Shown: positions 1 through 64,000 of the stretch, piece by piece | How positions within the stretch are numbered: position 1 is the stretch's first letter | Layout of the letters: each line of letters begins with the position of its first letter | Sequence record: PX092659.1 | Length of the DNA stretch: 64,000 nt | Reading direction: 5' to 3' (one strand) | DNA from: a phage | Made by a program: the position numbers and the translations under genes | Notes under the pieces: generated by a model | What the model was told of the DNA's origin: nothing | Seen by the model: the letters and a program-made list of their open reading frames with translations, nothing else | Database searches by the model: none

Positions 1-1279
1 CGTTGTTACGATATACTGCCATACGTCCAGAAGCCTGTCTTAGTCCAGTGCCACCTTTCATAATTAGATCTACAACAATAGGGTCGAGTTTACCCTCGAC
101 AATACGTTGAACACGGCCTGCAAGCTGTTCAATGAGAGATTCATTATTAATGAGGCTTCCCATTATTAAACAAGATAGCTCATTAAGGGAAATACCTTCA
201 GAGAAGATACTTTGAGCTGCTGCAAGTACACAAGGGCCACCTTTTGCTATATCTTCCTGAATTTTTAACCGATCATCAAGTGGGGTTGCGCCAATAATCT
301 CATAGGTTGTGACGCCTCGCTGAGATAGTGCTTCTAGTACTGTTTGGATTAACTCTGTTCTATCACTTACAATGAGTACTTTATGTCCCATATTCACATA
401 TAAATGTGCTAGGTTTATAATAGTCTCTCGATATTCATGGTGATTATATACATCGTTAGCACGTAATGCCCATGGTACGTTTTGGTTCCCTGATAACTCA
501 ACAGGTACGGAGTATCTATGGATTGTAGGTGCAACAGTATTATTAACCGGTGGGCTAAAGATCTTATATCCAAAGAAATCTTTGAACATAACTTGTAGAC
601 CATCTTTACGTTTTAATGTTCCAGATAGCCCAATCTTATAGCGAGCACATGATATTTCTAGGAAGTTAGTGAAAGTTGTAGCCACACAATGGTGAACTTC
701 ATCAACTATAACAGTACCGAATACTTTAGAAAGATTATTCGCATGTTTATTCACTGTTTGAATATTACTGACCACAATTGGTGGATCAATATTGTATTTT
801 CCAGAACCTATGATACCAGGTTCAAACCCAAACCATTTACGAACTTCTGCTGCCCACATTTCACGAATGGATGTATTCGTACAGATTACCAAAGTTTTCT
901 GGCCAAATTTATACGCAAGTGCAAGGGCTAGGATAGTTTTACCAAATCCAGGCTTACCATTAATAATACAGGTATCATCACACTCTTCATATATTGGGAG
1001 CTGGTCTTCTTCACGCAGTTTGAACTTAGGTTTTGGTATATCTACCGGAGCTAATGTGCGTTTATCTACTAATTCGTATTTTACTCCTTTAGCATCTAAT
1101 AAATCTAGACGCGTGATAGGAATCCACTTAATCTCTTTGGCAACAACACCACTATTCTTATACATAATAGGGTATTTACTAGTCATTGTCTCAATGTGAT
1201 AAGTGGTTTGCTTACTACAATAATCCCAAAGTTCATCATCGGGCTTGAAATAGGCTTTATTAGATATAACAACCTTCAT
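1..1279 (-). CDS. SF2 DEAD/DEAH-box helicase, partial (C-terminus lies beyond window start)
   Basis: Absent from ORF track because it runs off the edge. Minus-strand translation from ATG at 1279 shows Walker A GKPGFGKT, motif II DEVHH and motif VI-like QLAGRVQR. Start overlaps upstream stop (ATGA). Confidence 0.75.
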   Translation of the reverse strand, partial: MKVVISNKAYFKPDDELWDYCSKQTTYHIETMTSKYPIMYKNSGVVAKEIKWIPITRLDLLDAKGVKYELVDKRTLAPVDIPKPKFKLREEDQLPIYEECDDTCIINGKPGFGKTILALALAYKFGQKTLVICTNTSIREMWAAEVRKWFGFEPGIIGSGKYNIDPPIVVSNIQTVNKHANNLSKVFGTVIVDEVHHCVATTFTNFLEISCARYKIGLSGTLKRKDGLQVMFKDFFGYKIFSPPVNNTVAPTIHRYSVPVELSGNQNVPWALRANDVYNHHEYRETIINLAHLYVNMGHKVLIVSDRTELIQTVLEALSQRGVTTYEIIGATPLDDRLKIQEDIAKGGPCVLAAAQSIFSEGISLNELSCLIMGSLINNESLIEQLAGRVQRIVEGKLDPIVVDLIMKGGTGLRQASGRMAVYRNN

Positions 1280-1773
1280 AATTTTATTCTAAGTCTAGGA
1301 ATTTCAGGCTCCTCTTGATGGACTTGATAAATAACAGGGCTATTATTTACCAGAATATAGCTTATATAAGCTGGAACATAGGATAATACAAATGGATATG
1401 GAACTTTAGCTACATAGCATTGGTATTTTCCGTTATAAATTCTAGCTGAATGCAAAACTTTAGAGGTGACAACATCATAGAACGTAGTTTTCTTCCAGTT
1501 AATAAGATTTCCATCAGAATCTATAAATTGGCTACGCTTTGACCCAACTAATTGAGACAACATTGATATTCTACCTCTAATAGGATAGAGCTTGTATGGT
1601 AATTCTTTCCGTTTCTCAAATAGAATAAGTCTACGTTGAGAAAAAGTGCCAGGCAACTTCCTGTTATCTAGCACATATTTATTATACCTTGTTATAATTA
1701 CGGAATAATCACCTTCTTGCTCAATTGATACAAACGCCCGTAAAGCATATACGGGCAATTTGAAATCAAGCAC
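1276..1773 (-). CDS. hypothetical protein
   Basis: 165-aa track ORF, co-oriented and overlapping stop/start with helicase and polymerase genes. Confidence 0.55.
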   Translation of the reverse strand: MLDFKLPVYALRAFVSIEQEGDYSVIITRYNKYVLDNRKLPGTFSQRRLILFEKRKELPYKLYPIRGRISMLSQLVGSKRSQFIDSDGNLINWKKTTFYDVVTSKVLHSARIYNGKYQCYVAKVPYPFVLSYVPAYISYILVNNSPVIYQVHQEEPEIPRLRIKL

Positions 1774-4333
1774 CGAGAATCCTTCTCACGTTATCCAAAT
1801 CTTTACATACAGCAATAAACTTATCATCCTTGTATTTGCTATGATCTGGATGCTCTTTATCCATTGCAGCTAGTTTCTTATACTCGAATTCTGCATCAAG
1901 TAATACACCCTTGACATAACGAGTATATTCATCATCATCAATACAAGCGATTGATGGATGCTGCTTCTTCATCTTACCACAAGAGTAGTCACGAGAACCT
2001 CCAGCTTCAGAATCAGAATCAATACCAATCGGACAACCAGGAATACTGATACCGCGGTCTTTCTGAATATTACGAATCAGGATTTCATTGTATTGGTCGA
2101 TCAAATCCTCACGAACAATAGCAACTACGGAGTCGTGAACCAGCATAACAATCTTCATCTCTTGTTCTAGGCCAAGAGAAATGATCTCATTATCTGCATC
2201 TACAGCACCTAAAAGGAGGCTATCAGAGGAAGCAGACTGAATGATTGCGTTAAATCCAGAACGAATTTCTTCACCCTGAACACCACGGTCTTCGGAGTGG
2301 ATATTGTGCAGACGACGCTTACGACCAAAGTGACTATAGATAAATCCATGATTCTTGATCTGATCGTGGCACTTATCAATCCAACGCTTAAGCTGCGGGA
2401 ACTGACCGAAGTAAGTTTCGATATACTCTTTAGCATCTGCAACCGTACATTCTACAAACGGTTCGCCTGTCTTAGCAGCCTGTTCCAGAAGAGCTTCGTT
2501 AACAGAATGAGCTACTTTAGCTGGGCCAGAACCATACAAAATACCGAAGGTAATTGCCTTAGCAGCCTGACGCAGAGCTGGGAATAACTTTTTAACATCA
2601 CGAGGTTCACATTGCAATTTAAATACCATGTGGGCGATGTTAGAGTGGAAGTCGGGGTATTTATCAGGTTCATTTCTCATGTTGATAAATACCTGTTGCA
2701 TATTTCTATCACCAGATAGAACAGCAGCATAATAAACTTCCGCAGTTGTTAAGTCCCATGCGATTACACGATACCCGGGAGGAGCTACTACACAACCCTT
2801 GATAATAGATTCATCACGAGGTAACTGTTGCAGGTTCAGTTTACCAGAAGAACTCAGACGACCAGAAGTAGTCATATGTTCATGGAAACCAGTACGAATG
2901 CAACCATCAGCATCAATGCTCAGAAGAATCTTCTCAACGTAAGTAGAGATTAGCTTAGTCAGCTTACGAATCTCTAGTAGAGTCTTAGCAATTGGATGCT
3001 GTGTAGACAGTTCGTTCAGAGCTTCTGCATCTGTAGAGTCTGCTCCAGTATCCGTCAATTTACCTGTTGGAGTTAAGCCAACATAATCAAACAGAAGAAC
3101 ACGTAGCTGCTTAACAGAGTTTGGGTTAAACGCTTCGTTCTGATCTTTCTCTAGCTGAACGACTTCTGGATAAGTATACAGCTTTTCACGAGCTTTATTC
3201 AGATTATGAGTTAACTGGTACTGAGCTTCTTTTAAACGATCAATAGAAATAGGTACACCACGATCCTCAACACGCTGGAGAAATACACAACCAGGCATTA
3301 GAACATCATAATACAGACTGCAAAGTTTTTCATTCTTCTCAATTTTTGGTAAGAAGAAATTGTGCAAACGTATGGTGGCATCGGTATCTTTTGCAGCGTA
3401 AGGCCACATAATATCAAACGGAATTAAATCATATGTGAAATCTTCTTTCTTGATTTTATGTGCTTTGCAGTAATCATCTTTGAACTTATCTAGTTCAAAG
3501 TCATAGTCACCCATATCTGTATACTTCATTGCTAGAGATTTCAAGCCATGAGTACCACGACGCTCATCTAGAACATAATGCTGCAACATAGTATCATGGA
3601 GCCTGCGTTCTTTATGTGCTTTATCAAAAGTAAGTCCCAGATGGTACTTATAAAAGTGCATATCAAACTTCAAGTTGTGAAAAACAATAGTGTGGTTTTC
3701 ACTATCCAGAATTTTCTGGAGATAATATACTGCAACCTCTGTGAGACAATCAGAATCGATATATACACCCTGGTACTCTTGGTGAGATATAGAAACACCA
3801 AGCAGATAACCATCTCGACAGTATAGTGCTGAGGTTTCGGAGTCGAATGCGACAGGTCCGATAACCATATTATACACCATCTTGATATATTCTTCCGCCT
3901 CGTCAGGGTCAGTAATAGGACGGTAATCACCAGCTTTTGCAATCTTCTCACGACCATTGATAATATCGTGGATATTCTCTACTGTTGCATCGAAAACTGG
4001 TTTCATTTCAGGCTTAAAGTGTAACTGGGCTGGGCTGATACTCGCAATCCAGTTAGCATATCCATTATACTCTACACGTTTACCAGTATAGTCACCAATG
4101 CCTTTCTTACCTGCGAAATACAGGAAAGGTTCAGCACCTACTAGTATAACAAAATCATAATCATTCGGGTCAAATGGGTTTTCCGGGGTCCCGATAGTAA
4201 TATGTTTTTTGAGCAAACGACCGGACAACTTCTCGTTACACATATGGAATACATCAACTTCCTCGCCGTATAGCTGGAAATGTTTATCGTAACGAGTGTT
4301 GTTTAGAGCTTTATCAACTACTGCGATTTTCAA
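1766..4333 (-). CDS. DNA polymerase, family A (Pol I-like) with 3'-5' exonuclease domain
   Basis: 855 aa; exo motifs FDSETSALY and YAAKDTD; polymerase motif B RQAAKAITFGILYG; motif C MLVHDS. Confidence 0.9.
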   Translation of the reverse strand: MKIAVVDKALNNTRYDKHFQLYGEEVDVFHMCNEKLSGRLLKKHITIGTPENPFDPNDYDFVILVGAEPFLYFAGKKGIGDYTGKRVEYNGYANWIASISPAQLHFKPEMKPVFDATVENIHDIINGREKIAKAGDYRPITDPDEAEEYIKMVYNMVIGPVAFDSETSALYCRDGYLLGVSISHQEYQGVYIDSDCLTEVAVYYLQKILDSENHTIVFHNLKFDMHFYKYHLGLTFDKAHKERRLHDTMLQHYVLDERRGTHGLKSLAMKYTDMGDYDFELDKFKDDYCKAHKIKKEDFTYDLIPFDIMWPYAAKDTDATIRLHNFFLPKIEKNEKLCSLYYDVLMPGCVFLQRVEDRGVPISIDRLKEAQYQLTHNLNKAREKLYTYPEVVQLEKDQNEAFNPNSVKQLRVLLFDYVGLTPTGKLTDTGADSTDAEALNELSTQHPIAKTLLEIRKLTKLISTYVEKILLSIDADGCIRTGFHEHMTTSGRLSSSGKLNLQQLPRDESIIKGCVVAPPGYRVIAWDLTTAEVYYAAVLSGDRNMQQVFINMRNEPDKYPDFHSNIAHMVFKLQCEPRDVKKLFPALRQAAKAITFGILYGSGPAKVAHSVNEALLEQAAKTGEPFVECTVADAKEYIETYFGQFPQLKRWIDKCHDQIKNHGFIYSHFGRKRRLHNIHSEDRGVQGEEIRSGFNAIIQSASSDSLLLGAVDADNEIISLGLEQEMKIVMLVHDSVVAIVREDLIDQYNEILIRNIQKDRGISIPGCPIGIDSDSEAGGSRDYSCGKMKKQHPSIACIDDDEYTRYVKGVLLDAEFEYKKLAAMDKEHPDHSKYKDDKFIAVCKDLDNVRRILGA

Positions 4334-4395
4334 ATTTAATCTCCTCTTGGTAAGTAAGTATAACTTCAGTGTTTCTTCTCTAACTTACCAATATA

Positions 4396-5286
4396 TTATA
4401 CCAAATCTTTGAGCGATTCAGCAACTAAAATTTCAATACGTTTTGCTAACATATCAATTTCATCTTTGTTTAAATCACCTGGGTCTTTACCTTCAGGCAG
4501 AAGAAAGTTAGCCACTACAGGCGTTAAACGCGTTTTTGTACGAATTAGCTTGGCCAACGCTTGTGCAGCTTTATTACCAGAAGCATCATTATCTAGTAAG
4601 ATAACAACAACTTTTACACCAGCAATAATATAAGGACTGAACTTATCTGCAATGTTATCCGAGGTAAACTGATGTGTACCAAAGCAGCAAGAAGCATAGT
4701 CTATACCATTATCCTCTAGGTTCAGCATATCAAAGATACCTTCAACTAGAATAAGAACTGGAGTATTATATCGTACAGGGAAAATCGGTGGTGAAACTTG
4801 TTTTGGTTTTACTAAGTATTTAGGAGGGGCAGAACTGTTTATAGAACGACCCAAAAATAGGATATTGCGTCCAACAGCATCTGTGATTGGGAATACAATT
4901 CTGCCTTCCCAATTTTCTTGGTGTTGGAAAGCAAAATATTTCTTCAAGGTCTTAGAACTTATACCTCGGAAATCACCTTCGAAAAGAAAGGCAGATTCTG
5001 GGATTGCAAGATTCGTAGATCCATTTCTAATTTCAGAAATTTTTTTACGTACTTGGGATAGTCTTGGAGATTGTCTATATTGAGTTTCATTAAAATAATG
5101 ATAAATACTAGGTATACCTTTGCCAAAACCGCAACTCAAACAGTGCATAATCCCGGTTTCAGGATCAATACGCAAACTTGGGTGTTTATCGTCATGATCT
5201 GGATTCAGGCAGCATATAAGAATATCTCCTCCAGTATCTTTATACTCAATTCCTTTCAGATCAAGTAGTTCTGTTATTCTACTCAT
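4396..5286 (-). CDS. DNA primase (zinc-binding plus TOPRIM)
   Basis: 296 aa; N-terminal Cys-rich zinc motif (CCLNPDH...HCLSCG); TOPRIM-like acidic motifs EGIFDM and LLDND. Confidence 0.7.
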   Translation of the reverse strand: MSRITELLDLKGIEYKDTGGDILICCLNPDHDDKHPSLRIDPETGIMHCLSCGFGKGIPSIYHYFNETQYRQSPRLSQVRKKISEIRNGSTNLAIPESAFLFEGDFRGISSKTLKKYFAFQHQENWEGRIVFPITDAVGRNILFLGRSINSSAPPKYLVKPKQVSPPIFPVRYNTPVLILVEGIFDMLNLEDNGIDYASCCFGTHQFTSDNIADKFSPYIIAGVKVVVILLDNDASGNKAAQALAKLIRTKTRLTPVVANFLLPEGKDPGDLNKDEIDMLAKRIEILVAESLKDLV

Positions 5287-5816
5287 GCGTTTAGCTCCTC
5301 TAATGCAGGATAATTAGACGGGTCGAATATTTCTTGAATAGCGTTTTCCCCATGGAACTGTAGTCGTAGCTTATTAATCTTATCTATTGCTGATTCTAAA
5401 TTCTGGTACTCAAAATATCCACCGAATACTTTCTTTTTATTGGTATCTCTTAGTTGAACTTGCCATTTTTGCCTTTGTTTATTCCAACTAACTCCTATAT
5501 ACCCTGATTTACTTTTAGCTGCTTTATTCCTACTATTCTCTTGGTGAGAAGAATCTTTAAGATTAACCCAACGATTATCACTTCGTATACGGTTTATATG
5601 GTCTACCTCTTCAGGTAAATAACCTTCCATATAGAGAAAAGCTAGTTGATGAGCATAGTAAGGCTTTCCATCTACCCATATACATATATAATCATCTTTT
5701 CTTAAAGAACCAGCTATACTACCAGCTCTTTGATTGCCTCTAGATACTTTTCTAGTAAACTCCCCAGTTCCTGGGGAGTAATCAAATAACTCTTTTAGCC
5801 TTTCCTGTGTTATCAT
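5283..5816 (-). CDS. HNH homing endonuclease (paralog family)
   Basis: 177 aa; N-terminus MITQERLKELFDY shared with other copies; HNH-like region AHQLAFLYMEG...VDHINRIRSDNRWVNL. Confidence 0.7.
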   Translation of the reverse strand: MITQERLKELFDYSPGTGEFTRKVSRGNQRAGSIAGSLRKDDYICIWVDGKPYYAHQLAFLYMEGYLPEEVDHINRIRSDNRWVNLKDSSHQENSRNKAAKSKSGYIGVSWNKQRQKWQVQLRDTNKKKVFGGYFEYQNLESAIDKINKLRLQFHGENAIQEIFDPSNYPALEELNA

Positions 5817-7279
5817 ATATCGCTGGCCTGTTCACCTGTTGAATTTTCAGCTTTGTCTTTCTTAGCACGTTTAGGTTGAGCCGGCTTATCCTTCTCAATA
5901 GGGATAACGAACTCAGCTTCCATTTGAGATATATCTTCCATTGCTAGGTTGGTAGTGTTATCCATTCGCAGAGTTTCCCAGTTCATTTTAGGCATAAACT
6001 TCACGCTATCAGAAGAACGAGTCTTAACGAAGTCAAACATAATAGCACCTTGACCATTATCAGCTTTTGCAGCATTAAGATTAGCAGCCATGTCTGCGGA
6101 ATCAAGAATCCCCTTTGACATACGTGTTCTACCATCCTGATCGATCTGGTAAGGAGCTACACCAGCCACGTTATGTTTCTGGCAGATAGATTTGAAAGAC
6201 GAGCTAACAACCATCTGTTCTTTCCAGTCATACATATCAATGGTTTTAGAATCTGGAAGTCGGGTTTGGTTAATATAGTCCAGTAAAGCTACTGTAACTT
6301 TATCACCATATCTAGCAACTAATTTATTTAACTCTACATCAACTGTTGTAATGGACAGTTCAGGGTCATAAACGATAATCATAGGAGTATGTAGTTCATA
6401 CCCCTCTATTAGTTTACTCTCCATATCGTAGAAATCACTCATCTTAGCCATTGTGTACTGTTTAACAAAGTTATCGAAAAGCTCTTCACCACCATTAAAC
6501 ATTCTAGCTCTAGTTCTGGCTAATCTCAACAGAGCTGCACCTTCTAGAGTATTATTACGCATTGCTAGTGCTGATACACCAGCTAACATGGCTAGATTAC
6601 GTCTAAATACTTCATGTTCTTTCATCTCAATTGAGAAGTATGGAGCAATATCTCCATTCAAATATTGCTGAACCTGTATGTTTGAACAGATAATGGATTT
6701 ACCAGTACCACGCCAACCACCAAGCAGTAACGTTTCTGTGCGAGCTAAACCAATTTGAGCGTCGAACTCATTACAAATACCAAGAGCGATTAAGTTCAGT
6801 TTGGTATCTTCTTCTCTCTGGAAAATACGCATGTTATCTGCGTTGAATACTTTTCCAGTATTCGTTACTTTCTCTTCTAATTTTAAGTGAAGGGAGGCAA
6901 CTCGGTTGAGAATTTCTCCCTGATCCAGCATTGTTAAATCTTGAAGCACGTCTGTTTCTAGAAGCTTCAGGAATAAATCCTGTGTATATTCGGCCTCTAG
7001 GACTTCAAGTGCCTGTTCCATGCTCACTTCTGGAATTTGAGTGTTAGCTAAGACGACTAGAGCTTGAGAAAGGCGGGCGTTCCTATTAGCTTCAAGCATA
7101 AGTGCGTCAATGGACGGCATTGTGTTATATTTTTTATAATAATTCTGGACGGCTTGGTAAATTGAGGAGAAAGCGTCATTAAAATGATCTTTATGCAGTT
7201 TTGAGAATGTTTCCAATGCTATTTGCTTCTGTTCGGAAGCTAGAAGCATCTTCAACACTACAGCTTGCACGTTAAACAT
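5813..7279 (-). CDS. P-loop NTPase, probable replicative helicase-like protein
   Basis: 488 aa; Walker A-like GGWRGTGKS; sits between primase and ligase genes; start ATGA-overlaps upstream HNH stop. Confidence 0.5.
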   Translation of the reverse strand: MFNVQAVVLKMLLASEQKQIALETFSKLHKDHFNDAFSSIYQAVQNYYKKYNTMPSIDALMLEANRNARLSQALVVLANTQIPEVSMEQALEVLEAEYTQDLFLKLLETDVLQDLTMLDQGEILNRVASLHLKLEEKVTNTGKVFNADNMRIFQREEDTKLNLIALGICNEFDAQIGLARTETLLLGGWRGTGKSIICSNIQVQQYLNGDIAPYFSIEMKEHEVFRRNLAMLAGVSALAMRNNTLEGAALLRLARTRARMFNGGEELFDNFVKQYTMAKMSDFYDMESKLIEGYELHTPMIIVYDPELSITTVDVELNKLVARYGDKVTVALLDYINQTRLPDSKTIDMYDWKEQMVVSSSFKSICQKHNVAGVAPYQIDQDGRTRMSKGILDSADMAANLNAAKADNGQGAIMFDFVKTRSSDSVKFMPKMNWETLRMDNTTNLAMEDISQMEAEFVIPIEKDKPAQPKRAKKDKAENSTGEQASDI

Positions 7280-7853
7280 TATCTAGCAGCTCCTCTGTAA
7301 AGTTATCCGCTATATTCTGCGGTTTAACCCTCTCTATATCTAGAGCATCTAGAGCTGCGAAATCTCCATACAGGGCTAAAAGCAGCTTATCTCTATACCA
7401 CAGAGCTTCTCCTAGAGTTTTTAGGGTTTTTCTAAATACTTTGGAGTTTTTAGATATGGTTACTTTAAATGTGTTATTTTTTGTTACTTCTATATTACGA
7501 ATGCCTAGCTTGTTACCTATAAAGCTATTAGCGGAATTTTGAGAGGAAGTAACTTCACGTAAGTTATTCCAAGTATTATCAGTTTTAATTCTATTTTTAT
7601 GATCTACCTTGTCAGGAATTTCTCCTTCCATGTATAGAAAGGCCCACCTATGCGCTCCCATAGATTTTTGTATACCTGACTCTAAGGTTATCTTTATATA
7701 AATGTAGCCCGATGAATGCATATAGCCTGCAGGTTTGTTAGCGTGCTTAGCATTGAACGCAGGATTATTTTCTCTAGGTAGCCAGTAAAAATTTCCAGTA
7801 TCAGGCTCATATCTTAATAATGTTTTAAGATACTGCTGGGTAATCTCCCCCAT
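7272..7853 (-). CDS. HNH homing endonuclease (paralog family)
   Basis: 193 aa; HNH-like region AHRWAFLYMEGEIPDKVDHKNRIKTDNTWNNL. Confidence 0.65.
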   Translation of the reverse strand: MGEITQQYLKTLLRYEPDTGNFYWLPRENNPAFNAKHANKPAGYMHSSGYIYIKITLESGIQKSMGAHRWAFLYMEGEIPDKVDHKNRIKTDNTWNNLREVTSSQNSANSFIGNKLGIRNIEVTKNNTFKVTISKNSKVFRKTLKTLGEALWYRDKLLLALYGDFAALDALDIERVKPQNIADNFTEELLDNV

Positions 7854-7869
7854 TATGTAGCCTTCTAAT

Positions 7870-7897
7870 ATACAAGAAAGGAGAACCGAAGTTCTCC
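7870..7897 (-). terminator. rho-independent terminator (minus strand)
   Basis: Stem GGAGAAC / GTTCTCC with 4-nt loop, followed on the minus strand by TTTCTTGT; lies downstream of CDS 7913-8680. Confidence 0.6.
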
Positions 7898-7912
7898 TTA
7901 TCTGCCTTCTAA

Positions 7913-8680
7913 TTATTCAGCAGCCGCAGCTTTTGCATCCAGTTTAGCACGCTTAGCGGCACCATCATAGTCCTTAGCAACCAGACCACGACGGGACAGC
8001 ATAGATTTAACACCACGCTCAGACTTACCAGTTTTCTCAGCGATCTCAGCAACAGTCATGTTAACCAGATCCAGACCTTCTAACAGATCTTCACGAGTTT
8101 TAGCACTTGAAGTTTCCTGTACCGGCATAGCCGCAATACGACCTTCACGGAGCAGGCTCAGAGCTTTACCACGGATCTGCTTAATATTGCGACCGAAGTG
8201 AGCAGCGATAGCTTCAATAGTAGCACCAGCAACAACCTGATTAACAAAGTCAGTTTCTTCATCCGGAGTGAAGGAACGAACAGCAGCAGCTTTTTCAGTT
8301 GGTTTAACAGAAGCGGTCATTTCCAGACTCAGGATCTTACCCTGTACCTGTTTAGCACCAAACTGACCACCAGCTACAGCAGCAGCGATTTCAGCATAAG
8401 TATACTGACCAGCATGAGCGTTCAGGAAATCAACCAGTTCAGCTTCCTGCTCAGGAGTCCACGGGGATTTCTGTACTTCGTTAGCTTTCTGTACTTCGAA
8501 ACCTTCTTTACGCAGCTTAGAGCCAACAGAGCGAGCGGTAACGTCTTTGCCAGTTTCAGCAGCCAGTTCAGCAGCGATAGCCGCTACTTGTTCTTGAGAG
8601 ATTACAGCAACACCCAGAGCAGTGGCTTTTGCTTTCAGAGACTCGGTTACACCTTCTACGTTCCAGTTCAGTTTAGACAT
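7913..8680 (-). CDS. hypothetical Ala/Lys-rich protein with internal repeats (possible DNA-binding early protein)
   Basis: 255 aa; three internal repeats of the form AEIA...G...K; position next to the ligase resembles the D5-type gene of T5-like phages. Confidence 0.45.
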   Translation of the reverse strand: MSKLNWNVEGVTESLKAKATALGVAVISQEQVAAIAAELAAETGKDVTARSVGSKLRKEGFEVQKANEVQKSPWTPEQEAELVDFLNAHAGQYTYAEIAAAVAGGQFGAKQVQGKILSLEMTASVKPTEKAAAVRSFTPDEETDFVNQVVAGATIEAIAAHFGRNIKQIRGKALSLLREGRIAAMPVQETSSAKTREDLLEGLDLVNMTVAEIAEKTGKSERGVKSMLSRRGLVAKDYDGAAKRAKLDAKAAAAE

Positions 8681-9455
8681 TATTATTTTTCTCCAATAGT
8701 TCTTTAATCGACAGGATTTCTATCCCATTCGTTTCGGCTTTCTTATAAGATGAGGAAGAACGCTTCGATTCATCCTCACAGATTAGGTATTTGACGTCTT
8801 TGGTAACGGATTTCTTAACCGTATATCCTAGACCTTCTAAATAGTTTGTTGCATCCGTTCTATTTGCAAAATCTTGCAAAGATCCGGTAATACATACCGT
8901 TATTCCGTTTGGTTGGGCTACTAGACCATCAGTGATGATGACCTCAGCTTTAGCACCTTTAATACCGGTTGTGAATTTCCATGGTAATTCGATAACATCC
9001 TTGCCTTGTGGGGAATTTAGCCAGGCTTTATAATTTTCTCCAGCTTTGCCATCAGCTCTCACATCATGGAAGCTAGTGCAATTTTGGGATAATTTCTTTG
9101 CTGCAACCTCTCCAATTAGAGGGATTCCTAAAGAACCGAGAACTGAACCAAAGTCAATGTCTCCGCGAACTTTAGTATTTAATTCGCTAATTAACTTAGC
9201 GGCAACCTTGCTACCCACGGCTCTAACCAAATCTTCTTCGGTTAGGTAAAATAGTTCTGAAATCTTCGTCAGCTCCAGCTTCTCAATAGTTTTTGGGCCA
9301 AAGCCCTTTAACTTCATTTTTGTACAGAAGTTCTCAATTAACTTACTTGACTGCGCTGGACAGTTGGACTTATTCCTACAGAATAATTGTCCGTTGACAA
9401 GATCTAGCTTAGAACCACAAGAGGGACATTGTGTTGGAATTTCGATTTTCATCAA
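8673..9455 (-). CDS. ligB: NAD-dependent DNA ligase, C-terminal subunit (zinc finger / HhH / BRCT)
   Basis: 260 aa; Cys4 zinc finger CPSCGS...CRNKSNC; HhH-like and BRCT-like C-terminus (VCITGSL); complements the adenylation-domain ORF at 9655-10626. Confidence 0.75.
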   Translation of the reverse strand: MMKIEIPTQCPSCGSKLDLVNGQLFCRNKSNCPAQSSKLIENFCTKMKLKGFGPKTIEKLELTKISELFYLTEEDLVRAVGSKVAAKLISELNTKVRGDIDFGSVLGSLGIPLIGEVAAKKLSQNCTSFHDVRADGKAGENYKAWLNSPQGKDVIELPWKFTTGIKGAKAEVIITDGLVAQPNGITVCITGSLQDFANRTDATNYLEGLGYTVKKSVTKDVKYLICEDESKRSSSSYKKAETNGIEILSIKELLEKNNNV

Positions 9456-9482
9456 ATTTCTTCCTTATCAATTTATATAAAT

Positions 9483-9511
9483 ATTATAGCAAGTATTTAA
9501 GCATTTAGCAA
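9483..9511 (-). promoter_or_regulatory. sigma70-type early promoter (minus): TTGCTA-N17-TATAAT
   Basis: Reverse complement reads TTGCTA, 17-nt spacer, TATAAT; member of the repeated cassette. Confidence 0.65.
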
Positions 9512-9575
9512 CTACAATTTTAACTAACTTTGCTCACCCTCGCCATAACTTTCTATCCCTCAACTGAATGATAAT

Positions 9576-9604
9576 AGTATATACCTAAGCGGCGAAAATG
9601 TCAA
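9576..9604 (-). promoter_or_regulatory. second promoter class (minus): TTGACATTTTCGC-type
   Basis: Reverse complement reads TTGACA ttttcgccgcttaggta TATACT; shares a 13-nt identity TTGACATTTTCGC with the promoter at 39953-39981. Confidence 0.55.
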
Positions 9605-9654
9605 TAACCACTTTATAATTCCGATATGGTAGATGGGTAGCAAAGGGTTATGTA

Positions 9655-10626
9655 TTAATCATATACTCGCTCTACTATGCACGGGATTACACCACCAGCA
9701 CGAATCACTCGAATCTGGCAACCGATCTCTAGATCGAGAGAGTTAATATAATCAACGTTATTAAGAGTCGCTTTAACAATTGTAGCATCATCAATAATTA
9801 CCGGTTCGAAATAACCAACTGGAGTTACTTTACCAGAAGCCCCTACCTGCCACTCAACTTTAGTAAGAGTTGTAATCTCGCCTTCTTCATCCTCTTTAAC
9901 AGCAAATGCTCCACGAGGGAATTTATTAGTCCAGCCTTCACGGAAGAATTTGTTGTTGTCATTAATACGAACAACTTTACCGTCCGTCGGAATCCATTTA
10001 AAGAAGGAACGCACATTAACAACTGTTAAGAAGTTCTCATTCTCTAGCCAAAGCATATCTTTTAAGTATGCTTCTGTAATACCTACAGATTCAGCAGAAC
10101 ACTGGATACCATAAGCAACAAAGATTAAACCACCTTCCCCGATACGTTGTACGAAATCATCACTATCTTTGAGGTTAATAGCACCAGAGGCAAAGTTACG
10201 TTTATTTTCTACTTCTTTTGTAATTAGAACTTCACCAGTGATTTGAGTTGGTACTTTTTGGGAAATCTTTTTAGGGATATTCAGCAGTCTTACGTTGCTT
10301 GTGACATCATTCCCTAGAATACCATTACCACGAGTTAGTGCTTGAACAAATTCGCCATTAATATATAGTAGAGAAATCGCACAACCATCTAACTTGTCAG
10401 TTTCTACCTGACCTAATGGGTTAAATGGGGGTTTATCTCCACGATTATAATAAACTTTCTGTAAAGAATACATACGATACAGATGTGGAATATCGCCCTT
10501 AGGCCCGATCTCTTCTTCTAACGGAAATCTTTTAATCAGACGATCATATTCTTCGTCAGAGATTAAAGACATTCCCTGGTAATATGCTTCTTGACAGCGT
10601 TTAATAAATTCTTTTACATTGGTCAT
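9655..10626 (-). CDS. ligA: NAD-dependent DNA ligase, N-terminal adenylation/OB subunit
   Basis: 323 aa; adenylation lysine motif KLDG (ETDKLDGCAISL); separated from the C-terminal half by a 199-bp promoter-containing spacer. Confidence 0.75.
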   Translation of the reverse strand: MTNVKEFIKRCQEAYYQGMSLISDEEYDRLIKRFPLEEEIGPKGDIPHLYRMYSLQKVYYNRGDKPPFNPLGQVETDKLDGCAISLLYINGEFVQALTRGNGILGNDVTSNVRLLNIPKKISQKVPTQITGEVLITKEVENKRNFASGAINLKDSDDFVQRIGEGGLIFVAYGIQCSAESVGITEAYLKDMLWLENENFLTVVNVRSFFKWIPTDGKVVRINDNNKFFREGWTNKFPRGAFAVKEDEEGEITTLTKVEWQVGASGKVTPVGYFEPVIIDDATIVKATLNNVDYINSLDLEIGCQIRVIRAGGVIPCIVERVYD

Positions 10627-10657
10627 TTATTTATATCTCTCATTAATTTATATAAAT

Positions 10658-10686
10658 ATTATATAACAAAACTGAGTTGAAAGCAA
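10658..10686 (-). promoter_or_regulatory. sigma70-type early promoter (minus): TTGCTT-N17-TATAAT
   Basis: Reverse complement gives TTGCTT, 17 nt, TATAAT upstream of ligA. Confidence 0.65.
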
Positions 10687-10692
10687 ATACAT

Positions 10693-11004
10693 TTATTCTT
10701 TTTCCGCCAGGCGTTTAGCTTCTTTTTCTACTTCTAATAAAACCTCACTATTAGATAATATTTTAGTAAATGCCTTAAATAAATGAGATGTTGTTTCTAG
10801 AGTGTATGGCATACTGAATCCACTTTTTGTTGGAAACCATTCACCTTCTATATCTTGGAGCCAGTACCTAATTCCTAAGTATAGATTCCCCCTAAACTCA
10901 GATACAGTTAGCCTAACCTGTTGGCCATCTTCTCTTTCCCAGATAACTATGGACTGATCATCTACATGTCCAACATAATCCTGATTTACATTATCTCCCG
11001 ACAT
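10693..11004 (-). CDS. hypothetical protein
   Basis: 103-aa track ORF, co-oriented; overlaps downstream gene start. Confidence 0.5.
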   Translation of the reverse strand: MSGDNVNQDYVGHVDDQSIVIWEREDGQQVRLTVSEFRGNLYLGIRYWLQDIEGEWFPTKSGFSMPYTLETTSHLFKAFTKILSNSEVLLEVEKEAKRLAEKE

Positions 11005-11651
11005 TTTATTGCTCCCTGACTTAGGAGATATTCCTCTGCCTCCTCTGGTTGAATATTAAAAAACTCAGTAGAACCATCAAATATTGATTCTGTAAATATC
11101 TGTGTAGTACTAAAAAATCTATGAGCTTTATTTTCTAGATTATACGCTGACTCATCATAAGAGTATACTCCATATATACTCAAGTCCTCCAGATTAGAAT
11201 CTTTTTTGATCTCTAAAAGTCTTCTATCTGGACTTTTAGATGTTCCTATTTTTGTGCCTAGTTGTGGGCTATAAAATACGTATAAATAGCTAGTAGATTT
11301 ACACATAGGGCATGATCTACCAGCATTTTTAACTTTATCTACACTACTAGTCCACGTGTGTCCGTGGGTGCACTCAAATATTGCCGGACTTTGGGAATTT
11401 ATATAGGAGGATATAAGTTTTATACCTTTAGTACTTAACTGTTGATTTATGACCTCTACAGTTAGTTTAGCTTTGCCACTACAATAAGGGCAGCCACTAC
11501 CTTTCCGTATATTACTTAAATATCCCTTCCATTGATGACCTTTTGAACACTCAAATATAGCGGGTGTTCTTATATTAGCCCATTCACTCACTATATGAAA
11601 ACCTAGTGGCTCTAACTCTTTATTTATTTGCTCTTCTGTTAATTTTTTCAC
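10986..11651 (-). CDS. Zn-ribbon repeat protein with C-terminal T5orf172-like (GIY-YIG superfamily) domain
   Basis: 221 aa; repeated CxxC zinc-ribbon units (GSGCPYCSGK, GRSCPMCKS) then YVFYSPQLGTKIGTSKSPDRRLLEIK; paralog of 22845-23708. Confidence 0.55.
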   Translation of the reverse strand: MKKLTEEQINKELEPLGFHIVSEWANIRTPAIFECSKGHQWKGYLSNIRKGSGCPYCSGKAKLTVEVINQQLSTKGIKLISSYINSQSPAIFECTHGHTWTSSVDKVKNAGRSCPMCKSTSYLYVFYSPQLGTKIGTSKSPDRRLLEIKKDSNLEDLSIYGVYSYDESAYNLENKAHRFFSTTQIFTESIFDGSTEFFNIQPEEAEEYLLSQGAIKCREIM

Positions 11652-11663
11652 TATAATTTACAT

Positions 11664-11689
11664 ATGACAAAGGAGAGCCGAAGCTCTCC
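11664..11689 (-). terminator. rho-independent terminator (minus strand, possibly bidirectional)
   Basis: Stem GGAGAGC / GCTCTCC with CGAA loop; T-run on both sides. Confidence 0.6.
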
Positions 11690-11698
11690 TTTTCTTTA

Positions 11699-11989
11699 TT
11701 ATTTTTTGCCTACTGGCGTAGCTCTATCAAGTTCACTAGACAATGAAGTGACACGTTTCACCTTATTTACAGGAATAAATCGGAAGCTATCATTAGTGCG
11801 ACTAAACACTAGAATTTCGTCATCTTTTGGTTGACGGATACGCTCCTGAGCAAAACGTTTACTTAGGTACTTATCAGTAAAATCCATAGTGCCCTGTAAA
11901 TAGGTAGTGCCCTTTTGACGGAGCTTTTCGTAATGAAGATAAAATTCATTATGAGCTTCACATGCGGAGATAATTTCTTGCTTAGTCAT
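11699..11989 (-). CDS. hypothetical protein
   Basis: 96-aa track ORF, co-oriented. Confidence 0.5.
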   Translation of the reverse strand: MTKQEIISACEAHNEFYLHYEKLRQKGTTYLQGTMDFTDKYLSKRFAQERIRQPKDDEILVFSRTNDSFRFIPVNKVKRVTSLSSELDRATPVGKK

Positions 11990-12004
11990 TTTTAATCCCC
12001 CTTA

Positions 12005-12415
12005 TTACTTAGTGATAGCTCGGATTGCTTCTGCCAGATGAGCAGCCGCTTTACCGGTCAGTTTGTCGATAATTGCATCATCCAGAAAATCTGGTGCTAA
12101 GCCAGCATCAGAGAACGCTGAACGAAGATCAGCATGAGCTTGGGCTTTGGAGGTACGAGAGCCACCGGAAGCTTTTTCTCCAGTAGATGCACTAGATTTA
12201 GAAGTAGAACCAGCAGCTTTCTTGATATACAAACCTGCTTTAGTCAGTTTCATACGAAAACCGTTCGGAGTTACACCATTTTCCTGGGCAATTTCACTAA
12301 CAATTTCCATGCTAACGCCCGGACGTTCATCCTCTGGGAATTGCTCCATACGAGCAACGTATTCGGAAGACATTTTTTCGAACAGTTCATCAGTCCACTG
12401 AGTTGGAGTAGTCAT
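12005..12415 (-). CDS. hypothetical protein
   Basis: 136-aa track ORF; promoter cassette at 12473-12501 just upstream. Confidence 0.5.
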   Translation of the reverse strand: MTTPTQWTDELFEKMSSEYVARMEQFPEDERPGVSMEIVSEIAQENGVTPNGFRMKLTKAGLYIKKAAGSTSKSSASTGEKASGGSRTSKAQAHADLRSAFSDAGLAPDFLDDAIIDKLTGKAAAHLAEAIRAITK

Positions 12416-12472
12416 ATTTTATATTTCCTTAATTAAGAATTAAACAGAATAGTTCTTTCAAACTATGAGAAT

Positions 12473-12501
12473 ATTATATCAAGAATTATAGGATTAAGCA
12501 A
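12473..12501 (-). promoter_or_regulatory. sigma70-type early promoter (minus): TTGCTT-N17-TATAAT
   Basis: Reverse complement gives TTGCTT, 17 nt, TATAAT. Confidence 0.6.
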
Positions 12502-12518
12502 CTGAAATTTTTAAGTAG

Positions 12519-12794
12519 TTACTCCACTAGGCCAACAGCGAGCATATCATCAATGCTGGCAACCTCCCAATCGTCCGCAATAGCTTCGCATACTGTTAAT
12601 GAAACAACCTCGCTATATGGATAGTTACCGGCTACCCAGGTATGCTGAGTAGCTACATCCGAGTCAGCATCTAAAGTTAGTAACACTAAGCCGTTATTAT
12701 CGTTATCCCAGCTTCTGCGATATAGTGTTTTTACTTCCCCATCTTTAAGTAAATCAGTTAGTTTACTCACGGCGTTTTCCTTTTTCTTTATCAA
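12519..12794 (-). CDS. hypothetical protein
   Basis: 91-aa track ORF, co-oriented. Confidence 0.45.
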   Translation of the reverse strand: MIKKKENAVSKLTDLLKDGEVKTLYRRSWDNDNNGLVLLTLDADSDVATQHTWVAGNYPYSEVVSLTVCEAIADDWEVASIDDMLAVGLVE

Positions 12795-13467
12795 GTTTCA
12801 AGGCAGCCTTAACAGCTTCGTTAATCAGTGTGATAACTTCTTCCCGGGACCATTTGTACCCCAGAGACTTTACATCAACCCCTAACTTTTCCAGATGTTT
12901 AACAGAAGCCAGCTCGTAATTCATATAATGAACGTTCTGTTGTTTGCCTTCCGATAGTAACCAGACTCGATAACAACCAACAGGATTATCCATTGCTTTT
13001 TTGATTTCACCGATACACTGGTATCCAGGAACCCAAACTAGTTCTCCAACTTCAAATTCTTCTGCTACAGCATCATCAGGAATAATTGGAGGATTCAATG
13101 GATCTACAATATCGTTCAAACGAAGTAGAGCACCATATCGTTCCAGAACAGATTTAACCATTGCTACAGAGCGATAATTACGATCGGCAATCTCTTCAAA
13201 AGAATCGCCAGATAGATACTGTTCAATAACGTTGGCCAACTCAATACCTTCAATGAGTGTACCACGTTTCTTTTTCTTCATCTCAGCAACTTGAATCTGG
13301 CGGTCTTGCCATTCTTCAATCATCCTTTCCATAGTTGGGTTGGATGATACACCGAGCATTTCACATGCTGCTTTCTTAGTACCACCGTTCTCCAGATGCT
13401 CTATAACTTTTTTAAAGACTTCATCCGGGATTTCATGGATATGTTTTTTTCTGCGAGAACCAGCCAT
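12763..13467 (-). CDS. hypothetical protein, possible HTH DNA-binding protein
   Basis: 234 aa; basic N-terminus followed by a helix-turn-helix-like segment (TKKAACEMLGVSSNPTMERM); promoter cassette immediately upstream. Confidence 0.5.
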   Translation of the reverse strand: MAGSRRKKHIHEIPDEVFKKVIEHLENGGTKKAACEMLGVSSNPTMERMIEEWQDRQIQVAEMKKKKRGTLIEGIELANVIEQYLSGDSFEEIADRNYRSVAMVKSVLERYGALLRLNDIVDPLNPPIIPDDAVAEEFEVGELVWVPGYQCIGEIKKAMDNPVGCYRVWLLSEGKQQNVHYMNYELASVKHLEKLGVDVKSLGYKWSREEVITLINEAVKAALKLDKEKGKRRE

Positions 13468-13498
13468 ATTTAAACTCCTCTCTCAAATTTATGAATCT

Positions 13499-13527
13499 AT
13501 TATACAGAAAATTTTTCCTGAAAGCAA
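13499..13527 (-). promoter_or_regulatory. sigma70-type early promoter (minus): TTGCTT-N17-TATAAT
   Basis: Reverse complement gives TTGCTT, 17 nt, TATAAT, then cataaatttgagagagg before the ATG. Confidence 0.65.
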
Positions 13528-13535
13528 ATAAATTT

Positions 13536-13877
13536 TTACGATTCCTTGAGTAAAGAAGAAAGTTCAGCATATACTTTATCTAACTCAAACCCTATGCGAA
13601 GAGATACGTTAGTCCTCCGTTGTTTAAGTAACCACTCGGATATGTTAGGGATACCAGCTAATCTATGTGGTACCACCCTACATAGCTTTTCCGAAGTGTC
13701 ATAAACAGGAACTTTACGTTCTTTTACTGGGAACTTCCTTGTTTCCCATTTCTTATTCTTCACTGTCATATCTCTCCGAGGGATTAAATTCACCAAACAG
13801 CTCTTTAACTCCCCTAAGGTATAGCTGATGGGCTTCTTCCGGGGTATCTCGTCTACCAAAAATATGTTGCTTTCCAT
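13536..13877 (-). CDS. hypothetical protein (uncertain; overlaps HNH gene by about 125 nt)
   Basis: 113-aa track ORF in a different frame from the 3' end of 13753-14283; may start later or be spurious. Confidence 0.3.
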   Translation of the reverse strand: MESNIFLVDEIPRKKPISYTLGELKSCLVNLIPRRDMTVKNKKWETRKFPVKERKVPVYDTSEKLCRVVPHRLAGIPNISEWLLKQRRTNVSLRIGFELDKVYAELSSLLKES

Positions 13878-14283
13878 CGCAGTAAGCGTAGGCCATATAC
13901 CTATTACCTCGTTTTACAACTCCAGTGAATCCGGTAGAATTAGTAGAACACTTCTTATTCTTCCCATTTTCGGAATAGGTAGCCTTACGTAAATTATCCC
14001 ACAAGTTGTTTAAACTATCGCCGTCTTTATGGTCAATAGTTTTACCCCCAGGATCTTCACCTGTCTTTATAAACCAGATTATTCTATGGGCTAAGTAAGC
14101 TGTCCGCTCCCCATTTATCGTAAACTCTAGCTGTCTCCCAGTTTTCATTTTGGAGCCCGCTACCTTTCCCTTCCTTGGGCCAGATAACCAAATTAAGTCC
14201 CCAGTACTTTCGTCATACCTAAGCTTTTCTAGGATAAATGCCATAGGAGGCATTGGTTTATGCATTTTCATTAGTTGCTCCAA
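13753..14283 (-). CDS. HNH homing endonuclease (paralog family)
   Basis: 176 aa; AHRIIWFIKTGEDPGGKTIDHKDGDSLNNLWDNL HNH-like motif. Confidence 0.65.
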   Translation of the reverse strand: MEQLMKMHKPMPPMAFILEKLRYDESTGDLIWLSGPRKGKVAGSKMKTGRQLEFTINGERTAYLAHRIIWFIKTGEDPGGKTIDHKDGDSLNNLWDNLRKATYSENGKNKKCSTNSTGFTGVVKRGNRYMAYAYCDGKQHIFGRRDTPEEAHQLYLRGVKELFGEFNPSERYDSEE

Positions 14284-17044
14284 GTTCGGACAGTACTTCT
14301 TCTGCCATAGCCTTCTCTTCCTCTGTCATGAATTTGAAAGGAATTGGCATACACTCGATTTTACAATAGGTTCTGTACCAGTCTACGATATTCTCCGTGT
14401 TCATATCTTTACCAATACCCATCATACCAAGATACATTCTAGCATATTTTGGGTTAGCACTCTGACCTGTTTTAAGGAAGAAGTCCTTCTTCTTACCTTT
14501 CAGAGCCTCTATGAATGGTTTAATGGTCACATTTGAACACTTCTTAATATCTTCCCAGAACATCTCGTGCATCTTATGGAAGAATGCAGCTCGATCATTC
14601 GGTTTATCTTTGATATATTGTTCAACATGCTCAACTGTTACATCTTTAATAGACTCGAGATGATAATAGCGAACAAGAAGTAGCTTAGCTTCATATGCAT
14701 CCGCATGGCGCGGAGCACAATAATCAGGAGTTGAGTGCAGAATAGCTTTGATTCGCTCCTCTGTGTACTCTTTACCAGCACCTTCAATAGTTCCCCAGCT
14801 TTCACTGAAAATATCAATAGTTGCACCCTGATCAAGCAAGTAATAACGTAAAGTACTAGTATAGTTCCTAGATTCTAATTCCCTGCGACGTGCGTATAAT
14901 TGCTGTGCTAACTCCAGCCAACCTTCATCAATATTATATTGTTCAGAACCTGCGGAGAATCCACTCGTAGATTTATCAATAAAATAATAGATATTTTGAG
15001 CACCACGGTCGCGCCTGATTGCTTGGAAACGCATGTTTGGCGCTTGATTACTAGTTCTAGTAATAACGAATACGTTATCAAAATAGTTGAAGTCAACACC
15101 ACTCGTTACGGATGGACTACATAATAAGCAATCAATTTGTTGATCAATTAGCTCATTAGTTGTGTAATCCAGAATACGTCTAATATCTACATCAGACGTA
15201 GAGTTTGAGTGGATTTCCTTAACTAACGCACCCGTATTACGACGCAACGCCATGCCCTTCTCATTCAGTTCATCTGGCCCACAGTCAGATACTAGGATAG
15301 ATTTCTCACCCATCTCCAGGGAAGTCTGAAGTGCAACCCAAATACTAGACTCATCAGGGAACTCATAAGCATGAGCTTTTGATAGCATTTTACGGTGGTG
15401 ATTGTAAAATGCAACCGGTTTATCAAACTCAATCAAAGAACCATATGCTTCAATTGTTTCTGCACTAATATCCCCATCAGATAATATAATGATTTTTGCA
15501 GTTGCAAGAATATCCCGAAGAACCTGAATACATTCACGACGTTGTTTAACAACCGGGGCGAATAATAGGTCATTCATTACAGCGTCACATTCATCGATAA
15601 AGATTGCATCGATTTGACCAATAAAACTCTTGAACTTATGTAAAGAGTGAATAGTTGTGGACATACGGTCAATAGCGCCACGCTTAAAATTAAGCATATC
15701 TACAGACTTATCATATTGTCCTGCACTAAATTTCTTAGCATTTGAAGATACCAGTGCTCGAGTATTGGTAATTGCTAAGAAATTACCTTTAATAACTCCT
15801 GAATCTAACCAACGAACAACAGCCGTTGTTTTACCCGTGCCTAGGCTTGCTTTTACAAAAGTCATATAGCCTTCTGGTGGTACAGTATTTAATTTCAAGA
15901 AGTTGTCGGTCTCTAGTGAGTTAGTCTCTAGTTTTTTAAGTGGAATACCTTTTAAAACATCAGGTATATCACGTTTAGAATTATTCACAAAGGCTTTTAA
16001 CGCCTGCTTACGACCGTTATTAAAGTAATCTTGAATATTACGACTATTATCTTTAGTTGCAATATACTCAGATAAAGCTGGGCGGATCTCCTTCTCTAGC
16101 CAGCCAAAATCTACACCATCCTCTAGTGCTCGGTGATAGAGTTTAGGAATAATACGTAGATATACACCATCCTCAGCTTCTTCTAACTCGCTGATGGTTT
16201 CTTCTACTTTATCAGAGGCAGCTTTTTTACCCTTAATTTGGTCTAGTAAAGAGTAGAACTCTTCCTTAAACTCACCTCTAGTTGTTTCATAGTCAACTAG
16301 ATTATTAGGTAAATTTACTTTTGAGCCTTTAACAAATACCAGACGTGAAGCACCCTCCGCTTTAAACGGATCTACTATACCATCAGTGAATAAAGGATCT
16401 GCAAAGTAATGGAGCTGTACGGAAGAGTAATAAGCTAAGTCGGCAATATCAAAGCCATACTTTTGTCTACTACTTTCGTTGATAGATGTAAATAAGAATT
16501 TGATTTGACCCTGAGTTACTTTAACATTAGATTCTAGTATTAAGTGCATTCGGATACCTGGTTTTAGCCCAGCCGAAGACGATGCATGAGCGATAAACCC
16601 TGCATCAAGAGGAAACATATCCTCACTAATACTATTTAACATTCTAATAATATGTCGAGCCATGCCAACAAGATCAAACTTGTTACAACCACCTGTATCT
16701 ACAATACCATCCACGTCCATTGCAATTATATGACTTGGGTTAGATACATTAAAGTTGCCCTTCTTACGTCGCACATTATTTTTAGGTGCAAGACATCGAC
16801 CTCGTACCGCAACGATATGAGGGTCAGACGTTAAACGTCTCATAAGAGGAAGCATTTCTACTAGGGTTTGAGGATCAACTTCATCAATTACATCAAACTT
16901 GAAGGGCATTGAAGCTGGTTTACCTTCAGGATGCTTTGAGGAAAATCTTTTAGCAAAAAGATAGTCTTCTGCTTTAACTTCTCGCCAATTGCCTGTGGCT
17001 AAATCGCGATGAAATCCTGCATGACCTTGTAGGATTGAAAACAC
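14258..17044 (-). CDS. large P-loop NTPase, replication-associated (origin-binding / helicase-like)
   Basis: Track ORF starts at TTG 17122; GTG at 17044 preceded by AGGAG is the more likely start. Walker A KASLGTGKTT and Walker B-like IFIDECD. Confidence 0.55.
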   Translation of the reverse strand: MFSILQGHAGFHRDLATGNWREVKAEDYLFAKRFSSKHPEGKPASMPFKFDVIDEVDPQTLVEMLPLMRRLTSDPHIVAVRGRCLAPKNNVRRKKGNFNVSNPSHIIAMDVDGIVDTGGCNKFDLVGMARHIIRMLNSISEDMFPLDAGFIAHASSSAGLKPGIRMHLILESNVKVTQGQIKFLFTSINESSRQKYGFDIADLAYYSSVQLHYFADPLFTDGIVDPFKAEGASRLVFVKGSKVNLPNNLVDYETTRGEFKEEFYSLLDQIKGKKAASDKVEETISELEEAEDGVYLRIIPKLYHRALEDGVDFGWLEKEIRPALSEYIATKDNSRNIQDYFNNGRKQALKAFVNNSKRDIPDVLKGIPLKKLETNSLETDNFLKLNTVPPEGYMTFVKASLGTGKTTAVVRWLDSGVIKGNFLAITNTRALVSSNAKKFSAGQYDKSVDMLNFKRGAIDRMSTTIHSLHKFKSFIGQIDAIFIDECDAVMNDLLFAPVVKQRRECIQVLRDILATAKIIILSDGDISAETIEAYGSLIEFDKPVAFYNHHRKMLSKAHAYEFPDESSIWVALQTSLEMGEKSILVSDCGPDELNEKGMALRRNTGALVKEIHSNSTSDVDIRRILDYTTNELIDQQIDCLLCSPSVTSGVDFNYFDNVFVITRTSNQAPNMRFQAIRRDRGAQNIYYFIDKSTSGFSAGSEQYNIDEGWLELAQQLYARRRELESRNYTSTLRYYLLDQGATIDIFSESWGTIEGAGKEYTEERIKAILHSTPDYCAPRHADAYEAKLLLVRYYHLESIKDVTVEHVEQYIKDKPNDRAAFFHKMHEMFWEDIKKCSNVTIKPFIEALKGKKKDFFLKTGQSANPKYARMYLGMMGIGKDMNTENIVDWYRTYCKIECMPIPFKFMTEEEKAMAEEVLSELGATNENA

Positions 17045-17643
17045 AACAATACTCCTGTGTTGGAAATGGAATAAGTTTTCTTTAGGACTATTCAGAAAGA
17101 ATAGAACAACTGTTACTGTCAATTTCTCAACAAATTAATTGCAAATACTGAAGTGGGGTGGCAACTTCCACTTTCACGCTGCGCTGCTGCCTCATTATAC
17201 CGCACAAATCCTTGAGGATGGCCGCTAAGCCAGATTTGCTCACCTAATGCTTCATATACTAGCTCATACTAGATGCAATATAACTTACAGAATCACGTCT
17301 CGGTAGTTTTTCACTCCTCCCATCTCACTTCACAACCACCTCATACTAGGTTGCTTCGAGGCCTTACCAGGGTTCCTATGGGACGCAGATCGCTAAGTAT
17401 TCTATTAACTATTTGCTTAAAAACTAACACGTAACAGTTAAAACAACCCTTAATGGGGCAGCCTAACTGTTCCGTATCGCGGATTGTAAACAAGAAAAAA
17501 CTTTTTCGTAAAGCTCTAGCAACGTACCTTATGCAGCTATTTACGGGTCATCGATTCCTCTCGCCGTAAATCTCTTGTCAGCTTCACTAAGAAAAATTAG
17601 TAAAAGATCAATTTTTACTAATGTCTCTCAATTCAATATAAAT

Positions 17644-17672
17644 ATTATAGCAAGATTTTGAGCATCATGCAA
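17644..17672 (-). promoter_or_regulatory. sigma70-type early promoter (minus): TTGCAT-N17-TATAAT
   Basis: Reverse complement gives TTGCAT, 17 nt, TATAAT; would start a roughly 600-nt untranslated leader before CDS 14258-17044. Confidence 0.55.
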
Positions 17673-17707
17673 GTAGATTTTTAAAGAGAATGCTATCAGT
17701 GTCTTTG

Positions 17708-17740
17708 AGCACAGAGAAAACCGAGCCAAAATGACTCGGT
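17708..17740 (-). terminator. rho-independent terminator (minus strand)
   Basis: Stem ACCGAG / CTCGGT followed on the minus strand by TTTTCTCTGTG; directly downstream of CDS 17749-17943. Confidence 0.6.
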
Positions 17741-17748
17741 TATACGGA

Positions 17749-17943
17749 TTAATCATAAAAAAGACCACGAATAGTATTAGCAAATTTAAGTATAATAGCG
17801 CGGTTTGAGCTACTTAACTTTTTAATATCGAAAGTGGGATCAGTCAAATATCTCGCCATAAATTTTACTTGTTTAGCTGAAAGTTGACCCTTATTCCACT
17901 TTTTAATTTTACCATAACATACCCAATATTCTTTATTCATCAT
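17749..17943 (-). CDS. hypothetical protein
   Basis: 64-aa track ORF. Confidence 0.4.
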   Translation of the reverse strand: MMNKEYWVCYGKIKKWNKGQLSAKQVKFMARYLTDPTFDIKKLSSSNRAIILKFANTIRGLFYD

Positions 17944-18325
17944 TTAGTCCCGGAACATAGATCCCAACACGATTTAATTGTTCTTTAGCTTCTTTGAGAA
18001 TATCTGGAGTGTACTCCCAAATATCATCTTCCACCTGTAAAAGATGTGGCGAACAACCGTCATCAGGCACACGACATATGGCCAAACCACGTGGATGGAA
18101 CAAAGAGAAATTTAGGGCAACAATCAAGCCCATAGCAGACAATTCATTCCAATCCAATTCCCATTCCCTGGCATATCCAGACAGGAAAATGCCAATGCAT
18201 GGATCATCTATTTGCTGCTCCGGAAAAGTGAAGGAGGCTTGTCTTACCCCCAACCAACGTTGTAGCAGCTTCTCCGCACGCTTCACCAAACTAGGATCAA
18301 TCTGACGCCAGTATACTTGTTCCAT
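17933..18325 (-). CDS. hypothetical protein (paralog of 18335-18763)
   Basis: 130 aa; shares motifs with the neighbour (PCIGI.L, W.ELD.N/EL..MGL..ALN..LF.P, C-terminal GIYVPGL). Confidence 0.5.
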   Translation of the reverse strand: MEQVYWRQIDPSLVKRAEKLLQRWLGVRQASFTFPEQQIDDPCIGIFLSGYAREWELDWNELSAMGLIVALNFSLFHPRGLAICRVPDDGCSPHLLQVEDDIWEYTPDILKEAKEQLNRVGIYVPGLNDE

Positions 18326-18334
18326 TATGCCTCC

Positions 18335-18763
18335 TTAGGCAGTTAAACCCGGAATTTGATAACCAAAACGGCGAAGTTTTTGGATACCATCATTTACTTC
18401 TTCCGGTGAGTAAGACCAACCATAACGTTCATTAACCTGAAAACCAGGAGATTCACTAGTTTTATAGTTAACAACGAGGCGATGCTTAGCAGGCATAAAC
18501 AGCTTATAGTTTAACGCAAAAACTAAGCCCATTTCATCTAACTCTTTCCAGCCGACAATTTCTTCAAGACCATCCTCTACCTGCACAATTAAACCAATAC
18601 AGGGAGCCTCATCAATATCATCTTTAAAAGCAAAGGAGATTTCGTTATTCTCACACCATATTTTCAAAGAGTTAATAGCCTCATTATACAGGCTAGCTGG
18701 GAGAGTACGCCAAAAGTTAACCAAAATTGGGTTAGCTTCTTTAGAGAGTACATTATTGAACAT
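18335..18763 (-). CDS. hypothetical protein (paralog of 17933-18325)
   Basis: 142 aa; APCIGLIVQVEDG, WKELDEMGLVFALNYKLFMP, C-terminal GYQIPGL. Confidence 0.5.
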   Translation of the reverse strand: MFNNVLSKEANPILVNFWRTLPASLYNEAINSLKIWCENNEISFAFKDDIDEAPCIGLIVQVEDGLEEIVGWKELDEMGLVFALNYKLFMPAKHRLVVNYKTSESPGFQVNERYGWSYSPEEVNDGIQKLRRFGYQIPGLTA

Positions 18764-18765
18764 AT

Positions 18766-19272
18766 TTACACCTTAAATTGTTGTAAGGATTTACACATTT
18801 CAAGATCTGGGCTAAATTCTAGCATATAGCTAACAGCTTTTAAATCTTGAAGATTTATCCCAGTCCTACCGTTGACTATAACTGTTGGATACTGATACAT
18901 CATAGCACCCGCATCATCAAGTACACACCAATGTTTGAGCTTATACTTTTCAACGAAACGAAGAACAGAATTACCCCTAGATAATCCACCTCCAGTAAAA
19001 TCCGTTGTACCAAGAAAACGATCGATAAGACCTAATCTGGTCATAATCTGAACGTTCTCCATCTCATTTCTAACAGAGAACCAAGATGATACTCCAACAA
19101 TCATTATCGGAGAAGGACGAATAAAGTCCTGAAAAGCCTTGAGAAGCGGTTTGAAAACCCAGTCACTTCCAAAGAAAATCTTTTCATCATCAGGTGCATG
19201 ATGGTGGGAGATGCTCGAATTGAGCACCCCATCAATGTCTAGAAAAATAATCGGAGTATTACTTATTTCCAC
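18766..19272 (-). CDS. HAD-superfamily hydrolase-like protein
   Basis: 168 aa; N-terminal HAD motif I FLDIDGVLN and later VLDDAG. Confidence 0.5.
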   Translation of the reverse strand: MEISNTPIIFLDIDGVLNSSISHHHAPDDEKIFFGSDWVFKPLLKAFQDFIRPSPIMIVGVSSWFSVRNEMENVQIMTRLGLIDRFLGTTDFTGGGLSRGNSVLRFVEKYKLKHWCVLDDAGAMMYQYPTVIVNGRTGINLQDLKAVSYMLEFSPDLEMCKSLQQFKV

Positions 19273-19441
19273 TTTTGTCCCTTTCTAAGAACGTATCATA
19301 CTCAACCGTATCAACATATATGACACCATAGTCATCGGATTTATAGTCCATTTCCCACAGCTCACAGCGATAGCACCAACTACCGTCCGCCCATACAAAT
19401 ATATCATCAGGGTGTGCATACACAGATTTAATTATGGACAT
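19259..19441 (-). CDS. hypothetical protein
   Basis: 60-aa track ORF. Confidence 0.4.
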   Translation of the reverse strand: MSIIKSVYAHPDDIFVWADGSWCYRCELWEMDYKSDDYGVIYVDTVEYDTFLERDKSGNK

Positions 19442-20255
19442 ATTTGTTCCCCGGCATATAAGGCCTACCCTCTAGATGAGCTTCTACACGAGCAATAAAA
19501 TCAGGGTCACTGAAGGCATCTACAGCCCCTTTACCCCAGTAAGGGATACCGCGTTCTTCCAACTGGTACATCTCACTACGAGTCATGCCTTGATAGCCAG
19601 GTTCCGCTGCTAGGGCATTATCATAGTAGTTAACAACCATTAGCTTGGCAGCAGTAAGGTTAAGAATAGGAAATAATTCCCAGTAGAAGTTAATTACTTG
19701 GTTAGAGCAACCAACCACAATGATCATATCTTGACTGGTAATACCATCAAAAACATTGTACATTTCTGTATATGCTGGAGCATGCTCACCAAAGAAGATG
19801 ACATTAGGTTTAACCCATTTATAGTCATCTGGGTCAATAGAGTTATACCCAACATCAATAATTCGTTTATTACTACTATTGTAGCTATCAGCTACAACAA
19901 CCTCCTTTAAGTATCCATGAATGTGGAGAATATCATTATGGGGAACACCAGCACGCTCAATAAGGTCATCAACGTTAGTAGTCAAATTTACTACTTGACC
20001 TGGGTATTGTTTATACCACTCACCAATACGAAGATGCGCAAGGTTAGGTTCAACAGTTTTTAGCTCTTCACGACGCTTGTTGTAAAACATATGGGTTTTA
20101 TGATAAAAATTACCACGAAAGGCATGAATATTACATACTTCTTCTAGATCATAATCATCCCACAATGCTTTACCACTAGCAGTATCAGTACGAAAGGCTC
20201 GTACACCACTTTCAACGCTCAAACCCGCACCGCTAATAATAATTAATCTACGCAT
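19428..20255 (-). CDS. Sir2-family (sirtuin-like) NAD-dependent protein
   Basis: 275 aa; sirtuin motifs GAGLSVESGVRAFR, TTNVDDLIERAG, catalytic-His region LHIHGYL; no Cys4 zinc module seen. Confidence 0.65.
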   Translation of the reverse strand: MRRLIIISGAGLSVESGVRAFRTDTASGKALWDDYDLEEVCNIHAFRGNFYHKTHMFYNKRREELKTVEPNLAHLRIGEWYKQYPGQVVNLTTNVDDLIERAGVPHNDILHIHGYLKEVVVADSYNSSNKRIIDVGYNSIDPDDYKWVKPNVIFFGEHAPAYTEMYNVFDGITSQDMIIVVGCSNQVINFYWELFPILNLTAAKLMVVNYYDNALAAEPGYQGMTRSEMYQLEERGIPYWGKGAVDAFSDPDFIARVEAHLEGRPYMPGNKYVHN

Positions 20256-20469
20256 TTTTCACCTGTTCTCTGAAGTTTTGCCCAATACTGTCTAATAGCT
20301 CAGCTAATTCTTTATTGCCTTTCTCCATTAAGGTATTAGCAATAACTTCTAGCATAGTAGCGCAGGATTCAACACCATCCTTATAGCCAGTTTCCCAGTG
20401 CTGCATTAATGCGTTTTCCAAAGCGGCGTTTAAACCCTTATCTGGTAGTATCGGCTTCAAGAATGCCAT
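20248..20469 (-). CDS. hypothetical protein
   Basis: 73-aa track ORF. Confidence 0.45.
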   Translation of the reverse strand: MAFLKPILPDKGLNAALENALMQHWETGYKDGVESCATMLEVIANTLMEKGNKELAELLDSIGQNFREQVKNA

Positions 20470-20641
20470 AAAGTTTCTCCTCTAATTCCATAACACGATT
20501 TTCATAAGAGGCACGCAACTTTTCAATTGCCAGTGCACGCACCGTAACCTCATTAGAATTAATAGCTAATTGGGCCAGATCTTCTGTTTCCATACGTCCG
20601 TTGTAAATTAAGCGATATTTAAGATGTTTTACGTTTTTCAT
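20438..20641 (-). CDS. hypothetical protein
   Basis: 67-aa track ORF. Confidence 0.45.
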   Translation of the reverse strand: MKNVKHLKYRLIYNGRMETEDLAQLAINSNEVTVRALAIEKLRASYENRVMELEEKLYGILEADTTR

Positions 20642-20650
20642 TCTTGTTCC

Positions 20651-20932
20651 TTAGTTCTGTACTGTAAATTCATTCTTATCACAGTGAGCATAATAATACC
20701 CATACATACGATAAATCTTCACAGCCTTAGTAGACCCCTTCGATTCTTCGTAATCAATCCAGAGCCACTTGTCTTTACCTACATAATGTACCCGAAACTT
20801 CTTAACTTTCTTATCATTCCATGTTGCAACAACACGACGATAATCAAATCCGCCCAACCAATCCAGAGCTTTACGTTCTTCACTAGGCTCTCCAAGATGG
20901 GAGACATCTACTTTAGGAAGCAACTCGCTCAT
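20651..20932 (-). CDS. hypothetical protein
   Basis: 93-aa track ORF; promoter cassette immediately upstream. Confidence 0.5.
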   Translation of the reverse strand: MSELLPKVDVSHLGEPSEERKALDWLGGFDYRRVVATWNDKKVKKFRVHYVGKDKWLWIDYEESKGSTKAVKIYRMYGYYYAHCDKNEFTVQN

Positions 20933-20960
20933 AACTTTCTCCTCTCAAATTTATAAATCT

Positions 20961-20989
20961 ATTATATATAAATTTTTGGCTGAAAGCAA
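20961..20989 (-). promoter_or_regulatory. sigma70-type early promoter (minus): TTGCTT-N17-TATAAT
   Basis: Reverse complement gives TTGCTT, 17 nt, TATAAT. Confidence 0.65.
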
Positions 20990-21031
20990 ATAAAATAAAA
21001 GCCAGGTCGACTAGCAACCCGGCTGATTAGC

Positions 21032-22858
21032 TTACTTAAGATTTAAGTGTTTTACTCTACCAAGAACTTCTTTTTGTTTCCCAGAATTGAAAGGCCTACT
21101 GCCAGGAGATCCCAGGTACCCGCAAACCCTACGTGTAACCTCTATTTCTTCAGACCCACAACTCGGACATACAAACCCACGTTCAGAGGCAACAGATTCA
21201 CCCATATACCCACAGTTGAAGCACTCATCAATTGGTATATTAACACCAATATAATGGCTACATTCTAGCCCCTTATCCACCACATACTCAAGAGCTTTGT
21301 GGAACTTTTTCATTTGAGGTAGTTCCACAAATGATATATTACCACCATTAGCTATTTTGGTAAAATGAGCCTCGTACTCAAATTTAGTATCTGGAGCTAC
21401 CTTCTCTCTTACGTCCAAATGGTGACTATTAGTAAGATAGCCTTTGTCTGTTAACCAAGAATACTCTGGGAATCTACGTTCTAGTAATTTATTAAAACGA
21501 TTACATAGAGACTCACTAGGAGTAGCATACAAGCTAAACCCAAGATTAGTCTCATTAGCTTTAACTTCGCAACGATTTTTTAGGTGAGTGAGAACTTCCT
21601 CTGTAAATTCAATACAGTCCCTATGGGTCTGTGGTAAACTAAACATTATTTGGCACATCTCATAGACCCCAATATACCCAAGAGATACAGAGGATCTACC
21701 CTCAAAAATAGGCCATACATATTCTTCCCCTTCTAAACGTGCACCAAACCCACCGTGCATATAAAGAATAGGGGCTTGTTTAGCCTTAACTTTCTTCAGT
21801 CTGTTTAAGAAGAAGTCATGCGCTTCAAAAGCCTCATCCACATATTTGTCTAGAATACCCCAGAAATCTTCAAAAACTCCATCTGCCTCAGCAGCAACCA
21901 TAGGTAGATTGATAGACACAACACCTAAATTATTACGTCCTGCAATTTCTCCAGAGGGGATAGCAGATAAAAAACTACGACAACCCATAGGGGCTTTAAA
22001 ATCACCAGTAACAGCTACAACTCTCTCGTAACTTAAATAGTCTGGATACATACGAGTAGCAGAACACTCAAGTGCTAGCTGTTTTATATCATAGTTAGGA
22101 TCACCTGGGTTTTTATTTAACCCTTCTTTAACTGAGAATACTAGTTTAGGGAAGATAGGGGTTGACTCAGCAGCACCTAAACCTTTAATGCGATTTTGGA
22201 GGATGGCTTTCTGAATCATCCTTTCCTCCCACTCCTGCCCTAATCCAAAGCCAAGCGTAACAAAAGGGGTCTGCCCATTAGAGTTAAATAATGAATTAGT
22301 TTCATACTCTAGAGCTTGGAATGCATCATAACACTCTTTTTCAGTAAGCTCAGTAGCATACACAGCAGCTTTTCTTTCATCCTTGAGCCAACGTAGCCCA
22401 CGACCCAGATGTTTATTGTAAGACTTTCTGACATACGGGGCTAGAACCTCGTCGATACGATCAATAGAGGTGCCACCATACTGAGCACCAGATACTTGGG
22501 CAATAATCTGAGCAGTGATTGCACATGCAGTAGTTATGGATTTAGGAGTTTCAATATTTGCATTACCAATTTTAGTACCATTCTTCAGCATGCCACCAAG
22601 GTCTACTAAGCAACAGTTAGTGTACCCCTGCGCCCTGTAATCCATATCATGAATGTGTATCTTACCTAGATTATGTGCGTCTAATAGATGTTTGGGTAAT
22701 TCCTGCGATACTAAATACTTGTTGATTTCTCCGGCTAATAAGTCTCTTTGAGTATGGAACATCTCACTAGGCTTATTAGCATTATTATGTTGTAAGTCCT
22801 TGTCAGCAGTTAGAGTGAGCAGGCCTTTGCAATTCTCAATTAATTCATTCTCTGTCAT
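21032..22858 (-). CDS. nrdD: anaerobic ribonucleoside-triphosphate reductase (class III RNR)
   Basis: 608 aa; C-terminal Cys4 zinc ribbon (CFNCGY...CPSCGS) and glycyl-radical motif RRVCGYLGS. Confidence 0.8.
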   Translation of the reverse strand: MTENELIENCKGLLTLTADKDLQHNNANKPSEMFHTQRDLLAGEINKYLVSQELPKHLLDAHNLGKIHIHDMDYRAQGYTNCCLVDLGGMLKNGTKIGNANIETPKSITTACAITAQIIAQVSGAQYGGTSIDRIDEVLAPYVRKSYNKHLGRGLRWLKDERKAAVYATELTEKECYDAFQALEYETNSLFNSNGQTPFVTLGFGLGQEWEERMIQKAILQNRIKGLGAAESTPIFPKLVFSVKEGLNKNPGDPNYDIKQLALECSATRMYPDYLSYERVVAVTGDFKAPMGCRSFLSAIPSGEIAGRNNLGVVSINLPMVAAEADGVFEDFWGILDKYVDEAFEAHDFFLNRLKKVKAKQAPILYMHGGFGARLEGEEYVWPIFEGRSSVSLGYIGVYEMCQIMFSLPQTHRDCIEFTEEVLTHLKNRCEVKANETNLGFSLYATPSESLCNRFNKLLERRFPEYSWLTDKGYLTNSHHLDVREKVAPDTKFEYEAHFTKIANGGNISFVELPQMKKFHKALEYVVDKGLECSHYIGVNIPIDECFNCGYMGESVASERGFVCPSCGSEEIEVTRRVCGYLGSPGSRPFNSGKQKEVLGRVKHLNLK

Positions 22859-23708
22859 TGATTATTTCCTCGATAAACTTTATAGCTACTTTTGGTTCAA
22901 TATTGAAGAATTCCGTAGCGCCATCAAAATCTTTGTAATGGCAATTCTGTTCTTTAAAGTAGTTATGAGCTAATTTTTCGATTCGAACTGCACTACTATA
23001 TTCGCCAATTTCAAATACTTTAAGTATTTCCAAATCAATAAGGTGGCCACTAGATTTAATATGTAGAAGCCTACGCTCTGGATTGTTAGACCTACCTATT
23101 TTAACTCCATGTGTGGGGCTATGCATAACATATATCTTAGTACTTTCTAAATCTCTATAGCTACAGTAAGGACAACCGTTCCCTCTTAATACAGATCCTG
23201 GAGTAGCTCCCCACCTATGCCCTGCGCCACAGAGAAAGGTAGTCTTAGTATTCGCATTAACATATTCACCTACTATTCTGATATTTCTGGCAGTAAGACG
23301 ATCATTTATAACACTAATACTAAGTTTCTGCTTATTAATAGCACAAGACGGACAGCCACTCCCCCTATTAATTATGCTATTAAGCGTAGTAGTCCACTCA
23401 TGACCACAAATACACCTAAATTTAGTGTTTATATCAACACTATTTTTATATCCCCCCAACAATGTAATACCTCTGTCCTGTAATACAGAACTAATTTTAT
23501 CAATATCTAGTTTACGGCTATTAGTAGAGCAAGTAGGACAATTGGTCTTTCCATTCCTAATAGCGTCAAATTTAGCTGTCCATTGATGGCCATATTCACA
23601 CTGATACGTATGCCTATACCTAGAATTTTGATACGGCTTATCCACCATAGTAAAACCACGCTCGGCTAGGCATTTATCTACTTCTTCTTGGGTTAATTTT
23701 TTCGGCAT
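22845..23708 (-). CDS. Zn-ribbon repeat protein with C-terminal T5orf172-like (GIY-YIG superfamily) domain
   Basis: Track ORF runs to 23765 but overlaps the promoter; ATG at 23708 (MPKKLTQEEV) with GGAGAAGAG upstream is the likelier start. Repeated CxxC units, then IYVMHSPTHGVKIGRSNNPERRLLHIK. Confidence 0.55.
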   Translation of the reverse strand: MPKKLTQEEVDKCLAERGFTMVDKPYQNSRYRHTYQCEYGHQWTAKFDAIRNGKTNCPTCSTNSRKLDIDKISSVLQDRGITLLGGYKNSVDINTKFRCICGHEWTTTLNSIINRGSGCPSCAINKQKLSISVINDRLTARNIRIVGEYVNANTKTTFLCGAGHRWGATPGSVLRGNGCPYCSYRDLESTKIYVMHSPTHGVKIGRSNNPERRLLHIKSSGHLIDLEILKVFEIGEYSSAVRIEKLAHNYFKEQNCHYKDFDGATEFFNIEPKVAIKFIEEIINDRE

Positions 23709-23736
23709 TACTCTTCTCCATAGAATTTTTACATTT

Positions 23737-23765
23737 ATTATACTAAACATTATCCACCATGTCAA
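23737..23765 (-). promoter_or_regulatory. sigma70 promoter (minus): TTGACA-N17-TATAAT, leftward arm of divergent region
   Basis: Reverse complement gives TTGACA tggtggataatgtttag TATAAT. Confidence 0.6.
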
Positions 23766-23902
23766 TTAAAATTTTCTTTCGCCATCTAATACTGTAATAT
23801 TTCGCGTATAAATAGTTGAGTATCTAGTATCACACATCCCACGTTAAAAGCAAGCAAATTTTTTATTTAAATGCAATATCATAGGCTTATTTAAAATTGT
23901 AG

Positions 23903-23931
23903 TTGCTTTTTACTGTATATATTGGTATAAT
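23903..23931 (+). promoter_or_regulatory. sigma70-type early promoter (plus): TTGCTT-N17-TATAAT, rightward arm of divergent region
   Basis: TTGCTT, 17 nt, TATAAT; upstream of phoH. Confidence 0.6.
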
Positions 23932-24004
23932 ATATTTGTAAGTTGATAAACAAGATCTTTTTGTTGATCCTCTGTTAGCGAAGTACACTATAGGAGTGTT
24001 ATTT

Positions 24005-24757
24005 ATGGGAAAAGCACGTCAAAAAAGAGAGAACCGCAACGGTTCAAGAAAGCGTGGCAACAAATATGAGAATAACGTAATTCAGGCGGATTTTTCTAAT
24101 GATTACGCTAACCCAGTTGCTAAATCCCTAGTAGGTAAAAACCGCGAGCAAAAATCATATATCAATATGATCAAGAACAACACAGTGACTGTGGGTATTG
24201 GTGAGCCGGGTACAGGTAAAACCTTTATTCCGTCTGTTCTTGCAGCTCAGGAACTCGTAGACATTCACTCAGATATTGAGCAAGTGATCCTCGTACGTCC
24301 TAATGAACCTCTAGGTAAGTCTCTTGGTATGCTTCCTGGTGATCTAGCGGAAAAGCTAGAGCCTTGGTTGGAGCCAATAGCTGATGGTATGAAATGGGCC
24401 ATCGGCGATCATGCGTATAAAGGATATGTCGAACGTCAGAAAATTAAATTTTTGGCTGTCGAACATGCTCGTGGCAGAACTTTCAACAACTCCTATGTAA
24501 TTGTCGATGAAGCTCAGAATATTTCCGTTGAGGCAATGATTTGTCTCCTAACTCGTGTAGGACAAGACTGCCGTTTAATTATCTGCGGAGATATAGCTCA
24601 GAAAGACATTAAAGGTGACTCAGGTCTAGCACTCCTTATGGAAGTCTATGAGAAATACGAAAATGCCCCATTCTCAATGATCGAATTGATTGATAACGTT
24701 CGTTCTGTCGAGTCTAAAGCATTCTATGATATTTTTAAAGACATGGGGAAGGTGTAA
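24005..24757 (+). CDS. phoH: PhoH-like ATPase
   Basis: Track ORF from GTG 23996; ATG 24005 after TAGGAG is likelier. Walker A GEPGTGKTF, Walker B VIVDEAQN. Confidence 0.8.
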   Translation: MGKARQKRENRNGSRKRGNKYENNVIQADFSNDYANPVAKSLVGKNREQKSYINMIKNNTVTVGIGEPGTGKTFIPSVLAAQELVDIHSDIEQVILVRPNEPLGKSLGMLPGDLAEKLEPWLEPIADGMKWAIGDHAYKGYVERQKIKFLAVEHARGRTFNNSYVIVDEAQNISVEAMICLLTRVGQDCRLIICGDIAQKDIKGDSGLALLMEVYEKYENAPFSMIELIDNVRSVESKAFYDIFKDMGKV

Positions 24758-24758
24758 T

Positions 24759-24980
24759 ATGGGAAACGTCGTTCATCTGAGCCGTAAAACTAAAATACAT
24801 CGTACTTCACTGAGTGCTGCTAATATTATTACACGTAAAGAAGGAGAAGAAAGTCCTAAGACAACCCTAGCGTGGAAAATTGTAACCTCAAACCCAAATA
24901 AACCCTTCAATTATAACGAGCTGAGCACCTCCATAGATATTCTATTAAAAGAAGTAGCTAGAGCTAAAGTAATTGAATAA
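24759..24980 (+). CDS. hypothetical protein
   Basis: ATG 24759 follows the phoH stop directly; the track ORF's N-terminal extension overlaps phoH. Confidence 0.45.
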   Translation: MGNVVHLSRKTKIHRTSLSAANIITRKEGEESPKTTLAWKIVTSNPNKPFNYNELSTSIDILLKEVARAKVIE

Positions 24981-25122
24981 GCTAAAAAGCTAGACTGGTA
25001 ATATACAGGGCCTGGGTATGAAAATACTCGGGCCTTTTCTATCAGAAAATTTTATTTGCCTAATGACCAATAATAATGTAGAATATTCCTTAAATCCTGA
25101 TAACTATAAAAAGGAAAGCCAA

Positions 25123-27453
25123 ATGAGCCATCGCATTGAAAAAGTAATTAAACGTGACGGTACTGTAGAAGACTTTGCTCCTGAAAAACTCAATGGTTGG
25201 GCAGAGTATGGTTGCAAAACAGTTGATGTAAGTTGGTCAGCCATTACTATGGCTGCTCAAAAAACTCTACCTAAAGGGGTTGTAGATTCCGACACTCTGA
25301 TGGACGCATTAATTAAAGCTGCTGAAAGTCTTATCAAAGATAACCCAGCATACGATGTGCCAGCAAAGGAATTACGTCTTGCGCAAATGCGTAAGCGCCT
25401 TTATGACTCTTTCGAACCACCTTCTCTACGTTTCTTCCATGACCATATGGTTAGCGTAGGTGCATGGGAAGACATGAGTGCATGGATTACCGATGAGCAA
25501 TTTGAAGCTCTGAATCAGGTTATCGATCATGATCGTGACCGTCTTTTTACTAGTGGTGGACTGAAACAGTTCTTTGATAAGTATTCCCGTCGTAACATAG
25601 CCACTGGTGAAATTTATGAAACCCCGCAGTTTGCCTACATGGGTATGGCAATGGCGATGTTATCTCAACCTAACTGGACAATTCTAGATGCAATCGACCT
25701 CTACAACGCAATGTCGCTCCACAAAATCAACGTTCCTACGCCGCCACTGGTTGGTCTGCGCTCTAGTGACCGTGGATTTGCTAGTTGCTGCCTCGTGGAT
25801 TCCACTGACACGTTGGATTCAATCGACACCGCCGAGCACATCGTCTTCAAAATGGTCGCAGCCAGAGCGGGAATCGGGTATCATCTTGAAAGCCGATCAA
25901 TTGCTGATCCGGTGCGAAATGGGGCATTCCCGCATTCCGGAAAACTGCCATATTATAGACACATTGACCGCTCAGTAAAGGCCAATACTCAGCAAACTCG
26001 TGGGGGTTCTGCCACAGTGTCTTATCCATACTTCGACCCTGAAATCATTCAATTGATGCAGGTTAAGCAACAACGTGCTACAGATGAGAATAAAATCGAT
26101 AAGATGGATTATTCTCTGAGCTTCAACAATCTTTTGTTAAAACGTTATCTGAAAAATGAAGATATTACGCTAATGTCATACTTCTATGCTCCAGAAGTTC
26201 ATGAAGCGTTTTATAGTGATGACGAGGCTAAATTTGAAGAAATCTACGTGGCAGCGGAGAAACGTGTGGCATCTCTTACAAAGATCGACCACGAAGGAAA
26301 AACAGTTCCTGCAGCTCCTAAAGTCTCTGCAAAAGAAATCCTAGATACTTGGCTACGTATCCGAATGGAAACAGGACGTATGTATGCTCATCACATCGGG
26401 GAATCTAATCGTCACGGTAACTTCCTTGATCCGATCCGTATGACAAACCTTTGTGTTGAGATTACTCAGCCTACGCGCCCGTTCCATCATATCACAGAAC
26501 TGTATAAGACAAAAGAGCAGCTTGATCAAATGAAGCCGGAGGATATTGGTGAAGTATCTCTGTGTAACTTAGGTGGTGTTGTACTTGGGCGCATGGAATC
26601 TCTGGCTGAGTGGGAAAAAACTTGCTACATCCTTCTGAAATTCGTTGATACAATTATCGAAATTCAGGATTATCCGTTCCCAACTATGGAATATACGGCT
26701 AAGAAACGTCGTAATGTTGGTATTGGTCTAATGAACGCAGCAGGTGCAATGGCAGCAGAAGGTCTGGCTTATGAAGGTATTGAAGCCCGTAACTGGATTC
26801 ACCGTGAGGCTGAAAAACTGTCTTACTTCCTGCATAAAGCCTCTGTACGCCTAGCTAGAGAACAGGGCGCATGTGAGTGGTTTGATCGTACTAAACCATC
26901 TAAAGGAATTCTGGTAATCGACACGTACAAGAAAACTGTTGATGAACTGGTATCCGTAGGTCTAGAAATGGATTGGGAGTCTCTGCGTGCAGATATTCTG
27001 AAATACGGTATGCGTAACTCTGTTCTGACTGCTCAGATGCCGGGGGAAAGTTCCTCTGTTCTGTTAGGTGTTACTAACTCTATCGAACCGCCTCGTAAGA
27101 TTGTATCTATCAAGGGTAGTGCAGTAAATAAAGTAATTGCAATTGCTCCAGGTGCAACCGATTGGGAAACGTTAATGAGCTATAAATTGGCTTATGATGT
27201 AGATCGTATCGAGTGGATCAAATGGGTAGCAACTATGCAGAAATTCTTCAGTCAGTCTATCAGTACGAATATGTACTATGACTACACTAAGTTTGAGAAT
27301 GAAATCATTCCTGGCCCAGTAGTAGTTCGTGATTTCATGACTGCTGTTAAGTATGGGTGGAAAACTTGGTATTATGCTAACTTCAATACCGCAAATGGTG
27401 GAGGTGCTGGAGAAGAAGCAGCCGGTTGTGCATCAGGTGGTTGTACTATTTAA
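25123..27453 (+). CDS. nrdA: ribonucleoside-diphosphate reductase alpha subunit (class Ia)
   Basis: Track ORF from 25018; ATG 25123 (MSHRIEKVIKRDGTVEDF = ATP-cone) after AAAGGAAAG is likelier. Catalytic motifs NLCVEI and C-terminal Cys pair GCASGGC. Confidence 0.85.
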   Translation: MSHRIEKVIKRDGTVEDFAPEKLNGWAEYGCKTVDVSWSAITMAAQKTLPKGVVDSDTLMDALIKAAESLIKDNPAYDVPAKELRLAQMRKRLYDSFEPPSLRFFHDHMVSVGAWEDMSAWITDEQFEALNQVIDHDRDRLFTSGGLKQFFDKYSRRNIATGEIYETPQFAYMGMAMAMLSQPNWTILDAIDLYNAMSLHKINVPTPPLVGLRSSDRGFASCCLVDSTDTLDSIDTAEHIVFKMVAARAGIGYHLESRSIADPVRNGAFPHSGKLPYYRHIDRSVKANTQQTRGGSATVSYPYFDPEIIQLMQVKQQRATDENKIDKMDYSLSFNNLLLKRYLKNEDITLMSYFYAPEVHEAFYSDDEAKFEEIYVAAEKRVASLTKIDHEGKTVPAAPKVSAKEILDTWLRIRMETGRMYAHHIGESNRHGNFLDPIRMTNLCVEITQPTRPFHHITELYKTKEQLDQMKPEDIGEVSLCNLGGVVLGRMESLAEWEKTCYILLKFVDTIIEIQDYPFPTMEYTAKKRRNVGIGLMNAAGAMAAEGLAYEGIEARNWIHREAEKLSYFLHKASVRLAREQGACEWFDRTKPSKGILVIDTYKKTVDELVSVGLEMDWESLRADILKYGMRNSVLTAQMPGESSSVLLGVTNSIEPPRKIVSIKGSAVNKVIAIAPGATDWETLMSYKLAYDVDRIEWIKWVATMQKFFSQSISTNMYYDYTKFENEIIPGPVVVRDFMTAVKYGWKTWYYANFNTANGGGAGEEAAGCASGGCTI

Positions 27454-27462
27454 TAAAAACAA

Positions 27463-27489
27463 GGAGATCTTCGGGTCTCCTTTTTCTTT
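27463..27489 (+). terminator. rho-independent terminator
   Basis: GGAGATC ttcg GGTCTCC followed by TTTTTCTTT, downstream of nrdA. Confidence 0.65.
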
Positions 27490-27499
27490 GAAATTTTAC

Positions 27500-27528
27500 T
27501 TGCTAATCGCTACCAGATTTGCTATAAT
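27500..27528 (+). promoter_or_regulatory. sigma70-type early promoter: TTGCTA-N17-TATAAT
   Basis: Cassette match upstream of the HNH gene at 27555. Confidence 0.6.
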
Positions 27529-27554
27529 ATCTCCATTAGTTAAGGAGATTAGTT

Positions 27555-28070
27555 TTGATAACACAAGATGAATTAAAAAGGATTCTGGAGTATAATCCAG
27601 ATGAAGGAACATTTACTTGGTTAAATAACCAAGAAGTACACAATAAAGTAAGAGGATTACCTGCTGGCTGTTTAAAACCACACTCAGTAGACCCTAACCG
27701 AAAAGACTTAGTGATACAAATCAAGGGCAAGAAGTACCCTGCACAAAATATTGCCTTCCTGTACATGACAGGAAACTTACCTAAAGTTATGGTTGACCAT
27801 ATAGATGGAGATTCACTAAACTATAAGTGGACTAATCTAAGAGAAGCAGACTGGCAATTAAATAGTCAAAATAGAAAAACCAGTAAAAACAATATATTGG
27901 GTACTAAGAATATTCGGAAGAAAGGGTCTGGATTTCAAGTTAGAAAATCCATTAACGGAAAAGAATATGTGAAAACTCTTCCAACTCTAGAAGAGGCAAT
28001 AGAGTATCGAGATTCTTTAATCCTCTCTATAACCAAAGATCCAACACTACTTAGAAACACAGATAAATAG
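27555..28070 (+). CDS. HNH homing endonuclease (paralog family), free-standing between nrdA and nrdB
   Basis: 171 aa; TTG start after AAGGAG; MITQDELKRILEYNPDEGTF N-terminus and IAFLYMTGNLPKVMVDHIDGDSLNYKWTNL HNH region. Confidence 0.65.
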   Translation: MITQDELKRILEYNPDEGTFTWLNNQEVHNKVRGLPAGCLKPHSVDPNRKDLVIQIKGKKYPAQNIAFLYMTGNLPKVMVDHIDGDSLNYKWTNLREADWQLNSQNRKTSKNNILGTKNIRKKGSGFQVRKSINGKEYVKTLPTLEEAIEYRDSLILSITKDPTLLRNTDK

Positions 28071-28078
28071 GAGAACTA

Positions 28079-29224
28079 ATGACAACTTTACTTAACTTAA
28101 ACTGGGATCATACCAATAAAGATCTATTTCTCGGTGATTCTCTTGGTATTGCAGATTATGTACGAGTAGCCCATCCAGAGCTGGAAAGGCTGGCGTTATT
28201 AGCTCGCTCTCAATTTTGGACTGAAACTGAAATCAGTCTGGAAGCAGATAAGAAACAATGGCCTAATCTCCCACGAGAAATTCAGGAAATTACACTCCTG
28301 AACTTAGCATGGCAGACTCAAACTGATTCCTTTATCAGTCGTGCCCCTGAAGCAGCTATTATGCCACTTGTAAGTCGTCCAGAATTGGAAGGTATGCTCA
28401 AACAGTGGAGCTATTTTGAAGACTTGCATAGTCGTGCTTATAGCAATATTATTCGTAATGTGCTGACTGATCCAGCAGAATTTATTGATTCTGTAACCAA
28501 AAACCAAGAAGCATTCGCGCGCATCGCTGATTCTGTTGAACTATTCGATGAACTGTACCAGTTAGGTCAGTATTTCATCGCAGTACGCGATCATCGTGGC
28601 GACAATACATACCCAGAAACGGAGTTTCCTGAAGTTAAACGTGAAACTCAGGCTAAACTATTAGATGCTTACTTTGCTATCTATGGTCTGGAAGCAATGC
28701 AGTTTTACGCATCCTTTGCATGTACCTTTGCATTAGCAGAGAACGATATTCTGCAAGGTATTGCTAAAAATCTGCAATTAATCGCTAAAGATGAAGCTCT
28801 GCACACTCAGATGTCCAAAGCAATCATCCAGATTATGTTCCAGCAGTTTGACAAAGACCTAGTAGATGAAGCAGTGGCTAAAGCACCAGCACAGCTCCTG
28901 AAAACCCTGAAAACTGAAATTGAATGGGGTCATTTCATTTTCAAAGGTCGTAGTCTGATTGGCTTGAATGCAGAACTTCTAGAAGAATATCTGTACTTTG
29001 TGGGGCGTAATGCATTTATGCACATCGGTGTAGAATGGCCTAGTCATTTACCAGTAATCACCAAAAACCCTATTCCGTGGATTATGAACTGGTTGGATAC
29101 TACTTCTCTACAGCCTGCTCCACAAGAAATTCAGATTGGTGCAGCCTACCGTGTAGGTCAGGTAACTGAGACCTCTACTGATACTCTGAAAGATCTGGGT
29201 AATGAATTTGGAGATTTCTTATGA
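28079..29224 (+). CDS. nrdB: ribonucleoside-diphosphate reductase beta subunit
   Basis: 381 aa; ferritin-like diiron/radical regions (FYASFACTFALAEN, KDEALHTQ). Confidence 0.8.
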   Translation: MTTLLNLNWDHTNKDLFLGDSLGIADYVRVAHPELERLALLARSQFWTETEISLEADKKQWPNLPREIQEITLLNLAWQTQTDSFISRAPEAAIMPLVSRPELEGMLKQWSYFEDLHSRAYSNIIRNVLTDPAEFIDSVTKNQEAFARIADSVELFDELYQLGQYFIAVRDHRGDNTYPETEFPEVKRETQAKLLDAYFAIYGLEAMQFYASFACTFALAENDILQGIAKNLQLIAKDEALHTQMSKAIIQIMFQQFDKDLVDEAVAKAPAQLLKTLKTEIEWGHFIFKGRSLIGLNAELLEEYLYFVGRNAFMHIGVEWPSHLPVITKNPIPWIMNWLDTTSLQPAPQEIQIGAAYRVGQVTETSTDTLKDLGNEFGDFL

Positions 29225-29754
29225 TTACAGCAATGTATGCAGTTGGGCCGAATGGGGAGTTCGGCCTCCGAGGTAAACTTCCCTGGGGTTCCTTCAAAGA
29301 AGAACTAGATGCTTTCTATTCTCAACTGGACGTGTTGAATCCAGATAACATCATCATTGGTGCGGGTACTTATTTAGCTCTTCCATACGCCGTTAGAGAA
29401 CGTATGATTGGAGCTTCTGACCTATTTATTCGTGCTGATCGTCCACTGCCAGACGATATTACACATGATATTTACACTCCAATTTCTAAGATTGGGGATG
29501 CTTTACCTACATTTCTGAAAGATCAGCAGACAGTAGTTCTAGGTGGGGCTAACCTTCTTCTAGAAATGTATATTCATGGACATATTGAAAGTGCTTTTGT
29601 ATCTACAATCTTTAGTGATCAAAAACTAGAGGCAGATACACACCTAGATAGTATGATACTGGATTATAACTATGAATCCACTCGATTAGTCTATGCAGTT
29701 GGCGCAAACAGTGATAACAGCCTGCGATTTGTACAGGAATTGGTTACTTATTAA
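29221..29754 (+). CDS. frd: dihydrofolate reductase
   Basis: 177 aa; N-terminal DHFR signature MYAVGPNGEFGLRGKLPW; overlaps nrdB stop and abuts thyA. Confidence 0.7.
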   Translation: MITAMYAVGPNGEFGLRGKLPWGSFKEELDAFYSQLDVLNPDNIIIGAGTYLALPYAVRERMIGASDLFIRADRPLPDDITHDIYTPISKIGDALPTFLKDQQTVVLGGANLLLEMYIHGHIESAFVSTIFSDQKLEADTHLDSMILDYNYESTRLVYAVGANSDNSLRFVQELVTY

Positions 29755-30593
29755 TGCAACAATACTTAAAAATTTTGACAGATGTAATTTTACTAGGTGA
29801 ACCCCGTAATGACCGTACAGGAACAGGCACAGTTTCAATTTTTGATTCTTACGCTAAATTCGATCTACGTGACGGGTTTCCTGCTGTCACTACCAAACGT
29901 CTAGCTTGGAAATCAGTAGTAGGAGAACTTTTATGGTTCTTGTCTGGTTCTACAAATCTTCATGATCTACGTGTATTCACATTTGGTCGTGACGAAGGAC
30001 AGTGGACCATCTGGACTCCAAATTATGAAGACCAAGCTATAAGTATGGGTTATGATAAGGGTAATCTAGGACCAGTATATGGTAAACAGTGGCGTAACTT
30101 TGGTGGGCGAGATCAGATTCTAGAACTCATTGAGGGACTCAAAAATAACCCGCATGGCCGTAGACACCTAGTATCTGCATGGAACGTAGCTGAACTGGAC
30201 AAGATGGCATTACCACCATGTCACTATGGTTTCCAATGTTACATAAGTAATGATGGATACTTAGATCTTAAATGGACACAACGCTCTGTGGATTGTTTCC
30301 TCGGTTTACCTTTCAATATTGCTAGTTATGCTTTATTAACGCATATATTAGCAAAACTGACAGGATTAAAACCTCGTTATCTTATCTTTAGTGGCGGTGA
30401 TACTCATATCTATAATGACCACATGGAACAGGTAGAAGAACAGGTAAAACGTAAACCTCGTCCTTTACCGACTCTAGTAATGCCAGAATTTGTAGATCTT
30501 TACGACTTACTAGAAAATAATACGGCAGCTTGGTCATTCCATTTAGAGGGGTACGATCCTCATCCAGCTCTTAAAGCTAAAATGTCCTCTTAA
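29754..30593 (+). CDS. thyA: thymidylate synthase
   Basis: 279 aa; active-site LPPCHYGFQ; folate-binding region KRLAWKSVVGELLWFLSGST. Confidence 0.9.
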   Translation: MQQYLKILTDVILLGEPRNDRTGTGTVSIFDSYAKFDLRDGFPAVTTKRLAWKSVVGELLWFLSGSTNLHDLRVFTFGRDEGQWTIWTPNYEDQAISMGYDKGNLGPVYGKQWRNFGGRDQILELIEGLKNNPHGRRHLVSAWNVAELDKMALPPCHYGFQCYISNDGYLDLKWTQRSVDCFLGLPFNIASYALLTHILAKLTGLKPRYLIFSGGDTHIYNDHMEQVEEQVKRKPRPLPTLVMPEFVDLYDLLENNTAAWSFHLEGYDPHPALKAKMSS

Positions 30594-30598
30594 ATTAA

Positions 30599-30622
30599 AT
30601 AGCCCTTCGGGGCTATTATATT
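30599..30622 (+). terminator. rho-independent terminator
   Basis: AGCCC ttcg GGGCT followed by an A/T-rich run (attatattt), after thyA. Confidence 0.5.
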
Positions 30623-30632
30623 TAAATTTCAT

Positions 30633-30661
30633 TTGCTTATTTAGTGAAATTTAAATATAAT
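30633..30661 (+). promoter_or_regulatory. sigma70-type early promoter: TTGCTT-N17-TATAAT
   Basis: Cassette match. Confidence 0.6.
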
Positions 30662-30686
30662 ATATTTTATAAATTGGAGGTATACA

Positions 30687-30968
30687 ATGATTTCAGCCAA
30701 AGAAGCCCAAGAACTTGCAGGATTAACAGAAGTACCCGCATTTCTAAAGTTTATAGAAGAAAAGATTGTAGAAGCTGCTAAGTCTGGAAATACAGAAGTA
30801 ATTATTCGAGATAATCCTTACGCTAGGTGGCTATATAATCCTAGAGAAATGCCAGGAGCCGCTAAATCGGTACTAAAAACCTTATCGGATAAGGGGTATC
30901 ATCACTCACAATACTACCGAGAAGCCGCCTTTGTAGACATGGGTCTTAAAATTAGTTGGGGGGTATAA
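30687..30968 (+). CDS. hypothetical protein
   Basis: 93-aa track ORF; GGAGG RBS upstream. Confidence 0.5.
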   Translation: MISAKEAQELAGLTEVPAFLKFIEEKIVEAAKSGNTEVIIRDNPYARWLYNPREMPGAAKSVLKTLSDKGYHHSQYYREAAFVDMGLKISWGV

Positions 30969-31444
30969 TGTCGGTTTTCCACATTTACACAGATGGTGCT
31001 TGTAAGTCTAATCCGGGTCCAGGTGCTTGGGGTTTTATTGTCTATGATGATAACGACGATCGTTTAGGTTCTAAATCTGGTTATAATCCTAAAACTACAA
31101 ATAATGAGATGGAACTCACAGCTATTGTAGAAGCTCTACGTTGGTCTGTTAAAAAAGATAATAGACCAATTGCTATCTATACTGACTCTGCTTATTGCAA
31201 AAATGGTATGGAAAGTTGGATGTTTTCTTGGCAAAGGAAAGGCTGGAAGAAAGCAGATGGTGAAGTTCCTCTTAATCTAGAACTTTGGCAGGAAGCATTT
31301 AAATTAACACAGCAGTATATCAACTTTCATAATACTAACCCTACTTTTATTAAGGTTAAAGGACATTCTGGTATTAGTGGTAATGAAGCTGTAGACGCCT
31401 TATGTAACACAGTTATTACTGAAGCTGAAATGGCTGAGATGTAA
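30968..31444 (+). CDS. rnhA: ribonuclease H
   Basis: ATG 30968 overlaps upstream stop (TAATG); RNase HI catalytic regions IYTDGACK, NNEMELTAI, IYTDSAY, GHSGISGNEAVD. Confidence 0.8.
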   Translation: MSVFHIYTDGACKSNPGPGAWGFIVYDDNDDRLGSKSGYNPKTTNNEMELTAIVEALRWSVKKDNRPIAIYTDSAYCKNGMESWMFSWQRKGWKKADGEVPLNLELWQEAFKLTQQYINFHNTNPTFIKVKGHSGISGNEAVDALCNTVITEAEMAEM

Positions 31445-31464
31445 TAAATAAATTAAAAATTCTC

Positions 31465-31493
31465 TTGCTTAAAGCCCTCTAATTTAGTATAAT
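31465..31493 (+). promoter_or_regulatory. sigma70-type early promoter: TTGCTT-N17-TATAAT
   Basis: Cassette match. Confidence 0.6.
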
Positions 31494-31520
31494 ATTCGTA
31501 TTGAAAGTGAGGAGGGCTTT

Positions 31521-31799
31521 ATGCGGATTTATAACTTAAATTCATTAGGATTTAAACCATTGAGAAAACGTGCACAATCACCTCGTCAAATAAGAAAGGC
31601 TAATATTGGTGAGCCAGAAACACGTCTTCCACCTCCTCCAGAACAACGTTTAGTTTATCTGGATGAAGAATTAGCCGAACGCGAAAGAAAAGCTCAAGAA
31701 GAGATTGAGCGTAAGAAAATGTGTACTGCTCCAGCATATAATAAAGGAGCGTATCAATATGTTTCCGATGCAGAACAAGCCAAGATGGTTGGTAGATAA
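31521..31799 (+). CDS. hypothetical protein
   Basis: 92-aa track ORF after GAGGAGGG RBS. Confidence 0.5.
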   Translation: MRIYNLNSLGFKPLRKRAQSPRQIRKANIGEPETRLPPPPEQRLVYLDEELAERERKAQEEIERKKMCTAPAYNKGAYQYVSDAEQAKMVGR

Positions 31800-31815
31800 T
31801 TTTTAAAAAATTCAT

Positions 31816-31844
31816 TTGCTAAACGCTTCAAATTCTTGTATAAT
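31816..31844 (+). promoter_or_regulatory. sigma70-type early promoter: TTGCTA-N17-TATAAT
   Basis: Consensus-like cassette copy (aaaaattcaTTTGCTAaacgcttcaaattcttgTATAATatacttcataaattga). Confidence 0.7.
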
Positions 31845-31882
31845 ATACTTCATAAATTGATAAACAAAAAGGAAAACAAATA

Positions 31883-32398
31883 ATGGCTAAGCAGAAAAAC
31901 GCAAAAACTCAAGCAGCTACTACAGTTAAAACTTTCCCGCAGACTGAGGCTAACCGCAAAGCTCGTCTGGAACGCCACCTGCGCAAGCACCCTACTGATG
32001 CTCAAGCTGCACAGGCACTGAATCGTCCGGCTCCGATTCGTCAAAAGCCGAAGGCTAAGAACGCTACTCGTTCTGTAGCCCGCCTTGTGACCTATGTACA
32101 AGGTTATGGTCACAAATCTGTCCCAGTAACACTGAGTTTCAATGCTGGAGCAGAATTGTTCCCTCGTAATGGCATGGCCATGAAAGATTACGAGAAAGCA
32201 GTTAACCAGAAACGCAAACCAACGGCAGATGTACTGCGTGATGCTCGTGGACAGTTTGGTTCTGTTAAGCCAAATATCTTCGGTGTAGAGTATAGCAAAG
32301 ATAACGTTCGTGCTCTGTGTTACGGTGTAGGCATTAAGTTCACGGGTGATTCTGCTCGTAAATCTGCTAAACCAGCTCGTAAACGTAAAGCGAAGTAA
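31883..32398 (+). CDS. hypothetical basic (Lys/Arg/Ala-rich) protein
   Basis: 171 aa; promoter and AAAGGAAAACAAATAATG RBS upstream; antisense track ORF 31850-32425 rejected. Confidence 0.55.
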   Translation: MAKQKNAKTQAATTVKTFPQTEANRKARLERHLRKHPTDAQAAQALNRPAPIRQKPKAKNATRSVARLVTYVQGYGHKSVPVTLSFNAGAELFPRNGMAMKDYEKAVNQKRKPTADVLRDARGQFGSVKPNIFGVEYSKDNVRALCYGVGIKFTGDSARKSAKPARKRKAK

Positions 32399-32405
32399 TA
32401 GATAA

Positions 32406-32430
32406 GAGGGGCTTTCGCCCCTCATATTTT
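32406..32430 (+). terminator. rho-independent terminator
   Basis: GAGGGGC tttc GCCCCTC followed by ATATTTT. Confidence 0.65.
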
Positions 32431-32439
32431 GGAGAAACT

Positions 32440-32676
32440 ATGCGTAATTTTGTAGCAAAGAATGATTTTAACCGTGCTAGCACCCATAAGTCAGCTAGGG
32501 ATTATACACGACTTTCTAGTCATGAGGTAATGGATGCCTGTTATGAAGAGCTGGAAGGTAGCTGGAATGAATGGCCCGACTTCTCTATGGAAGAAAACTG
32601 GGATGTCAGTGAGGATATGCTTCCTGGTTTTAAAGACCCCAAGAAGTGGGAGTCTATTAAAGAGACAGCTCTTTAA
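32440..32676 (+). CDS. hypothetical protein
   Basis: 78-aa track ORF after GGAGAAACT RBS. Confidence 0.5.
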   Translation: MRNFVAKNDFNRASTHKSARDYTRLSSHEVMDACYEELEGSWNEWPDFSMEENWDVSEDMLPGFKDPKKWESIKETAL

Positions 32677-32704
32677 TAGTTTTCTACACAATAAAGGATA
32701 AGTT

Positions 32705-33406
32705 ATGAAAGTAAAACCATTTGGTATGCTAGATATTGAATCTCTAGGAACTCCAGGAGATTGTGGTACTACTCATATCGCAATGCCTTCTTTCGCTTTT
32801 GTGGCTATGCATGGGATTGACAAAGACCCTGACTTAGTATTTGTTACTTTGGATGTGCAGGATCAGCTTAATTCTGGTGCCAAAGTTACAGCATCTACTC
32901 TAGCATTCTGGATGGATCAAGCTAAAAATAGCCCGTCTGCTATTCACATTATGGAAGCTATGAAGGAACGTAATCCAAAACTGATTGCCTTCCAGAATGG
33001 TAAACATCATTGCACTAATAAATTAGGCTCAAACTATGCTGCCTTCTCTATGGCACAAAATATTATGGAGTTGGCTCTAGGCGAAAATGCTTTGTATTAT
33101 GGCAATGGCCCAGAGTTTGATATGACTATCTACTCTGCAAACACGTTCCATGCTGGAACCAATGAAGAGGTAGTTCCGTGGAAATTCTGGAATTTGGGTA
33201 ATGTTCGATCTCTTCGTAATCTCTGGATGCAAGCTGGATACAGTTATAAGGCTCTAGAGACCGAAGCTATTAGCTGGGCAATAGCTAAAATGGAGAAGAT
33301 GGACACCATTCGTTATGGGATCTATCCGGTTAAGCACGACCCAGCATTCGATGCCCTAGTTGAGAGCTATTGTGTTGCAGCTATGATCGAAAAAATGAAA
33401 ATTTGA
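32705..33406 (+). CDS. DnaQ-like 3'-5' exonuclease (DEDDh), DexA-like
   Basis: 233 aa; exo motif I LDIESLG; C-terminal H-x4-D motif (KHDPAFDAL). Confidence 0.5.
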   Translation: MKVKPFGMLDIESLGTPGDCGTTHIAMPSFAFVAMHGIDKDPDLVFVTLDVQDQLNSGAKVTASTLAFWMDQAKNSPSAIHIMEAMKERNPKLIAFQNGKHHCTNKLGSNYAAFSMAQNIMELALGENALYYGNGPEFDMTIYSANTFHAGTNEEVVPWKFWNLGNVRSLRNLWMQAGYSYKALETEAISWAIAKMEKMDTIRYGIYPVKHDPAFDALVESYCVAAMIEKMKI

Positions 33407-33407
33407 T

Positions 33408-33436
33408 TTGCTTCCGGCTCCAAAATTCTGTATAAT
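33408..33436 (+). promoter_or_regulatory. sigma70-type early promoter: TTGCTT-N17-TATAAT
   Basis: Cassette match. Confidence 0.6.
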
Positions 33437-33476
33437 ATATTCATAAATTTGAGAAAACAATAAAAGGAAAACAAAT

Positions 33477-33659
33477 ATGCCAGTATCTAAAAATGTTCGT
33501 AAAAACGGTAAGAAAGCTACTCGTAATCTGGGTATCCGTCGTATGGCTGAACGTCAATCAGGTATCCAGAAAATCTTTGATCTGCTAAATCGTGCTAATC
33601 CTAAAATTGGTAACAGTAATGATACTGTTCTGCGCACTCTGCTGGCAATTGGTCTGTAA
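33477..33659 (+). CDS. hypothetical small basic protein
   Basis: 60-aa track ORF after AAAAGGAAAACAAAT RBS. Confidence 0.45.
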   Translation: MPVSKNVRKNGKKATRNLGIRRMAERQSGIQKIFDLLNRANPKIGNSNDTVLRTLLAIGL

Positions 33660-33712
33660 TAGACCAAATTTAAACAAATTCAAATCTCAAACTTCATATA
33701 AGGAAGCAAATA

Positions 33713-34351
33713 ATGACTACTCGTATCTCTAAAACTCGCGCTCTGGCAACTATCAAATCTCTGGAAGCTAAAATCCGTAAAGCTACTGAACAACAGCTTC
33801 TGATCGCTGTTGGTGAAGGTAAGGATAAAAATAAGGTTGTAGTTGGCGCTGCAATCGAAGTAGACGATCTGTCTGCTCGTATTAAGGCAGATTTCCAATC
33901 TCTCCTGGATATGATGTCCCAGCGTGATCGTATCAAAGCTGCTCTTATTAAGAGCAATGCGGAAACAGTGGTTGAGATTGGTTCTCGTAAGATGACTGTT
34001 GCGGAAGCAATTGAAGCTAAGCGTTCTATGGAGCTTAAAGCCCAACTGCTGGCTAACATGCGTAAGCAGTTCCATGCCGCTACGGTTAAGTTTAATACGC
34101 AGAAAGCACAGTTTGATGCTAAATATGAGCGTTTGCAGGATAGCATGGCTACCCGCGATAAGAAAACTTCCGAAGATGAAGTTAAAATGCAGCTCAACCT
34201 GCTGGAACTCAAGAATACTCCATTCTTGATTGATCCGCTGGAACTGGAAAAGCTGATTAAGCAGCACGACGAGGAATATCAGGACTTTGCAACAAATGTT
34301 GACTTTGTTCTGTCCGAGTCTAACGCCTCTACCTTCATTGAAGTAGAGTAA
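33713..34351 (+). CDS. hypothetical protein (coiled-coil-rich)
   Basis: 212 aa; AAGGAAGCAAATAATG RBS; co-oriented; two antisense track ORFs rejected. Confidence 0.5.
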   Translation: MTTRISKTRALATIKSLEAKIRKATEQQLLIAVGEGKDKNKVVVGAAIEVDDLSARIKADFQSLLDMMSQRDRIKAALIKSNAETVVEIGSRKMTVAEAIEAKRSMELKAQLLANMRKQFHAATVKFNTQKAQFDAKYERLQDSMATRDKKTSEDEVKMQLNLLELKNTPFLIDPLELEKLIKQHDEEYQDFATNVDFVLSESNASTFIEVE

Positions 34352-34734
34352 TAATTTAAAAGCTAGTAAATCGGTAGACGAAAGCCCAAGCATCTTACCT
34401 CGCAGCAGCGGTTGAAATACGAGGTTAAATAAGACCGCTGACCATACTATAAAGTATAATCTATTGGAGATTATGTTTATTACACCAGCCTCTTAAGCTG
34501 ACACGTAAGAACAAAGCGTCGTTGATATTACCGACACAACTTCAAAGATCAACATTTAAGTATGAAAGCTGAAAAGTTTAAAGAACTCAAACTTCTAAAC
34601 TTCTAAAGCTAAAAGATGCAAAGTATTCGTTGATGATTCAAACCCTAGATCAAAGGTACATGGCTCGTAAGATATGGCCTGTGGCGCCTCTAGGCTGTTT
34701 ATCGGTTTACTAGTTTCACAATTTAAAAATGTAT

Positions 34735-34763
34735 TTGCTAATTTACTAAGTTATCTGTATAAT
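34735..34763 (+). promoter_or_regulatory. sigma70-type early promoter: TTGCTA-N17-TATAAT
   Basis: Cassette match. Confidence 0.6.
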
Positions 34764-34793
34764 ATATTTTTAAATTGATGAAACGAGGCTATT

Positions 34794-35111
34794 ATGACTT
34801 TTCATATTTTGATTGATGATGTGCGTAATCTTCACGGAATGGACATTATCATTCGAACCCCAGAAGCCGCTGTAGAGTTTCTGAATAAAACTGATACCAC
34901 AGGCCATTTCGTTTATATGGATAATGACTTGGCTGTAGATGGTATGGAAGGTTATCAAATTCTCCGTTTACTCTTAGAATTTGGGCAGAGACCAAAGAAA
35001 GTGGTACTAGTAACCTCGAACCCAGTAGCTAAGCAAAATATGCGCAATGATTTGCTTGACTTAGGGTATAAAGAAAATCCCAATCGTGTTGAATATGATT
35101 GGCAGGAGTAA
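34794..35111 (+). CDS. hypothetical protein
   Basis: 105-aa track ORF. Confidence 0.5.
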   Translation: MTFHILIDDVRNLHGMDIIIRTPEAAVEFLNKTDTTGHFVYMDNDLAVDGMEGYQILRLLLEFGQRPKKVVLVTSNPVAKQNMRNDLLDLGYKENPNRVEYDWQE

Positions 35112-35116
35112 AAAGA

Positions 35117-35566
35117 ATGAAGGCAGCTTTGCTTTTAGTAGCTGCCCTTACCTTCAGCTTTAGTAGTCAGGCATCGCACGATGCAAAAGAAATAGATTGC
35201 ATTGCTAAAAATATCTATTTCGAAAGTCGTGGTGAGGGCATAAAGGGAATGACGGCGATTGCACATGTTACTAAAAACCGTGTAAACTCCGGTAAATTCC
35301 CAGATTCCTACTGTAAAGTAGTATATCAGTCTAACCAGTTCTCTTGGGTATCTAAGAAACCAAAAGTTGATAAAACTGATGAGGCTTGGCAAACCGCTAA
35401 GAATTTAGCTAGAGTGATATACTACGTTGATTTACCACAAGATCCTACATATGGAGCACTATACTTCCATAGTGGTAAAGATAAACCTTACTGGACAAAG
35501 AAGTTTAAGAAAACAACTAAGATTAAGGGACATACGTTTTATAAACCTGTTGTCACTAAAACTTAA
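35117..35566 (+). CDS. secreted cell-wall hydrolase (SleB-like)
   Basis: Start moved to ATG 35117 so that the signal peptide MKAALLLVAALTFSFSSQA is N-terminal; hydrolase-like region NIYFESRGEGIKGMTAIAHVTKNR. Confidence 0.55.
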   Translation: MKAALLLVAALTFSFSSQASHDAKEIDCIAKNIYFESRGEGIKGMTAIAHVTKNRVNSGKFPDSYCKVVYQSNQFSWVSKKPKVDKTDEAWQTAKNLARVIYYVDLPQDPTYGALYFHSGKDKPYWTKKFKKTTKIKGHTFYKPVVTKT

Positions 35567-35576
35567 AAAAATTTAC

Positions 35577-35605
35577 TTGCTTAGCTACTTAAATTTCTGT
35601 ATAAT
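35577..35605 (+). promoter_or_regulatory. sigma70-type early promoter: TTGCTT-N17-TATAAT
   Basis: Cassette match. Confidence 0.6.
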
Positions 35606-35636
35606 ACTTTCATAAATTAATGAGAGGAAGCGAAAT

Positions 35637-35807
35637 ATGAAATCAGTTGTAATTATTGGTGTTAACACTCGCGGTATTCGTACTACGAAAACTGTTAAAA
35701 CTTCTAACATTGCTGAAATCACTACGAACCCTAAAAAGTTTGATTTCGCCAAAGTCTCAGCAGTTATGACAGAACAATCTTTTAACCAAGCATTGGGGAT
35801 GAAATAA
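35637..35807 (+). CDS. hypothetical small protein (56 aa, below track cutoff)
   Basis: ATG after GAGAGGAAGCGAAAT RBS; stop overlaps next start (TAATG). Confidence 0.4.
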   Translation: MKSVVIIGVNTRGIRTTKTVKTSNIAEITTNPKKFDFAKVSAVMTEQSFNQALGMK

Positions 35808-36265
35808 TGGGTGAAAATATTCTAATGACCCTTCGTGGACTGCTTAGTCTAGCACGTACTCACGGTGATAAGGAACGGGCACTTAATCTTCAGACCATGA
35901 TTGGTGATCTGCAACGTATTGATAAAGACATTGTTACTCGAACCGAGTTCGTAGCCTATCTGAAAGCTCAGATTAAGGCTCTAGAAAATGCAAAACAACG
36001 CGCTATTAAAGTTGGTACGGAAGTTCCTACCGATGTAGACTATGAGCAACTGCTTTATTCCATGCTGCAAGAGTATCAGCCAAGTCAACTTACTGAAACT
36101 GAAATTCGTGAGTATTTTGCAGAACTGGTTAAATTAAACCCAGGTATTACCAAAGCTCTATTAATGAAAACCATTAAGGCAGAATTTCCTGGACGTTATG
36201 ACGGTAAAACAACTGCTTTGATTGCTAGTGAATTTTTTAAAAATTCATTTGCTAAATGCTTATAA
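35807..36265 (+). CDS. hypothetical protein
   Basis: 152-aa track ORF. Confidence 0.5.
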   Translation: MGENILMTLRGLLSLARTHGDKERALNLQTMIGDLQRIDKDIVTRTEFVAYLKAQIKALENAKQRAIKVGTEVPTDVDYEQLLYSMLQEYQPSQLTETEIREYFAELVKLNPGITKALLMKTIKAEFPGRYDGKTTALIASEFFKNSFAKCL

Positions 36266-36277
36266 ATTCTGTATAAT
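36249..36277 (+). promoter_or_regulatory. sigma70-type early promoter: TTGCTA-N17-TATAAT, reads into an 810-nt ORF-free region
   Basis: Cassette match; no ORF of 60 aa or more and no convincing RBS-led small ORF until tRNA-Arg at 37090. Confidence 0.6.
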
Positions 36278-37046
36278 ATATTCATAAATTAGGGAACAGC
36301 GAGCCGATTACGCTGAACTTGTCTTAATGTAAGATGCGTCGAGCACTAAGATTCGTTGAATAGAGTCGGTGGGTTAGTTGTAAAACTAGTACACAGGGGG
36401 CGGCAATCCCGGTTAGTGGCTAGAACGTGTAAAATGAGGCGTCTGAAACCTCTCCCCTAAACTCTTCTCTAATTTATAAATAGTGGGGTGTGGAAATCAC
36501 TTATGTAGTAGCACTGCCGTCCTAGTATAATTGGTATTATCAAGCCGTAACTGGTGGAAGATGTAGGTTCGAATCTTACGGTCGGTAAGAACTGGATAAC
36601 TGATGCTTTTAACGTAAAAGCTTCCGAGGTTAGTTGCGCACTGCCTAAACCACGCGGTAGTTGGTTCCAGGCTAACCAACCAGTCTGCTGAATAGTTTTA
36701 TTACGATTTAACTATGTCCAGACTAAAGAAGAACTTTAGAAGGTATTCTAGGATAGTGAAGTTCTTTCTCCATATCGGAGTAGTTTTTCAAGCTATCCAC
36801 AAAGTGGGAAATGCTGACATGAGAGATGTCACTAATGGTGCACAATAGCACAGGTAATTCGCGATAACTCCTGTTGAGTAGCAGCAAAAGGCGGGAAGTC
36901 ATGACCCCAAGCCTAACCGAGTCCTCAATATACCGCAGGACATAACCACTAAGTCACCCTGACTTAAACTGGAAAATAATAGACGTTACTGTATTTTGTC
37001 TTGAAATACTTAATGAGTGAGACTTATGACTCTCCCGGTATCGTCT

Positions 37047-37084
37047 GTATTTTTAAGAGTTTTTACGAGAGTTCTTAAAAATAC
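37047..37084 (+). repeat. perfect 12-bp inverted repeat (GTATTTTTAAGA ... TCTTAAAAATAC) with 14-nt loop
   Basis: Read directly from sequence; sits 5 nt upstream of tRNA-Arg. Confidence 0.7.
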
Positions 37085-37089
37085 TTAAA

Positions 37090-37164
37090 CGGGGTGTAGT
37101 CTAAGGGAGAGGCAGGAGTCTTCTAAATTCCTTTATGCAGGTTCGAATCCTGTCACCTCGGCCA
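37090..37164 (+). tRNA. tRNA-Arg (anticodon TCT)
   Basis: Manual cloverleaf: acceptor CGGGGTG/CACCTCG, anticodon loop CTTCTAA, T-arm GCAGG-TTCGAAT-CCTGT, CCA encoded. Confidence 0.7.
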
Positions 37165-37198
37165 ATTTTATTAACTGTAACTAAAACAAAGGAAATAT

Positions 37199-38146
37199 AT
37201 GTTTAATACTAAAAATATGAAAGAACTGACTTCTGAGCAGAAAGTAATTCGTACTATTAAACGTTGGGGTATTGGTGCTGTAGTTGGTTTAGCAGGCTTG
37301 ATTCTAGCCTTTAATTCATATACTATTGTTTCTGATGGTACGGTTAAAACTCAAACATTTCTGGGTAAAGTAGATCCTAACCCAGTATTACCAGGTTTCC
37401 ATCTTGTAAACCCCTTTGCATCTTTCGACACTTTTAGTACAAAAGATATTGCTGTAAAATTAGATAAACTTCAAGTTCCTAGTCAGGATAAATTTAAATC
37501 CACTGTTGACCTGACTGTTATGTTGCAGTTTGATGGTTCTAAGGCACCGATTAACCGTATTAATGCGGGTACTCAGGATCAAGCGTTAGACAAATATGTA
37601 ACTGAAAAATTACTGTCTACTATTCGTGAGTTTGGTAAGTCTGTACCTAAAGCACAAGATTTGTTTGATGCTAAAATTCAGGCTCAATTGCAAACTGCAA
37701 TTCAACAGGAAGTTGAAGAGTATGCACGCCCATATGGTTATACAGTTAAGCAGGTATTCCTTCAGGATATTACTTTGCCACCGGTAATCATGGAACAGGT
37801 ACAGAATACCAAAGTTCGTGAAGAACAGGTTAATGCTGCTAAAGCTGAATTAGCTCGTGTTGAACAGGAAGCACAGCAAAAAGTTAAACAAGCAGAAGCA
37901 GATCGCGAAGCTCGTAATAACCAAGCTATTGCCAATGAGCGTGACGCAGATGCCAAACTGTACGCAGCTAAGAAAGAAGCTGAAGCTAACGCCGCGTTGC
38001 AACGTACCATTACTCCTGAGATGATTCGCTGGAAGCAACTGGAAGTTGAAATGATTCGTGCTCAGAAATACCAAGGTGGTGTACCGCAGACTGTGGTTGG
38101 CACTGGCTATGATGGCCAAATGATTATGGATATGCGTAATAAATAA
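37199..38146 (+). CDS. SPFH/band-7 (prohibitin/HflC-like) membrane protein
   Basis: 315 aa; N-terminal TM helix (IGAVVGLAGLILAF), SPFH-like core, C-terminal Ala/Glu/Gln-rich coiled coil. Confidence 0.7.
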   Translation: MFNTKNMKELTSEQKVIRTIKRWGIGAVVGLAGLILAFNSYTIVSDGTVKTQTFLGKVDPNPVLPGFHLVNPFASFDTFSTKDIAVKLDKLQVPSQDKFKSTVDLTVMLQFDGSKAPINRINAGTQDQALDKYVTEKLLSTIREFGKSVPKAQDLFDAKIQAQLQTAIQQEVEEYARPYGYTVKQVFLQDITLPPVIMEQVQNTKVREEQVNAAKAELARVEQEAQQKVKQAEADREARNNQAIANERDADAKLYAAKKEAEANAALQRTITPEMIRWKQLEVEMIRAQKYQGGVPQTVVGTGYDGQMIMDMRNK

Positions 38147-38170
38147 TACCCGCATGTAACATCTGAAATA

Positions 38171-38205
38171 AGCCCTGCGTTTCCTGGAGAGCGCAGGGCT
38201 TTTCT
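38171..38205 (+). terminator. rho-independent terminator
   Basis: AGCCCTGCG ... CGCAGGGCT stem followed by TTTTCTG. Confidence 0.75.
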
Positions 38206-38221
38206 GTATTTAAGATAAAAG

Positions 38222-38256
38222 AAAAGCCCCTAAGTCTTTCGACTAGGGGCTTTATT
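38222..38256. terminator. bidirectional rho-independent terminator
   Basis: GCCCCTAAGTC tttc GACTAGGGGC with T-runs on both strands; ends the plus-strand SPFH unit and the minus-strand pair 38471-39901. Confidence 0.7.
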
Positions 38257-38470
38257 GTTTGGTTCTTTAGAACCATATACTCTTGTTACAGCAACCACCC
38301 ATACGGGAGGCCAATCTTGACTGAAAATCTACTCTAGGGGGCAGGATAAGAGTAGGCTTAAAGGCAAACGGATTGAACGCCGGTATTTGTGTAAACATTG
38401 CTGGAGAGCAACAACGTGCTACAGGCATTGGGCAGCACGAAATAGATTTTCTGCAACACATAATTTCTCC

Positions 38471-38887
38471 TTAGGAGTTATTACCACCATTTTGAGCTTT
38501 TGCAACTTGGCTTTGGCAGAAGCTATTAAACTTACCCATAAGTGATACAAGCTGTTTCCCATCCTCTGTCTTTGCGAAGTCTTCGAAAAGGGCTAGTACT
38601 GCCTGTCCTTCCGCAGAAACCTGCGGTTGTTGGGTTTGTTGCTGAACTTGCTGCTGAGGCACCTGTTGCTGCATTTGTTGAGGCATTTGCGACTGCCCGC
38701 TCATTTGCTGCATCATTTGCATAGGACTCACACTTCCAGGGTTTTGCTGGAGTTGTTGCTGCATCTGTTGCGCTTCTGCTAAACGCTGTTGCAATTGTTG
38801 TAAGTAGGGGTTATCCAGACCCGGAATGGGCTGCTGGGAGCCCATACTTTGATTAAGTCCGTTATTTACAAAACCATATTTACTCAT
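38471..38887 (-). CDS. hypothetical Gln-rich low-complexity protein
   Basis: 138 aa; about 35 percent Gln (QQLQQRLAEAQQMQQQLQQ...); part of the inverted two-gene module. Confidence 0.5.
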   Translation of the reverse strand: MSKYGFVNNGLNQSMGSQQPIPGLDNPYLQQLQQRLAEAQQMQQQLQQNPGSVSPMQMMQQMSGQSQMPQQMQQQVPQQQVQQQTQQPQVSAEGQAVLALFEDFAKTEDGKQLVSLMGKFNSFCQSQVAKAQNGGNNS

Positions 38888-38908
38888 AATGGGCTCCTCC
38901 CCTTAATA

Positions 38909-39901
38909 TTAAGCCGGCAGTTTAGCCTGCAGACCAGCCAGAGTCTGAGTGATAGCACCAAGACTTACAGCGATTTGATTAATTACCTGACCGTTAGCAC
39001 CGTTACCCGCAGCGATTGCTTCACGTAGGCGACATGCATCTAACTCATCCTGAATACGAGCAGTAGTTACACCAGCGATAGCAGTCTGAAGTTCACAGCA
39101 ACATTCAGCGATCTGACGTTCCAGAGAGTTCTGGTTAGCACACATCTGAGCCTGAACAGCGGCAAACTGGTTATTAGTTTGTAAAGTCTGCTGGAAAGCG
39201 ATCTGTGCAGAATCAAACTTATCTTGTGCACGAGCTATCTGATTAGCTGCGAAAGATTGATCAATCTGGCGAGAAAGATCGAACTGACCCTGAATAACGT
39301 TGCGAGTTTCCTGACAGATCTGATTAGACAGATTAGCACCTGTACCATAGATCGTAGTTAGTACAGACTGAGTATCACGGCTCTGGTTTTGGGATGTCTG
39401 GCTAAACCCATTGTTAACTGCGCTTAAAACAGCTCCAGTACCCTGGTTAGCTTCTGTACGAGTAGTGTTAATAGCTGCTAGAATACTAGCGGTATCTTGG
39501 TTCTGAAGTACTGCATCAACTGCGGTACCATCACCAACTACACCACGTCCACCGAATCCACCGAAACCACCGAATCCGCCTGTTAATAGAGCACCGATTA
39601 GGATAGCTCCGAATAGTCCCATACCTTCACCACCGAAAGCACCTGCGTTTGCTGGGTAACCACCCAGTAGGCCAGGGAAGCCACTAGTAAATACGTTTAC
39701 TGGTTCTTGCATTTTATGTTTTCCATATTTATGACAATGTTCATCGTCATCTTCTTCATCATCGTGTTCACGATGTTTTTCTTCGTAGGCTCTGACCTTC
39801 TCCCACTTTTTCTTATCTGATTCCTCGTGACGGTGCAGTTCTGCTGCAACGCTAGCGACGGTCTCAGGACTCTTAGCTACTTCTTCTGTCATTTTTGACA
39901 C
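38909..39901 (-). CDS. hypothetical membrane protein with glycine-zipper TM segment and Gln/Asn/Cys-rich C-terminal domain
   Basis: 330 aa; acidic/His-rich N-terminus, Gly-zipper TM (GLFGAILIGALLTGGFGGFGGFGG), Q/N/T-rich C-terminal half with Cys clusters (AECCCELQ); AGGAGGTG RBS. Confidence 0.55.
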   Translation of the reverse strand: MSKMTEEVAKSPETVASVAAELHRHEESDKKKWEKVRAYEEKHREHDDEEDDDEHCHKYGKHKMQEPVNVFTSGFPGLLGGYPANAGAFGGEGMGLFGAILIGALLTGGFGGFGGFGGRGVVGDGTAVDAVLQNQDTASILAAINTTRTEANQGTGAVLSAVNNGFSQTSQNQSRDTQSVLTTIYGTGANLSNQICQETRNVIQGQFDLSRQIDQSFAANQIARAQDKFDSAQIAFQQTLQTNNQFAAVQAQMCANQNSLERQIAECCCELQTAIAGVTTARIQDELDACRLREAIAAGNGANGQVINQIAVSLGAITQTLAGLQAKLPA

Positions 39902-39952
39902 CTCCTAGTATATAGAAAATGTGTGTCTCTTTGATCACTCATCCATAACATA

Positions 39953-39981
39953 TACTTTACACTACCCCAGCGAAAATGTCA
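39953..39981 (-). promoter_or_regulatory. second promoter class (minus): TTGACATTTTCGC-type
   Basis: Reverse complement reads TTGACA ttttcgctggggtagtg TAAAGT; shares the 13-nt TTGACATTTTCGC with 9576-9604. Confidence 0.55.
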
Positions 39982-40098
39982 AGGGGTCTTTAAAAATTGC
40001 CCCTGAATTTTTAGTGGGGTCACAAATTTTGGTCCTCACCATTTATCTGCTATCCTTAAGTGCCCTATGATTTTCCTCTAAAAAGTTAAAAAATTTGA

Positions 40099-40127
40099 TT
40101 GCTTGAATGCTAAATTCTCTGTATAAT
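40099..40127 (+). promoter_or_regulatory. sigma70-type early promoter: TTGCTT-N17-TATAAT
   Basis: Cassette match. Confidence 0.6.
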
Positions 40128-40157
40128 ATATCTATAAATTTGAAAGAGGAACCAAAT

Positions 40158-40676
40158 ATGAATGTTGATGAGCTAACACAGCACCTCTTATCTAGAGGAT
40201 TTGATACAGATAAATATCATTGCTGGTTAAGTCCGGAAGGATGGCTAACAGTCCCGTTGTATGACTTCTCTGGGATGTTGAGGGGCTATCAAACTTATAA
40301 TCCTTCTGCTCCAAAAGGTCATGGTAAGTGCCCCTTTGAAGCTAAATACTTTACTTATTCTACTACCCAGTGTGTATGGGGACTAGAAACTCTCAATGGA
40401 GATGAAAAAGTAGTATTGATTGCTGAATCTGTATTTAAGGCAGTTGCGTTACATAATGCTGGTTATCCAGCCCTAGCAATGTTGGGTTCTTCTCCAGGAA
40501 AAGCGTTATTAAAGCAACTGAAATTACTACCTTTTAAATTGGTAGCTGTCGGAGATAATGATCCTGCGGGTGAAAAATTTGCTAGAAAATTAAACGGCTT
40601 TGTTTCTCCCGTAGATGTGGATGAGATGTCTACCGAAAACTTGAAAAATTTTCTTGCTATGAAGCTAAATTTCTAA
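40158..40676 (+). CDS. small TOPRIM-domain-like protein
   Basis: ATG 40158 after GAAAGAGGAAC RBS (track ORF extends to 40107); TOPRIM-like Glu (LIAESVFK) and DxD (AVGDNDPAG). Confidence 0.45.
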   Translation: MNVDELTQHLLSRGFDTDKYHCWLSPEGWLTVPLYDFSGMLRGYQTYNPSAPKGHGKCPFEAKYFTYSTTQCVWGLETLNGDEKVVLIAESVFKAVALHNAGYPALAMLGSSPGKALLKQLKLLPFKLVAVGDNDPAGEKFARKLNGFVSPVDVDEMSTENLKNFLAMKLNF

Positions 40677-40682
40677 TATAAT
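40654..40682 (+). promoter_or_regulatory. sigma70-type early promoter: TTGCTA-N17-TATAAT (inside 3' end of previous ORF)
   Basis: Cassette match; would drive the tRNA-Ser/tRNA-Met pair. Confidence 0.55.
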
Positions 40683-40697
40683 ATATCTTATAAATTC

Positions 40698-40786
40698 GGA
40701 AGAATAGCATAACGGTATTGCAGCAGATTGCTAATCTGTCGGCTTGAAATATAGCCTTGTGGGTTCGATTCCCACTTCTTCCGCCA
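40698..40786 (+). tRNA. tRNA-Ser (anticodon GCT), class II
   Basis: Acceptor GGAAGAA/TTCTTCC, anticodon loop TTGCTAA, long variable arm, T-arm GTGGG-TTCGATT-CCCAC, G73-CCA. Confidence 0.75.
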
Positions 40787-40792
40787 AACATA

Positions 40793-40867
40793 GGGTCGGT
40801 AGCTTAAAGTTAAAGCGGTGGCCTCATAAGCTAACGAGTAGGAGTTAGATTCTCCTCCGACCCACCA
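40793..40867 (+). tRNA. tRNA with CAT anticodon (Met, fMet or Ile2 type)
   Basis: Perfect acceptor GGGTCGG/CCGACCC, D-stem GCTT/AAGC, anticodon loop CTCATAA, T-arm AGGAG-TTAGATT-CTCCT. Confidence 0.7.
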
Positions 40868-40881
40868 ATTAGGTACTGCGT

Positions 40882-41283
40882 ATGGAAAAGGTTGAATTTG
40901 AGTACTTTGGAGTTATTTTAATTGTACACTTAAATGGTACAATAGAAACTAAAGATAGAATAATAACACAACGAAATCAATATGGCGAGTATACTAGAAC
41001 TATAAAAGGAAAGGTACTGTCTCCACGTTGCAATGGTAAATCTGGGTATTTTCAGGTGAAGATTTGCAATAAGGGATTAGGTAAAAATGAGTATGTGCAC
41101 AGACTCGTATGGATGGCTTTCAACGGTGAAATACCGGAAGGCTATGAAATAGAGCACAAAGATGATGATAAGTCTAATAATGCTTTACCTAACCTAGAAT
41201 TATTCACAAGAAAGCAGAATATGGACAAAGTCTTAAATAAGATGACTAGAGATTCTCTAGGTCGTTTTGAAAAACTTAACTAG
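40882..41283 (+). CDS. HNH homing endonuclease (divergent copy) inside tRNA cluster
   Basis: 133 aa; HRLVWMAFNGEIPEGYEIEHKDDDKSNNALPNLELFTRKQN. Confidence 0.6.
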   Translation: MEKVEFEYFGVILIVHLNGTIETKDRIITQRNQYGEYTRTIKGKVLSPRCNGKSGYFQVKICNKGLGKNEYVHRLVWMAFNGEIPEGYEIEHKDDDKSNNALPNLELFTRKQNMDKVLNKMTRDSLGRFEKLN

Positions 41284-41291
41284 GAGACTAT

Positions 41292-41477
41292 ATGTCTAAG
41301 TTTCAAGAACTCAAGCAAGAGCTAGAAGAATGTGCCTGCCCTGAGTGTAGAGGAATTGGTGAAAGTTCTGATGCAGAAGCAGGAGATACTTTTTGCAATA
41401 TCTGGGTTTGCCCAACTTGCAATGGTACAGGTATTAATCCTAACTGCGGTATTTCCCTAGATATTGAGCGAGGATAA
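41292..41477 (+). CDS. hypothetical small Cys-rich protein (two CxxC pairs)
   Basis: 61 aa; CACPECRG ... CPTCNG. Confidence 0.45.
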   Translation: MSKFQELKQELEECACPECRGIGESSDAEAGDTFCNIWVCPTCNGTGINPNCGISLDIERG

Positions 41478-41578
41478 TACCTGTGAAACTAAAAGATTAT
41501 TATATTGGTTGGTTTGTGGGACTAGTAGTAGTATTTTCACTAGGCTATAATATGTATCAACTAATAAACTGATTACAT

Positions 41579-41655
41579 GGGGGTGTAATCGAATTGGCAT
41601 AGGTACTGGACTTAAAATTCAGGTTTTGTGGGTTCGAATCCCACCACCCCTACCA
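41579..41655 (+). tRNA. tRNA with TAA anticodon (Leu-type anticodon) but short variable arm
   Basis: Acceptor GGGGGTG/CACCCCT, anticodon stem CTGGA/TTCAG with loop CTTAAAA, 5-nt variable region, T-arm GTGGG-TTCGAAT-CCCAC, A73-CCA. Confidence 0.6.
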
Positions 41656-41830
41656 AATTAAGGAAATAAGATGTATAGACATCCACCTCCGCCAACACGT
41701 CGTTCCAGAGAAGTTATCCTCATGGAGTTGACTAAAAACTTCAAGGCAACTCTTGAAGATAGAGATTTAGGCACGGATGAAGACATTGATTTTATTTGTA
41801 GACTATTAAAGATGAAACTGGAGAAACAAC

Positions 41831-42037
41831 ATGGCTAATCCTGAAATTACCGCACAACGTTTCATGCTTAAAGGCATGATTGCTGAAGCAGGTATGACTC
41901 AAGAGGTTGCAGACTTTCATAAGCAATTTCTTGATATTATAACTCTAGCTAAAGAGACTGGAGAAAAAGAACACGGAGCAGCAATTATGGCTATATCTCT
42001 TATTAGTCTAGACTTGGCTGAAGAATCTGGAGTTTAG
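41831..42037 (+). CDS. hypothetical protein
   Basis: 68-aa track ORF; a 56-aa ORF at about 41671-41841 precedes it. Confidence 0.45.
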   Translation: MANPEITAQRFMLKGMIAEAGMTQEVADFHKQFLDIITLAKETGEKEHGAAIMAISLISLDLAEESGV

Positions 42038-42067
42038 CTCCTCCAAACAGAATTTTTAAAAATGTAC

Positions 42068-42097
42068 TTGCCTTTTGCTTTAAATTTCTGATATAAT
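42068..42097 (+). promoter_or_regulatory. sigma70-type promoter (TTGCCT-N18-TATAAT)
   Basis: Cassette-like with 18-nt spacer. Confidence 0.45.
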
Positions 42098-42127
42098 AGT
42101 TATATAAATTGATGAAGGAGTTAACGA

Positions 42128-42403
42128 ATGCAAAATCGTGTTATAGCAGCTGGTATTGAAAGTGCAATCTGTAAATCCTGGGAAGGCTGGGAAGGTGAGA
42201 TTGAATGGCTTTATTTCTATGATGTAGAACTTCTGCCGGAAGTTAAAGCTAAATGTGTTGAAGCTGGCATGGCTCCAGATGCAAAAGCTGATATTGATAT
42301 TTCAATGTCTGAACTTAAAGGTCGTGTAATTACTGTTAGTGATGAGGGCGAAGAAGTCTTCGAACTTCCATTCTCCTTAATTGTCACTCCTAAGTTCGAC
42401 TAA
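42128..42403 (+). CDS. hypothetical protein
   Basis: 91-aa track ORF after GAAGGAG RBS. Confidence 0.5.
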   Translation: MQNRVIAAGIESAICKSWEGWEGEIEWLYFYDVELLPEVKAKCVEAGMAPDAKADIDISMSELKGRVITVSDEGEEVFELPFSLIVTPKFD

Positions 42404-42439
42404 CTAATACAGCACTGAGCAAGTTCTTTAAAATTTGAC

Positions 42440-42468
42440 TTGCTCAGTGCTATAAAACTTGATATAAT
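42440..42468 (+). promoter_or_regulatory. sigma70-type early promoter: TTGCTC-N17-TATAAT
   Basis: Cassette match; drives the RNA-only unit 42496-42938. Confidence 0.55.
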
Positions 42469-42495
42469 AGTTATCTAATTTGGAAAGTTCTTTTT

Positions 42496-42589
42496 AAGGT
42501 AGTTCCTACTTTAGTAGAGTAAATTTTTGGCAGATGGCCCCACCATTTTACCGATAACTCCTAGTCAGTGCGGCAACACTGGCTACCTT
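42496..42589 (+). ncRNA. candidate tRNA-sized structured RNA (non-canonical, no consensus T-loop)
   Basis: Terminal 7-bp helix AAGGTAG/CTACCTT encloses three hairpins (CTAC-ttta-GTAG; ATGG-cccca-CCAT; CAGTG-cggcaa-CACTG); lies between promoter and tRNA-Tyr. Confidence 0.3.
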
Positions 42590-42600
42590 AAAGAGAATTT

Positions 42601-42687
42601 GGGCGTTTATTCCGTAAGTGGTAGCGGAGGGGATTGTAAATCCCTGGTCATTGCGACTCGAGTGGTTCGACTCCATTAACGCCCACC
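42601..42687 (+). tRNA. tRNA-Tyr (anticodon GTA), class II
   Basis: Acceptor GGGCGTT/AACGCCC, anticodon loop TTGTAAA, long variable arm, A73-CCA. Confidence 0.75.
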
Positions 42688-42695
42688 AAATTTAA

Positions 42696-42772
42696 GTCCT
42701 GTTAGACAAACGGGTAAAGTCACTACCCTTTCAAGGTAGGATTTGCGGGTTCGATCCCCGCACAGGACGCCA
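42696..42772 (+). tRNA. tRNA-Glu (anticodon TTC)
   Basis: Acceptor GTCCTGT/ACAGGAC, anticodon stem CTACC/GGTAG with loop CTTTCAA, T-arm GCGGG-TTCGATC-CCCGC. Confidence 0.8.
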
Positions 42773-42780
42773 ATTTCTGC

Positions 42781-42857
42781 ATTCCTAGAGTGTTACTGGA
42801 CAGCATGTCGGTCTCCAAAACCGTACGGTCTAGGTTCGAGTCCTAGTAGGTTTGCCA
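42781..42857 (+). tRNA. tRNA-Trp (anticodon CCA), two U-U mismatches in acceptor stem
   Basis: Anticodon loop CTCCAAA on stem CGGT/ACCG; T-arm CTAGG-TTCGAGT-CCTAG; acceptor ATTCCTA/TAGGTTT pairs at 5 of 7 positions. Confidence 0.55.
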
Positions 42858-42863
42858 AAATTT

Positions 42864-42938
42864 GCACCTTTAGCTGAGATGGATTAGCGCTTGCCTGAAG
42901 AGCTTGAGAGGTTCGTTCGATACGAACAGGGTGCACCA
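42864..42938 (+). tRNA. tRNA-Phe (anticodon GAA)
   Basis: Acceptor GCACCTT/AGGGTGC, D-stem GCTG/TAGC, anticodon loop CTGAAGA, T-arm GTTCG-TTCGATA-CGAAC. Confidence 0.65.
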
Positions 42939-42955
42939 AATTGAAGGAGCTGCTG

Positions 42956-43228
42956 ATGCATCCTGAAAACTTCTTTATTTACTGCGCGGATAAGTCGCTG
43001 AAACGTAGAATTAACAAAGTCTATCATTATCGTGCTAGTCAACAGCCTTATGTATATGCTTTTGACGGTGATCACATTCCACTAGAACAATTATCTTGTG
43101 ATTACATGATATTGAAGAACTTTGACGAGACGAAGATCTCAAGCGTTCATAATCGACAGAATCCCTTAACGTGGAAATATAAGAAGAAAAAGAAAGGCAT
43201 CAAATTCTTAAAAAATGTAGTTGCTTAG
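42956..43228 (+). CDS. hypothetical protein
   Basis: ATG 42956 after GAAGGAG (track ORF starts at TTG 42941). Confidence 0.45.
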   Translation: MHPENFFIYCADKSLKRRINKVYHYRASQQPYVYAFDGDHIPLEQLSCDYMILKNFDETKISSVHNRQNPLTWKYKKKKKGIKFLKNVVA

Positions 43229-43249
43229 TTTCTAAAAGTTCTGTATAAT
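43221..43249 (+). promoter_or_regulatory. sigma70-type early promoter: TTGCTT-N17-TATAAT (within 3' end of previous ORF)
   Basis: Cassette match. Confidence 0.55.
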
Positions 43250-43297
43250 AATTACATAAATTGAACTGGAGAAGCAACATGACAGAACAAGATAAAC

Positions 43298-43373
43298 CGA
43301 CCGTTGGCTGAATGGCTTAGGCGAAGGATTGCAAATCCTTTTTATGTGAGTTCAAATCTCATGCGGTCGTCCA
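43298..43373 (+). tRNA. tRNA-Cys (anticodon GCA)
   Basis: Acceptor CGACCGT/GCGGTCG, anticodon stem AAGGA/TCCTT with loop TTGCAAA, T-arm GTGAG-TTCAAAT-CTCAT. Confidence 0.7.
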
Positions 43374-43380
43374 AATTTTA

Positions 43381-43463
43381 GGGTCGTTAGCCAAGCGGTT
43401 TGGCGGCGGATTGTTAATCCGTGTCGAAAGACAACGTAGGTTCGAATCCTACACGGCCCGCCA
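43381..43463 (+). tRNA. class II-shaped tRNA with GTT (Asn-type) anticodon and G73
   Basis: Acceptor GGGTCGT/ACGGCCC, D-stem GCCA/TGGC, anticodon stem GCGGA/TCCGT with loop TTGTTAA, 13-nt variable arm with GTC/GAC stem, T-arm GTAGG-TTCGAAT-CCTAC. Confidence 0.55.
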
Positions 43464-43565
43464 AATTCTGTGTAGAGTTAAGTAAACCGGTAGCCAACCA
43501 GCTATCATTGCTGACATCGAATTCAGCCACAGATACCATTTTCATTAATAACTGAGGAAACAAGC

Positions 43566-43751
43566 ATGTCCAAGAATGTAATTGCGCAGCTAGAAGTTCA
43601 TCGTGATAGCACTATTAACAATATTGAAGTTGAAAAGAAATACATCGAAGAACTTAAACACGATATACTAGTAAGTCTCAATCGTCTTAATGTACGAAAA
43701 GAGTTTCTTAAAGAACTTAATGCAGCTATTGAAAAACTCAAAGCTGAGTAA
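43566..43751 (+). CDS. hypothetical protein
   Basis: 61-aa track ORF after GAGGAAACAAGC RBS. Confidence 0.45.
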   Translation: MSKNVIAQLEVHRDSTINNIEVEKKYIEELKHDILVSLNRLNVRKEFLKELNAAIEKLKAE

Positions 43752-43760
43752 ATGAATTAT

Positions 43761-43837
43761 GCGACCGGGGCTGGCTTGGTAATGGTACTCCCCTGTCACG
43801 GGAGAGAATGTGGGTTCGAATCCCATCGGTCGCGCCA
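43761..43837 (+). tRNA. tRNA-Asp (anticodon GTC)
   Basis: Acceptor GCGACCG/CGGTCGC, anticodon stem CTCCC/GGGAG with loop CTGTCAC, T-arm TGGG-TTCGAAT-CCCA. Confidence 0.8.
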
Positions 43838-44013
43838 AATAAGGTAGGTTAGCTATGGAATGTAGGGAGTTTACTCCAGAAGAGATAGAGCAGATAAAAG
43901 AATCTGCTATGAAAAATGCTAGAATATCTCTGTCACTGGAAGGTATCATTATTAGTGATGTAAACTTTGAAAAAATCAAAGCCATAGCTGATGAACTGGA
44001 AAAGTAATTTAAT

Positions 44014-44089
44014 ACATCCATAGCTCAATGGTTAGAGCTACCGCCTCTTAAGCGGAGGGTTCTAGGTTCAAGTCCTAGTGGGTGTACCA
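44014..44089 (+). tRNA. tRNA-Lys (anticodon CTT)
   Basis: Acceptor ACATCCA/TGGGTGT, D-arm GCTCAATGGTTAGAGC, anticodon loop CTCTTAA, T-arm CTAGG-TTCAAGT-CCTAG. Confidence 0.65.
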
Positions 44090-44114
44090 AATTAATTTAG
44101 TATGAGAATATACT

Positions 44115-44462
44115 ATGCGTAATGCTAAAGAAGAGCTGTTACTCGCCTTAAAAAATACCAATTCTAAAGTTAAGTGTATTAAAATAGAATTTGGGTATTA
44201 TGGGGACAAAAAAGTCTGGGTATTACCTTTAGGTTATACAGAAGAAGACATTGAGGGGTTTCTTAATAACCTAGACTTTGAATATGATTCTGGATACGGT
44301 GGACAATTACTTTATGGTAATGTATGGTTTGCCGATGGAACTTGGCTAGAACGTGGGGAATATGATGGTGCTGAGTGGTGGGAATACAAGGCTACACCAG
44401 CAATCCCAGAGGAATGCCGAACAATTAATGGTGAAGTAGATAATACTTTACGGTTAAACTAA
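44115..44462 (+). CDS. hypothetical protein
   Basis: 115-aa track ORF. Confidence 0.5.
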   Translation: MRNAKEELLLALKNTNSKVKCIKIEFGYYGDKKVWVLPLGYTEEDIEGFLNNLDFEYDSGYGGQLLYGNVWFADGTWLERGEYDGAEWWEYKATPAIPEECRTINGEVDNTLRLN

Positions 44463-44855
44463 TAAAATTTCAGTGCAGAACACGGAGCTAGCAATTCGGA
44501 AGTGCTGACTCATGATAAGCTGCCTATGTACTTGCAAAGCGGTCGTGTCCAAGACTCGGACTCTTGCACTGAAAACAATCAAACATTCTAGCGTGGTTGA
44601 TGGGGAAACCAGCTTGGCTAGGGCAGAAGCTCGTTCGATTCGAGTGAAAGAATGGTTCTCGTAAGTCCGCACAAGTGATAGCAGGTTCGAGTCCTGTCTA
44701 GAATGATACTATAAAGTTTACTTATTGAGTAGGTTCCGATAGATCGGCGGGTCTATTCTGGCAGTTAAGAGAGGTCTCGCAAACTTCTTTGTCAGCCGTG
44801 GGGTTGGTAGCCTCCAGGTGGCCTACACAATAAGTAAATTTATTAAAAATTCATT

Positions 44856-44884
44856 TGCTATTTCGCTTAATTCTCGGTATAATA
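44856..44884 (+). promoter_or_regulatory. sigma70-type early promoter: TTGCTA-N17-TATAAT
   Basis: Cassette match (coordinates here may be off by 1 nt). Confidence 0.55.
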
Positions 44885-44915
44885 TATCTTATAAAGTGTT
44901 GAGAAGGAAAGCAAA

Positions 44916-45113
44916 ATGAAAAAAGTTTTACTGCTGTCTGTATTCCTACTTACTGGTTGTTTTAAACTTGACTCAACCATTAATAAAGAGTATGAATTTG
45001 CTAAAAATTTCTGTGGCGGAGAGAGTAATATAAAGAATTTCTACATATATAGTACAATTCCTAGTACCGTTTATTGTGTAGACGGACGAATTATTAATAT
45101 TCCTCCACAATAA
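44916..45113 (+). CDS. small lipoprotein (signal peptide with lipobox LLTGC)
   Basis: 65 aa; MKKVLLLSVFLLTGC then mature Cys; AAGGAAAGC RBS. Confidence 0.55.
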   Translation: MKKVLLLSVFLLTGCFKLDSTINKEYEFAKNFCGGESNIKNFYIYSTIPSTVYCVDGRIINIPPQ

Positions 45114-45122
45114 AAGAATTAA

Positions 45123-45198
45123 CAGTGCGTAGCGCAGTTGGTAGCGTGGGAGCCTTGGATGCTTCGGGTCGCAGGTTCGAGTCCTGCCGCACTGACCA
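45123..45198 (+). tRNA. tRNA-Pro (anticodon TGG)
   Basis: Acceptor CAGTGCG/CGCACTG, D-arm GCGCAGTTGGTAGCGT, anticodon stem GGAGC/GCTTC with loop CTTGGAT, T-arm GCAGG-TTCGAGT-CCTGC. Confidence 0.75.
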
Positions 45199-45204
45199 AA
45201 CAAT

Positions 45205-45282
45205 TGCGGGTTAGATCTCTGGTAGAGATCGCTAGTCTCATAAGCTAGAAAGAGGTAGGTTCGATTCCTGCACCCGCTTCCA
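45205..45282 (+). tRNA. tRNA with CAT anticodon (Met/Ile2 type), 1-72 mismatch
   Basis: Anticodon stem CTAGT/GCTAG with loop CTCATAA; T-arm GTAGG-TTCGATT-CCTGC; acceptor TGCGGGT/ACCCGCT has a U-U at position 1-72. Confidence 0.6.
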
Positions 45283-45471
45283 TTTTAATAGAGGGTTTCG
45301 AAATGAAAGTATTTCGATTAGTAGTAAGTGACAAACGTTTAGGTAAGAATACCTCAAAATCCTTACTTGCTCATTATGGAAAAGATGAGAAAGAAGTAAT
45401 GGCGGAGTTTGGGATTAATCACCCTTACTTGAAAGTTCACTCTATTAAAGAAGTATATAATGGTTACTAAT

Positions 45472-45550
45472 AGATCGCTAGCTCAATAGGTTTAGTAGCA
45501 TCCGACTTTTAATCGGAAGGTTCTGGGTTCGAGTCCCAGGCGATCTACCA
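45472..45550 (+). tRNA. tRNA-Lys (anticodon TTT)
   Basis: Perfect acceptor AGATCGC/GCGATCT, anticodon stem TCCGA/TCGGA with loop CTTTTAA, T-arm CTGGG-TTCGAGT-CCCAG. Confidence 0.8.
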
Positions 45551-45568
45551 ATTTCAAGAAAAACGCAG

Positions 45569-45597
45569 TTGCTTAATGCGTAATTTCTTGTTACAAT
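45569..45597 (+). promoter_or_regulatory. sigma70-type early promoter: TTGCTT-N17-TACAAT
   Basis: Cassette variant; followed by about 235 nt of ORF-free leader before tRNA-Ala. Confidence 0.55.
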
Positions 45598-45835
45598 ATT
45601 TATATAAATTGATGAGGAGAAATCCTCGTCATAGTTCACTAAGGTATTAGCTCGACCTAGGACTGGCTGCCAAAAAGCACGATCCCTACGATTCGGGAGA
45701 AGTTCTAGATTAGTCCACTAGATTCAGCGGCAACTGAATAGTGTATCGGGTTTGCGAGATGACGCGGTTCCTTCCGCTCGAAGCGAAGGTGCTGTAGTTA
45801 CGCCGAGCTAATAGCCTTAGTAAACTAAAGAATTT

Positions 45836-45910
45836 GGGCGAATAGTGTCAGCGGGAGCACACCAGACTTGCAATCTGGTAGGGAGGGTTCGAGTCCCTCT
45901 TTGTCCACCA
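45836..45910 (+). tRNA. tRNA-Ala (anticodon TGC)
   Basis: Acceptor GGGCGAA/TTTGTCC with G3-U70 wobble (Ala identity pair), anticodon stem CCAGA/TCTGG with loop CTTGCAA, T-arm GAGGG-TTCGAGT-CCCTC. Confidence 0.8.
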
Positions 45911-45915
45911 AATAC

Positions 45916-45992
45916 GCGTGATTGATGGAATTGGCATACATACCGTCCTTAGAAGTCGGGTTTTGAGGGTTCGAATCCCTTGTCACGCACCA
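45916..45992 (+). tRNA. tRNA with TAG anticodon (Leu-type anticodon) but short variable arm
   Basis: Acceptor GCGTGAT/GTCACGC, anticodon loop CTTAGAA on stem CCGTC/GTCGG (one mismatch), 5-nt variable region, T-arm GAGGG-TTCGAAT-CCCTT, A73. Confidence 0.55.
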
Positions 45993-46104
45993 AATTTGAT
46001 GGTCAGAGTAAATTAAACCTACTATCTCGGTTGAGCTGTTTTAATGGGTTCGAATCCCAGCGAGGCGTAACTGCCTGGCGTGATAGAGGCATCATCTTAT
46101 TACT

Positions 46105-46195
46105 GGAAGAGCAAATCGAATTGGCGACGAAAACCGCTTGGAAAGTGGCTGACTGGTAAAACGGCTTGAGAGTTCAAATCTCTCCTCTTCCGCCA
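46105..46195 (+). tRNA. tRNA-Ser (anticodon GGA), class II
   Basis: Acceptor GGAAGAG/CTCTTCC, anticodon loop TTGGAAA on 4-bp stem, long variable arm, T-arm GAGAG-TTCAAAT-CTCTC, G73-CCA. Confidence 0.6.
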
Positions 46196-46214
46196 AACAC
46201 TTGAGGTAATAATA

Positions 46215-46562
46215 ATGTTAGCAAAAGATAAAGCTCTAGAGTTTTTAGCATCTTTAGATGAAGATAAGATTATAGATGCTGCTGAAAAAGCTGGAATGCC
46301 CGATTTAACATATCTGGAACGTGCTATTATTGCTCGTGATAAACTACAGAAAGAGTTTGCTATTGCCCAGGAGGAGTTTTATACTCGCTATAACGCTCTT
46401 ACTAAGCAAATTGAAAATGAGTGTTCCCATACTTGGGGAGTAACAGAAAACCTAGGTAATGATCACGATGGCTGGTCTAAAGTAAAAATTACCTACTATC
46501 ATCGTAGGACTTGTAAAATTTGTGGAAAAGTAGAAGATTTCACTAGTACGAGTGACTATTAG
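46215..46562 (+). CDS. hypothetical protein
   Basis: 115-aa track ORF after GAGGTAATAATA RBS. Confidence 0.5.
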   Translation: MLAKDKALEFLASLDEDKIIDAAEKAGMPDLTYLERAIIARDKLQKEFAIAQEEFYTRYNALTKQIENECSHTWGVTENLGNDHDGWSKVKITYYHRRTCKICGKVEDFTSTSDY

Positions 46563-46575
46563 TATAATAAATACT

Positions 46576-46665
46576 AGAAGATAGGACGTAGTGGTACGTA
46601 ACTGGTCTTGAAAACCAGCCCGCTGTAGCGATACGGTGATGGTTCGACTCCATTATCTTCTGCCA
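46576..46665 (+). tRNA. tRNA-Ser (anticodon TGA), class II
   Basis: Acceptor AGAAGAT/ATCTTCT, anticodon stem CTGGT/ACCAG with loop CTTGAAA, long variable arm, T-arm GATGG-TTCGACT-CCATT, G73-CCA. Confidence 0.75.
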
Positions 46666-47228
46666 ATTAACTATAAGGAAGTCTTATGAGCAAAACAGTT
46701 ACTGTAACAATGAAGGACGGTAAAAAATTTAAAGCATGTCTTCATGAAACAGATAAGGGGTGGATGGCTTATTTGCCACACCTAGATTCCACCGGGTACG
46801 GAATGACCCAACGTGAAGCTATTGTTGATGCTTTAAATGAGGCTTCTGCTGGTTTATAAAAAATTCTTGAAGTATGCCGGAATCGGTAGACGGGGCTGCC
46901 TAAAAGGTTTATAGGGAACATCCACTCCCTGCAACATACCTCATAAAGCGGCTGAGATAAATGGTCTATCTCGTGAAGGTTCAAGTCCTTCTGCTTCTTG
47001 ATACATCTATGGCTCAAAGTGTAACGGTGCTATTTGATGCTCTTGGTAAGACTTCCCCGACATGCGTTCGGGAGTAAGCTGCTAAGACTAGAGTAGAAGA
47101 GTTTCTGAGAGCCGCCACAATTGAAAATTCGTACTCGTCTTGAGCTGCGTGCAATAGGAGATAACTTGATTAGTATTCTAGAACATGCTAATTGAGGATG
47201 GTTTCGCTAACCCTGCGAGTTTTCAATT

Positions 47229-47305
47229 GTGGCTATATCATAATTGGTTAATGATCCTGATTGTGAATCAGGCCTATGTGGATTCGAATTCCACTAGCCA
47301 CCCCA
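47229..47305 (+). tRNA. tRNA-His (anticodon GTG)
   Basis: Acceptor GTGGCTA/TAGCCAC, C73, anticodon stem CCTGA/TCAGG with loop TTGTGAA, T-arm GTGGA-TTCGAAT-TCCAC. Confidence 0.8.
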
Positions 47306-47330
47306 AATTAACTTAAATAGGAAATAAAAT

Positions 47331-47528
47331 ATGGCTGATTTCTGCAAACAATGCTCCATTGATATGTGGGGCAGAGATACTGGTGATCTTTCTGGTTTGA
47401 TTACAGAAGCTGAGGTCAAAGAAGGTTATGGTGCAGTTGTGATTTGCGAAGGATGCGGAGTTATTCGAGTAGATCATGAAGGCAAACGTTTAAAAGAACC
47501 GGAAAACTTAGGAGAAACAAATGAGTAA
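47331..47528 (+). CDS. hypothetical small Cys-containing protein
   Basis: 65-aa track ORF; CKQC ... CEGCG. Confidence 0.45.
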   Translation: MADFCKQCSIDMWGRDTGDLSGLITEAEVKEGYGAVVICEGCGVIRVDHEGKRLKEPENLGETNE

Positions 47529-47757
47529 TGCTTTAATTAGTGAAATTATGTTAACACGTCTTGCAGAACTGCAAACTCTTCGAGATGAATCTCAGAATAA
47601 CTTAGCCTATCATAAACAGATGGTAGATACTCTTACTACTCGTATTGAAACTTACGAGCGTGATATTGCAGCATTACAGGCTCTTTTCTCAGTATCAGCA
47701 CCAGATACTTTAGAGCAGCCTGTTGTATCTCAGCCAGTAGAAACAGCATCTAGTTAA
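47521..47757 (+). CDS. hypothetical protein
   Basis: 78-aa track ORF, start overlaps upstream stop. Confidence 0.45.
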   Translation: MSNALISEIMLTRLAELQTLRDESQNNLAYHKQMVDTLTTRIETYERDIAALQALFSVSAPDTLEQPVVSQPVETASS

Positions 47758-47766
47758 TAGCATTTT

Positions 47767-47842
47767 TGGAGTGTAGATCAATTGGCAGATCGTCGGCCTC
47801 TGACTCCGAAGGTTCCTGGTTCGATCCCAGGCACTCCAGCCA
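47767..47842 (+). tRNA. tRNA-Gln (anticodon CTG)
   Basis: Acceptor TGGAGTG/CACTCCA, D-stem GATC/GATC, anticodon loop CTCTGAC, T-arm CCTGG-TTCGATC-CCAGG. Confidence 0.75.
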
Positions 47843-47848
47843 AATAAT

Positions 47849-47924
47849 TGGAGAGTAGTGTAACGGTTAGCACAACGGCCTTTGACTCCGTTAATGGTAG
47901 GTTCGATTCCTCCTTCTCCAGCCA
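47849..47924 (+). tRNA. tRNA-Gln (anticodon TTG)
   Basis: Acceptor TGGAGAG/TTCTCCA, anticodon loop CTTTGAC; near-duplicate of the adjacent Gln(CTG) gene. Confidence 0.7.
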
Positions 47925-47932
47925 AGTAATAA

Positions 47933-48008
47933 GCGGTTAAGCACACGGGTTGTGTCGCAGGCCTTCCAAGCCTCGCTGAGTAGGGTTCGATTCCCTCTAG
48001 CCGCTCCA
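47933..48008 (+). tRNA. tRNA-Gly (anticodon TCC)
   Basis: Acceptor GCGGTTA/TAGCCGC, anticodon stem AGGC/GCCT with loop CTTCCAA, T-arm AGGG-TTCGATT-CCCT. Confidence 0.65.
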
Positions 48009-48024
48009 ACTTTAAGGAAACGTT

Positions 48025-48276
48025 ATGCACGTTTTTGAGTTTCGTAATAAAAGTACCGATAAACGAGTTATTGTTATTGGAGAAACATACCGAGCATACG
48101 AACAAACTGACGGCTCTGTCATCCTGAATGATGAGAAAGGAGGTTTTAGCTTTTATCCAGAAGAACCTTATGAAGAGTTTCGAAAACAATTTAACCTAGA
48201 CTGGAGAAAGCATTTAAACACTGTTGCTTCATCTGTAGTATTGCCAACTACCAGTACTGTACTATCTAATGGCTGA
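48025..48276 (+). CDS. hypothetical protein
   Basis: 83-aa track ORF; a 52-aa ORF follows at about 48271-48432. Confidence 0.45.
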   Translation: MHVFEFRNKSTDKRVIVIGETYRAYEQTDGSVILNDEKGGFSFYPEEPYEEFRKQFNLDWRKHLNTVASSVVLPTTSTVLSNG

Positions 48277-48443
48277 TAACCTAAAAGTCAAGATCGACAA
48301 ACAAAAGAAACGTGTAGAAGTAGAGATTGGTGAAGAACGTGTAGCCTTCACCTTTGAATTCCTACAACAAATGGCAATGGTAGTTATGACTGATAAGTCT
48401 CCTGTTATTGAAAAAGAAATCCCGTTGAAATAACGGGATCATC

Positions 48444-48518
48444 GCTCCTAAAGCATTGCTGGCGATGCAGTTGCCTTGTAAGCATCTGAACCGGGTTCGA
48501 TTCCTGGTGGGAGCACCA
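48444..48518 (+). tRNA. tRNA-Thr (anticodon TGT)
   Basis: Acceptor GCTCCTA/TGGGAGC, D-arm GCATTGCTGGCGATGC, anticodon loop CTTGTAA, T-arm CCGGG-TTCGATT-CCTGG. Confidence 0.75.
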
Positions 48519-48533
48519 AATTTAAAAATTCAT

Positions 48534-48562
48534 TTGCTTTCTCTCTTATTTATTGTTATAAT
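48534..48562 (+). promoter_or_regulatory. sigma70-type early promoter: TTGCTT-N17-TATAAT
   Basis: Cassette match. Confidence 0.6.
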
Positions 48563-48592
48563 ATTTATATAAATTAATGAGAGGGAAACCAA

Positions 48593-48883
48593 ATGAAACG
48601 TTATCTTTCTGTTGTGTTCCAAACTGGTGGTCAACGCTATACCTATGAATTTCCTAGCTCTTGGAAGATCAAAGAAGGTGATCAAGTAGTAGTGTTAACA
48701 CCGCGAGATGGATATAAAGTAGTAACGGTTAAACAAGTATTCCCAAAAGATCATGAACCAGCTAAAGGCATTCGCTATAAGATGATTCATGGTGTGGTTC
48801 GTCAAGTACCACGAACTGAGGTAGAAGTAGATAAGACTGGAGAAGCTAAATTCCGTTATACTTCTTACCTAGATAGTGTGTGA
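48593..48883 (+). CDS. hypothetical protein
   Basis: 96-aa track ORF after GAGAGGGAAACC RBS. Confidence 0.5.
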   Translation: MKRYLSVVFQTGGQRYTYEFPSSWKIKEGDQVVVLTPRDGYKVVTVKQVFPKDHEPAKGIRYKMIHGVVRQVPRTEVEVDKTGEAKFRYTSYLDSV

Positions 48884-48898
48884 TGTAAATATTTTAAT

Positions 48899-48975
48899 GC
48901 TTCGGTAGCTTAGCGATCTAAAGCACTCGGCTGATAACCGAGAGATCGGGGGTTTAAATCCCTCCCGGAGTACCA
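48899..48975 (+). tRNA. tRNA-Ile (anticodon GAT)
   Basis: Acceptor GCTTCGG/CCGGAGT, D-stem GCTT/AAGC, perfect anticodon stem CTCGG/CCGAG with loop CTGATAA, T-arm GGGGG-TTTAAAT-CCCTC. Confidence 0.75.
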
Positions 48976-49071
48976 AATTTAGGAATTAAGACTATGCGTC
49001 CAGGAAAGTTTAAAAAAGCTAGTTGGTCTAAAGAGTATAAAGAATACTTACTTAGTCTAATAAAACATAAT

Positions 49072-49147
49072 AGTTAGTTGGCAGAGTGGTTATGCACCTC
49101 CTTCATACGGAGCGACTACAGTGGTTCAAATCCACTACTAACTACCA
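49072..49147 (+). tRNA. tRNA with CAT anticodon (Met/fMet/Ile2 type)
   Basis: Perfect acceptor AGTTAGT/ACTAACT, anticodon stem CTCC/GGAG with loop TTCATAC, T-arm AGTGG-TTCAAAT-CCACT. Confidence 0.7.
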
Positions 49148-49170
49148 AATTCTAACATCGGGGAGATCTA

Positions 49171-49539
49171 ATGAAAGCATATCAAAACCTTAAATCTGGC
49201 GTAATTAACCTTGTTCATGAAAATCAGATTATTCAGCTATACTCCGACAACGGTGAACTTAAACAGAAAGTTCTAGTTGAAGATCTAGAAGGTATCACAC
49301 CACAATTCGATCCTGAATCCTTCCGTGAAGTTAAGGTGGAAGTCGCCCCTCAAATCGAAGGTGGTCAGCACCTAAATGTCAATGTATTAAGCCGTGATCA
49401 GCTTTTGGATGCACAGAAACATCCTGAAAAATATCCTCAGTTGACCATCCGTGTCTCTGGCTACGCTGTTCGATTTAATGCACTGACTCGTGAACAACAG
49501 AACGACGTTATTAGTCGTACATTTACTCAGGCGATGTAA
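49171..49539 (+). CDS. autonomous glycyl-radical cofactor-like protein (GrcA/YfiD-like)
   Basis: 122 aa; C-terminal glycyl-radical signature [19 protein letters not shown], the PFL/GrcA-type motif rather than the NrdD-type. Confidence 0.65.
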
Positions 49540-49620
49540 TGGGGTTTGGGTACGATTTCTCCGAACTACGTGGGGTAGTCGAGCAAACTCCATTTATCTC
49601 CCAAGTTTTAGGAGAAATGT

Positions 49621-49935
49621 GTGGATCGAGCATTAAGACGCCATCACCGGCAACGTGTGAAGAACAACCGCAGGAAGTATTGGACAGTCTTCCCACATGA
49701 AGAAAGCCCTAAGCGGTTAGGTATTATCACTACTACTCCTTGCATCTGTTCTTGTTGGATGTGTGGGAACCCTCGCAAATACTATAAGAATAGTAAAGCA
49801 GGCATGAAAATTTCGGAGATTAGGAAAATGGAAGCAATGATTATGGGCATCTCAAATGATGAATTTGATGACTTTGTAGGATTCGGAGAAGGAATCAGCT
49901 CAGGCTGTTTCGAAGATGAGCGCCCCGATCTGTAA
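49621..49935 (+). CDS. hypothetical basic Cys-rich protein (GTG start, uncertain)
   Basis: 104 aa; CICSCWMCGNPRKY; no cassette promoter directly upstream; terminator downstream. Confidence 0.35.
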   Translation: MDRALRRHHRQRVKNNRRKYWTVFPHEESPKRLGIITTTPCICSCWMCGNPRKYYKNSKAGMKISEIRKMEAMIMGISNDEFDDFVGFGEGISSGCFEDERPDL

Positions 49936-49944
49936 TTAATAATA

Positions 49945-49980
49945 AACCCCAGCTATTGAATAAGTAGTCTGGGGTTTTTC
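49945..49980 (+). terminator. rho-independent terminator
   Basis: ACCCCAG ... CTGGGGT stem followed by TTTTC. Confidence 0.7.
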
Positions 49981-50056
49981 TGTATAAAGGTACATAATAT
50001 ATGTATAACAAAATTCATCCACATTAGGTTAATTTAAAAGACTTAATGGAGGTAAT

Positions 50057-50404
50057 ATGAGCCGTACTTATCGTAAACAATCTGGTGATCAGTGGTGGAA
50101 GTCTAAAGAACAATTCTCTCAAGAATATTCTTTCTTCAAAGAAAATGGCTACTGGATTCGTGTTATTTATGCTAAATCCTGGGATGATATAAAACAGGAA
50201 ATGAAGGAAGCAACCATTCGTAATGAGAAAAAGGATGGTTATAACTGGAATTCTATTAGTAAGAATGTTAAGTGGCATTCTAATAAAATGGTTCGTCAAG
50301 GGAATCGTCAAGAACTCCACCGCGTGATGAAAGATCCAGAAAATTACGACTATAATCGCGATCATGACATGCGTAAGCGTGGATTATGGTGGTGCTATGA
50401 CTAA
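50057..50404 (+). CDS. hypothetical Trp-rich protein
   Basis: 115-aa track ORF after GGAGGTAATATG; antisense track ORF 50024-50365 rejected. Confidence 0.5.
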   Translation: MSRTYRKQSGDQWWKSKEQFSQEYSFFKENGYWIRVIYAKSWDDIKQEMKEATIRNEKKDGYNWNSISKNVKWHSNKMVRQGNRQELHRVMKDPENYDYNRDHDMRKRGLWWCYD

Positions 50405-50421
50405 ATTCTGAAATAATTCAT

Positions 50422-50450
50422 TTGCTAAACCTCTCTTTTCTTGCTATAAT
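50422..50450 (+). promoter_or_regulatory. sigma70-type early promoter: TTGCTA-N17-TATAAT
   Basis: Cassette match. Confidence 0.6.
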
Positions 50451-50480
50451 ATATTTATAAATTGATGAGAGAGGTTTGAA

Positions 50481-50762
50481 ATGAAAACTCGTCTAGACTG
50501 TGCTGTTCATGTTCTTGAACACGATGTTGTGGGAACCTGTATGTCTTACCATGAAGCAGGTCGTTTAATTAAAGAACGTGTGGCAGATGTGTGCGGATTG
50601 AAGATTGCTGCTGAGGAAGCTGATGATCTTTTAGGTCAAGCACTAGAGAAAACCGAAATGTTTCTCTGCGATTCTTGTTCTTGGTGGTGTGAAGCTCACG
50701 AACGTTCTTTCAACGATTATGATGTATGTCGTGATTGTAGTGGGGAGGATGAAGATGAATAA
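50481..50762 (+). CDS. hypothetical Cys-rich protein with acidic C-terminal tail
   Basis: 93 aa; CDSCSWWCEAHE ... CRDCSGEDEDE. Confidence 0.5.
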   Translation: MKTRLDCAVHVLEHDVVGTCMSYHEAGRLIKERVADVCGLKIAAEEADDLLGQALEKTEMFLCDSCSWWCEAHERSFNDYDVCRDCSGEDEDE

Positions 50763-51054
50763 GTTTATTATTGCACTGATGATCTCCGCAGTTAGTTTCG
50801 GTTCTTTGGCATCTACCAAAGTTTCTATGAAAAATGGTAATGTTAAAGTCCAACAGAACGGCATTATTACCGAGTATGGTAAAGTTCGTGATGTTAGGGA
50901 ACGTAATGGTAAAGTAGAAATATATACTAATAAAAACTTCTCTACTCCAGCCGTTACTATTAGCAAACGCGGTGAAATAACCACTCAACGTACTAATAGC
51001 TCCAGTTCTTTTACTTGTCGTTATGATTGCGACTTTGAAGGTGAAGATGAATAA
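50755..51054 (+). CDS. hypothetical secreted protein (signal peptide)
   Basis: ATG 50755 gives MNKFIIALMISAVSFGSLAST signal peptide; ends CDFEGEDE. Confidence 0.5.
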   Translation: MNKFIIALMISAVSFGSLASTKVSMKNGNVKVQQNGIITEYGKVRDVRERNGKVEIYTNKNFSTPAVTISKRGEITTQRTNSSSSFTCRYDCDFEGEDE

Positions 51055-51466
51055 TTTAGACCCTAGAATTAAATTTGCAATTACAGAAATCCAAGATCAA
51101 ATTGACGAGGACTTCACCGTTTGGTCAAGGTCTGGTAATGGGGAATACTGCCAGCTTTACAGCATGAAAATGGGTATCTCAATTGAGCTTAATATCAACT
51201 CTGAAGGTAGAGTAGAAGCCCAACCCATGTTCAGTGTTCCAGGCTTCTCTGGGTTTGTTGCGGGTATGAAATTATGCCTACCAAATAACCATCTTCATCG
51301 AGTTATTTGTCAGCTAGAGACTATTAAGCATTTCTTGCCAGAAGATAATATCAATGACTACTACCATGAAGTCGTAGCAGCTCATATGATGAGAGAATGT
51401 AAACGTCGGAGAGAAGAACGTGAAAAGACTAAACATCAACAGCACAGTGCAGATTCCAGCAACTAA
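51047..51466 (+). CDS. hypothetical protein
   Basis: ATG 51047 (MNNLDPRIKF) overlapping previous stop. Confidence 0.45.
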   Translation: MNNLDPRIKFAITEIQDQIDEDFTVWSRSGNGEYCQLYSMKMGISIELNINSEGRVEAQPMFSVPGFSGFVAGMKLCLPNNHLHRVICQLETIKHFLPEDNINDYYHEVVAAHMMRECKRRREEREKTKHQQHSADSSN

Positions 51467-51716
51467 GGATGTTTTAACATTCCTACGTAGTGAGAATACC
51501 CAGTTTTGGCATGACTATATTCAGGAAAATAAAAATAATCCAGACATAGTTGCTTTTGCCAAAAAACGTATTGGGGAATATAAAGATCCAGAGATTAAAG
51601 ATGGGATGATTACTATGCAGTTATGGATAGCTATGAAAACCTTTGGACCTACTATGAGTTTAGGATTTACTCCACTGTTTACTGATATTCTAATTAATGA
51701 AAGGGATCTGAAATGA
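51420..51716 (+). CDS. hypothetical protein (start uncertain)
   Basis: 98-aa track ORF overlapping the previous ORF by 47 nt. Confidence 0.4.
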   Translation: MKRLNINSTVQIPATKDVLTFLRSENTQFWHDYIQENKNNPDIVAFAKKRIGEYKDPEIKDGMITMQLWIAMKTFGPTMSLGFTPLFTDILINERDLK

Positions 51717-51997
51717 TTATCTCCCCATTTGCTCTTTGGTTCGTCATTGGATCTATAGTTGCTATTTATAGCCTGGTTGATGATCTGTATATTTCTAAGA
51801 ATAAAGATGTAATATTATACGTTATACATAAAACACGTCCACTAGATCTAGCACCTCTTGATGATACAACACTATTAAGATGTGGTATGTCTGTGATATT
51901 TATTATGGATATTCTGCTAGGACCAGCATCTGTATTTTTCTATTACCGAAAAACTCGTAATATGAAAAAATTTAAAGCAGAAATGCAGAATAATTAA
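51713..51997 (+). CDS. hypothetical membrane protein
   Basis: 94 aa; two hydrophobic helices (ALWFVIGSIVAIYSLV; MSVIFIMDILLGPASVFFYY). Confidence 0.45.
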   Translation: MIISPFALWFVIGSIVAIYSLVDDLYISKNKDVILYVIHKTRPLDLAPLDDTTLLRCGMSVIFIMDILLGPASVFFYYRKTRNMKKFKAEMQNN

Positions 51998-52107
51998 AGA
52001 ACTCGCGTAGGACCGAGTTGCGTCACCTGCAACTGTTACGGATAAGGGAGTCGTGCCCCTTAGTGCGGTAAGTGGTGAGTTGGTCGCTGACCTTAACTGG
52101 AGATTAT

Positions 52108-52452
52108 ATGACTATAGTACTAATTCTTGTTACCACTTGGTTTTTAATCGGCGCTGGGTATGCAGTAGCTATACTTAGACACTTAGATGAATATTCTGCT
52201 GAATGGTTCATTAAACACCTTCGTATAGACAACAAGGAGCACGAGTTTGAAAACGAAAAACAAAGAAAAGCAGTTGAAGAAATGACAGGCGAAGAATGCT
52301 TATTCTATATGCGTGCAATAGGATTCTTAGGATTATTTAGTGCTGGCCCACTAGGTTTTACCATAGCTCCTTATAAAGAAACAGTAGACGATATTAAGTT
52401 ATGGAGAAATGCAGGGGTACTGCACAAAGCTAGAAAAACTAATATTACATAA
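52108..52452 (+). CDS. hypothetical membrane protein
   Basis: ATG 52108 (MTIVLILVTTWFLIGAGYAVAIL) after CTGGAGAT; track ORF extends to 52072. Confidence 0.45.
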   Translation: MTIVLILVTTWFLIGAGYAVAILRHLDEYSAEWFIKHLRIDNKEHEFENEKQRKAVEEMTGEECLFYMRAIGFLGLFSAGPLGFTIAPYKETVDDIKLWRNAGVLHKARKTNIT

Positions 52453-52496
52453 GATTGACACTAAGTCAGCTTACTAGCAAAAGCAAATAATGACAA

Positions 52497-52531
52497 AGCC
52501 CAGCCTGCAAAGTTGCGACTGGGCTATTTTT
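52497..52531 (+). terminator. rho-independent terminator
   Basis: AGCCCAG ... CTGGGCT stem with 15-nt loop, followed by ATTTTT. Confidence 0.6.
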
Positions 52532-52546
52532 ATAATAAAATTTTAG

Positions 52547-52575
52547 TTGCTTAGATGCCCAAACTTTTGTATAAT
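52547..52575 (+). promoter_or_regulatory. sigma70-type early promoter: TTGCTT-N17-TATAAT
   Basis: Cassette match. Confidence 0.6.
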
Positions 52576-52606
52576 ATGTTTATAGATTGAGGCAAGAGGA
52601 TTAAAT

Positions 52607-53305
52607 ATGAGGATTATTTCTAAGTTCGCCGATGTTTATGATTTGCAGAACAGTTTGTTCGACCCAGATCGTGTTTGGGAACGTAAAACTGAAGAGTTGC
52701 TGGTTAAAGTAACCGATGATGCAGAAAAGAACATTGTGCATACTCGCCAGGTATTTCGTGATGGCTCGCTATCTTTTCGTGGTGATTTCGAATATTTTGT
52801 AAACCCACTATTTGTTGCAGGTGAAGTTTACTGGTTGCACGAGCTGTACTGCTGGCATCCGGCATTTAGCTTCAAAACGTTCAACCTCGACACTATGTTC
52901 GATAAAATGGAAGAGATGGGATTGCATGCCCGCTCTTACTTAATGGATAAGAGTCGTGGAGATGTTCGTGAAACAATGCGTGATTTGCTCATTGAAGCAA
53001 AACCTAAAGCAGAACGTATCTTGTCCGAACTGCGTGTACCGATTGCATATGTGAAAGGTATTAAAAAGAACGATAATGATGATGTTCGTAACTTCGTGAT
53101 TCAGACTAACATTCGTTTCCATCAGTCAGGTATTCCGTGGCAGGAAATTGAAAGTAACTTATATCGTTTACACCAGATGATCGAGCAATATATCTGGGGC
53201 GTGTTAGGAACCGGTGAGCCTGATATGATTACCACTTCCGATAAGGATCGCTTAACCGCACATGGATTTGATACTGTTACTTCTTTTAGGAATATGAAAA
53301 GATGA
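52607..53305 (+). CDS. hypothetical protein
   Basis: 232-aa track ORF after CAAGAGGATTAAAT RBS. Confidence 0.5.
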   Translation: MRIISKFADVYDLQNSLFDPDRVWERKTEELLVKVTDDAEKNIVHTRQVFRDGSLSFRGDFEYFVNPLFVAGEVYWLHELYCWHPAFSFKTFNLDTMFDKMEEMGLHARSYLMDKSRGDVRETMRDLLIEAKPKAERILSELRVPIAYVKGIKKNDNDDVRNFVIQTNIRFHQSGIPWQEIESNLYRLHQMIEQYIWGVLGTGEPDMITTSDKDRLTAHGFDTVTSFRNMKR

Positions 53306-53799
53306 TCAGTAAGGAAGAGCTAAGAAGAATGTTCGATTACCAAGAAGATGGTAATCTTATCTGGAAACCCAGGGAAGGGGACGAACATTTTAATAAGATA
53401 TTCGCCGGAACAGTAGCAGGATCTAGACAAAGTACAGGGCATAGAGTAGTTGAACTATATAATGGTTCCATAGCTATAGGGGCACATAGATTAATCTATG
53501 CATGGCATACTGGAGAATGGCCTGAAATAGTTGATCACAAGGATAAAGACCCAACTAATGATAGATTTGAGAATCTAAGACCTGCTACAAGATCTGATAA
53601 TGCTTGTAACCAAAAAGTAAGAAGCGATAACCATTTAGGCGTTAAAAATATCCATAGAAAAACAAATGGGACTTACCAAGTAAGAATTACCAAACACGGT
53701 AAGCAAGTTTCGAAAACACTTAAGAGTTTGGAAGAGGCTATAAAATGGCGGGATACCAAACTCAAAGAACTCCACGGTGAGTTTGCGAGTACAGGCTAA
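53302..53799 (+). CDS. HNH homing endonuclease (paralog family)
   Basis: 165 aa; MISKEELRRMFDYQEDGNLIWKP and AHRLIYAWHTGEWPEIVDHKDKDPTNDRFENL. Confidence 0.65.
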   Translation: MISKEELRRMFDYQEDGNLIWKPREGDEHFNKIFAGTVAGSRQSTGHRVVELYNGSIAIGAHRLIYAWHTGEWPEIVDHKDKDPTNDRFENLRPATRSDNACNQKVRSDNHLGVKNIHRKTNGTYQVRITKHGKQVSKTLKSLEEAIKWRDTKLKELHGEFASTG

Positions 53800-54242
53800 T
53801 GCGGAAATGGTTTGTAGACTTAGTTTGGAATAACAAGATATACATCCTGGGAGCAGGTCTAGCGATAGGCATCGGGTTCGGTGCTTATCACTTAGTAGAT
53901 AAAGTGGAGACTTTAGCAGGAGATCTTGCGGTAGCTACTAAAAAGATTTCTTCTCTAGAAACCTCCCTTAATAAGGTGAAAGCTGAAAGCGAACTTCGTG
54001 AGACTAGAATGAATCAGTATTTCACGATGAATAATATTTCTCAAGCAGACTTAGATAAGAAAATTGGTCAGCTTGATAAGGCACTTAGCCGCCAAGATAT
54101 TATAGCTGCAAAGCCCGGATTGGTAACATTAATTGCTAAAAAGCAGAGTAAAGAGTTCGAGGAAAGATTAGCGTGTTTAACTGGAAACTTGGAATACTGC
54201 TCGCAGCCGCAATCACAATCACAGGCTGTGCACAAGAAATAG
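53799..54242 (+). CDS. TM plus coiled-coil protein (i-spanin-like candidate)
   Basis: 147 aa; N-terminal TM helix (IYILGAGLAIGIGFGAY) then coiled-coil-like periplasmic region; 3' end overlapped out of frame by a lipoprotein ORF. Confidence 0.4.
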   Translation: MRKWFVDLVWNNKIYILGAGLAIGIGFGAYHLVDKVETLAGDLAVATKKISSLETSLNKVKAESELRETRMNQYFTMNNISQADLDKKIGQLDKALSRQDIIAAKPGLVTLIAKKQSKEFEERLACLTGNLEYCSQPQSQSQAVHKK

Positions 54243-54526
54243 AGTCAGAACCCACACACGAGCTACCAACAGCTCATGTAGACTGGCCTAAAGGACTTCA
54301 ACCTTGTAGCTTTGACTTTAAGTTTGAAAAGAAATTAGCTACAAATGGAGAAGATGGCGTAGTAGTTGTTGTACCATATAAAGATTGGAATGCAAAAGCA
54401 AAATGTGAGGAAGCAGTTTACTCTTACATTTCACGACTGACTGGTATGGTTTGCTTCTATCGTCAAGATTTACAAGAAAAACGTTGCTTAGTTTACTATC
54501 CACCCATTACAAATAGGAAAGATTAA
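54173..54526 (+). CDS. lipoprotein (lipobox ITGC); possible o-spanin-like partner, atypically long
   Basis: 117 aa; MFNWKLGILLAAAITITGC signal/lipobox; start embedded in the 3' end of the preceding ORF. Confidence 0.45.
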   Translation: MFNWKLGILLAAAITITGCAQEIESEPTHELPTAHVDWPKGLQPCSFDFKFEKKLATNGEDGVVVVVPYKDWNAKAKCEEAVYSYISRLTGMVCFYRQDLQEKRCLVYYPPITNRKD

Positions 54527-55278
54527 TGTCAGTATTAGTCGGTTTACATGGTGAAGCTGGTTCGGGAAAAGATACCGTTGCAAAATTAATTATCGATTGG
54601 TGTAATGACACGTATCCAACGTGTTTATCCCGTCGTTACCGTTTTGCTAAGCCCGTTTATGAACTTGCATCCGTAATCCTCGGTGTAACTCCAGAGTTTC
54701 TAGGAGAGCGCAGAGGAAAAGAGATTGACCAATGGTTTACGGTCACACAATCTCAATTGGAGCGAGCCAGAGATGTGTGGTTTAAGTACGGTATCGATAA
54801 GTTTGAAGACTTCTCGTACGTTTGGCCTATTTTTGAGGAAAAATATCTTAATCCTCAACAACTTATCTCAGAGAATAAAGAAGACGGACTTTATAGTTTA
54901 TTTATTTCTCCGAGAAAAATGTTACAGCTCATAGGGACAGAGCTAGGAAGGCAGCTGGTGCATGAACGCATTTGGCTCATAATTCTGGAGCAATCCATCG
55001 CTAAAGACGACCCAGATGTCGCCGTAATAACAGATGTTAGATTCCCCAATGAAGGAGAGTTACTCAGAGAAACAAACCATTTAGATATGGATTCTTTGAT
55101 AGTAAATGTAGTACCCGCTGAGCAGAAGTTCACTATTAAATCAGATCATCCATCTGAAAGTGGTATTCCTGCAAAATATATTACTCACGAATTAGTTAAT
55201 AAATTCGATGGTATCAATAACCTTAAACTAGAAGTTTATAACTTCTGTGACTTAGAGCTAGAACCACTAGTTGGATAA
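54526..55278 (+). CDS. deoxynucleoside monophosphate kinase-like P-loop kinase
   Basis: 250 aa; N-terminal P-loop LVGLHGEAGSGKDT. Confidence 0.6.
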   Translation: MSVLVGLHGEAGSGKDTVAKLIIDWCNDTYPTCLSRRYRFAKPVYELASVILGVTPEFLGERRGKEIDQWFTVTQSQLERARDVWFKYGIDKFEDFSYVWPIFEEKYLNPQQLISENKEDGLYSLFISPRKMLQLIGTELGRQLVHERIWLIILEQSIAKDDPDVAVITDVRFPNEGELLRETNHLDMDSLIVNVVPAEQKFTIKSDHPSESGIPAKYITHELVNKFDGINNLKLEVYNFCDLELEPLVG

Positions 55279-55290
55279 TCAAGGATCGCT

Positions 55291-55890
55291 ATGACTAATA
55301 AAAAAGAAGAAAAGACTAACCTGTTTCACTCCATTCGCCAATCTAATGAGTATACCTTTTTCTTTGATGAAGAATTAGGCCCGCCGGATGAATACCGTGA
55401 TTTATCAATGGTACTTATGCAGGCAAATGAGGACGACGAAATTAATCTGATGATTAATGGCCCTGGTGGTTATGTTGATACTGCTGCACAGTTATCTAAC
55501 TTAATTGCTAATTGCCGTGGAACAGTTATAGGACACCTGATTGGTCCTAGTGCTTCTGCTTACTGCACAATTTTCCTATCCTGTCATGGATGGGTAGTAC
55601 ATCCACATGCTACGCTAATGGGACACACGTTCTCTGGCGGATTCTGTGAGAAGGGTCAAGAAATCAAGAAAGCCTATGAATCTTACAACAAGTTCGTAGA
55701 AGATATGATGCTAGATGTCTACTATCCGTTCTTCTCAATAGACGAAATCGACGAGATGGTAAAAGACAACAAAAATATCTATCTAGATAGCAAAGAAATC
55801 CATAAGCGTATTGAAATCTTGGCAAAATATCGATCTGAGCAATATAATAAAGCCCAGTTACCTCAATCCGAGGAGCATAACGAAGAGTAA
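55291..55890 (+). CDS. ClpP-like serine protease (S14-like)
   Basis: 199 aa; ClpP-like regions INLMINGPGGYV, GPSASAYCTIFL and conserved His (HPHATLMGH). Confidence 0.5.
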   Translation: MTNKKEEKTNLFHSIRQSNEYTFFFDEELGPPDEYRDLSMVLMQANEDDEINLMINGPGGYVDTAAQLSNLIANCRGTVIGHLIGPSASAYCTIFLSCHGWVVHPHATLMGHTFSGGFCEKGQEIKKAYESYNKFVEDMMLDVYYPFFSIDEIDEMVKDNKNIYLDSKEIHKRIEILAKYRSEQYNKAQLPQSEEHNEE

Positions 55891-55900
55891 GTAATTTTAA

Positions 55901-55930
55901 GCCAGGGTTTAACGACCCTGGCTTTTCTTT
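55901..55930 (+). terminator. rho-independent terminator
   Basis: GCCAGGG tttaacga CCCTGGC followed by TTTTCTTTT. Confidence 0.7.
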
Positions 55931-56046
55931 TATCTAAAATTCTTCTTGACAACGACAAAATTTTATGCTCCAGAAGTGATCTTTAAAAACACATTGTAAT
56001 TTTCCTCCAAAATTAGTATAATGGTACTGGTTAGAGGAGGTTACAA

Positions 56047-56703
56047 TTGGAAAAGTTCTTACAATTATTAACGGTACTGCTCCAAGAAGCGAAAGATCCA
56101 GCATCGCTTCTTAAACGTCTGCTAACTATCTTAGTTGCTGTCATTATTTTCTTATTTGTTAGTAATACTAGTGAGGTGATGTCGTTCTTAAAGACTTTCT
56201 CCACGTCTGCGGTTCTACAGGATGTTCAAACTCAAAGGATAAGTAATTTTCCTAACGTAGCTAGAGAAAAGAGCATGGTGCTTTTTTCCCAAACGGGTGC
56301 GGATGCTGTTTTTGTAGTCAAGTATAAACCCGATGCCATTAATGATTATTCTAACATTATTGCATGGGAAAGCAATGCGCAATTAGATAGGGCTGACTTG
56401 GCCGATAAAGCGGTAAATAAGACGTCTGAGCTATATAGACGTCACTTAGACGGCTTTAACTACGCATCGGATTTAAGTGTAAAAGTAAATAAATACATGG
56501 GGTTAAATATACCTGCGTTTAAGAACGTTACTTTTAATTACATATACACTTGTCCGTACTTCAATCTAAACAATATCTATGCTGGATATATTGGTATTGC
56601 TTGGAAAGATAATCCTGTAGATGCAGCCGATTCTGAGAAATTTAACGAGTATTTAACAAAGCTCTGTTCCCCACAACAGAGATCTTTAGGTAGATCAATA
56701 TGA
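56047..56703 (+). CDS. holin-like membrane protein (TTG start)
   Basis: 218 aa; TTG start 6 nt after GAGGAGG; N-terminal TM helix LLTILVAVIIFLFV; immediately upstream of and overlapping the endolysin. Confidence 0.55.
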   Translation: MEKFLQLLTVLLQEAKDPASLLKRLLTILVAVIIFLFVSNTSEVMSFLKTFSTSAVLQDVQTQRISNFPNVAREKSMVLFSQTGADAVFVVKYKPDAINDYSNIIAWESNAQLDRADLADKAVNKTSELYRRHLDGFNYASDLSVKVNKYMGLNIPAFKNVTFNYIYTCPYFNLNNIYAGYIGIAWKDNPVDAADSEKFNEYLTKLCSPQQRSLGRSI

Positions 56704-57113
56704 GTTTTAAATTTGGTAAAAATAGCGAAAAACAATTAGCTACCGTTAAGCCAGAGCTACAAAAAGTAGCTCGTAGAGCTTTAGAATTATCTCCTTATGA
56801 TTTCACGATCGTACAGGGTATTCGTACAGTAGCACAAAGTGCCCAGAATATTGCTAATGGTACTTCATTCTTAAAAGATCCTAGTAAAAGCAAGCATATT
56901 ACTGGGGATGCTCTTGATTTTGCTCCATACATTAATGGTAAGATTGATTGGAATGATTTAGAAGCATTTTGGGCAGTTAAAAAGGCTTTTGAACAAGCAG
57001 GTAAAGAACTAGGCATTAAACTTCGTTTTGGTGCTGATTGGAATGCTTCTGGAGACTATCACGATGAAATAAAACGTGGTACCTATGATGGCGGTCATGT
57101 CGAACTAGTTTAA
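56700..57113 (+). CDS. endolysin, L-alanyl-D-glutamate peptidase type (M15/LAS-like)
   Basis: 137 aa; zinc-binding motifs HITGDALDF and DGGHVEL; ATGA overlap with holin stop. Confidence 0.75.
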   Translation: MSFKFGKNSEKQLATVKPELQKVARRALELSPYDFTIVQGIRTVAQSAQNIANGTSFLKDPSKSKHITGDALDFAPYINGKIDWNDLEAFWAVKKAFEQAGKELGIKLRFGADWNASGDYHDEIKRGTYDGGHVELV

Positions 57114-57124
57114 TTAATAACTTA

Positions 57125-57147
57125 GGCGGGAGTATTCCCGCCTTTTT
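57125..57147 (+). terminator. rho-independent terminator
   Basis: GGCGGGA gtat TCCCGCC followed by TTTTT. Confidence 0.75.
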
Positions 57148-57190
57148 AGGCAAAGGGGGCTTTAATAATTTTTGAAGATAGGAGAAAGCC

Positions 57191-57607
57191 ATGTTTGCAG
57201 AACTATTCACTATGATGCTGCTAGGTATCTGGAAAATAAGTCTAGTAGTATTCGTTTTAATGATAGTCTTTACTATCATTGCATTAACTACCAGAAATAG
57301 CTTATTAATAAAGGTTATTCACGGACTAGAGTATATAATTATGGGTTCATTCGGCGTTTGTAAATGCAATTGCCATAGAGATACGAAATATTGTTGGTTA
57401 TGGATGGAACTAGAGAATCCCATATCCATAGCTTTGGCTGTTTCATTCGGTATGATTCTTATGGCCCTTACTCTAGCATTAATACCTTTGATGTTAGCTG
57501 GGGGAGTTACAGCGTATTTCACCCTTTTCTCCCCGATACTTATGTACTCAATTTACCCAATAACTATGTATCTAGTTAGGAAAAGATTTATACATGTAGT
57601 AGATTAA
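57191..57607 (+). CDS. hypothetical polytopic membrane protein
   Basis: 138 aa; several hydrophobic helices; GGAG RBS. Confidence 0.45.
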   Translation: MFAELFTMMLLGIWKISLVVFVLMIVFTIIALTTRNSLLIKVIHGLEYIIMGSFGVCKCNCHRDTKYCWLWMELENPISIALAVSFGMILMALTLALIPLMLAGGVTAYFTLFSPILMYSIYPITMYLVRKRFIHVVD

Positions 57608-57620
57608 GATAAAAAAGTAG

Positions 57621-57649
57621 TTGACTTTTAGCCCTAGTTATTATATAAT
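57621..57649 (+). promoter_or_regulatory. sigma70-type promoter: TTGACT-N17-TATAAT
   Basis: TTGACT, 17 nt, TATAAT then catAAATTagt cassette tail. Confidence 0.6.
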
Positions 57650-57682
57650 ATATACATAAATTAGTTAAGAGAGGTATATATT

Positions 57683-58114
57683 ATGTCTGATCGTTTCTAT
57701 ACTCAAATGGCGGAACATTTTCGTATACCACATTACGAGCTAAACATTGCACTCCGTGATCATGACTCTCCTGAGTACAAAAAGCTCGAAAAGAAAGCGG
57801 AAAAATCTATTGATACAAAGGTAGGTGCATCTATGTCTAAGGGCAAAAAGTTAACTCGTCTTGATCTTAATAAAATTTTAACTGAACTTTTGGGTACTGA
57901 TATTGAAGGTGCTAAATTACCACTTCTTGTACTAGAGACTATGATTAAAAAGGTCAAAAATAAAGAATATAAGAAGGTAGAAGTCCCGGAAGGCAGATTA
58001 AAGGCTCCTTATCAGGAAGCATTAACTGAGTGTTTGGGTGTAAATCTTGATCTGAGCACCGCAACCGTAAAAACTATGAAAAACTTCTTAGAGGCCATTA
58101 ATAACTATGAGTAA
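57683..58114 (+). CDS. hypothetical protein
   Basis: 143-aa track ORF after GAGAGGTATAT RBS. Confidence 0.5.
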   Translation: MSDRFYTQMAEHFRIPHYELNIALRDHDSPEYKKLEKKAEKSIDTKVGASMSKGKKLTRLDLNKILTELLGTDIEGAKLPLLVLETMIKKVKNKEYKKVEVPEGRLKAPYQEALTECLGVNLDLSTATVKTMKNFLEAINNYE

Positions 58115-58397
58115 ATTAGTATATCTATTAAAAGGTTCCACCTGTAACCCGTGTAAACTTTTCGAGCCAGTATTTGATAAAGTAGTCAATGACTATAATT
58201 TGGAAGTCCATAAAGAGACTGATAATACAGAATTAATGCAGAAATTTGGTGTACGCCAAGTTCCTGTAGTAGTTCTAGCGGATCGCTTACCTAATGGTCG
58301 AGTAGAAGCTAATCATATTTTGATTGGACGTCAGCTTCGTAAAGAAACTATGCACGAAGCTATTAAAAACTTCCTGGAGGATAATCCAGAAGATTAA
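58107..58397 (+). CDS. thioredoxin/glutaredoxin-like redox protein
   Basis: 96 aa; CxxC motif (STCNPCKLFEP) in a thioredoxin-fold-sized protein; follows the lysis genes, while nrdA/nrdB lie 30 kb upstream. Confidence 0.55.
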   Translation: MSKLVYLLKGSTCNPCKLFEPVFDKVVNDYNLEVHKETDNTELMQKFGVRQVPVVVLADRLPNGRVEANHILIGRQLRKETMHEAIKNFLEDNPED

Positions 58398-58403
58398 TAA
58401 ACC

Positions 58404-58436
58404 AAGCCTGATCTTAGCGGATCAGGCTTTTATTTT
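58404..58436 (+). terminator. rho-independent terminator
   Basis: AGCCTGATC ttagcg GATCAGGCT followed by TTTATTTT. Confidence 0.75.
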
Positions 58437-58438
58437 AC

Positions 58439-58467
58439 TTGCTTTTTGCTAAAAATTTTGGTATAAT
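58439..58467 (+). promoter_or_regulatory. sigma70-type early promoter: TTGCTT-N17-TATAAT
   Basis: Cassette match directly after the terminator. Confidence 0.6.
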
Positions 58468-58557
58468 ACTTATATAAATTGATGAGAAGGCTATCTTCGT
58501 ATGGGTTCTAGTCATACTAAGGGCTATCTACGCACTACAAGAAATAGGAGTATTCCA

Positions 58558-58935
58558 ATGAACTATGCATATCTTATTATTAATAATAACGTAGTTTGTG
58601 GTACTCGCGCTGTTGAGATGGGTATTACAGAAGAAAAGTATAAGTCACTTCCAGAAAAGGAACAACAATATTATGTTGAAGAAGCTGCTTGGGAGTATGC
58701 TGAGGTTTATCCCGAAGAACGTGAAGATCGTCTTACTCTTGTTGTGTCTCTGGGTTTGGTTGGCTGTGATACCGAAGTTGATACAGACCTAGAGACTTTA
58801 GAGGAGTGGGAAGAGTTAGATATTTCAGCTAAAAACTCCTTAATCCGTGAAGCCTTTTGGGAAGCTGTAGATTGCCATGTAGTATTTGAGCCTAATGATG
58901 AAGAGGCTGAAAAACATACTAACCATTGGAGATAA
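58558..58935 (+). CDS. hypothetical acidic protein
   Basis: ATG 58558 (MNYAYLIINN) after AGGAG; track ORF extends to 58501. Confidence 0.45.
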   Translation: MNYAYLIINNNVVCGTRAVEMGITEEKYKSLPEKEQQYYVEEAAWEYAEVYPEEREDRLTLVVSLGLVGCDTEVDTDLETLEEWEELDISAKNSLIREAFWEAVDCHVVFEPNDEEAEKHTNHWR

Positions 58936-58939
58936 TTAA

Positions 58940-59185
58940 ATGTTAGCGGAACAAGCAAAACGTTTAGCTAGAATAAATAGAGCCGCGTCCCTTAAGAGCC
59001 GAAAGAAAACGTATAGATGGGTTAAGCGAAGGATAGTATCTTCTGTCGAGATTGGAGGTTCTTTTGTACAGCTTAATCGTGACGAAATTAGTTATGAAGC
59101 TATAAAAGCCCTCTATAAAGATGGTTATACTCTAAAACTATCAAATAATTATGGTACAACTATTTTAAATGTTATTTGGGAATAA
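58940..59185 (+). CDS. hypothetical protein
   Basis: 81-aa track ORF. Confidence 0.45.
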   Translation: MLAEQAKRLARINRAASLKSRKKTYRWVKRRIVSSVEIGGSFVQLNRDEISYEAIKALYKDGYTLKLSNNYGTTILNVIWE

Positions 59186-59187
59186 TT

Positions 59188-60051
59188 ATGAAAAAAGAAT
59201 TTAATGTGCATAAAACACTAGTAGTACCTGATGATGTTAACTTATTCTTTGTTGGTGATATTCATGGATGCAACGATTTACTAGAAGATGCATTACAATT
59301 AGCTGGCTATAACGGCAAGAAAGACTGCGTTGTATGCGTTGGGGATTTAATTGATCGAGGCACGCAGAACCTACAAGTTTTAGCCAAATTCCTGTATAAT
59401 CCACGCTTTATCAGTGTCCGTGGTAATCATGACCAATTTATGATTGTGGGAGATTGGGCTAACTGGATGTATAACGGTGGTATGTGGGCCATGAATGAAC
59501 TAGATGCAGATACCATTAAAAATATTGCTGAAGACATGGCTGAAAAAATGCCAGTATTTCTGACTGTATTGCATCGTGGTAAAAAGTATGGTGTTGTTCA
59601 TGGTGGTGTACCTTTTACGTACAAAGAATGCGGTAACGAAGTAGAAACCCCAGTATGGGATAGCCTTATTGCACAAGTAGAAGCAGCTAAGGAAGATCCA
59701 CATGACCATCCTGGATACCATGTTGAGCCATACTTATGGGATCGAGATGTAATCCAAGAAATAGGTTTTCACTTAGCTAAAAATGGTGAAGAACACTCAC
59801 ATTTCCAGCGTTATGCAGGGTTTAAAGAGAAATACATGGTAGAAGTACCTCCGGTTAATGGAGTAGACTTTGTATTTCATGGGCATACCGGAGTACCTTA
59901 CCCGATTTTATACCAGAACCGTGTTTACCTAGATACCGGCGGTGTTTTCAACGGGCAGTTGACGGTTGCGCAGGTTAACGATGAAACTGGCAAAATCACC
60001 ACATTTACCACAGACAAAAATGATAGCTGCGGTGTACAGAGGATCCTTTAA
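59188..60051 (+). CDS. Ser/Thr protein phosphatase-like metallophosphoesterase
   Basis: ATG 59188 (MKKEFNVHK); calcineurin-like motifs GDIHGC, GDLIDRG, GNHD, HGG. Confidence 0.7.
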   Translation: MKKEFNVHKTLVVPDDVNLFFVGDIHGCNDLLEDALQLAGYNGKKDCVVCVGDLIDRGTQNLQVLAKFLYNPRFISVRGNHDQFMIVGDWANWMYNGGMWAMNELDADTIKNIAEDMAEKMPVFLTVLHRGKKYGVVHGGVPFTYKECGNEVETPVWDSLIAQVEAAKEDPHDHPGYHVEPYLWDRDVIQEIGFHLAKNGEEHSHFQRYAGFKEKYMVEVPPVNGVDFVFHGHTGVPYPILYQNRVYLDTGGVFNGQLTVAQVNDETGKITTFTTDKNDSCGVQRIL

Positions 60052-60338
60052 TGAATGATAGAATGAAAGAAGTACAAGAAGAATTACGAGCAATGCGTAT
60101 TGATGCCCTTCGTTGGAGGGCATTAGTTAATGCTTTCGTCAAAGGAGACACCGGAGTAATATATTCTGGAATAGCAGTCAATTTTTGTTTTAATTCTCCT
60201 GCTGAAATAGAGATAGAAACAAGGCTTACTACCTACCTTAATGAGGTAGACCTTAAGGAAGGAGAGACTCCCGAGGAGTTTAAAACTAGAGTATTAACTA
60301 CCTGGGTTGATAACTTAATACAAAAAAGGAGTAAGTGA
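60051..60338 (+). CDS. hypothetical protein
   Basis: 95-aa track ORF, start overlapping previous stop. Confidence 0.45.
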   Translation: MNDRMKEVQEELRAMRIDALRWRALVNAFVKGDTGVIYSGIAVNFCFNSPAEIEIETRLTTYLNEVDLKEGETPEEFKTRVLTTWVDNLIQKRSK

Positions 60339-60928
60339 TGAAGGTTAAATTCTGGTCAGACTTGCACTTAGACCACCCTGGAGCACTACGTTTCCGTCCG
60401 TGGTTTAAGAACATGAAAGAGCACGATGAGTATATTCTAGATACTTTGTCCAAGCATATTGGTAAACGAACAAAACTTATTTTGCTAGGAGATATTGCAG
60501 TAGGTCGTGAAGGTCTGGACAAATTAAAGTCGGTTATCCACAATGTCCCTAATCAACTCATTATGGGTAATCATGATGCGGAGCGTCAAGGACTGAGTAT
60601 TAGGGACTTAGCGGAAGTTTATGATGATATTCAGGCTCTAGGTAAACAGACTGGAGGTGGCAAAAAGTTTTGGCTATCTCACTGCCCTTTGCATCCCAAT
60701 GAACTTCGTGGTAAACTAAATATTCACGGACACGTACATACTACTTCTTTACGTGATCCACGTTATATTAATGTCTCATTTGAAATGAGTAAAATTCCAA
60801 TTCCGCTAGAGGATATTGTATCTGGTAAGTTTACTAGCTATGATAGGGTAGTTAATTGTACTACCGGCGAGGTATTACAAATAGGAGAAGACGTAGCTGC
60901 TGTATTACGTGGTGATATAAATGTCTAA
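60335..60928 (+). CDS. metallophosphoesterase (calcineurin-like), second copy
   Basis: 197 aa; LLGDIAVGR, GNHD and HGHVH motifs. Confidence 0.65.
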   Translation: MMKVKFWSDLHLDHPGALRFRPWFKNMKEHDEYILDTLSKHIGKRTKLILLGDIAVGREGLDKLKSVIHNVPNQLIMGNHDAERQGLSIRDLAEVYDDIQALGKQTGGGKKFWLSHCPLHPNELRGKLNIHGHVHTTSLRDPRYINVSFEMSKIPIPLEDIVSGKFTSYDRVVNCTTGEVLQIGEDVAAVLRGDINV

Positions 60929-61036
60929 GTATATAGCTGAGGCTATTATTAAACGAATCATACAAGCGATAGCAATACTTATAATTATTTGTATTGCTAT
61001 TGGCACAGGATTAGGCATTTTAACTAAAAGTTTTAT

Positions 61037-61065
61037 TTGCTAAAATGCTTAAGTTTCTGTATAAT
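61037..61065 (+). promoter_or_regulatory. sigma70-type early promoter: TTGCTA-N17-TATAAT
   Basis: Cassette match. Confidence 0.6.
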
Positions 61066-61095
61066 TACTTTATAAATTGATGAGAAGGAATCAAA

Positions 61096-61527
61096 ATGAA
61101 CAAAGTTGATAAAGCTCTAGTTTTCGCAGCAGCAGATAAGTTTGAACAAGTTAAGGCAACTTTCCGAACCTTGTTCCAGTCTTACGTTCAGGATAAGTCT
61201 AATCCTATTTCTGAACGCTTGATGGTTTGGGAGTGTCATGCTTGCAATGCCCTGCTAATTGCTGATTACCGTAGTGATATAGATAAAGATCTTTGTGAAA
61301 TCCTTATCCCCGAGGAAGCAGAACGTTATCAGTTAATCTCTTTCCAAGATTTGGCGGAGCATATCATTCCTGATGATCTTTGGGACAAATATTACGGTGA
61401 TCCTGAAGATGAAGGAATGACTCCAGAAGCCTGTATTGAGCTGATCTGCAAAGATCATCCTGAAATTGCAGAGAAATTTGAAAAAGTTTTTGCTTCTGAG
61501 TTCTCCGGCGTTGTTAACGATTGGTAA
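61096..61527 (+). CDS. hypothetical protein
   Basis: 143-aa track ORF after GAGAAGGAATCAAA RBS. Confidence 0.5.
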   Translation: MNKVDKALVFAAADKFEQVKATFRTLFQSYVQDKSNPISERLMVWECHACNALLIADYRSDIDKDLCEILIPEEAERYQLISFQDLAEHIIPDDLWDKYYGDPEDEGMTPEACIELICKDHPEIAEKFEKVFASEFSGVVNDW

Positions 61528-61544
61528 GTAATTAAAAAATTCAG

Positions 61545-61573
61545 TTGCTTTAAGCCTTAAAATTCTGTATAAT
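61545..61573 (+). promoter_or_regulatory. sigma70-type early promoter: TTGCTT-N17-TATAAT
   Basis: Cassette match. Confidence 0.6.
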
Positions 61574-61605
61574 AAGTTCATAAATTAATGAGAGAGGAAA
61601 TTCTA

Positions 61606-61884
61606 ATGGAAAACATGACTAAAGACTTCGACGCCTCTAACCTTACCAAGACTGAAATGGCCAATGTATTAGCAATTCTCCTCGACATGCAAGGATTTGA
61701 GGGGCAACTGATGAAAATGTCTATTCCGGCGATGAAGAAGATGTATGATTCTCTTAACAAGAACGCTATGGCCTTTAACTTAGCAAAACAAGAGGCACGC
61801 TTTGCTAAGGAGCATCAAGCAGTGGCAGAACGCCGAGCAGCTAGCTTTGAGCGTGAAGTCAAGCAATTAAAGAAAAAATGCTAA
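61606..61884 (+). CDS. hypothetical protein
   Basis: ATG 61606 (MENMTKDF) after GAGAGG; track ORF extends to 61588. Confidence 0.4.
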   Translation: MENMTKDFDASNLTKTEMANVLAILLDMQGFEGQLMKMSIPAMKKMYDSLNKNAMAFNLAKQEARFAKEHQAVAERRAASFEREVKQLKKKC

Positions 61885-62414
61885 CACAAGAAAGATTAAA
61901 AGAGTTATTTGAATACCGCCCGGAAACGGGCGAGTTTATAAGGAAAGTCAGTAGAGGACGAGGTAAAGCAGGTAGTATTGCTGGTAGTCCTGATAAGGAT
62001 GGTTATATATTTATTGGGATAAATAGAAGAAGATATGCAGCCCATAGGTTAGCCTTTTTGTACATGGAGGGGTATATTCCAAATCTAGTACACCACTTAA
62101 ATAATATAAGAAAAGATAATAGATGGTGTAATTTAAAAGATTGTACGTCCCAAGAAAATAATCGTAGCAAAATCGCTCAATCTAATTCGGGGTACTTAGG
62201 AGTTACCTGGAAAAAAGATCGACAACAATGGAGAGTCCAGGCCAGAAGCGCCGAAAGCATTACAGTACACGGAGGCTACTTTAGGTATCTAGATTTAGAG
62301 TTGGCAGTTCAAAGAGCTAATGAACTACGTTTAGAACTACATGGGCCTAATGCTGTTATAGAAACTTTTGATCATACAAAACCCTTACCTACTTTAGAGG
62401 ACTTAAATAAATGA
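61878..62414 (+). CDS. HNH homing endonuclease (paralog family)
   Basis: 178 aa; MLTQERLKELFEYRPETGEFIRKV and AHRLAFLYMEGYIPNLVHHLNNIRKDNRWCNL; closest paralog of 5283-5816. Confidence 0.7.
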   Translation: MLTQERLKELFEYRPETGEFIRKVSRGRGKAGSIAGSPDKDGYIFIGINRRRYAAHRLAFLYMEGYIPNLVHHLNNIRKDNRWCNLKDCTSQENNRSKIAQSNSGYLGVTWKKDRQQWRVQARSAESITVHGGYFRYLDLELAVQRANELRLELHGPNAVIETFDHTKPLPTLEDLNK

Positions 62415-62692
62415 TTACAGAAATTCTCATTGGATTGCTAGTGCTTATGACACTAGCAGCGATTGGTGGGATTATTGGTATTGTAAGCATACGAAAAAAT
62501 ATGGAGGGTATGATTATTACTAATAGTGGACTTCACTGTCGTTTGATAGAACAAGAACAAGATATTGAACTAGCACAGAGACGCTCAGATATTCTAAAAG
62601 AAAAACTAAACAATATTGAAGCAATAGCTGGAAATACCAAATTACCTGCCAAAGTAATGCGTGCACAGATAATCACGGAGATTAAAAAATGA
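62411..62692 (+). CDS. hypothetical membrane protein
   Basis: 93 aa; N-terminal TM helix (ILIGLLVLMTLAAIGGIIGIV). Confidence 0.45.
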   Translation: MITEILIGLLVLMTLAAIGGIIGIVSIRKNMEGMIITNSGLHCRLIEQEQDIELAQRRSDILKEKLNNIEAIAGNTKLPAKVMRAQIITEIKK

Positions 62693-62934
62693 TGATGTTT
62701 ATTCTAGCATTTTATTTGATTGTGGTAGGGGTTCTAGTTACTAAGTACCATACATGGGCACCAAAGAATGTAGGTAAGGTAGCACTGTTTGTTATCCCAG
62801 TTCCACTTATTATACTTTCTATGCTACTGGTGATGTTAATAGGTAAAGTAACAAAAACAGATGTTAAGCGCATTGCTGACGAATTGCAACAGTCCTGTGA
62901 TATGGTTGAGGATATTCTTAAAGATGAAGCTTAA
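62689..62934 (+). CDS. hypothetical membrane protein
   Basis: 81 aa; two TM helices. Confidence 0.45.
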   Translation: MMMFILAFYLIVVGVLVTKYHTWAPKNVGKVALFVIPVPLIILSMLLVMLIGKVTKTDVKRIADELQQSCDMVEDILKDEA

Positions 62935-63250
62935 TTTTAATGAATTAAATACCTTACATGAGATATTACAGTTTGTGAATAATAATATTAGTATTCCAGA
63001 TGATACACTAGAAGTTCTCAGGGTAATCGAGAAAAAGGTAGGAATTGAAATTGAGGACTCTTGGAAACCACTTTCTGTATTAACACCTCTTAATATGAAA
63101 GTGATAGTTAAAAATATCGATACTGGTGAAGAATGTAAGATGATTCGTAAAGAACTAGCTGATAGTTATTCACCAAAGTCTGTAGTAATGTATCATGATG
63201 ACACACCTAAGATCCTACAGACAGCTAATTACGTATGGCGTCTCCCATGA
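62924..63250 (+). CDS. hypothetical protein
   Basis: ATG 62924 (MKLNFNELNT) overlapping previous stop; track ORF extends to 62861. Confidence 0.45.
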   Translation: MKLNFNELNTLHEILQFVNNNISIPDDTLEVLRVIEKKVGIEIEDSWKPLSVLTPLNMKVIVKNIDTGEECKMIRKELADSYSPKSVVMYHDDTPKILQTANYVWRLP

Positions 63251-63349
63251 TTGATTTAGTACCAATTACTGCGGGGCTACTGGCACTATTAGTGCTCGCA
63301 GTTTTTATTATTGTGGAGCAGGCCAAAGTAATAAGGAGACTTAAAAACA

Positions 63350-63550
63350 ATGATAAAACGTCTTGTTTATCAGGCACCAAAGATTGTAACTGAGTATTTT
63401 GTATTACTGCCTCAGATTGTATTTCTAACAGCATTATTTAATATACTTTTTCGACATCTAGGAATAACGGAAAATATTTTCTACACTTCTGAACTACTTC
63501 CTTTTATGTACGAAGGCATCCTCGTGGCAATTAACGGAGTTCGTAAATGA
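63350..63550 (+). CDS. hypothetical small membrane protein
   Basis: 66-aa track ORF; a 47-aa TM ORF at about 63247-63390 overlaps it, so the gene model is unresolved. Confidence 0.35.
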   Translation: MIKRLVYQAPKIVTEYFVLLPQIVFLTALFNILFRHLGITENIFYTSELLPFMYEGILVAINGVRK

Positions 63551-64000
63551 CAGCACTACAACAACTACAGAATTACTGGTTTGATAACCAATTTAACGAT
63601 CTCTTTATCCAGTTATTTGTCGAAACGAACGGACGCTTCAACTACCGATTCTTTAATAAGTTTCACGAAACAAAATTCTCGCATACAGAAATTAATGCAG
63701 CGATCCAAGACCTAACTGGTTCTAAAGTAATTCAGTATCGTGAAGTAGACTTCACACCGGATTGCTTTGGGTTTAAATTGTTTAAGAAAGCGTATAAATT
63801 TGGTAAGTTTGAAGATGCTCGTCAATGGGTTTACGATTTCTGGTACAACACTGATATTGTTCCTAGTCGTGTACTGATTCTTAACTGGATTGCTAAACAA
63901 CATCCACCTAAAGCTCAATCGTCCTTCTTACCAACAGACACAGGAAACCTTTACCATGACAGAAAAGAAAAATCCATTGCTGGAGCAGATGAAGGAATGG
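63547..64000 (+). CDS. hypothetical protein, partial (continues beyond window end)
   Basis: Open frame from ATG 63547 (MTALQQLQNYWFDNQF...) with no stop before 64000; not in track because it runs off the edge. Confidence 0.45.
   Translation, partial: MTALQQLQNYWFDNQFNDLFIQLFVETNGRFNYRFFNKFHETKFSHTEINAAIQDLTGSKVIQYREVDFTPDCFGFKLFKKAYKFGKFEDARQWVYDFWYNTDIVPSRVLILNWIAKQHPPKAQSSFLPTDTGNLYHDRKEKSIAGADEGM

What the first reader, a model, noticed from the sequence alone, without database searches (positions are those of the whole stretch)
53799..54526. Embedded-gene pair resembling a spanin unit, but with a long Cys-containing lipoprotein
A TM plus coiled-coil ORF (147 aa) is overlapped out of frame at its 3' end by a lipoprotein ORF (lipobox ITGC) of 117 aa with five further Cys. 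The architecture recalls i-spanin/o-spanin, but the lipoprotein is twice the usual o-spanin size and is 1.5 kb upstream of the holin/endolysin pair, so it may be a different envelope-targeting lipoprotein.
Basis: partly seen in the sequence, partly recalled or inferred. Interest (0 to 1): 0.4.

Follow-up and report, generated by a model that had tools for sequence, protein, structure and literature searches.

The report
Known T5-type two-component spanin genes
The two overlapping genes are the already catalogued spanin pair of a T5-like phage, relatives of the tested T4 spanins PseT.3 and PseT.2 that break the host outer membrane at the end of lysis, so the finding is real but ordinary.

Summary
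The window is a T5-like phage (Tequintavirus; 94-97.5% nucleotide identity to T5 and relatives). Both ORFs exist exactly as reported: 53799-54242 (147 aa; N-terminal membrane helix, then a long helix) and 54173-54526 (117 aa; lipobox ITG|C), overlapping by 70 nt in different frames.

They are homologues of T5.045 and T5.044, which RefSeq annotates as "Rz-like spanin". Kongari et al. 2018 (PMC6139136) describe them as the "T5 family" of overlapped two-component spanins with a 70-bp overlap. Both proteins fall in the same PHROG families (739 and 812) as T4 PseT.3 and PseT.2, a pair that complements a lambda Rz/Rz1 defect. The two cysteines essential in PseT.2 are invariant here (C94, C105).

- T4-type o-spanins are folded proteins of 96-119 aa.
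- T4's spanin genes are also unlinked to its holin and endolysin genes.
- There is no similarity to the T5 exclusion lipoprotein Llp.

Corrections: the layout is "overlapped", not "embedded", and there are four further Cys, not five.

One small point goes beyond the literature I read. T5-like members carry an extra, perfectly co-varying Cys pair in the o-spanin (C45/C78) and a C-x7-C pair in the i-spanin. Spanin function in T5-like phages is inferred by homology, not tested. Verdict: already known, low interest.

The parts
53799..54242 (+). i-spanin gene (147 aa), homologue of T5.045 and T4 PseT.3. Type II inner-membrane protein with a periplasmic helical or coiled-coil domain, the conserved KPGLV motif, and a C-terminal C126-x7-C134.
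   Evidence: ORF. phrog_739 'Rz-like spanin' at 8.6e-37; T4 PseT.3 hits the same PHROG at 1.3e-37. BLASTP against PseT.3: 28% identity, E 9e-6. T5 annotation. Alignment A2.
53838..53894 (+). Codons 14-32 of the i-spanin: the predicted transmembrane helix IYILGAGLAIGIGFGAYHL.
   Evidence: Kyte-Doolittle 19-residue mean of 1.57. Positive charges lie on the N-terminal side.
54173..54526 (+). o-spanin gene (117 aa precursor, GTG start), homologue of T5.044 and T4 PseT.2. Outer-membrane lipoprotein with a linker, a beta-hairpin, a long helix and a C-terminal CxYRxxLxExxC motif.
   Evidence: ORF. phrog_812 'Rz-like spanin' at 4.4e-30; T4 PseT.2 hits the same PHROG at 5e-42. BLASTP against PseT.2: 29% identity, E 1e-7. 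All 41 database homologues carry Pfam PF26831. AF2 model with pLDDT 79. BFVD matches to named o-spanin, Rz1 and PseT.2 proteins.
54173..54229 (+). Lipoprotein signal peptide (residues 1-18) and the acylated Cys19. The lipobox ITGC is at 54218-54229.
   Evidence: Read directly from the sequence. Lipobox Cys invariant in 39 of 39 homologues, and the +2 residue is never Asp.
54173..54242 (+). 70-nt dual-coding overlap. It encodes the i-spanin C-terminus (ACLTGNLEYCSQPQSQSQAVHKK) and, in another frame, the o-spanin signal peptide.
   Evidence: Only 2 of 70 positions differ from T5, against 8-12% divergence in the flanks. Kongari 2018 reports the same 70-bp overlap for T5 and SPC35.
54159..54163 (+). 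Shine-Dalgarno-like GAGGA, 9 nt upstream of the o-spanin GTG and inside the i-spanin gene.
   Evidence: Sequence. A GAGG or AGGAG element sits at the same place in T5, Sealy and My1.
56047..56703 (+). Holin gene (218 aa, T4 T-type). First step of the same lysis pathway, in a separate downstream transcription unit.
   Evidence: Pfam PF11031 Phage_holin_T at 4.8e-113. phrog_860 holin. Terminator at 55899-55924 and promoter-like site at 55994-56022. T5 annotation.
56700..57113 (+). Endolysin gene (137 aa, M15-type peptidase). Second step of the lysis pathway.
   Evidence: phrog_465 endolysin at 2.2e-54. Weak Peptidase_M15_4 match. Annotated as T5 lys.

Best explanation
The pair is the two-component spanin of a T5-like phage.

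The 147-aa protein is the i-spanin. It is anchored in the inner membrane by one N-terminal helix (N-in, C-out) and extends a helical, partly coiled-coil rod into the periplasm. The 117-aa protein is the o-spanin. It is exported and cleaved by signal peptidase II, lipidated on Cys19 and sorted by Lol to the inner leaflet of the outer membrane (Ala at +2). It has a flexible linker followed by a small folded domain of a beta-hairpin and a helix.

By analogy with lambda Rz/Rz1 and T4 PseT.3/PseT.2, the periplasmic ends of the two proteins bind each other and form a bridge threaded through the peptidoglycan. The T-type holin opens the inner membrane and the M15 endolysin then destroys the wall. The complexes are then free to cluster and change shape, which fuses or disrupts the inner and outer membranes. 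This is the last step of lysis.

The invariant C94/C105 pair is expected to form the homotypic o-spanin disulfide links shown to be essential in T4.

What is shown here: the ORFs, their targeting signals, their homology and their conservation. What is inferred from the T4 and lambda experiments: lipidation, complex formation, disulfide chemistry and outer-membrane disruption.
For: - The window is a Tequintavirus: 3.8 kb around the pair is 94.4-97.5% identical to T5 and relatives.
- RefSeq annotates T5.045 and T5.044 at the homologous place as Rz-like spanins, with notes on similarity to T4 PseT proteins.
- Both window proteins and both T4 spanins hit the same PHROGs, 739 and 812.
- Direct BLASTP against PseT.2 gives E 1e-7 and against PseT.3 gives E 9e-6. 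C94 and C105 align to the T4 PseT.2 cysteines.
- Kongari 2018 (PMC6139136) shows that pseT.3/pseT.2 complement lambda RzamRz1am and that both PseT.2 cysteines are essential.
- The same paper lists T5, SPC35 (147 and 117 aa, overlapped, 70 nt), EPS7 and Stitch as overlapped two-component spanins and discusses a "T5 family".
- In 39 homologues the lipobox Cys, W38-P39, Y85, C94, Y96, R97, L100, E102 and C105 are invariant.
- The AF2 model (pLDDT 79) has a linker, a beta-hairpin at 50-66 and a helix at 69-96. This is broadly like the linker/beta/alpha layout Kongari predicts for PseT.2.
- BFVD fold matches are named o-spanin, Rz1 and PseT.2 proteins.
- The i-spanin has a membrane helix and a long helix over residues 28-77.
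- The gene order T5.047 homologue, spanins, dnk, clp is kept in distant Demerecviridae: Klebsiella phage Sealy and Pectobacterium phage My1.
Against: - I found no experiment on the T5-family proteins themselves. "T5 spanin" occurs only in the bioinformatic census.
- Identity to the tested T4 proteins is only 28-29%.
- The local Pfam-A and NCBIfam copies gave no significant hit, so family membership rests on PHROGs, BLASTP and the precomputed PF26831 label.
- T5-like members carry four cysteines that T4 lacks. The disulfide scheme therefore need not be the T4 one.
- The genes lie in a different transcription unit from holin and endolysin.
Confidence: 0.93

Rival explanations
1. The lipoprotein is not a spanin subunit. 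It is a different envelope-targeting lipoprotein, for example a receptor-blocking superinfection-exclusion protein like T5 Llp or Cor. On this view the upstream membrane protein is unrelated or only a partner for that role.
For: It is longer and more Cys-rich than lambda Rz1. It is not adjacent to the holin and endolysin genes. T5-like phages are known to make a small Cys-containing exclusion lipoprotein (annotation). No direct experiment on T5.044 was found.
Against: BLASTP against T5 Llp finds no alignment at E <= 100, and Llp has its own locus next to oad. The protein is homologous over more than 80% of its length to T4 PseT.2, a tested o-spanin, including both essential Cys. It is always paired with a PseT.3 homologue in T5-like and T4-like phages. 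There are no PADLOC hits.
Confidence: 0.03
2. The pair is a working spanin, but the T5-lineage additions change how it works. These are C45/C78 in the o-spanin and the C-terminal C-x7-C in the i-spanin. One possibility is covalent i-spanin dimers in addition to o-spanin dimers. Another is a heterotypic i-o disulfide.
For: C45/C78 is Cys/Cys in all 17 T5-like sequences and aromatic or aliphatic plus Trp in all 22 T4-like sequences, never one Cys alone. The i-spanin RLAC-x7-C is kept in T5, Shivani (separated genes), Sealy and My1, and is absent from T4 and phiP4-3. With 2 + 4 periplasmic Cys, the total of six is rare in the census: 16 of 526 pairs, and four is the maximum recorded for an o-spanin.
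Against: The perfect co-variation of C45/C78 is explained most simply by an intramolecular staple that does not alter the mechanism. Kongari 2018, as quoted, reports that the required disulfide links in lambda and T4 are homotypic. There are no biochemical data, and I had no model coordinates to measure Cys-Cys distances.
Confidence: 0.3
3. The out-of-frame lipoprotein ORF is a chance ORF inside and after the i-spanin gene and is not expressed.
For: It starts with GTG, overlaps another gene, and is not annotated in several GenBank records, for example HMD-P4.
Against: The ORF is conserved in 722 phage records. Invariant motifs are shared with proteins down to about 20% identity. A Shine-Dalgarno element is conserved 9 nt upstream, and the relatives checked (T5, Shivani, Sealy, My1, phiP4-3, T4) start with ATG at the same position. 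The overlap shows strong dual-frame constraint. Kongari 2018 notes that gene callers routinely miss overlapped o-spanin genes.
Confidence: 0.01

Closest known systems
Phage T5 spanins T5.045 (i-spanin) and T5.044 (o-spanin): the 'T5 family' of Kongari et al. 2018 (T5, SPC35, EPS7, Stitch, AKFV33, FFH1, DT57C, My1, Shivani, phiR201)
   Same: Same lengths (147 and 117 aa), same 70-nt overlap, and the same neighbours (hegF upstream; dnk and a Clp-like protease downstream). Protein identity to T5 is 96% for the i-spanin and 93% for the o-spanin. The SPC35 i-spanin is 96.6% identical.
   Different: Only allelic differences. The window uses GTG instead of ATG as the o-spanin start and TAG instead of TAA as the i-spanin stop. 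There are a few substitutions, and the N-terminal 12 residues of the i-spanin vary between family members.
Phage T4 PseT.3 / PseT.2 (experimentally validated two-component spanin)
   Same: Same PHROGs (739 and 812) and the same precomputed Pfam PF26831. Shared KPGLV motif in the i-spanin. Shared HxxWP and C-Y-Y-R-x-x-L-x-E-x-x-C motifs in the o-spanin, with both essential Cys. Folded rather than proline-rich o-spanin. Genes not next to holin or endolysin. Partnered with a T-type holin.
   Different: Only 28-29% identity. The T4 genes overlap by 4 nt ("separated") against 70 nt here. The T5-type o-spanin is about 18 aa longer, through a KLATNG-type insertion, a longer linker and a C-terminal tail, and has an extra C45/C78 pair. 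The T5-type i-spanin has a roughly 30-aa C-terminal extension with C-x7-C, whereas T4 PseT.3 has no Cys. The endolysin partner is an M15 peptidase rather than T4 lysozyme.
Lambda Rz / Rz1 (prototype spanin)
   Same: Same topology pair: a type II inner-membrane protein plus an outer-membrane lipoprotein. Same presumed role as the third lysis step. Same reliance on periplasmic cysteines. Genes sharing DNA in different frames.
   Different: No detectable sequence similarity; the Pfam scan gave no Rz or Rz1 family hit. Rz1 is fully embedded in Rz, is 60 aa, and is described as unstructured in PMC6139136. Here the genes are overlapped, the protein is 7% Pro, and a beta-hairpin plus helix is predicted. 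Lambda's genes sit in the lysis cassette.
T5 Llp (lpp, T5.158), the FhuA-blocking exclusion lipoprotein
   Same: A small phage-encoded lipoprotein processed by signal peptidase II (T5.158 annotation note).
   Different: No sequence similarity. Different locus, next to the receptor-binding protein gene. No paired inner-membrane partner.

Membership tests
Two-component spanin (generic definition, Summer 2007 / Kongari 2018) | i-spanin with a single N-terminal transmembrane domain, type II topology | tested here: met
   Kyte-Doolittle mean of 1.57 over residues 14-32. There are 3 K/R against 1 D/E on the N-terminal side. This is a prediction only; topology was not measured.
Two-component spanin (generic definition, Summer 2007 / Kongari 2018) | Periplasmic i-spanin domain that is largely alpha-helical or coiled-coil | tested here: met
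   AF2 helices at 28-77 and 82-96. Only coiled-coil proteins are drawn from the PDB. The census lists a coiled coil at 31-73 for the 96.6%-identical SPC35 protein.
Two-component spanin (generic definition, Summer 2007 / Kongari 2018) | o-spanin with a signal peptidase II signal, a lipobox Cys and an outer-membrane sorting signal (no Asp at +2) | tested here: met
   AAITITG|CAQ. The Cys is invariant in 39 of 39 homologues and +2 is A, S, T or Q throughout. Actual lipidation was not tested.
Two-component spanin (generic definition, Summer 2007 / Kongari 2018) | The two genes are adjacent, in an embedded, overlapped or separated arrangement | tested here: met
   Overlapped by 70 nt, with the o-ORF offset by +2.
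Two-component spanin (generic definition, Summer 2007 / Kongari 2018) | At least one periplasmic Cys available for homotypic intermolecular disulfides | tested here: met
   Four in the o-spanin and two in the i-spanin. The rule is stated in PMC6139136. Disulfides themselves were not tested.
Two-component spanin (generic definition, Summer 2007 / Kongari 2018) | Required for outer-membrane disruption; complements a lambda Rz/Rz1 defect | not testable with these tools
   Needs genetics. It was done for T4 PseT.3/PseT.2. I found no such experiment for any T5-family member.
T4 PseT.3/PseT.2 superfamily (PHROG 739 / 812; Pfam PF26831) | Significant sequence similarity of both subunits to the T4 proteins | tested here: met
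   phrog_739 at 8.6e-37 and phrog_812 at 4.4e-30; the T4 proteins hit the same PHROGs. BLASTP E values of 9e-6 and 1e-7. PF26831 is precomputed on all homologues.
T4 PseT.3/PseT.2 superfamily (PHROG 739 / 812; Pfam PF26831) | Two conserved C-terminal o-spanin cysteines 11 residues apart, both essential in T4 | tested here: met
   C94 and C105 align with the T4 cysteines and are invariant in 39 of 39 homologues. Their essentiality comes from PMC6139136.
T4 PseT.3/PseT.2 superfamily (PHROG 739 / 812; Pfam PF26831) | Structured o-spanin (beta plus alpha elements) rather than a proline-rich coil | tested here: met
   AF2 model with pLDDT 79: strands at 50-55 and 61-66, helix at 69-96. BFVD matches to a named PseT.2 protein and named o-spanins.
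T5 spanin family (Kongari 2018) | Close identity to T5.045 and T5.044, with a 70-bp overlap and the T5 gene neighbourhood | tested here: met
   96% and 93% protein identity to T5. Identical lengths and overlap. Same neighbours.
Lambda Rz/Rz1 family | Sequence membership (Rz and Rz1 Pfam families) and embedded gene architecture | tested here: not met
   The Pfam-A scan at E <= 0.1 gave no Rz or Rz1 hit. The o-spanin gene extends 284 nt beyond the i-spanin stop.
Llp/Cor-type superinfection-exclusion lipoproteins | Sequence similarity to T5 Llp and a locus beside the receptor-binding protein gene | tested here: not met
   BLASTP finds no alignment at E <= 100. In T5, Llp lies next to oad, far from this locus.

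The most novel reading that the evidence does not exclude
T5-lineage spanins may use a disulfide scheme different from both studied models. There are two parts.
- A lineage-specific intramolecular C45-C78 staple in the o-spanin domain. It would replace the aromatic/Trp pair found at those positions in T4-like proteins.
- A conserved C-x7-C at the i-spanin C-terminus. It could make covalent i-spanin dimers as in lambda Rz, on top of the T4-type double o-spanin linkage. Less likely, it could form a heterotypic i-o disulfide, which the census paper did not report for lambda or T4.
Probability: 0.3. Interest if true: 0.25.

Novelty: already known. Interest (0 to 1): 0.08.

Why it matters
It matters little beyond correct annotation. 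The pair is the expected third component of the lysis system of a T5-like phage and is already in RefSeq annotation and in the published spanin census.

It has some practical value. Many GenBank records of T5-like phages still call one or both genes "hypothetical", or omit the overlapped o-spanin gene altogether. This locus shows why automated gene callers miss overlapped lipoprotein genes.

The only open biology is that no T5-family spanin has been tested, and the lineage-specific extra cysteines have not been examined.

Tried and rejected
- Local Pfam-A and NCBIfam scans of both proteins gave nothing significant. The Pfam family precomputed in the large protein database (PF26831) did not appear in the local Pfam-A scan, possibly because the local copy lacks that model.
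- PDB sequence searches with single proteins and with family profiles found no solved relative. The o-spanin gave only noise, including a signal-peptide-only match to 9rps_D "Phage lipoprotein" at E 0.79. The i-spanin gave only generic coiled coils.
- Foldseek of the o-spanin model against the PDB gave no match better than E = 4.
- PADLOC gave no hit.
- BLASTP against T5 Llp gave no alignment, so the exclusion-lipoprotein idea was rejected.
- A first guess at the T4 pseT coordinates was wrong and was corrected.
- Two literature calls failed because a search term was too short.
- A search for T5.044, T5.045 and similar locus names found no relevant paper.
- I could not measure Cys-Cys distances, because model coordinates are not exposed.
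- The i-spanin was modelled from a single sequence only. Its membrane helix and C-terminus are low-confidence.
Full report
**What is in the sequence**

- 53799-54242 starts with ATG and encodes 147 aa.
- 54173-54526 encodes 117 aa. Its GTG is the only possible start in that frame after the upstream stop.
- They share 70 nt, with the second ORF offset by +2.

The 147-aa protein has one strongly hydrophobic segment at residues 14-32 (Kyte-Doolittle mean 1.57). More positive charge lies before it than after it, which fits an N-in/C-out anchor. A single-sequence AlphaFold2 model gives a continuous helix over residues 28-77, with pLDDT 86-92 in its centre, followed by shorter helices. A family profile draws only generic coiled coils from the PDB.

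The 117-aa protein begins MFNWKLGILLAAAITITG|CAQ. This is a textbook signal peptidase II signal with Ala at +2. The holin gene starts 1,520 nt downstream.

**Where the window comes from**

The 3.8 kb around the pair is 94.4-97.5% identical to phage T5 and many Salmonella and Escherichia Tequintaviruses. The neighbours are the T5 genes:
- the homing endonuclease hegF, whose TAA stop overlaps the i-ORF's ATG;
- dNMP kinase;
- a Clp-like protease;
- after a strong terminator (55899-55924) and a promoter-like site (55994-56022), a T4 T-type holin (Pfam PF11031, 4.8e-113) and an M15-type endolysin.

**What the pair is**

RefSeq T5 annotates the homologous genes T5.045 and T5.044 as "Rz-like spanin", with notes on similarity to T4 PseT proteins.

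The evidence gathered here agrees.
- The window proteins hit phrog_739 (8.6e-37) and phrog_812 (4.4e-30), both labelled "Rz-like spanin".
- T4 PseT.3 and PseT.2, read from the T4 genome, hit the same two PHROGs at 1.3e-37 and 5e-42.
- Direct BLASTP gives 28% identity (E 9e-6) to PseT.3, including the AAKPGLV/AHKPGLV motif. It gives 29% identity (E 1e-7) to PseT.2, including C[FY]YRQ[DE]L[QK]E.[RK]C.
- A profile search of the large protein database returned 41 homologues. T5-like and T4-like alike, they all carry the same precomputed Pfam family PF26831. Several are named o-spanin, Rz1 or Rz-like spanin by their sources.
- tblastn finds the lipoprotein in 722 phage records, from T5-like genomes of about 110 kb to T4-like genomes of about 170 kb.

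**What the literature says**

Kongari et al. 2018 (PMC6139136) show that pseT.3/pseT.2 complement a lambda RzamRz1am lysis defect. They show that both periplasmic cysteines of PseT.2 are essential and conserved. [quoted passage not shown]

The same paper lists a "T5" family among both the i-spanin and the o-spanin families. Its members are T5, EPS7, Stitch, SPC35, AKFV33, FFH1, DT57C, My1, Shivani and phiR201. The paper states that the T5 spanins overlap by 70 bp. In Shivani and phiR201, a homing-endonuclease gene of about 700 bp separates the two genes. Its supplementary tables give SPC35 as overlapped by 70 nt, with a 147-aa i-spanin and a 117-aa o-spanin, and T5 with a 117-aa o-spanin. The SPC35 i-spanin is 96.6% identical to the window's.

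The finding is therefore a published, catalogued gene pair.

- *Size.* In the 39-sequence alignment, T4-like o-spanins are 96-102 aa and T5-like ones 97-119 aa. A 30-entry excerpt of o-spanin lengths from the census ran from 61 to 149 aa. The extra length over T4 comes from a longer linker, a short KLATNG-type insertion and a C-terminal tail.
- *Cysteines.* C94 and C105 are the T4-essential pair and are invariant in 39 of 39 homologues.
- *Distance from holin and endolysin.* This is the T4 situation too. The gene order T5.047 homologue, i-spanin, o-spanin, dnk, clp is kept in the distant Demerecviridae Sealy and My1.
- *Alternative lipoprotein.* T5's own exclusion lipoprotein Llp lies at another locus and shows no similarity. 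There is no PADLOC hit.

**Structure**

The AF2 model of the o-spanin, built on 39 sequences, has mean pLDDT 79. It shows the signal helix, an unstructured linker to about residue 49, a beta-hairpin (50-55 and 61-66) and a long helix (69-96). This is broadly like the linker/beta/alpha layout Kongari et al. predict for PseT.2.

Foldseek against viral predicted structures returns named proteins: o-spanin (Providencia phage PR1), Rz1 (Shigella phage Sf25), PseT.2 (Acinetobacter phage 133) and o-spanin (Pseudomonas phage AAT-1). Neither sequence nor fold searches find a solved structure of this family.

**Mechanism**

The following is inferred from the lambda and T4 work cited above and from established spanin biology. 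It was not tested here.
1. The i-spanin sits in the inner membrane with its helical rod in the periplasm.
2. The o-spanin is lipidated and sorted to the outer membrane.
3. Their periplasmic ends bind each other through the peptidoglycan mesh.
4. After the holin triggers and the endolysin removes the wall, the complexes cluster and collapse. This fuses or disrupts the two membranes.
5. Homotypic disulfides through C94 and C105 are expected to be required, as in T4.

**Small observations beyond what I read in the literature**

- *Co-varying cysteines in the o-spanin.* C45 and C78 co-vary perfectly. They are Cys/Cys in all 17 T5-like sequences and Y/W/H/L/I plus Trp in all 22 T4-like ones, never one Cys alone. 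This suggests an intramolecular disulfide that replaces a hydrophobic contact.
- *Conserved cysteines in the i-spanin.* The C-terminal RLAC-x7-C (C126, C134) is conserved in T5, Sealy, My1 and Shivani. In Shivani the genes do not overlap, so the motif is not merely a by-product of the overlap. It is absent from T4 and phiP4-3.
- *Total cysteine count.* Six periplasmic Cys in total is uncommon in the census: 16 of 526 pairs, with four the maximum recorded for an o-spanin.
- *Constraint on the overlap.* Between the window and T5 the overlap differs at only 2 of 70 positions. These are the o-spanin start (GTG against ATG) and the i-spanin stop (TAG against TAA). The flanks diverge by 8-12%.

**Verdict**

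The spanin reading is right, and the "something different" hedge is not supported. The pair is already known from RefSeq annotation and the 2018 census. Function in T5-like phages still rests on homology to T4 rather than on direct experiment, and the lineage-specific cysteines are untested. Interest is low.

Noticed in passing
window 54305-54307 and 54404-54406 (o-spanin C45, C78); alignment A3: C45 and C78 co-vary perfectly across 39 homologues. They are Cys/Cys in all 17 T5-like sequences and aromatic or aliphatic plus Trp in all 22 T4-like ones. This suggests a lineage-specific intramolecular disulfide.
   Followed up: partly
window 54174-54200 (i-spanin C126-x7-C134); alignment A2: The i-spanin C-terminal RLAC-x7-C motif is conserved in Demerecviridae, including Shivani, where the spanin genes are separated. 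It is absent from the T4-like i-spanins, which have no Cys.
   Followed up: partly
window 54173-54242: The 70-nt dual-coding overlap differs from T5 at only its first and last bases: GTG against ATG at the o-spanin start, and TAG against TAA at the i-spanin stop. The flanking single-coding parts are 8-12% diverged. The window's GTG start is unusual, since T5, Shivani, Sealy, My1, phiP4-3 and T4 all use ATG.
   Followed up: yes
window 53302-53801: The stop of the HNH homing endonuclease gene (hegF homologue, 165 aa) overlaps the i-spanin ATG (TAATG). The first ~12 residues of the i-spanin differ between family members (compare EPS7 and Shivani), perhaps reshaped by homing-endonuclease traffic.
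   Followed up: partly
L005 (Salmonella phage Shivani) 1207-1905; also IrisVonRoten and LmqsSP1: [quoted passage not shown] This converts the overlapped layout into a separated one and regenerates a new o-spanin N-terminus (MHKIKLG...).
   Followed up: partly
window 56047-57113: The holin is a clear T4 T-type holin (PF11031, 4.8e-113) and the spanins are T4-type, but the endolysin is an M15-type peptidase rather than a T4-like lysozyme. The lysis module is therefore a mosaic relative to T4.
   Followed up: no
window 57191-57607: A 138-aa ORF lies just downstream of the endolysin gene. It appears to correspond to T5.039, annotated only as a hypothetical protein with four transmembrane domains. 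A role in lysis control was not examined.
   Followed up: no
window 37090-49147: A cluster of 24 tRNA genes lies on the + strand. It includes three tRNA-Met(CAT) genes and pairs for Lys, Leu, Ser and Gln, and resembles the T5 tRNA region.
   Followed up: no
window 55899-55924 and 55994-56022; 52513-52541: A strong intrinsic terminator (11-bp stem) follows the Clp-like protease gene, and a near-consensus promoter (TTGTAA-17-TATAAT) precedes the holin gene. The spanins are therefore transcribed with dnk and clp from a promoter-like site near 52513, not with holin and endolysin.
   Followed up: partly
GenBank records of relatives: Annotation is inconsistent. Many T5-like records call the pair "hypothetical". 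Some label the o-spanin region "i-spanin". HMD-P4 omits the o-spanin CDS and names the T5.047 homologue "DNA polymerase III". RefSeq T5 calls the 246-nt gene T5.036 "major head protein".
   Followed up: no
Protein database against local Pfam copy: All o-spanin homologues carry the precomputed Pfam family PF26831. The local Pfam-A scan returned nothing for the same protein, so the local copy may lack that model.
   Followed up: no

What the first reader, a model, noticed from the sequence alone, without database searches (positions are those of the whole stretch)
59188..60928. Two calcineurin-like metallophosphoesterases in tandem
ORFs 59188-60051 and 60335-60928 both carry GD..G...GNHD metallophosphatase motifs but differ in size and sequence; one resembles Ser/Thr protein phosphatases, the other a nuclease or phosphodiesterase-type enzyme. 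Two such enzymes side by side suggest targeting of host phosphoproteins or cyclic/oligonucleotide signals.
Basis: partly seen in the sequence, partly recalled or inferred. Interest (0 to 1): 0.35.

Follow-up and report, generated by a model that had tools for sequence, protein, structure and literature searches.

The report
Two known T5-phage metallophosphoesterase genes
The window is from a T5-like phage, and the two genes are its long-annotated early "Ser/Thr phosphatase" (T5.035 orthologue) and "phosphoesterase" (a variant of T5.034); both have intact active sites, but they are not a duplicated or strictly adjacent pair and nothing here is new.

Summary
ORF 59188-60051 (287 aa) and ORF 60338-60928 (196 aa; the ATG, not the GTG at 60335, is the likely start) are both binuclear metallophosphoesterases with every metal-binding residue intact.

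They are not strictly side by side: a conserved 95-aa gene (60051-60338) lies between them. They are not paralogues from a duplication either, since they share only about 31% identity over 45 residues.

The window is a T5-like phage (Tequintavirus, 98.8% identical to Salmonella phage MET_P1_100_107).
- **ORF1** is 95% identical to T5.035. It is a lambda-phosphatase-like PPP enzyme (PDB 1G5B, E=1.6e-32) with an extra helical insert of about 65 aa. A 2020 paper states that the classical T5 early gene C2 maps to this 32-kDa phosphatase ORF and that C2's effect on host RNA polymerase is probably indirect.
- **ORF2** is a minimal metallophosphoesterase like Aquifex aq_1665 (1XM7, function unknown). 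It is a 53%-identical alternative allele of T5.034, and its family occurs in about 1,200 phage genomes.

Both lie in one sigma-70 early operon. I found no evidence that either degrades cyclic or oligonucleotide signals. Verdict: already known and ordinary; the substrates remain untested.

The parts
58404..58429 (+). Rho-independent terminator ending the upstream (thioredoxin) transcription unit
   Evidence: 11-bp stem, 5 GC pairs, T-rich tail. T5 records annotate a terminator at the equivalent place.
58439..58467 (+). Sigma-70 early promoter (TTGCTT, 17 nt, TGgTATAAT with extended -10), followed by the conserved leader ATAAATTGATGAGAAGG
   Evidence: Read from the sequence. It aligns with the promoter at 61037-65 and shares the leader. 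T5 records annotate an early promoter (T5P10) at the homologous site upstream of T5.036. Inferred, not shown.
58501..58935 (+). First gene of the operon, a DUF7167 protein (144 aa from ATG 58501, or 125 aa from ATG 58558). Accessory: absent from T5 and slur09
   Evidence: Pfam DUF7167 4.6e-06; phrog_6798 3e-77, aligned from residue 20. Absent.
58940..59185 (+). 81-aa basic protein (pI 10.2), orthologue of T5.036, unknown function. Database label 'major head protein' is implausible
   Evidence: phrog_7354 1e-53.
59188..60051 (+). ORF1: lambda-phosphatase-like PPP-family metallophosphatase, orthologue of T5.035 (orf5c; reported locus of gene C2)
   Evidence: Literature.
60051..60338 (+). 95-aa acidic protein of unknown function lying between the two enzymes. 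Start and stop codons overlap its neighbours by 1 nt. Found in only 94 phage records
   Evidence: phrog_14979 4e-63, no Pfam hit. Distribution. Absent from T5.
60338..60928 (+). ORF2: minimal aq_1665-like (COG4186) metallophosphoesterase, an alternative allele (53% id) of T5.034
   Evidence: COG4186 note in the T5 record.
60921..61043 (+). 40-aa hydrophobic ORF overlapping the end of ORF2 by 8 nt; possibly the last gene of the operon (not verified)
   Evidence: translation (IIKRIIQAIAILIIICIAIGTGLGIL). Not tested further.
61037..61065 (+). Next early promoter (TTGCTA, 17 nt, TATAAT) with the same conserved leader; marks the start of the next unit (DUF7020 gene, 61096-61527)
   Evidence: Equivalent to promoter P-F30 in T5.

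Best explanation
Two distantly related members of the binuclear (calcineurin-like) metallophosphoesterase superfamily are co-transcribed from one sigma-70 early promoter of a T5-like phage, in a tightly packed six-gene unit (58501-61043).

ORF1 is the orthologue of T5.035. It is a Mn2+-type phosphomonoesterase built on the lambda-phosphatase core, with all ten lambda-Pase catalytic residues and a four-helix insert of about 65 aa. Most likely it dephosphorylates a protein (host or phage) early in infection. Because gene C2 is reported to map to this ORF, it probably acts indirectly on the phage-modified host RNA polymerase.

ORF2 is an independent enzyme, a 196-aa minimal metallophosphoesterase of the aq_1665/COG4186 type. 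Its family is almost exclusively phage-borne and sits in early DNA-replication and nucleotide-metabolism modules. Most likely it is a metal-dependent phosphodiesterase acting on a nucleic-acid or nucleotide substrate.

The two are neighbours through conserved early-region synteny, not as an obligate pair.

Shown: identity, fold, intact active sites, operon layout, distribution. Inferred: metal, substrates, the link to late transcription.
For: Phage identity: 98.8% nt identity to Salmonella phage MET_P1_100_107 and 98% to Tequintavirus slur09; 440 phage records match.

ORF1:
- 95% identical to T5.035 and 100% identical to the MET_P1_100_107 protein.
- phrog_246 'NinI-like Ser/Thr phosphatase' 4e-92; 1G5B E=1.6e-32.
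- Invariant D24 H26 D53 D56 R57 N80 H81 H138 R186 H233 across 44 homologues down to 31% identity.
- AF2 pLDDT 94; 1G5B target-normalised TM 0.82. Extra helices at 157-207.
- C2 link: PMC7472727 says the C2 mutation maps to a putative Ser/Thr phosphatase ORF of 32 kDa and that its effect on RNAP is likely indirect. ORF1 is 32.45 kDa.

ORF2:
- phrog_547 5e-57.
- Invariant D8 H10 D52 N78 H79 H115 H132 H134, plus family-specific P117 H119 R124 Y143.
- AF2 pLDDT 93.5; 1XM7 TM 0.66-0.69; profile E=7e-20.
- Next-best profile hits are nucleases: MPE 6NVO 0.008, Mre11/SbcD 0.012-0.026.
- Found in 1,224 phage records.
- Neighbourhoods of distant members hold DNA pol A, dCMP deaminase, ThyX and PhoH.

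Operon: terminator, promoters, and 1-8 nt gene overlaps.

Variable spacing between the two genes.
Against: - No enzymatic data exist for either protein.
- The C2 mapping is a one-sentence statement in the introduction of a paper about another gene. The T5 GenBank records do not label T5.035 as C2, and I could not read the primary genetics papers.
- Lambda phosphatase itself also hydrolyses 2',3'-cyclic nucleotides and bis-pNPP (PMC2190708), so a lambda-like active site does not prove a protein substrate.
- For ORF2, the closest solved relative has no known function. The nuclease resemblance is at superfamily level only (E about 0.01), and the neighbourhood argument is guilt by association.
Confidence: 0.6

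Rival explanations
1. Counter-defence by signal destruction: one or both enzymes hydrolyse bacterial immune second messengers (cyclic di-/tri-nucleotides, cyclic mononucleotides, 2'-5' oligoadenylates). This is the second half of the first reader's idea.
For: Early expression. ORF2's family is widespread in virulent phages (1,224 records). ORF2 exists as swappable alleles, 53% identical between this window and T5, which is typical of arms-race genes. Metallophosphoesterases can be phosphodiesterases, and lambda-Pase cleaves 2',3'-cNMP.
Against: No similarity to any known signal-degrading anti-defence family was seen. There were no PADLOC hits. ORF1 maps to an essential-type classical gene tied to transcription rather than defence. 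No literature hit supports the idea.
Confidence: 0.1
2. ORF2 is an early DNase that degrades host DNA and silences host defence genes, like the mycobacteriophage metallophosphoesterase Gp48.
For: PMC12287305 shows an early phage MPE with phosphodiesterase and DNase activity. The closest characterised profile relatives of ORF2 are nucleases.
Against: The cluster-A mycobacteriophage MPE (Bxb1 gp47) is not detectably related beyond motif V: BLASTP E=8.7 and hhalign probability 3%. In T5, host DNA degradation is annotated to the pre-early A1 protein.
Confidence: 0.15
3. ORF1 is an RNA end-healing 2',3'-phosphatase (Pnkp-like) that repairs tRNAs cut by host anticodon nucleases.
For: Hits to the CthPnkp phosphatase domain: 4J6O E=1.3e-4 by sequence and 3e-10 by fold; TIGR04075 35 bits; phrog_8238 'RNA ligase' 1.5e-11. 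Lambda-Pase has 2',3'-cyclic phosphodiesterase activity. The phage carries 24 tRNA genes.
Against: The scores are far below family cutoffs (35 vs 750) and 20 or more orders of magnitude weaker than the lambda-Pase match. No kinase or ligase partner is seen in the operon. The rest of the genome was not searched.
Confidence: 0.08
4. ORF1 is an ApaH-like dinucleoside polyphosphate (Ap4A / Np4-cap) hydrolase.
For: NF001204 58.9 bits and TIGR00668 34.9 bits. PDB ApaH 9T9N E=1.5e-9. The T5 record cites COG0639, 'diadenosine tetraphosphatase and related Ser/Thr phosphatases'.
Against: Below the equivalog cutoffs (176; 222.85). The motifs are GDLIDRG and GHT, as in lambda-Pase (alignment), rather than the ApaH variants as I remember them. 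Lambda-Pase is by far the best match.
Confidence: 0.07
5. The two genes are a recent tandem duplication (paralogues) that has diverged.
For: Same superfamily, same strand, same operon.
Against: Only 31% identity over 45 aa. Different PHROGs and different best structures. Each family has its own wide distribution.
Confidence: 0.01

Closest known systems
Bacteriophage T5 gene T5.035 (orf5c; 'NinI-like Ser/Thr phosphatase'; reported locus of early gene C2)
   Same: 95% amino-acid identity, same length (287 aa), same position downstream of the T5.036 orthologue in the early region.
   Different: Nothing material: 15 substitutions, none at catalytic residues.
Bacteriophage lambda Ser/Thr phosphatase (NinI, PDB 1G5B)
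   Same: PPP signature motifs and all ten catalytic residues; same fold (target-normalised TM 0.82).
   Different: 29% identity. ORF1 is 66 aa longer, with a helical insert at about residues 155-220. Lambda ninI is non-essential, whereas C2 was defined by mutations in classical T5 genetics.
Bacteriophage T5 gene T5.034 ('phosphoesterase', COG4186)
   Same: Same family, same motifs, same side of the phosphatase gene.
   Different: Only 53% identity, and 196 vs 173 aa (longer C-terminus). In T5 it abuts T5.035 directly, whereas here a 95-aa gene intervenes. Homology between the two genomes breaks exactly at the phosphatase stop codon.
Aquifex aeolicus aq_1665 (PDB 1XM7), uncharacterised metallophosphoesterase
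   Same: Full-length profile match E=7e-20; fold TM 0.66-0.69; same five motifs.
   Different: 26% identity, from a cellular thermophile, function unknown, so it gives no mechanism. No functional literature was found.
Mycobacteriophage A10ZJ24 Gp48 / Bxb1 gp47 metallophosphoesterase (early DNase that counters host defence)
   Same: Early phage-encoded binuclear metallophosphoesterase.
   Different: No detectable family-level similarity to ORF2; 255 vs 196 aa.

Membership tests
Binuclear metallophosphoesterase superfamily (calcineurin-like; Pfam Metallophos / Metallophos_2) | Five motifs D-x-H, G-D, G-N-H-[DE], H, G-H-x-H supplying the metal ligands | tested here: met
   ORF1: D24/H26, D53, N80/H81, H138, H233. 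ORF2: D8/H10, D52, N78/H79, H115, H132/H134. All invariant in the family alignments.
Binuclear metallophosphoesterase superfamily (calcineurin-like; Pfam Metallophos / Metallophos_2) | Score at or above Pfam gathering threshold | tested here: inconclusive
   ORF1 passes (61.5 vs 21.5). ORF2 alone is just below (24.1 vs 27; 18.5 vs 21.5). However, 27 of 35 ORF2 family members match Metallophos at E<0.01, and fold and profile evidence are decisive.
PPP / lambda-phosphatase-like protein phosphatases (ORF1) | Signature GDxHG, GDxxDRG, GNH[ED], plus phosphate-binding Arg residues and the general-acid His | tested here: met
   GDIHG at 23, GDLIDRG at 52, GNHD at 79, R57, R186, H81.
PPP / lambda-phosphatase-like protein phosphatases (ORF1) | Lambda-Pase fold | tested here: met
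   AF2 pLDDT 94. 1G5B Foldseek E=1.5e-20, target-normalised TM 0.82.
PPP / lambda-phosphatase-like protein phosphatases (ORF1) | Mn2+-dependent phosphoprotein phosphatase activity | not testable with these tools
   Needs enzyme assays.
E. coli PrpA/PrpB equivalogs (NF008516, NF007425) | NCBIfam equivalog cutoff | tested here: not met
   95.4 vs 326 and 81.8 vs 332 bits.
ApaH bis(5'-nucleosyl)-tetraphosphatase (NF001204, TIGR00668) | NCBIfam equivalog cutoff | tested here: not met
   58.9 vs 176 and 34.9 vs 222.85 bits.
Bacterial Pnkp (TIGR04075) | Kinase-phosphatase-ligase architecture and cutoff score | tested here: not met
   35 vs 750 bits. Only part of the phosphatase domain aligns (residues 21-84).
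aq_1665 / COG4186-type minimal metallophosphoesterases (ORF2) | Full-length homology and shared fold with 1XM7 | tested here: met
   Profile E=7e-20 over positions 3-160. Foldseek E=1.8e-10, TM 0.66/0.69. The T5.034 record cites COG4186.
PdeM / MPE ligase-associated ssDNA endonuclease (TIGR04123; PDB 6NVO) | NCBIfam cutoff; ligase/Lhr operon context | tested here: not met
   24.8 vs 150 bits. 6NVO profile E=0.008, N-terminal half only. No ligase or helicase neighbours.
Mycobacteriophage cluster-A MPE DNase (Gp48 / Bxb1 gp47) | Detectable sequence homology | tested here: not met
   BLASTP E=8.7; hhalign probability 3.4%.

The most novel reading that the evidence does not exclude
The aq_1665/COG4186-type enzyme (ORF2) belongs to a family found in about 1,200 sequenced phage genomes: T5-like phages, large Staphylococcus, Enterococcus and Salmonella phages, Acinetobacter and Aeromonas phages of 160-240 kb, and roughly 250-kb Vibrio phages. 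No member of the family has a reported substrate. It occurs here as a swappable allele cassette. It could be a general phage counter-defence phosphodiesterase, destroying an immune nucleotide signal or a nucleic-acid intermediate, rather than a housekeeping enzyme.
Probability: 0.1. Interest if true: 0.6.

Novelty: already known. Interest (0 to 1): 0.15.

Why it matters
As a discovery it matters little. Both genes are annotated in all three T5 GenBank records examined and in hundreds of T5-like genomes, and T5.035 is even used as a phylogenetic marker (orf5c).

What interest remains is biochemical.
- The T5.035 phosphatase is reportedly the classical gene C2, which older work connected to the phage-modified RNA polymerase, yet its substrate has never been identified.
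- The ORF2 family is one of the more widespread phage enzymes with no known substrate.

Finding either substrate would be useful, but this window offers no new handle on them.

Tried and rejected
1. Tandem duplication: rejected. BLASTP gives 31% identity over 45 aa.
2. ORF2 as a homologue of the mycobacteriophage Gp48/Bxb1 gp47 DNase: rejected at family level.
3. ORF2 or ORF1 as the T5 deoxynucleoside-5'-monophosphatase: rejected. dmp is T5.001, in the pre-early terminal repeat.
4. Similarity to defence-system proteins in PADLOC: none for either enzyme or the small neighbours.
5. CASP14 paper, a hit for 'bacteriophage T5' plus 'phosphoesterase': irrelevant, the terms refer to different targets.
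6. Literature searches for a phage phosphatase countering kinase-based defence, for COG4186/1XM7 function, and for gene C2 papers: nothing usable. The 1970s J. Virol. papers on C2 are not held.
7. orf95 as an obligate partner or inhibitor of ORF2: unlikely. orf95 occurs in only 94 records, whereas ORF2-type alleles at 80% identity or more occur in about 268.
Full report
**What the window is.** The 2.2 kb around the finding is 98.8% identical to Salmonella phage MET_P1_100_107 and 98% identical to Escherichia phage slur09 (Demerecviridae, Tequintavirus). 440 phage records match it. The surrounding genes are dNMP kinase, Clp-like protease, holin, L-Ala-D-Glu endolysin, thioredoxin and a 24-gene tRNA cluster. 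This is the early region of a T5-like genome.

**Check of the observation.** Both ORFs exist on the + strand.

ORF1 (59188-60051, 287 aa, 32.45 kDa) carries GDIHG, GDLIDRG, GNHD, H138, WDR and GHT. It passes Pfam Metallophos at 61.5 bits against a cutoff of 21.5.

ORF2 carries DLH, GD, GNHD, SH and GHVH. As a single sequence it sits just under the Pfam gathering scores. A profile of 35 family members matches the solved metallophosphoesterase 1XM7 at E=7e-20. The AlphaFold model (pLDDT 93.5) superposes on 1XM7 with TM 0.66-0.69.

In family alignments reaching down to about 31-32% identity, every metal or phosphate ligand is invariant:
- ORF1: D24 H26 D53 D56 R57 N80 H81 H138 R186 H233.
- ORF2: D8 H10 D52 N78 H79 H115 H132 H134.

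Three corrections apply.
- ORF2 most likely starts at the ATG at 60338. AGGAG lies a few nt upstream, TGATG overlaps the previous stop, and the slur09 record annotates a 591-nt CDS.
- The two genes are separated by a conserved 95-aa gene (60051-60338; phrog_14979, E=4e-63).
- They are not duplicates. They share only 31% identity over 45 residues around motifs II-III.

**ORF1.** It is 95% identical to T5.035, which has been annotated as a Ser/Thr phosphatase in all three T5 records. T5.035 is also used as the phylogenetic marker 'orf5c' (PMC5816814).

Its best solved relative is lambda phosphatase 1G5B, at E=1.6e-32 by sequence. By fold the match is E=1.5e-20 with target-normalised TM 0.82. The alignment puts lambda D20/H22/D49/D52/R53/N75/H76/H139/H186 on ORF1 D24/H26/D53/D56/R57/N80/H81/H138/H233. 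The WNR/WDR match puts lambda R162 on R186.

Relative to lambda-Pase and the 215-225-aa homologues, ORF1 has about 65 extra residues that the model folds into four helices (157-207). The second part of this insert is confined to the closest T5-like group.

ORF1 fails the NCBIfam equivalog cutoffs for PrpA/PrpB, ApaH and Pnkp. It is therefore a lambda-Pase-like subfamily of its own (phrog_246, E=4e-92).

The most informative functional lead comes from the literature. Klimuk et al. [quoted passage not shown] They conclude that C2's involvement in regulating host RNA polymerase is therefore 'likely indirect' (PMC7472727). Older work had assumed that a 90-kDa protein co-purifying with RNA polymerase was the C2 product, because it was absent from C2-mutant infections (same source). 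[quoted passage not shown]

The only 32-kDa Ser/Thr phosphatase ORF seen in the T5 stretches I examined (about 24 kb) is T5.035. The link is therefore credible, but it rests on one sentence, and I could not read the primary genetics.

**ORF2.** It belongs to phrog_547 (E=5e-57). The T5 record for its counterpart T5.034 cites COG4186.

Its only close solved relative is Aquifex aq_1665 (1XM7), of unknown function. I found no functional literature on that family. The next profile hits are nucleases at marginal E-values: Pseudomonas MPE at 0.008 and Mre11/SbcD at 0.012-0.026. The fold neighbours are small phosphodiesterases (YfcE, MJ0936), Mre11, LpxH and Vps29.

The family carries its own invariant residues beyond the metal ligands: H13, P117, H119, R124, Y143 and a DPRYINV block.

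tblastn finds the family in 1,224 phage records. These include T5-like phages, large Staphylococcus, Enterococcus and Salmonella phages, Acinetobacter and Aeromonas phages of 160-240 kb, and roughly 250-kb Vibrio phages. The one 'bacterial' hit examined lies in a prophage-like block with DNA polymerase A and dCMP deaminase. Another distant member lies beside ThyX, PhoH and purine-synthesis genes.

This context favours a nucleic-acid or nucleotide substrate, but it is only association.

**Are they a pair?** Both sit in one early transcription unit, laid out as follows:
- terminator at 58404-29;
- promoter at about 58439-67 with an extended -10 and the conserved leader ATAAATTGATGAGAAGG;
- six genes with gaps of 2-4 nt or overlaps of 1-8 nt;
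- the next, similar promoter at 61037-65.

The distance between the two enzymes is not conserved. In T5 they abut directly. Here one gene intervenes, and that gene occurs in only 94 records. In two diverged Demerecviridae-like contigs, where the phosphatase is 47-49% identical, 5-7 small ORFs (1.5-2.3 kb) separate them.

ORF2 is itself a replaceable cassette. It is only 53% identical to T5.034 while the neighbouring phosphatase is 95% identical. Nucleotide homology with T5 stops exactly at the phosphatase stop codon.

So the linkage reflects conserved early-region synteny with local mosaicism, not a coupled two-enzyme system.

**Rivals.**
- Degradation of immune signalling nucleotides is possible in principle. 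Lambda-Pase cleaves 2',3'-cNMPs (PMC2190708), and the ORF2 allele swapping looks like arms-race behaviour. No positive evidence was found, however.
- A host-DNA-degrading role like mycobacteriophage Gp48 (PMC12287305) is weakened on two counts. Family-level similarity is lacking, and T5 assigns host DNA degradation to pre-early A1.
- RNA end-healing and ApaH-like readings of ORF1 rest on sub-threshold hits.
- Neither enzyme is the T5 dNMP phosphatase, which is T5.001.

**Verdict.** However, these genes are annotated in all three T5 records examined and in hundreds of genomes. The 'side by side implies joint targeting' inference is not supported. Interest is low (0.15). The open questions, namely the substrate of the C2-linked phosphatase and of the pan-phage aq_1665-type enzyme, need bench work rather than sequence analysis.

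Noticed in passing
window 58940-59185: This 81-aa, strongly basic (pI 10.2) early-operon protein, the T5.036 orthologue, is labelled 'major head protein' in RefSeq records and in phrog_7354. That is almost certainly an annotation error that has propagated. The real T5 major head protein is pb8, about 50 kDa (PMC7472727).
   Followed up: partly
window 58501-58935: A DUF7167 gene sits between the thioredoxin terminator/promoter and the T5.036 orthologue. It is absent from T5 and slur09 but present in some relatives (Baret, phiLLS, FFH_1), so it is an accessory insertion. The start codon is ambiguous: 58501 by promoter-leader spacing, 58558 by PHROG alignment.
   Followed up: partly
window 60046-60060 vs T5 (L002 about 6430-6445): There is a sharp mosaic breakpoint. 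Nucleotide identity with T5 is high up to the phosphatase stop/next start (TTTAATGAA) and is then lost. This marks the left junction of an exchangeable cassette: orf95 plus the 196-aa esterase here, against the 173-aa esterase in T5.
   Followed up: yes
window 58462-58488, 61060-61086 and about 57644-57670: Early promoters share a conserved downstream leader, TATAAT(n3-4)TATAAATTGATGAGAAGG, that runs into the ribosome-binding site. It is well conserved between the 58.4k and 61.0k units and only partly in the 57.6k unit.
   Followed up: partly
window 61878-62414: An HNH_3 homing-endonuclease-like ORF (178 aa, Pfam 5.7e-11). slur09 has a different, shorter 103-aa ORF at the corresponding position, so this is probably a mobile insertion.
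   Followed up: no
window 37090-49147: A cluster of 24 tRNA genes on the + strand, including three tRNA-Met(CAT) and pairs for Lys, Gln, Leu and Ser. This is typical of T5-like phages.
   Followed up: no
window 60921-61043: A 40-aa, very hydrophobic ORF overlaps the last 8 nt of the esterase gene and ends at the next promoter. It may be a small membrane protein. It was not checked for conservation.
   Followed up: no
window about 24000: GC skew changes sign near 24 kb, and the coding strand switches from - to + there. This is the divergent junction of two early-gene blocks.
   Followed up: no
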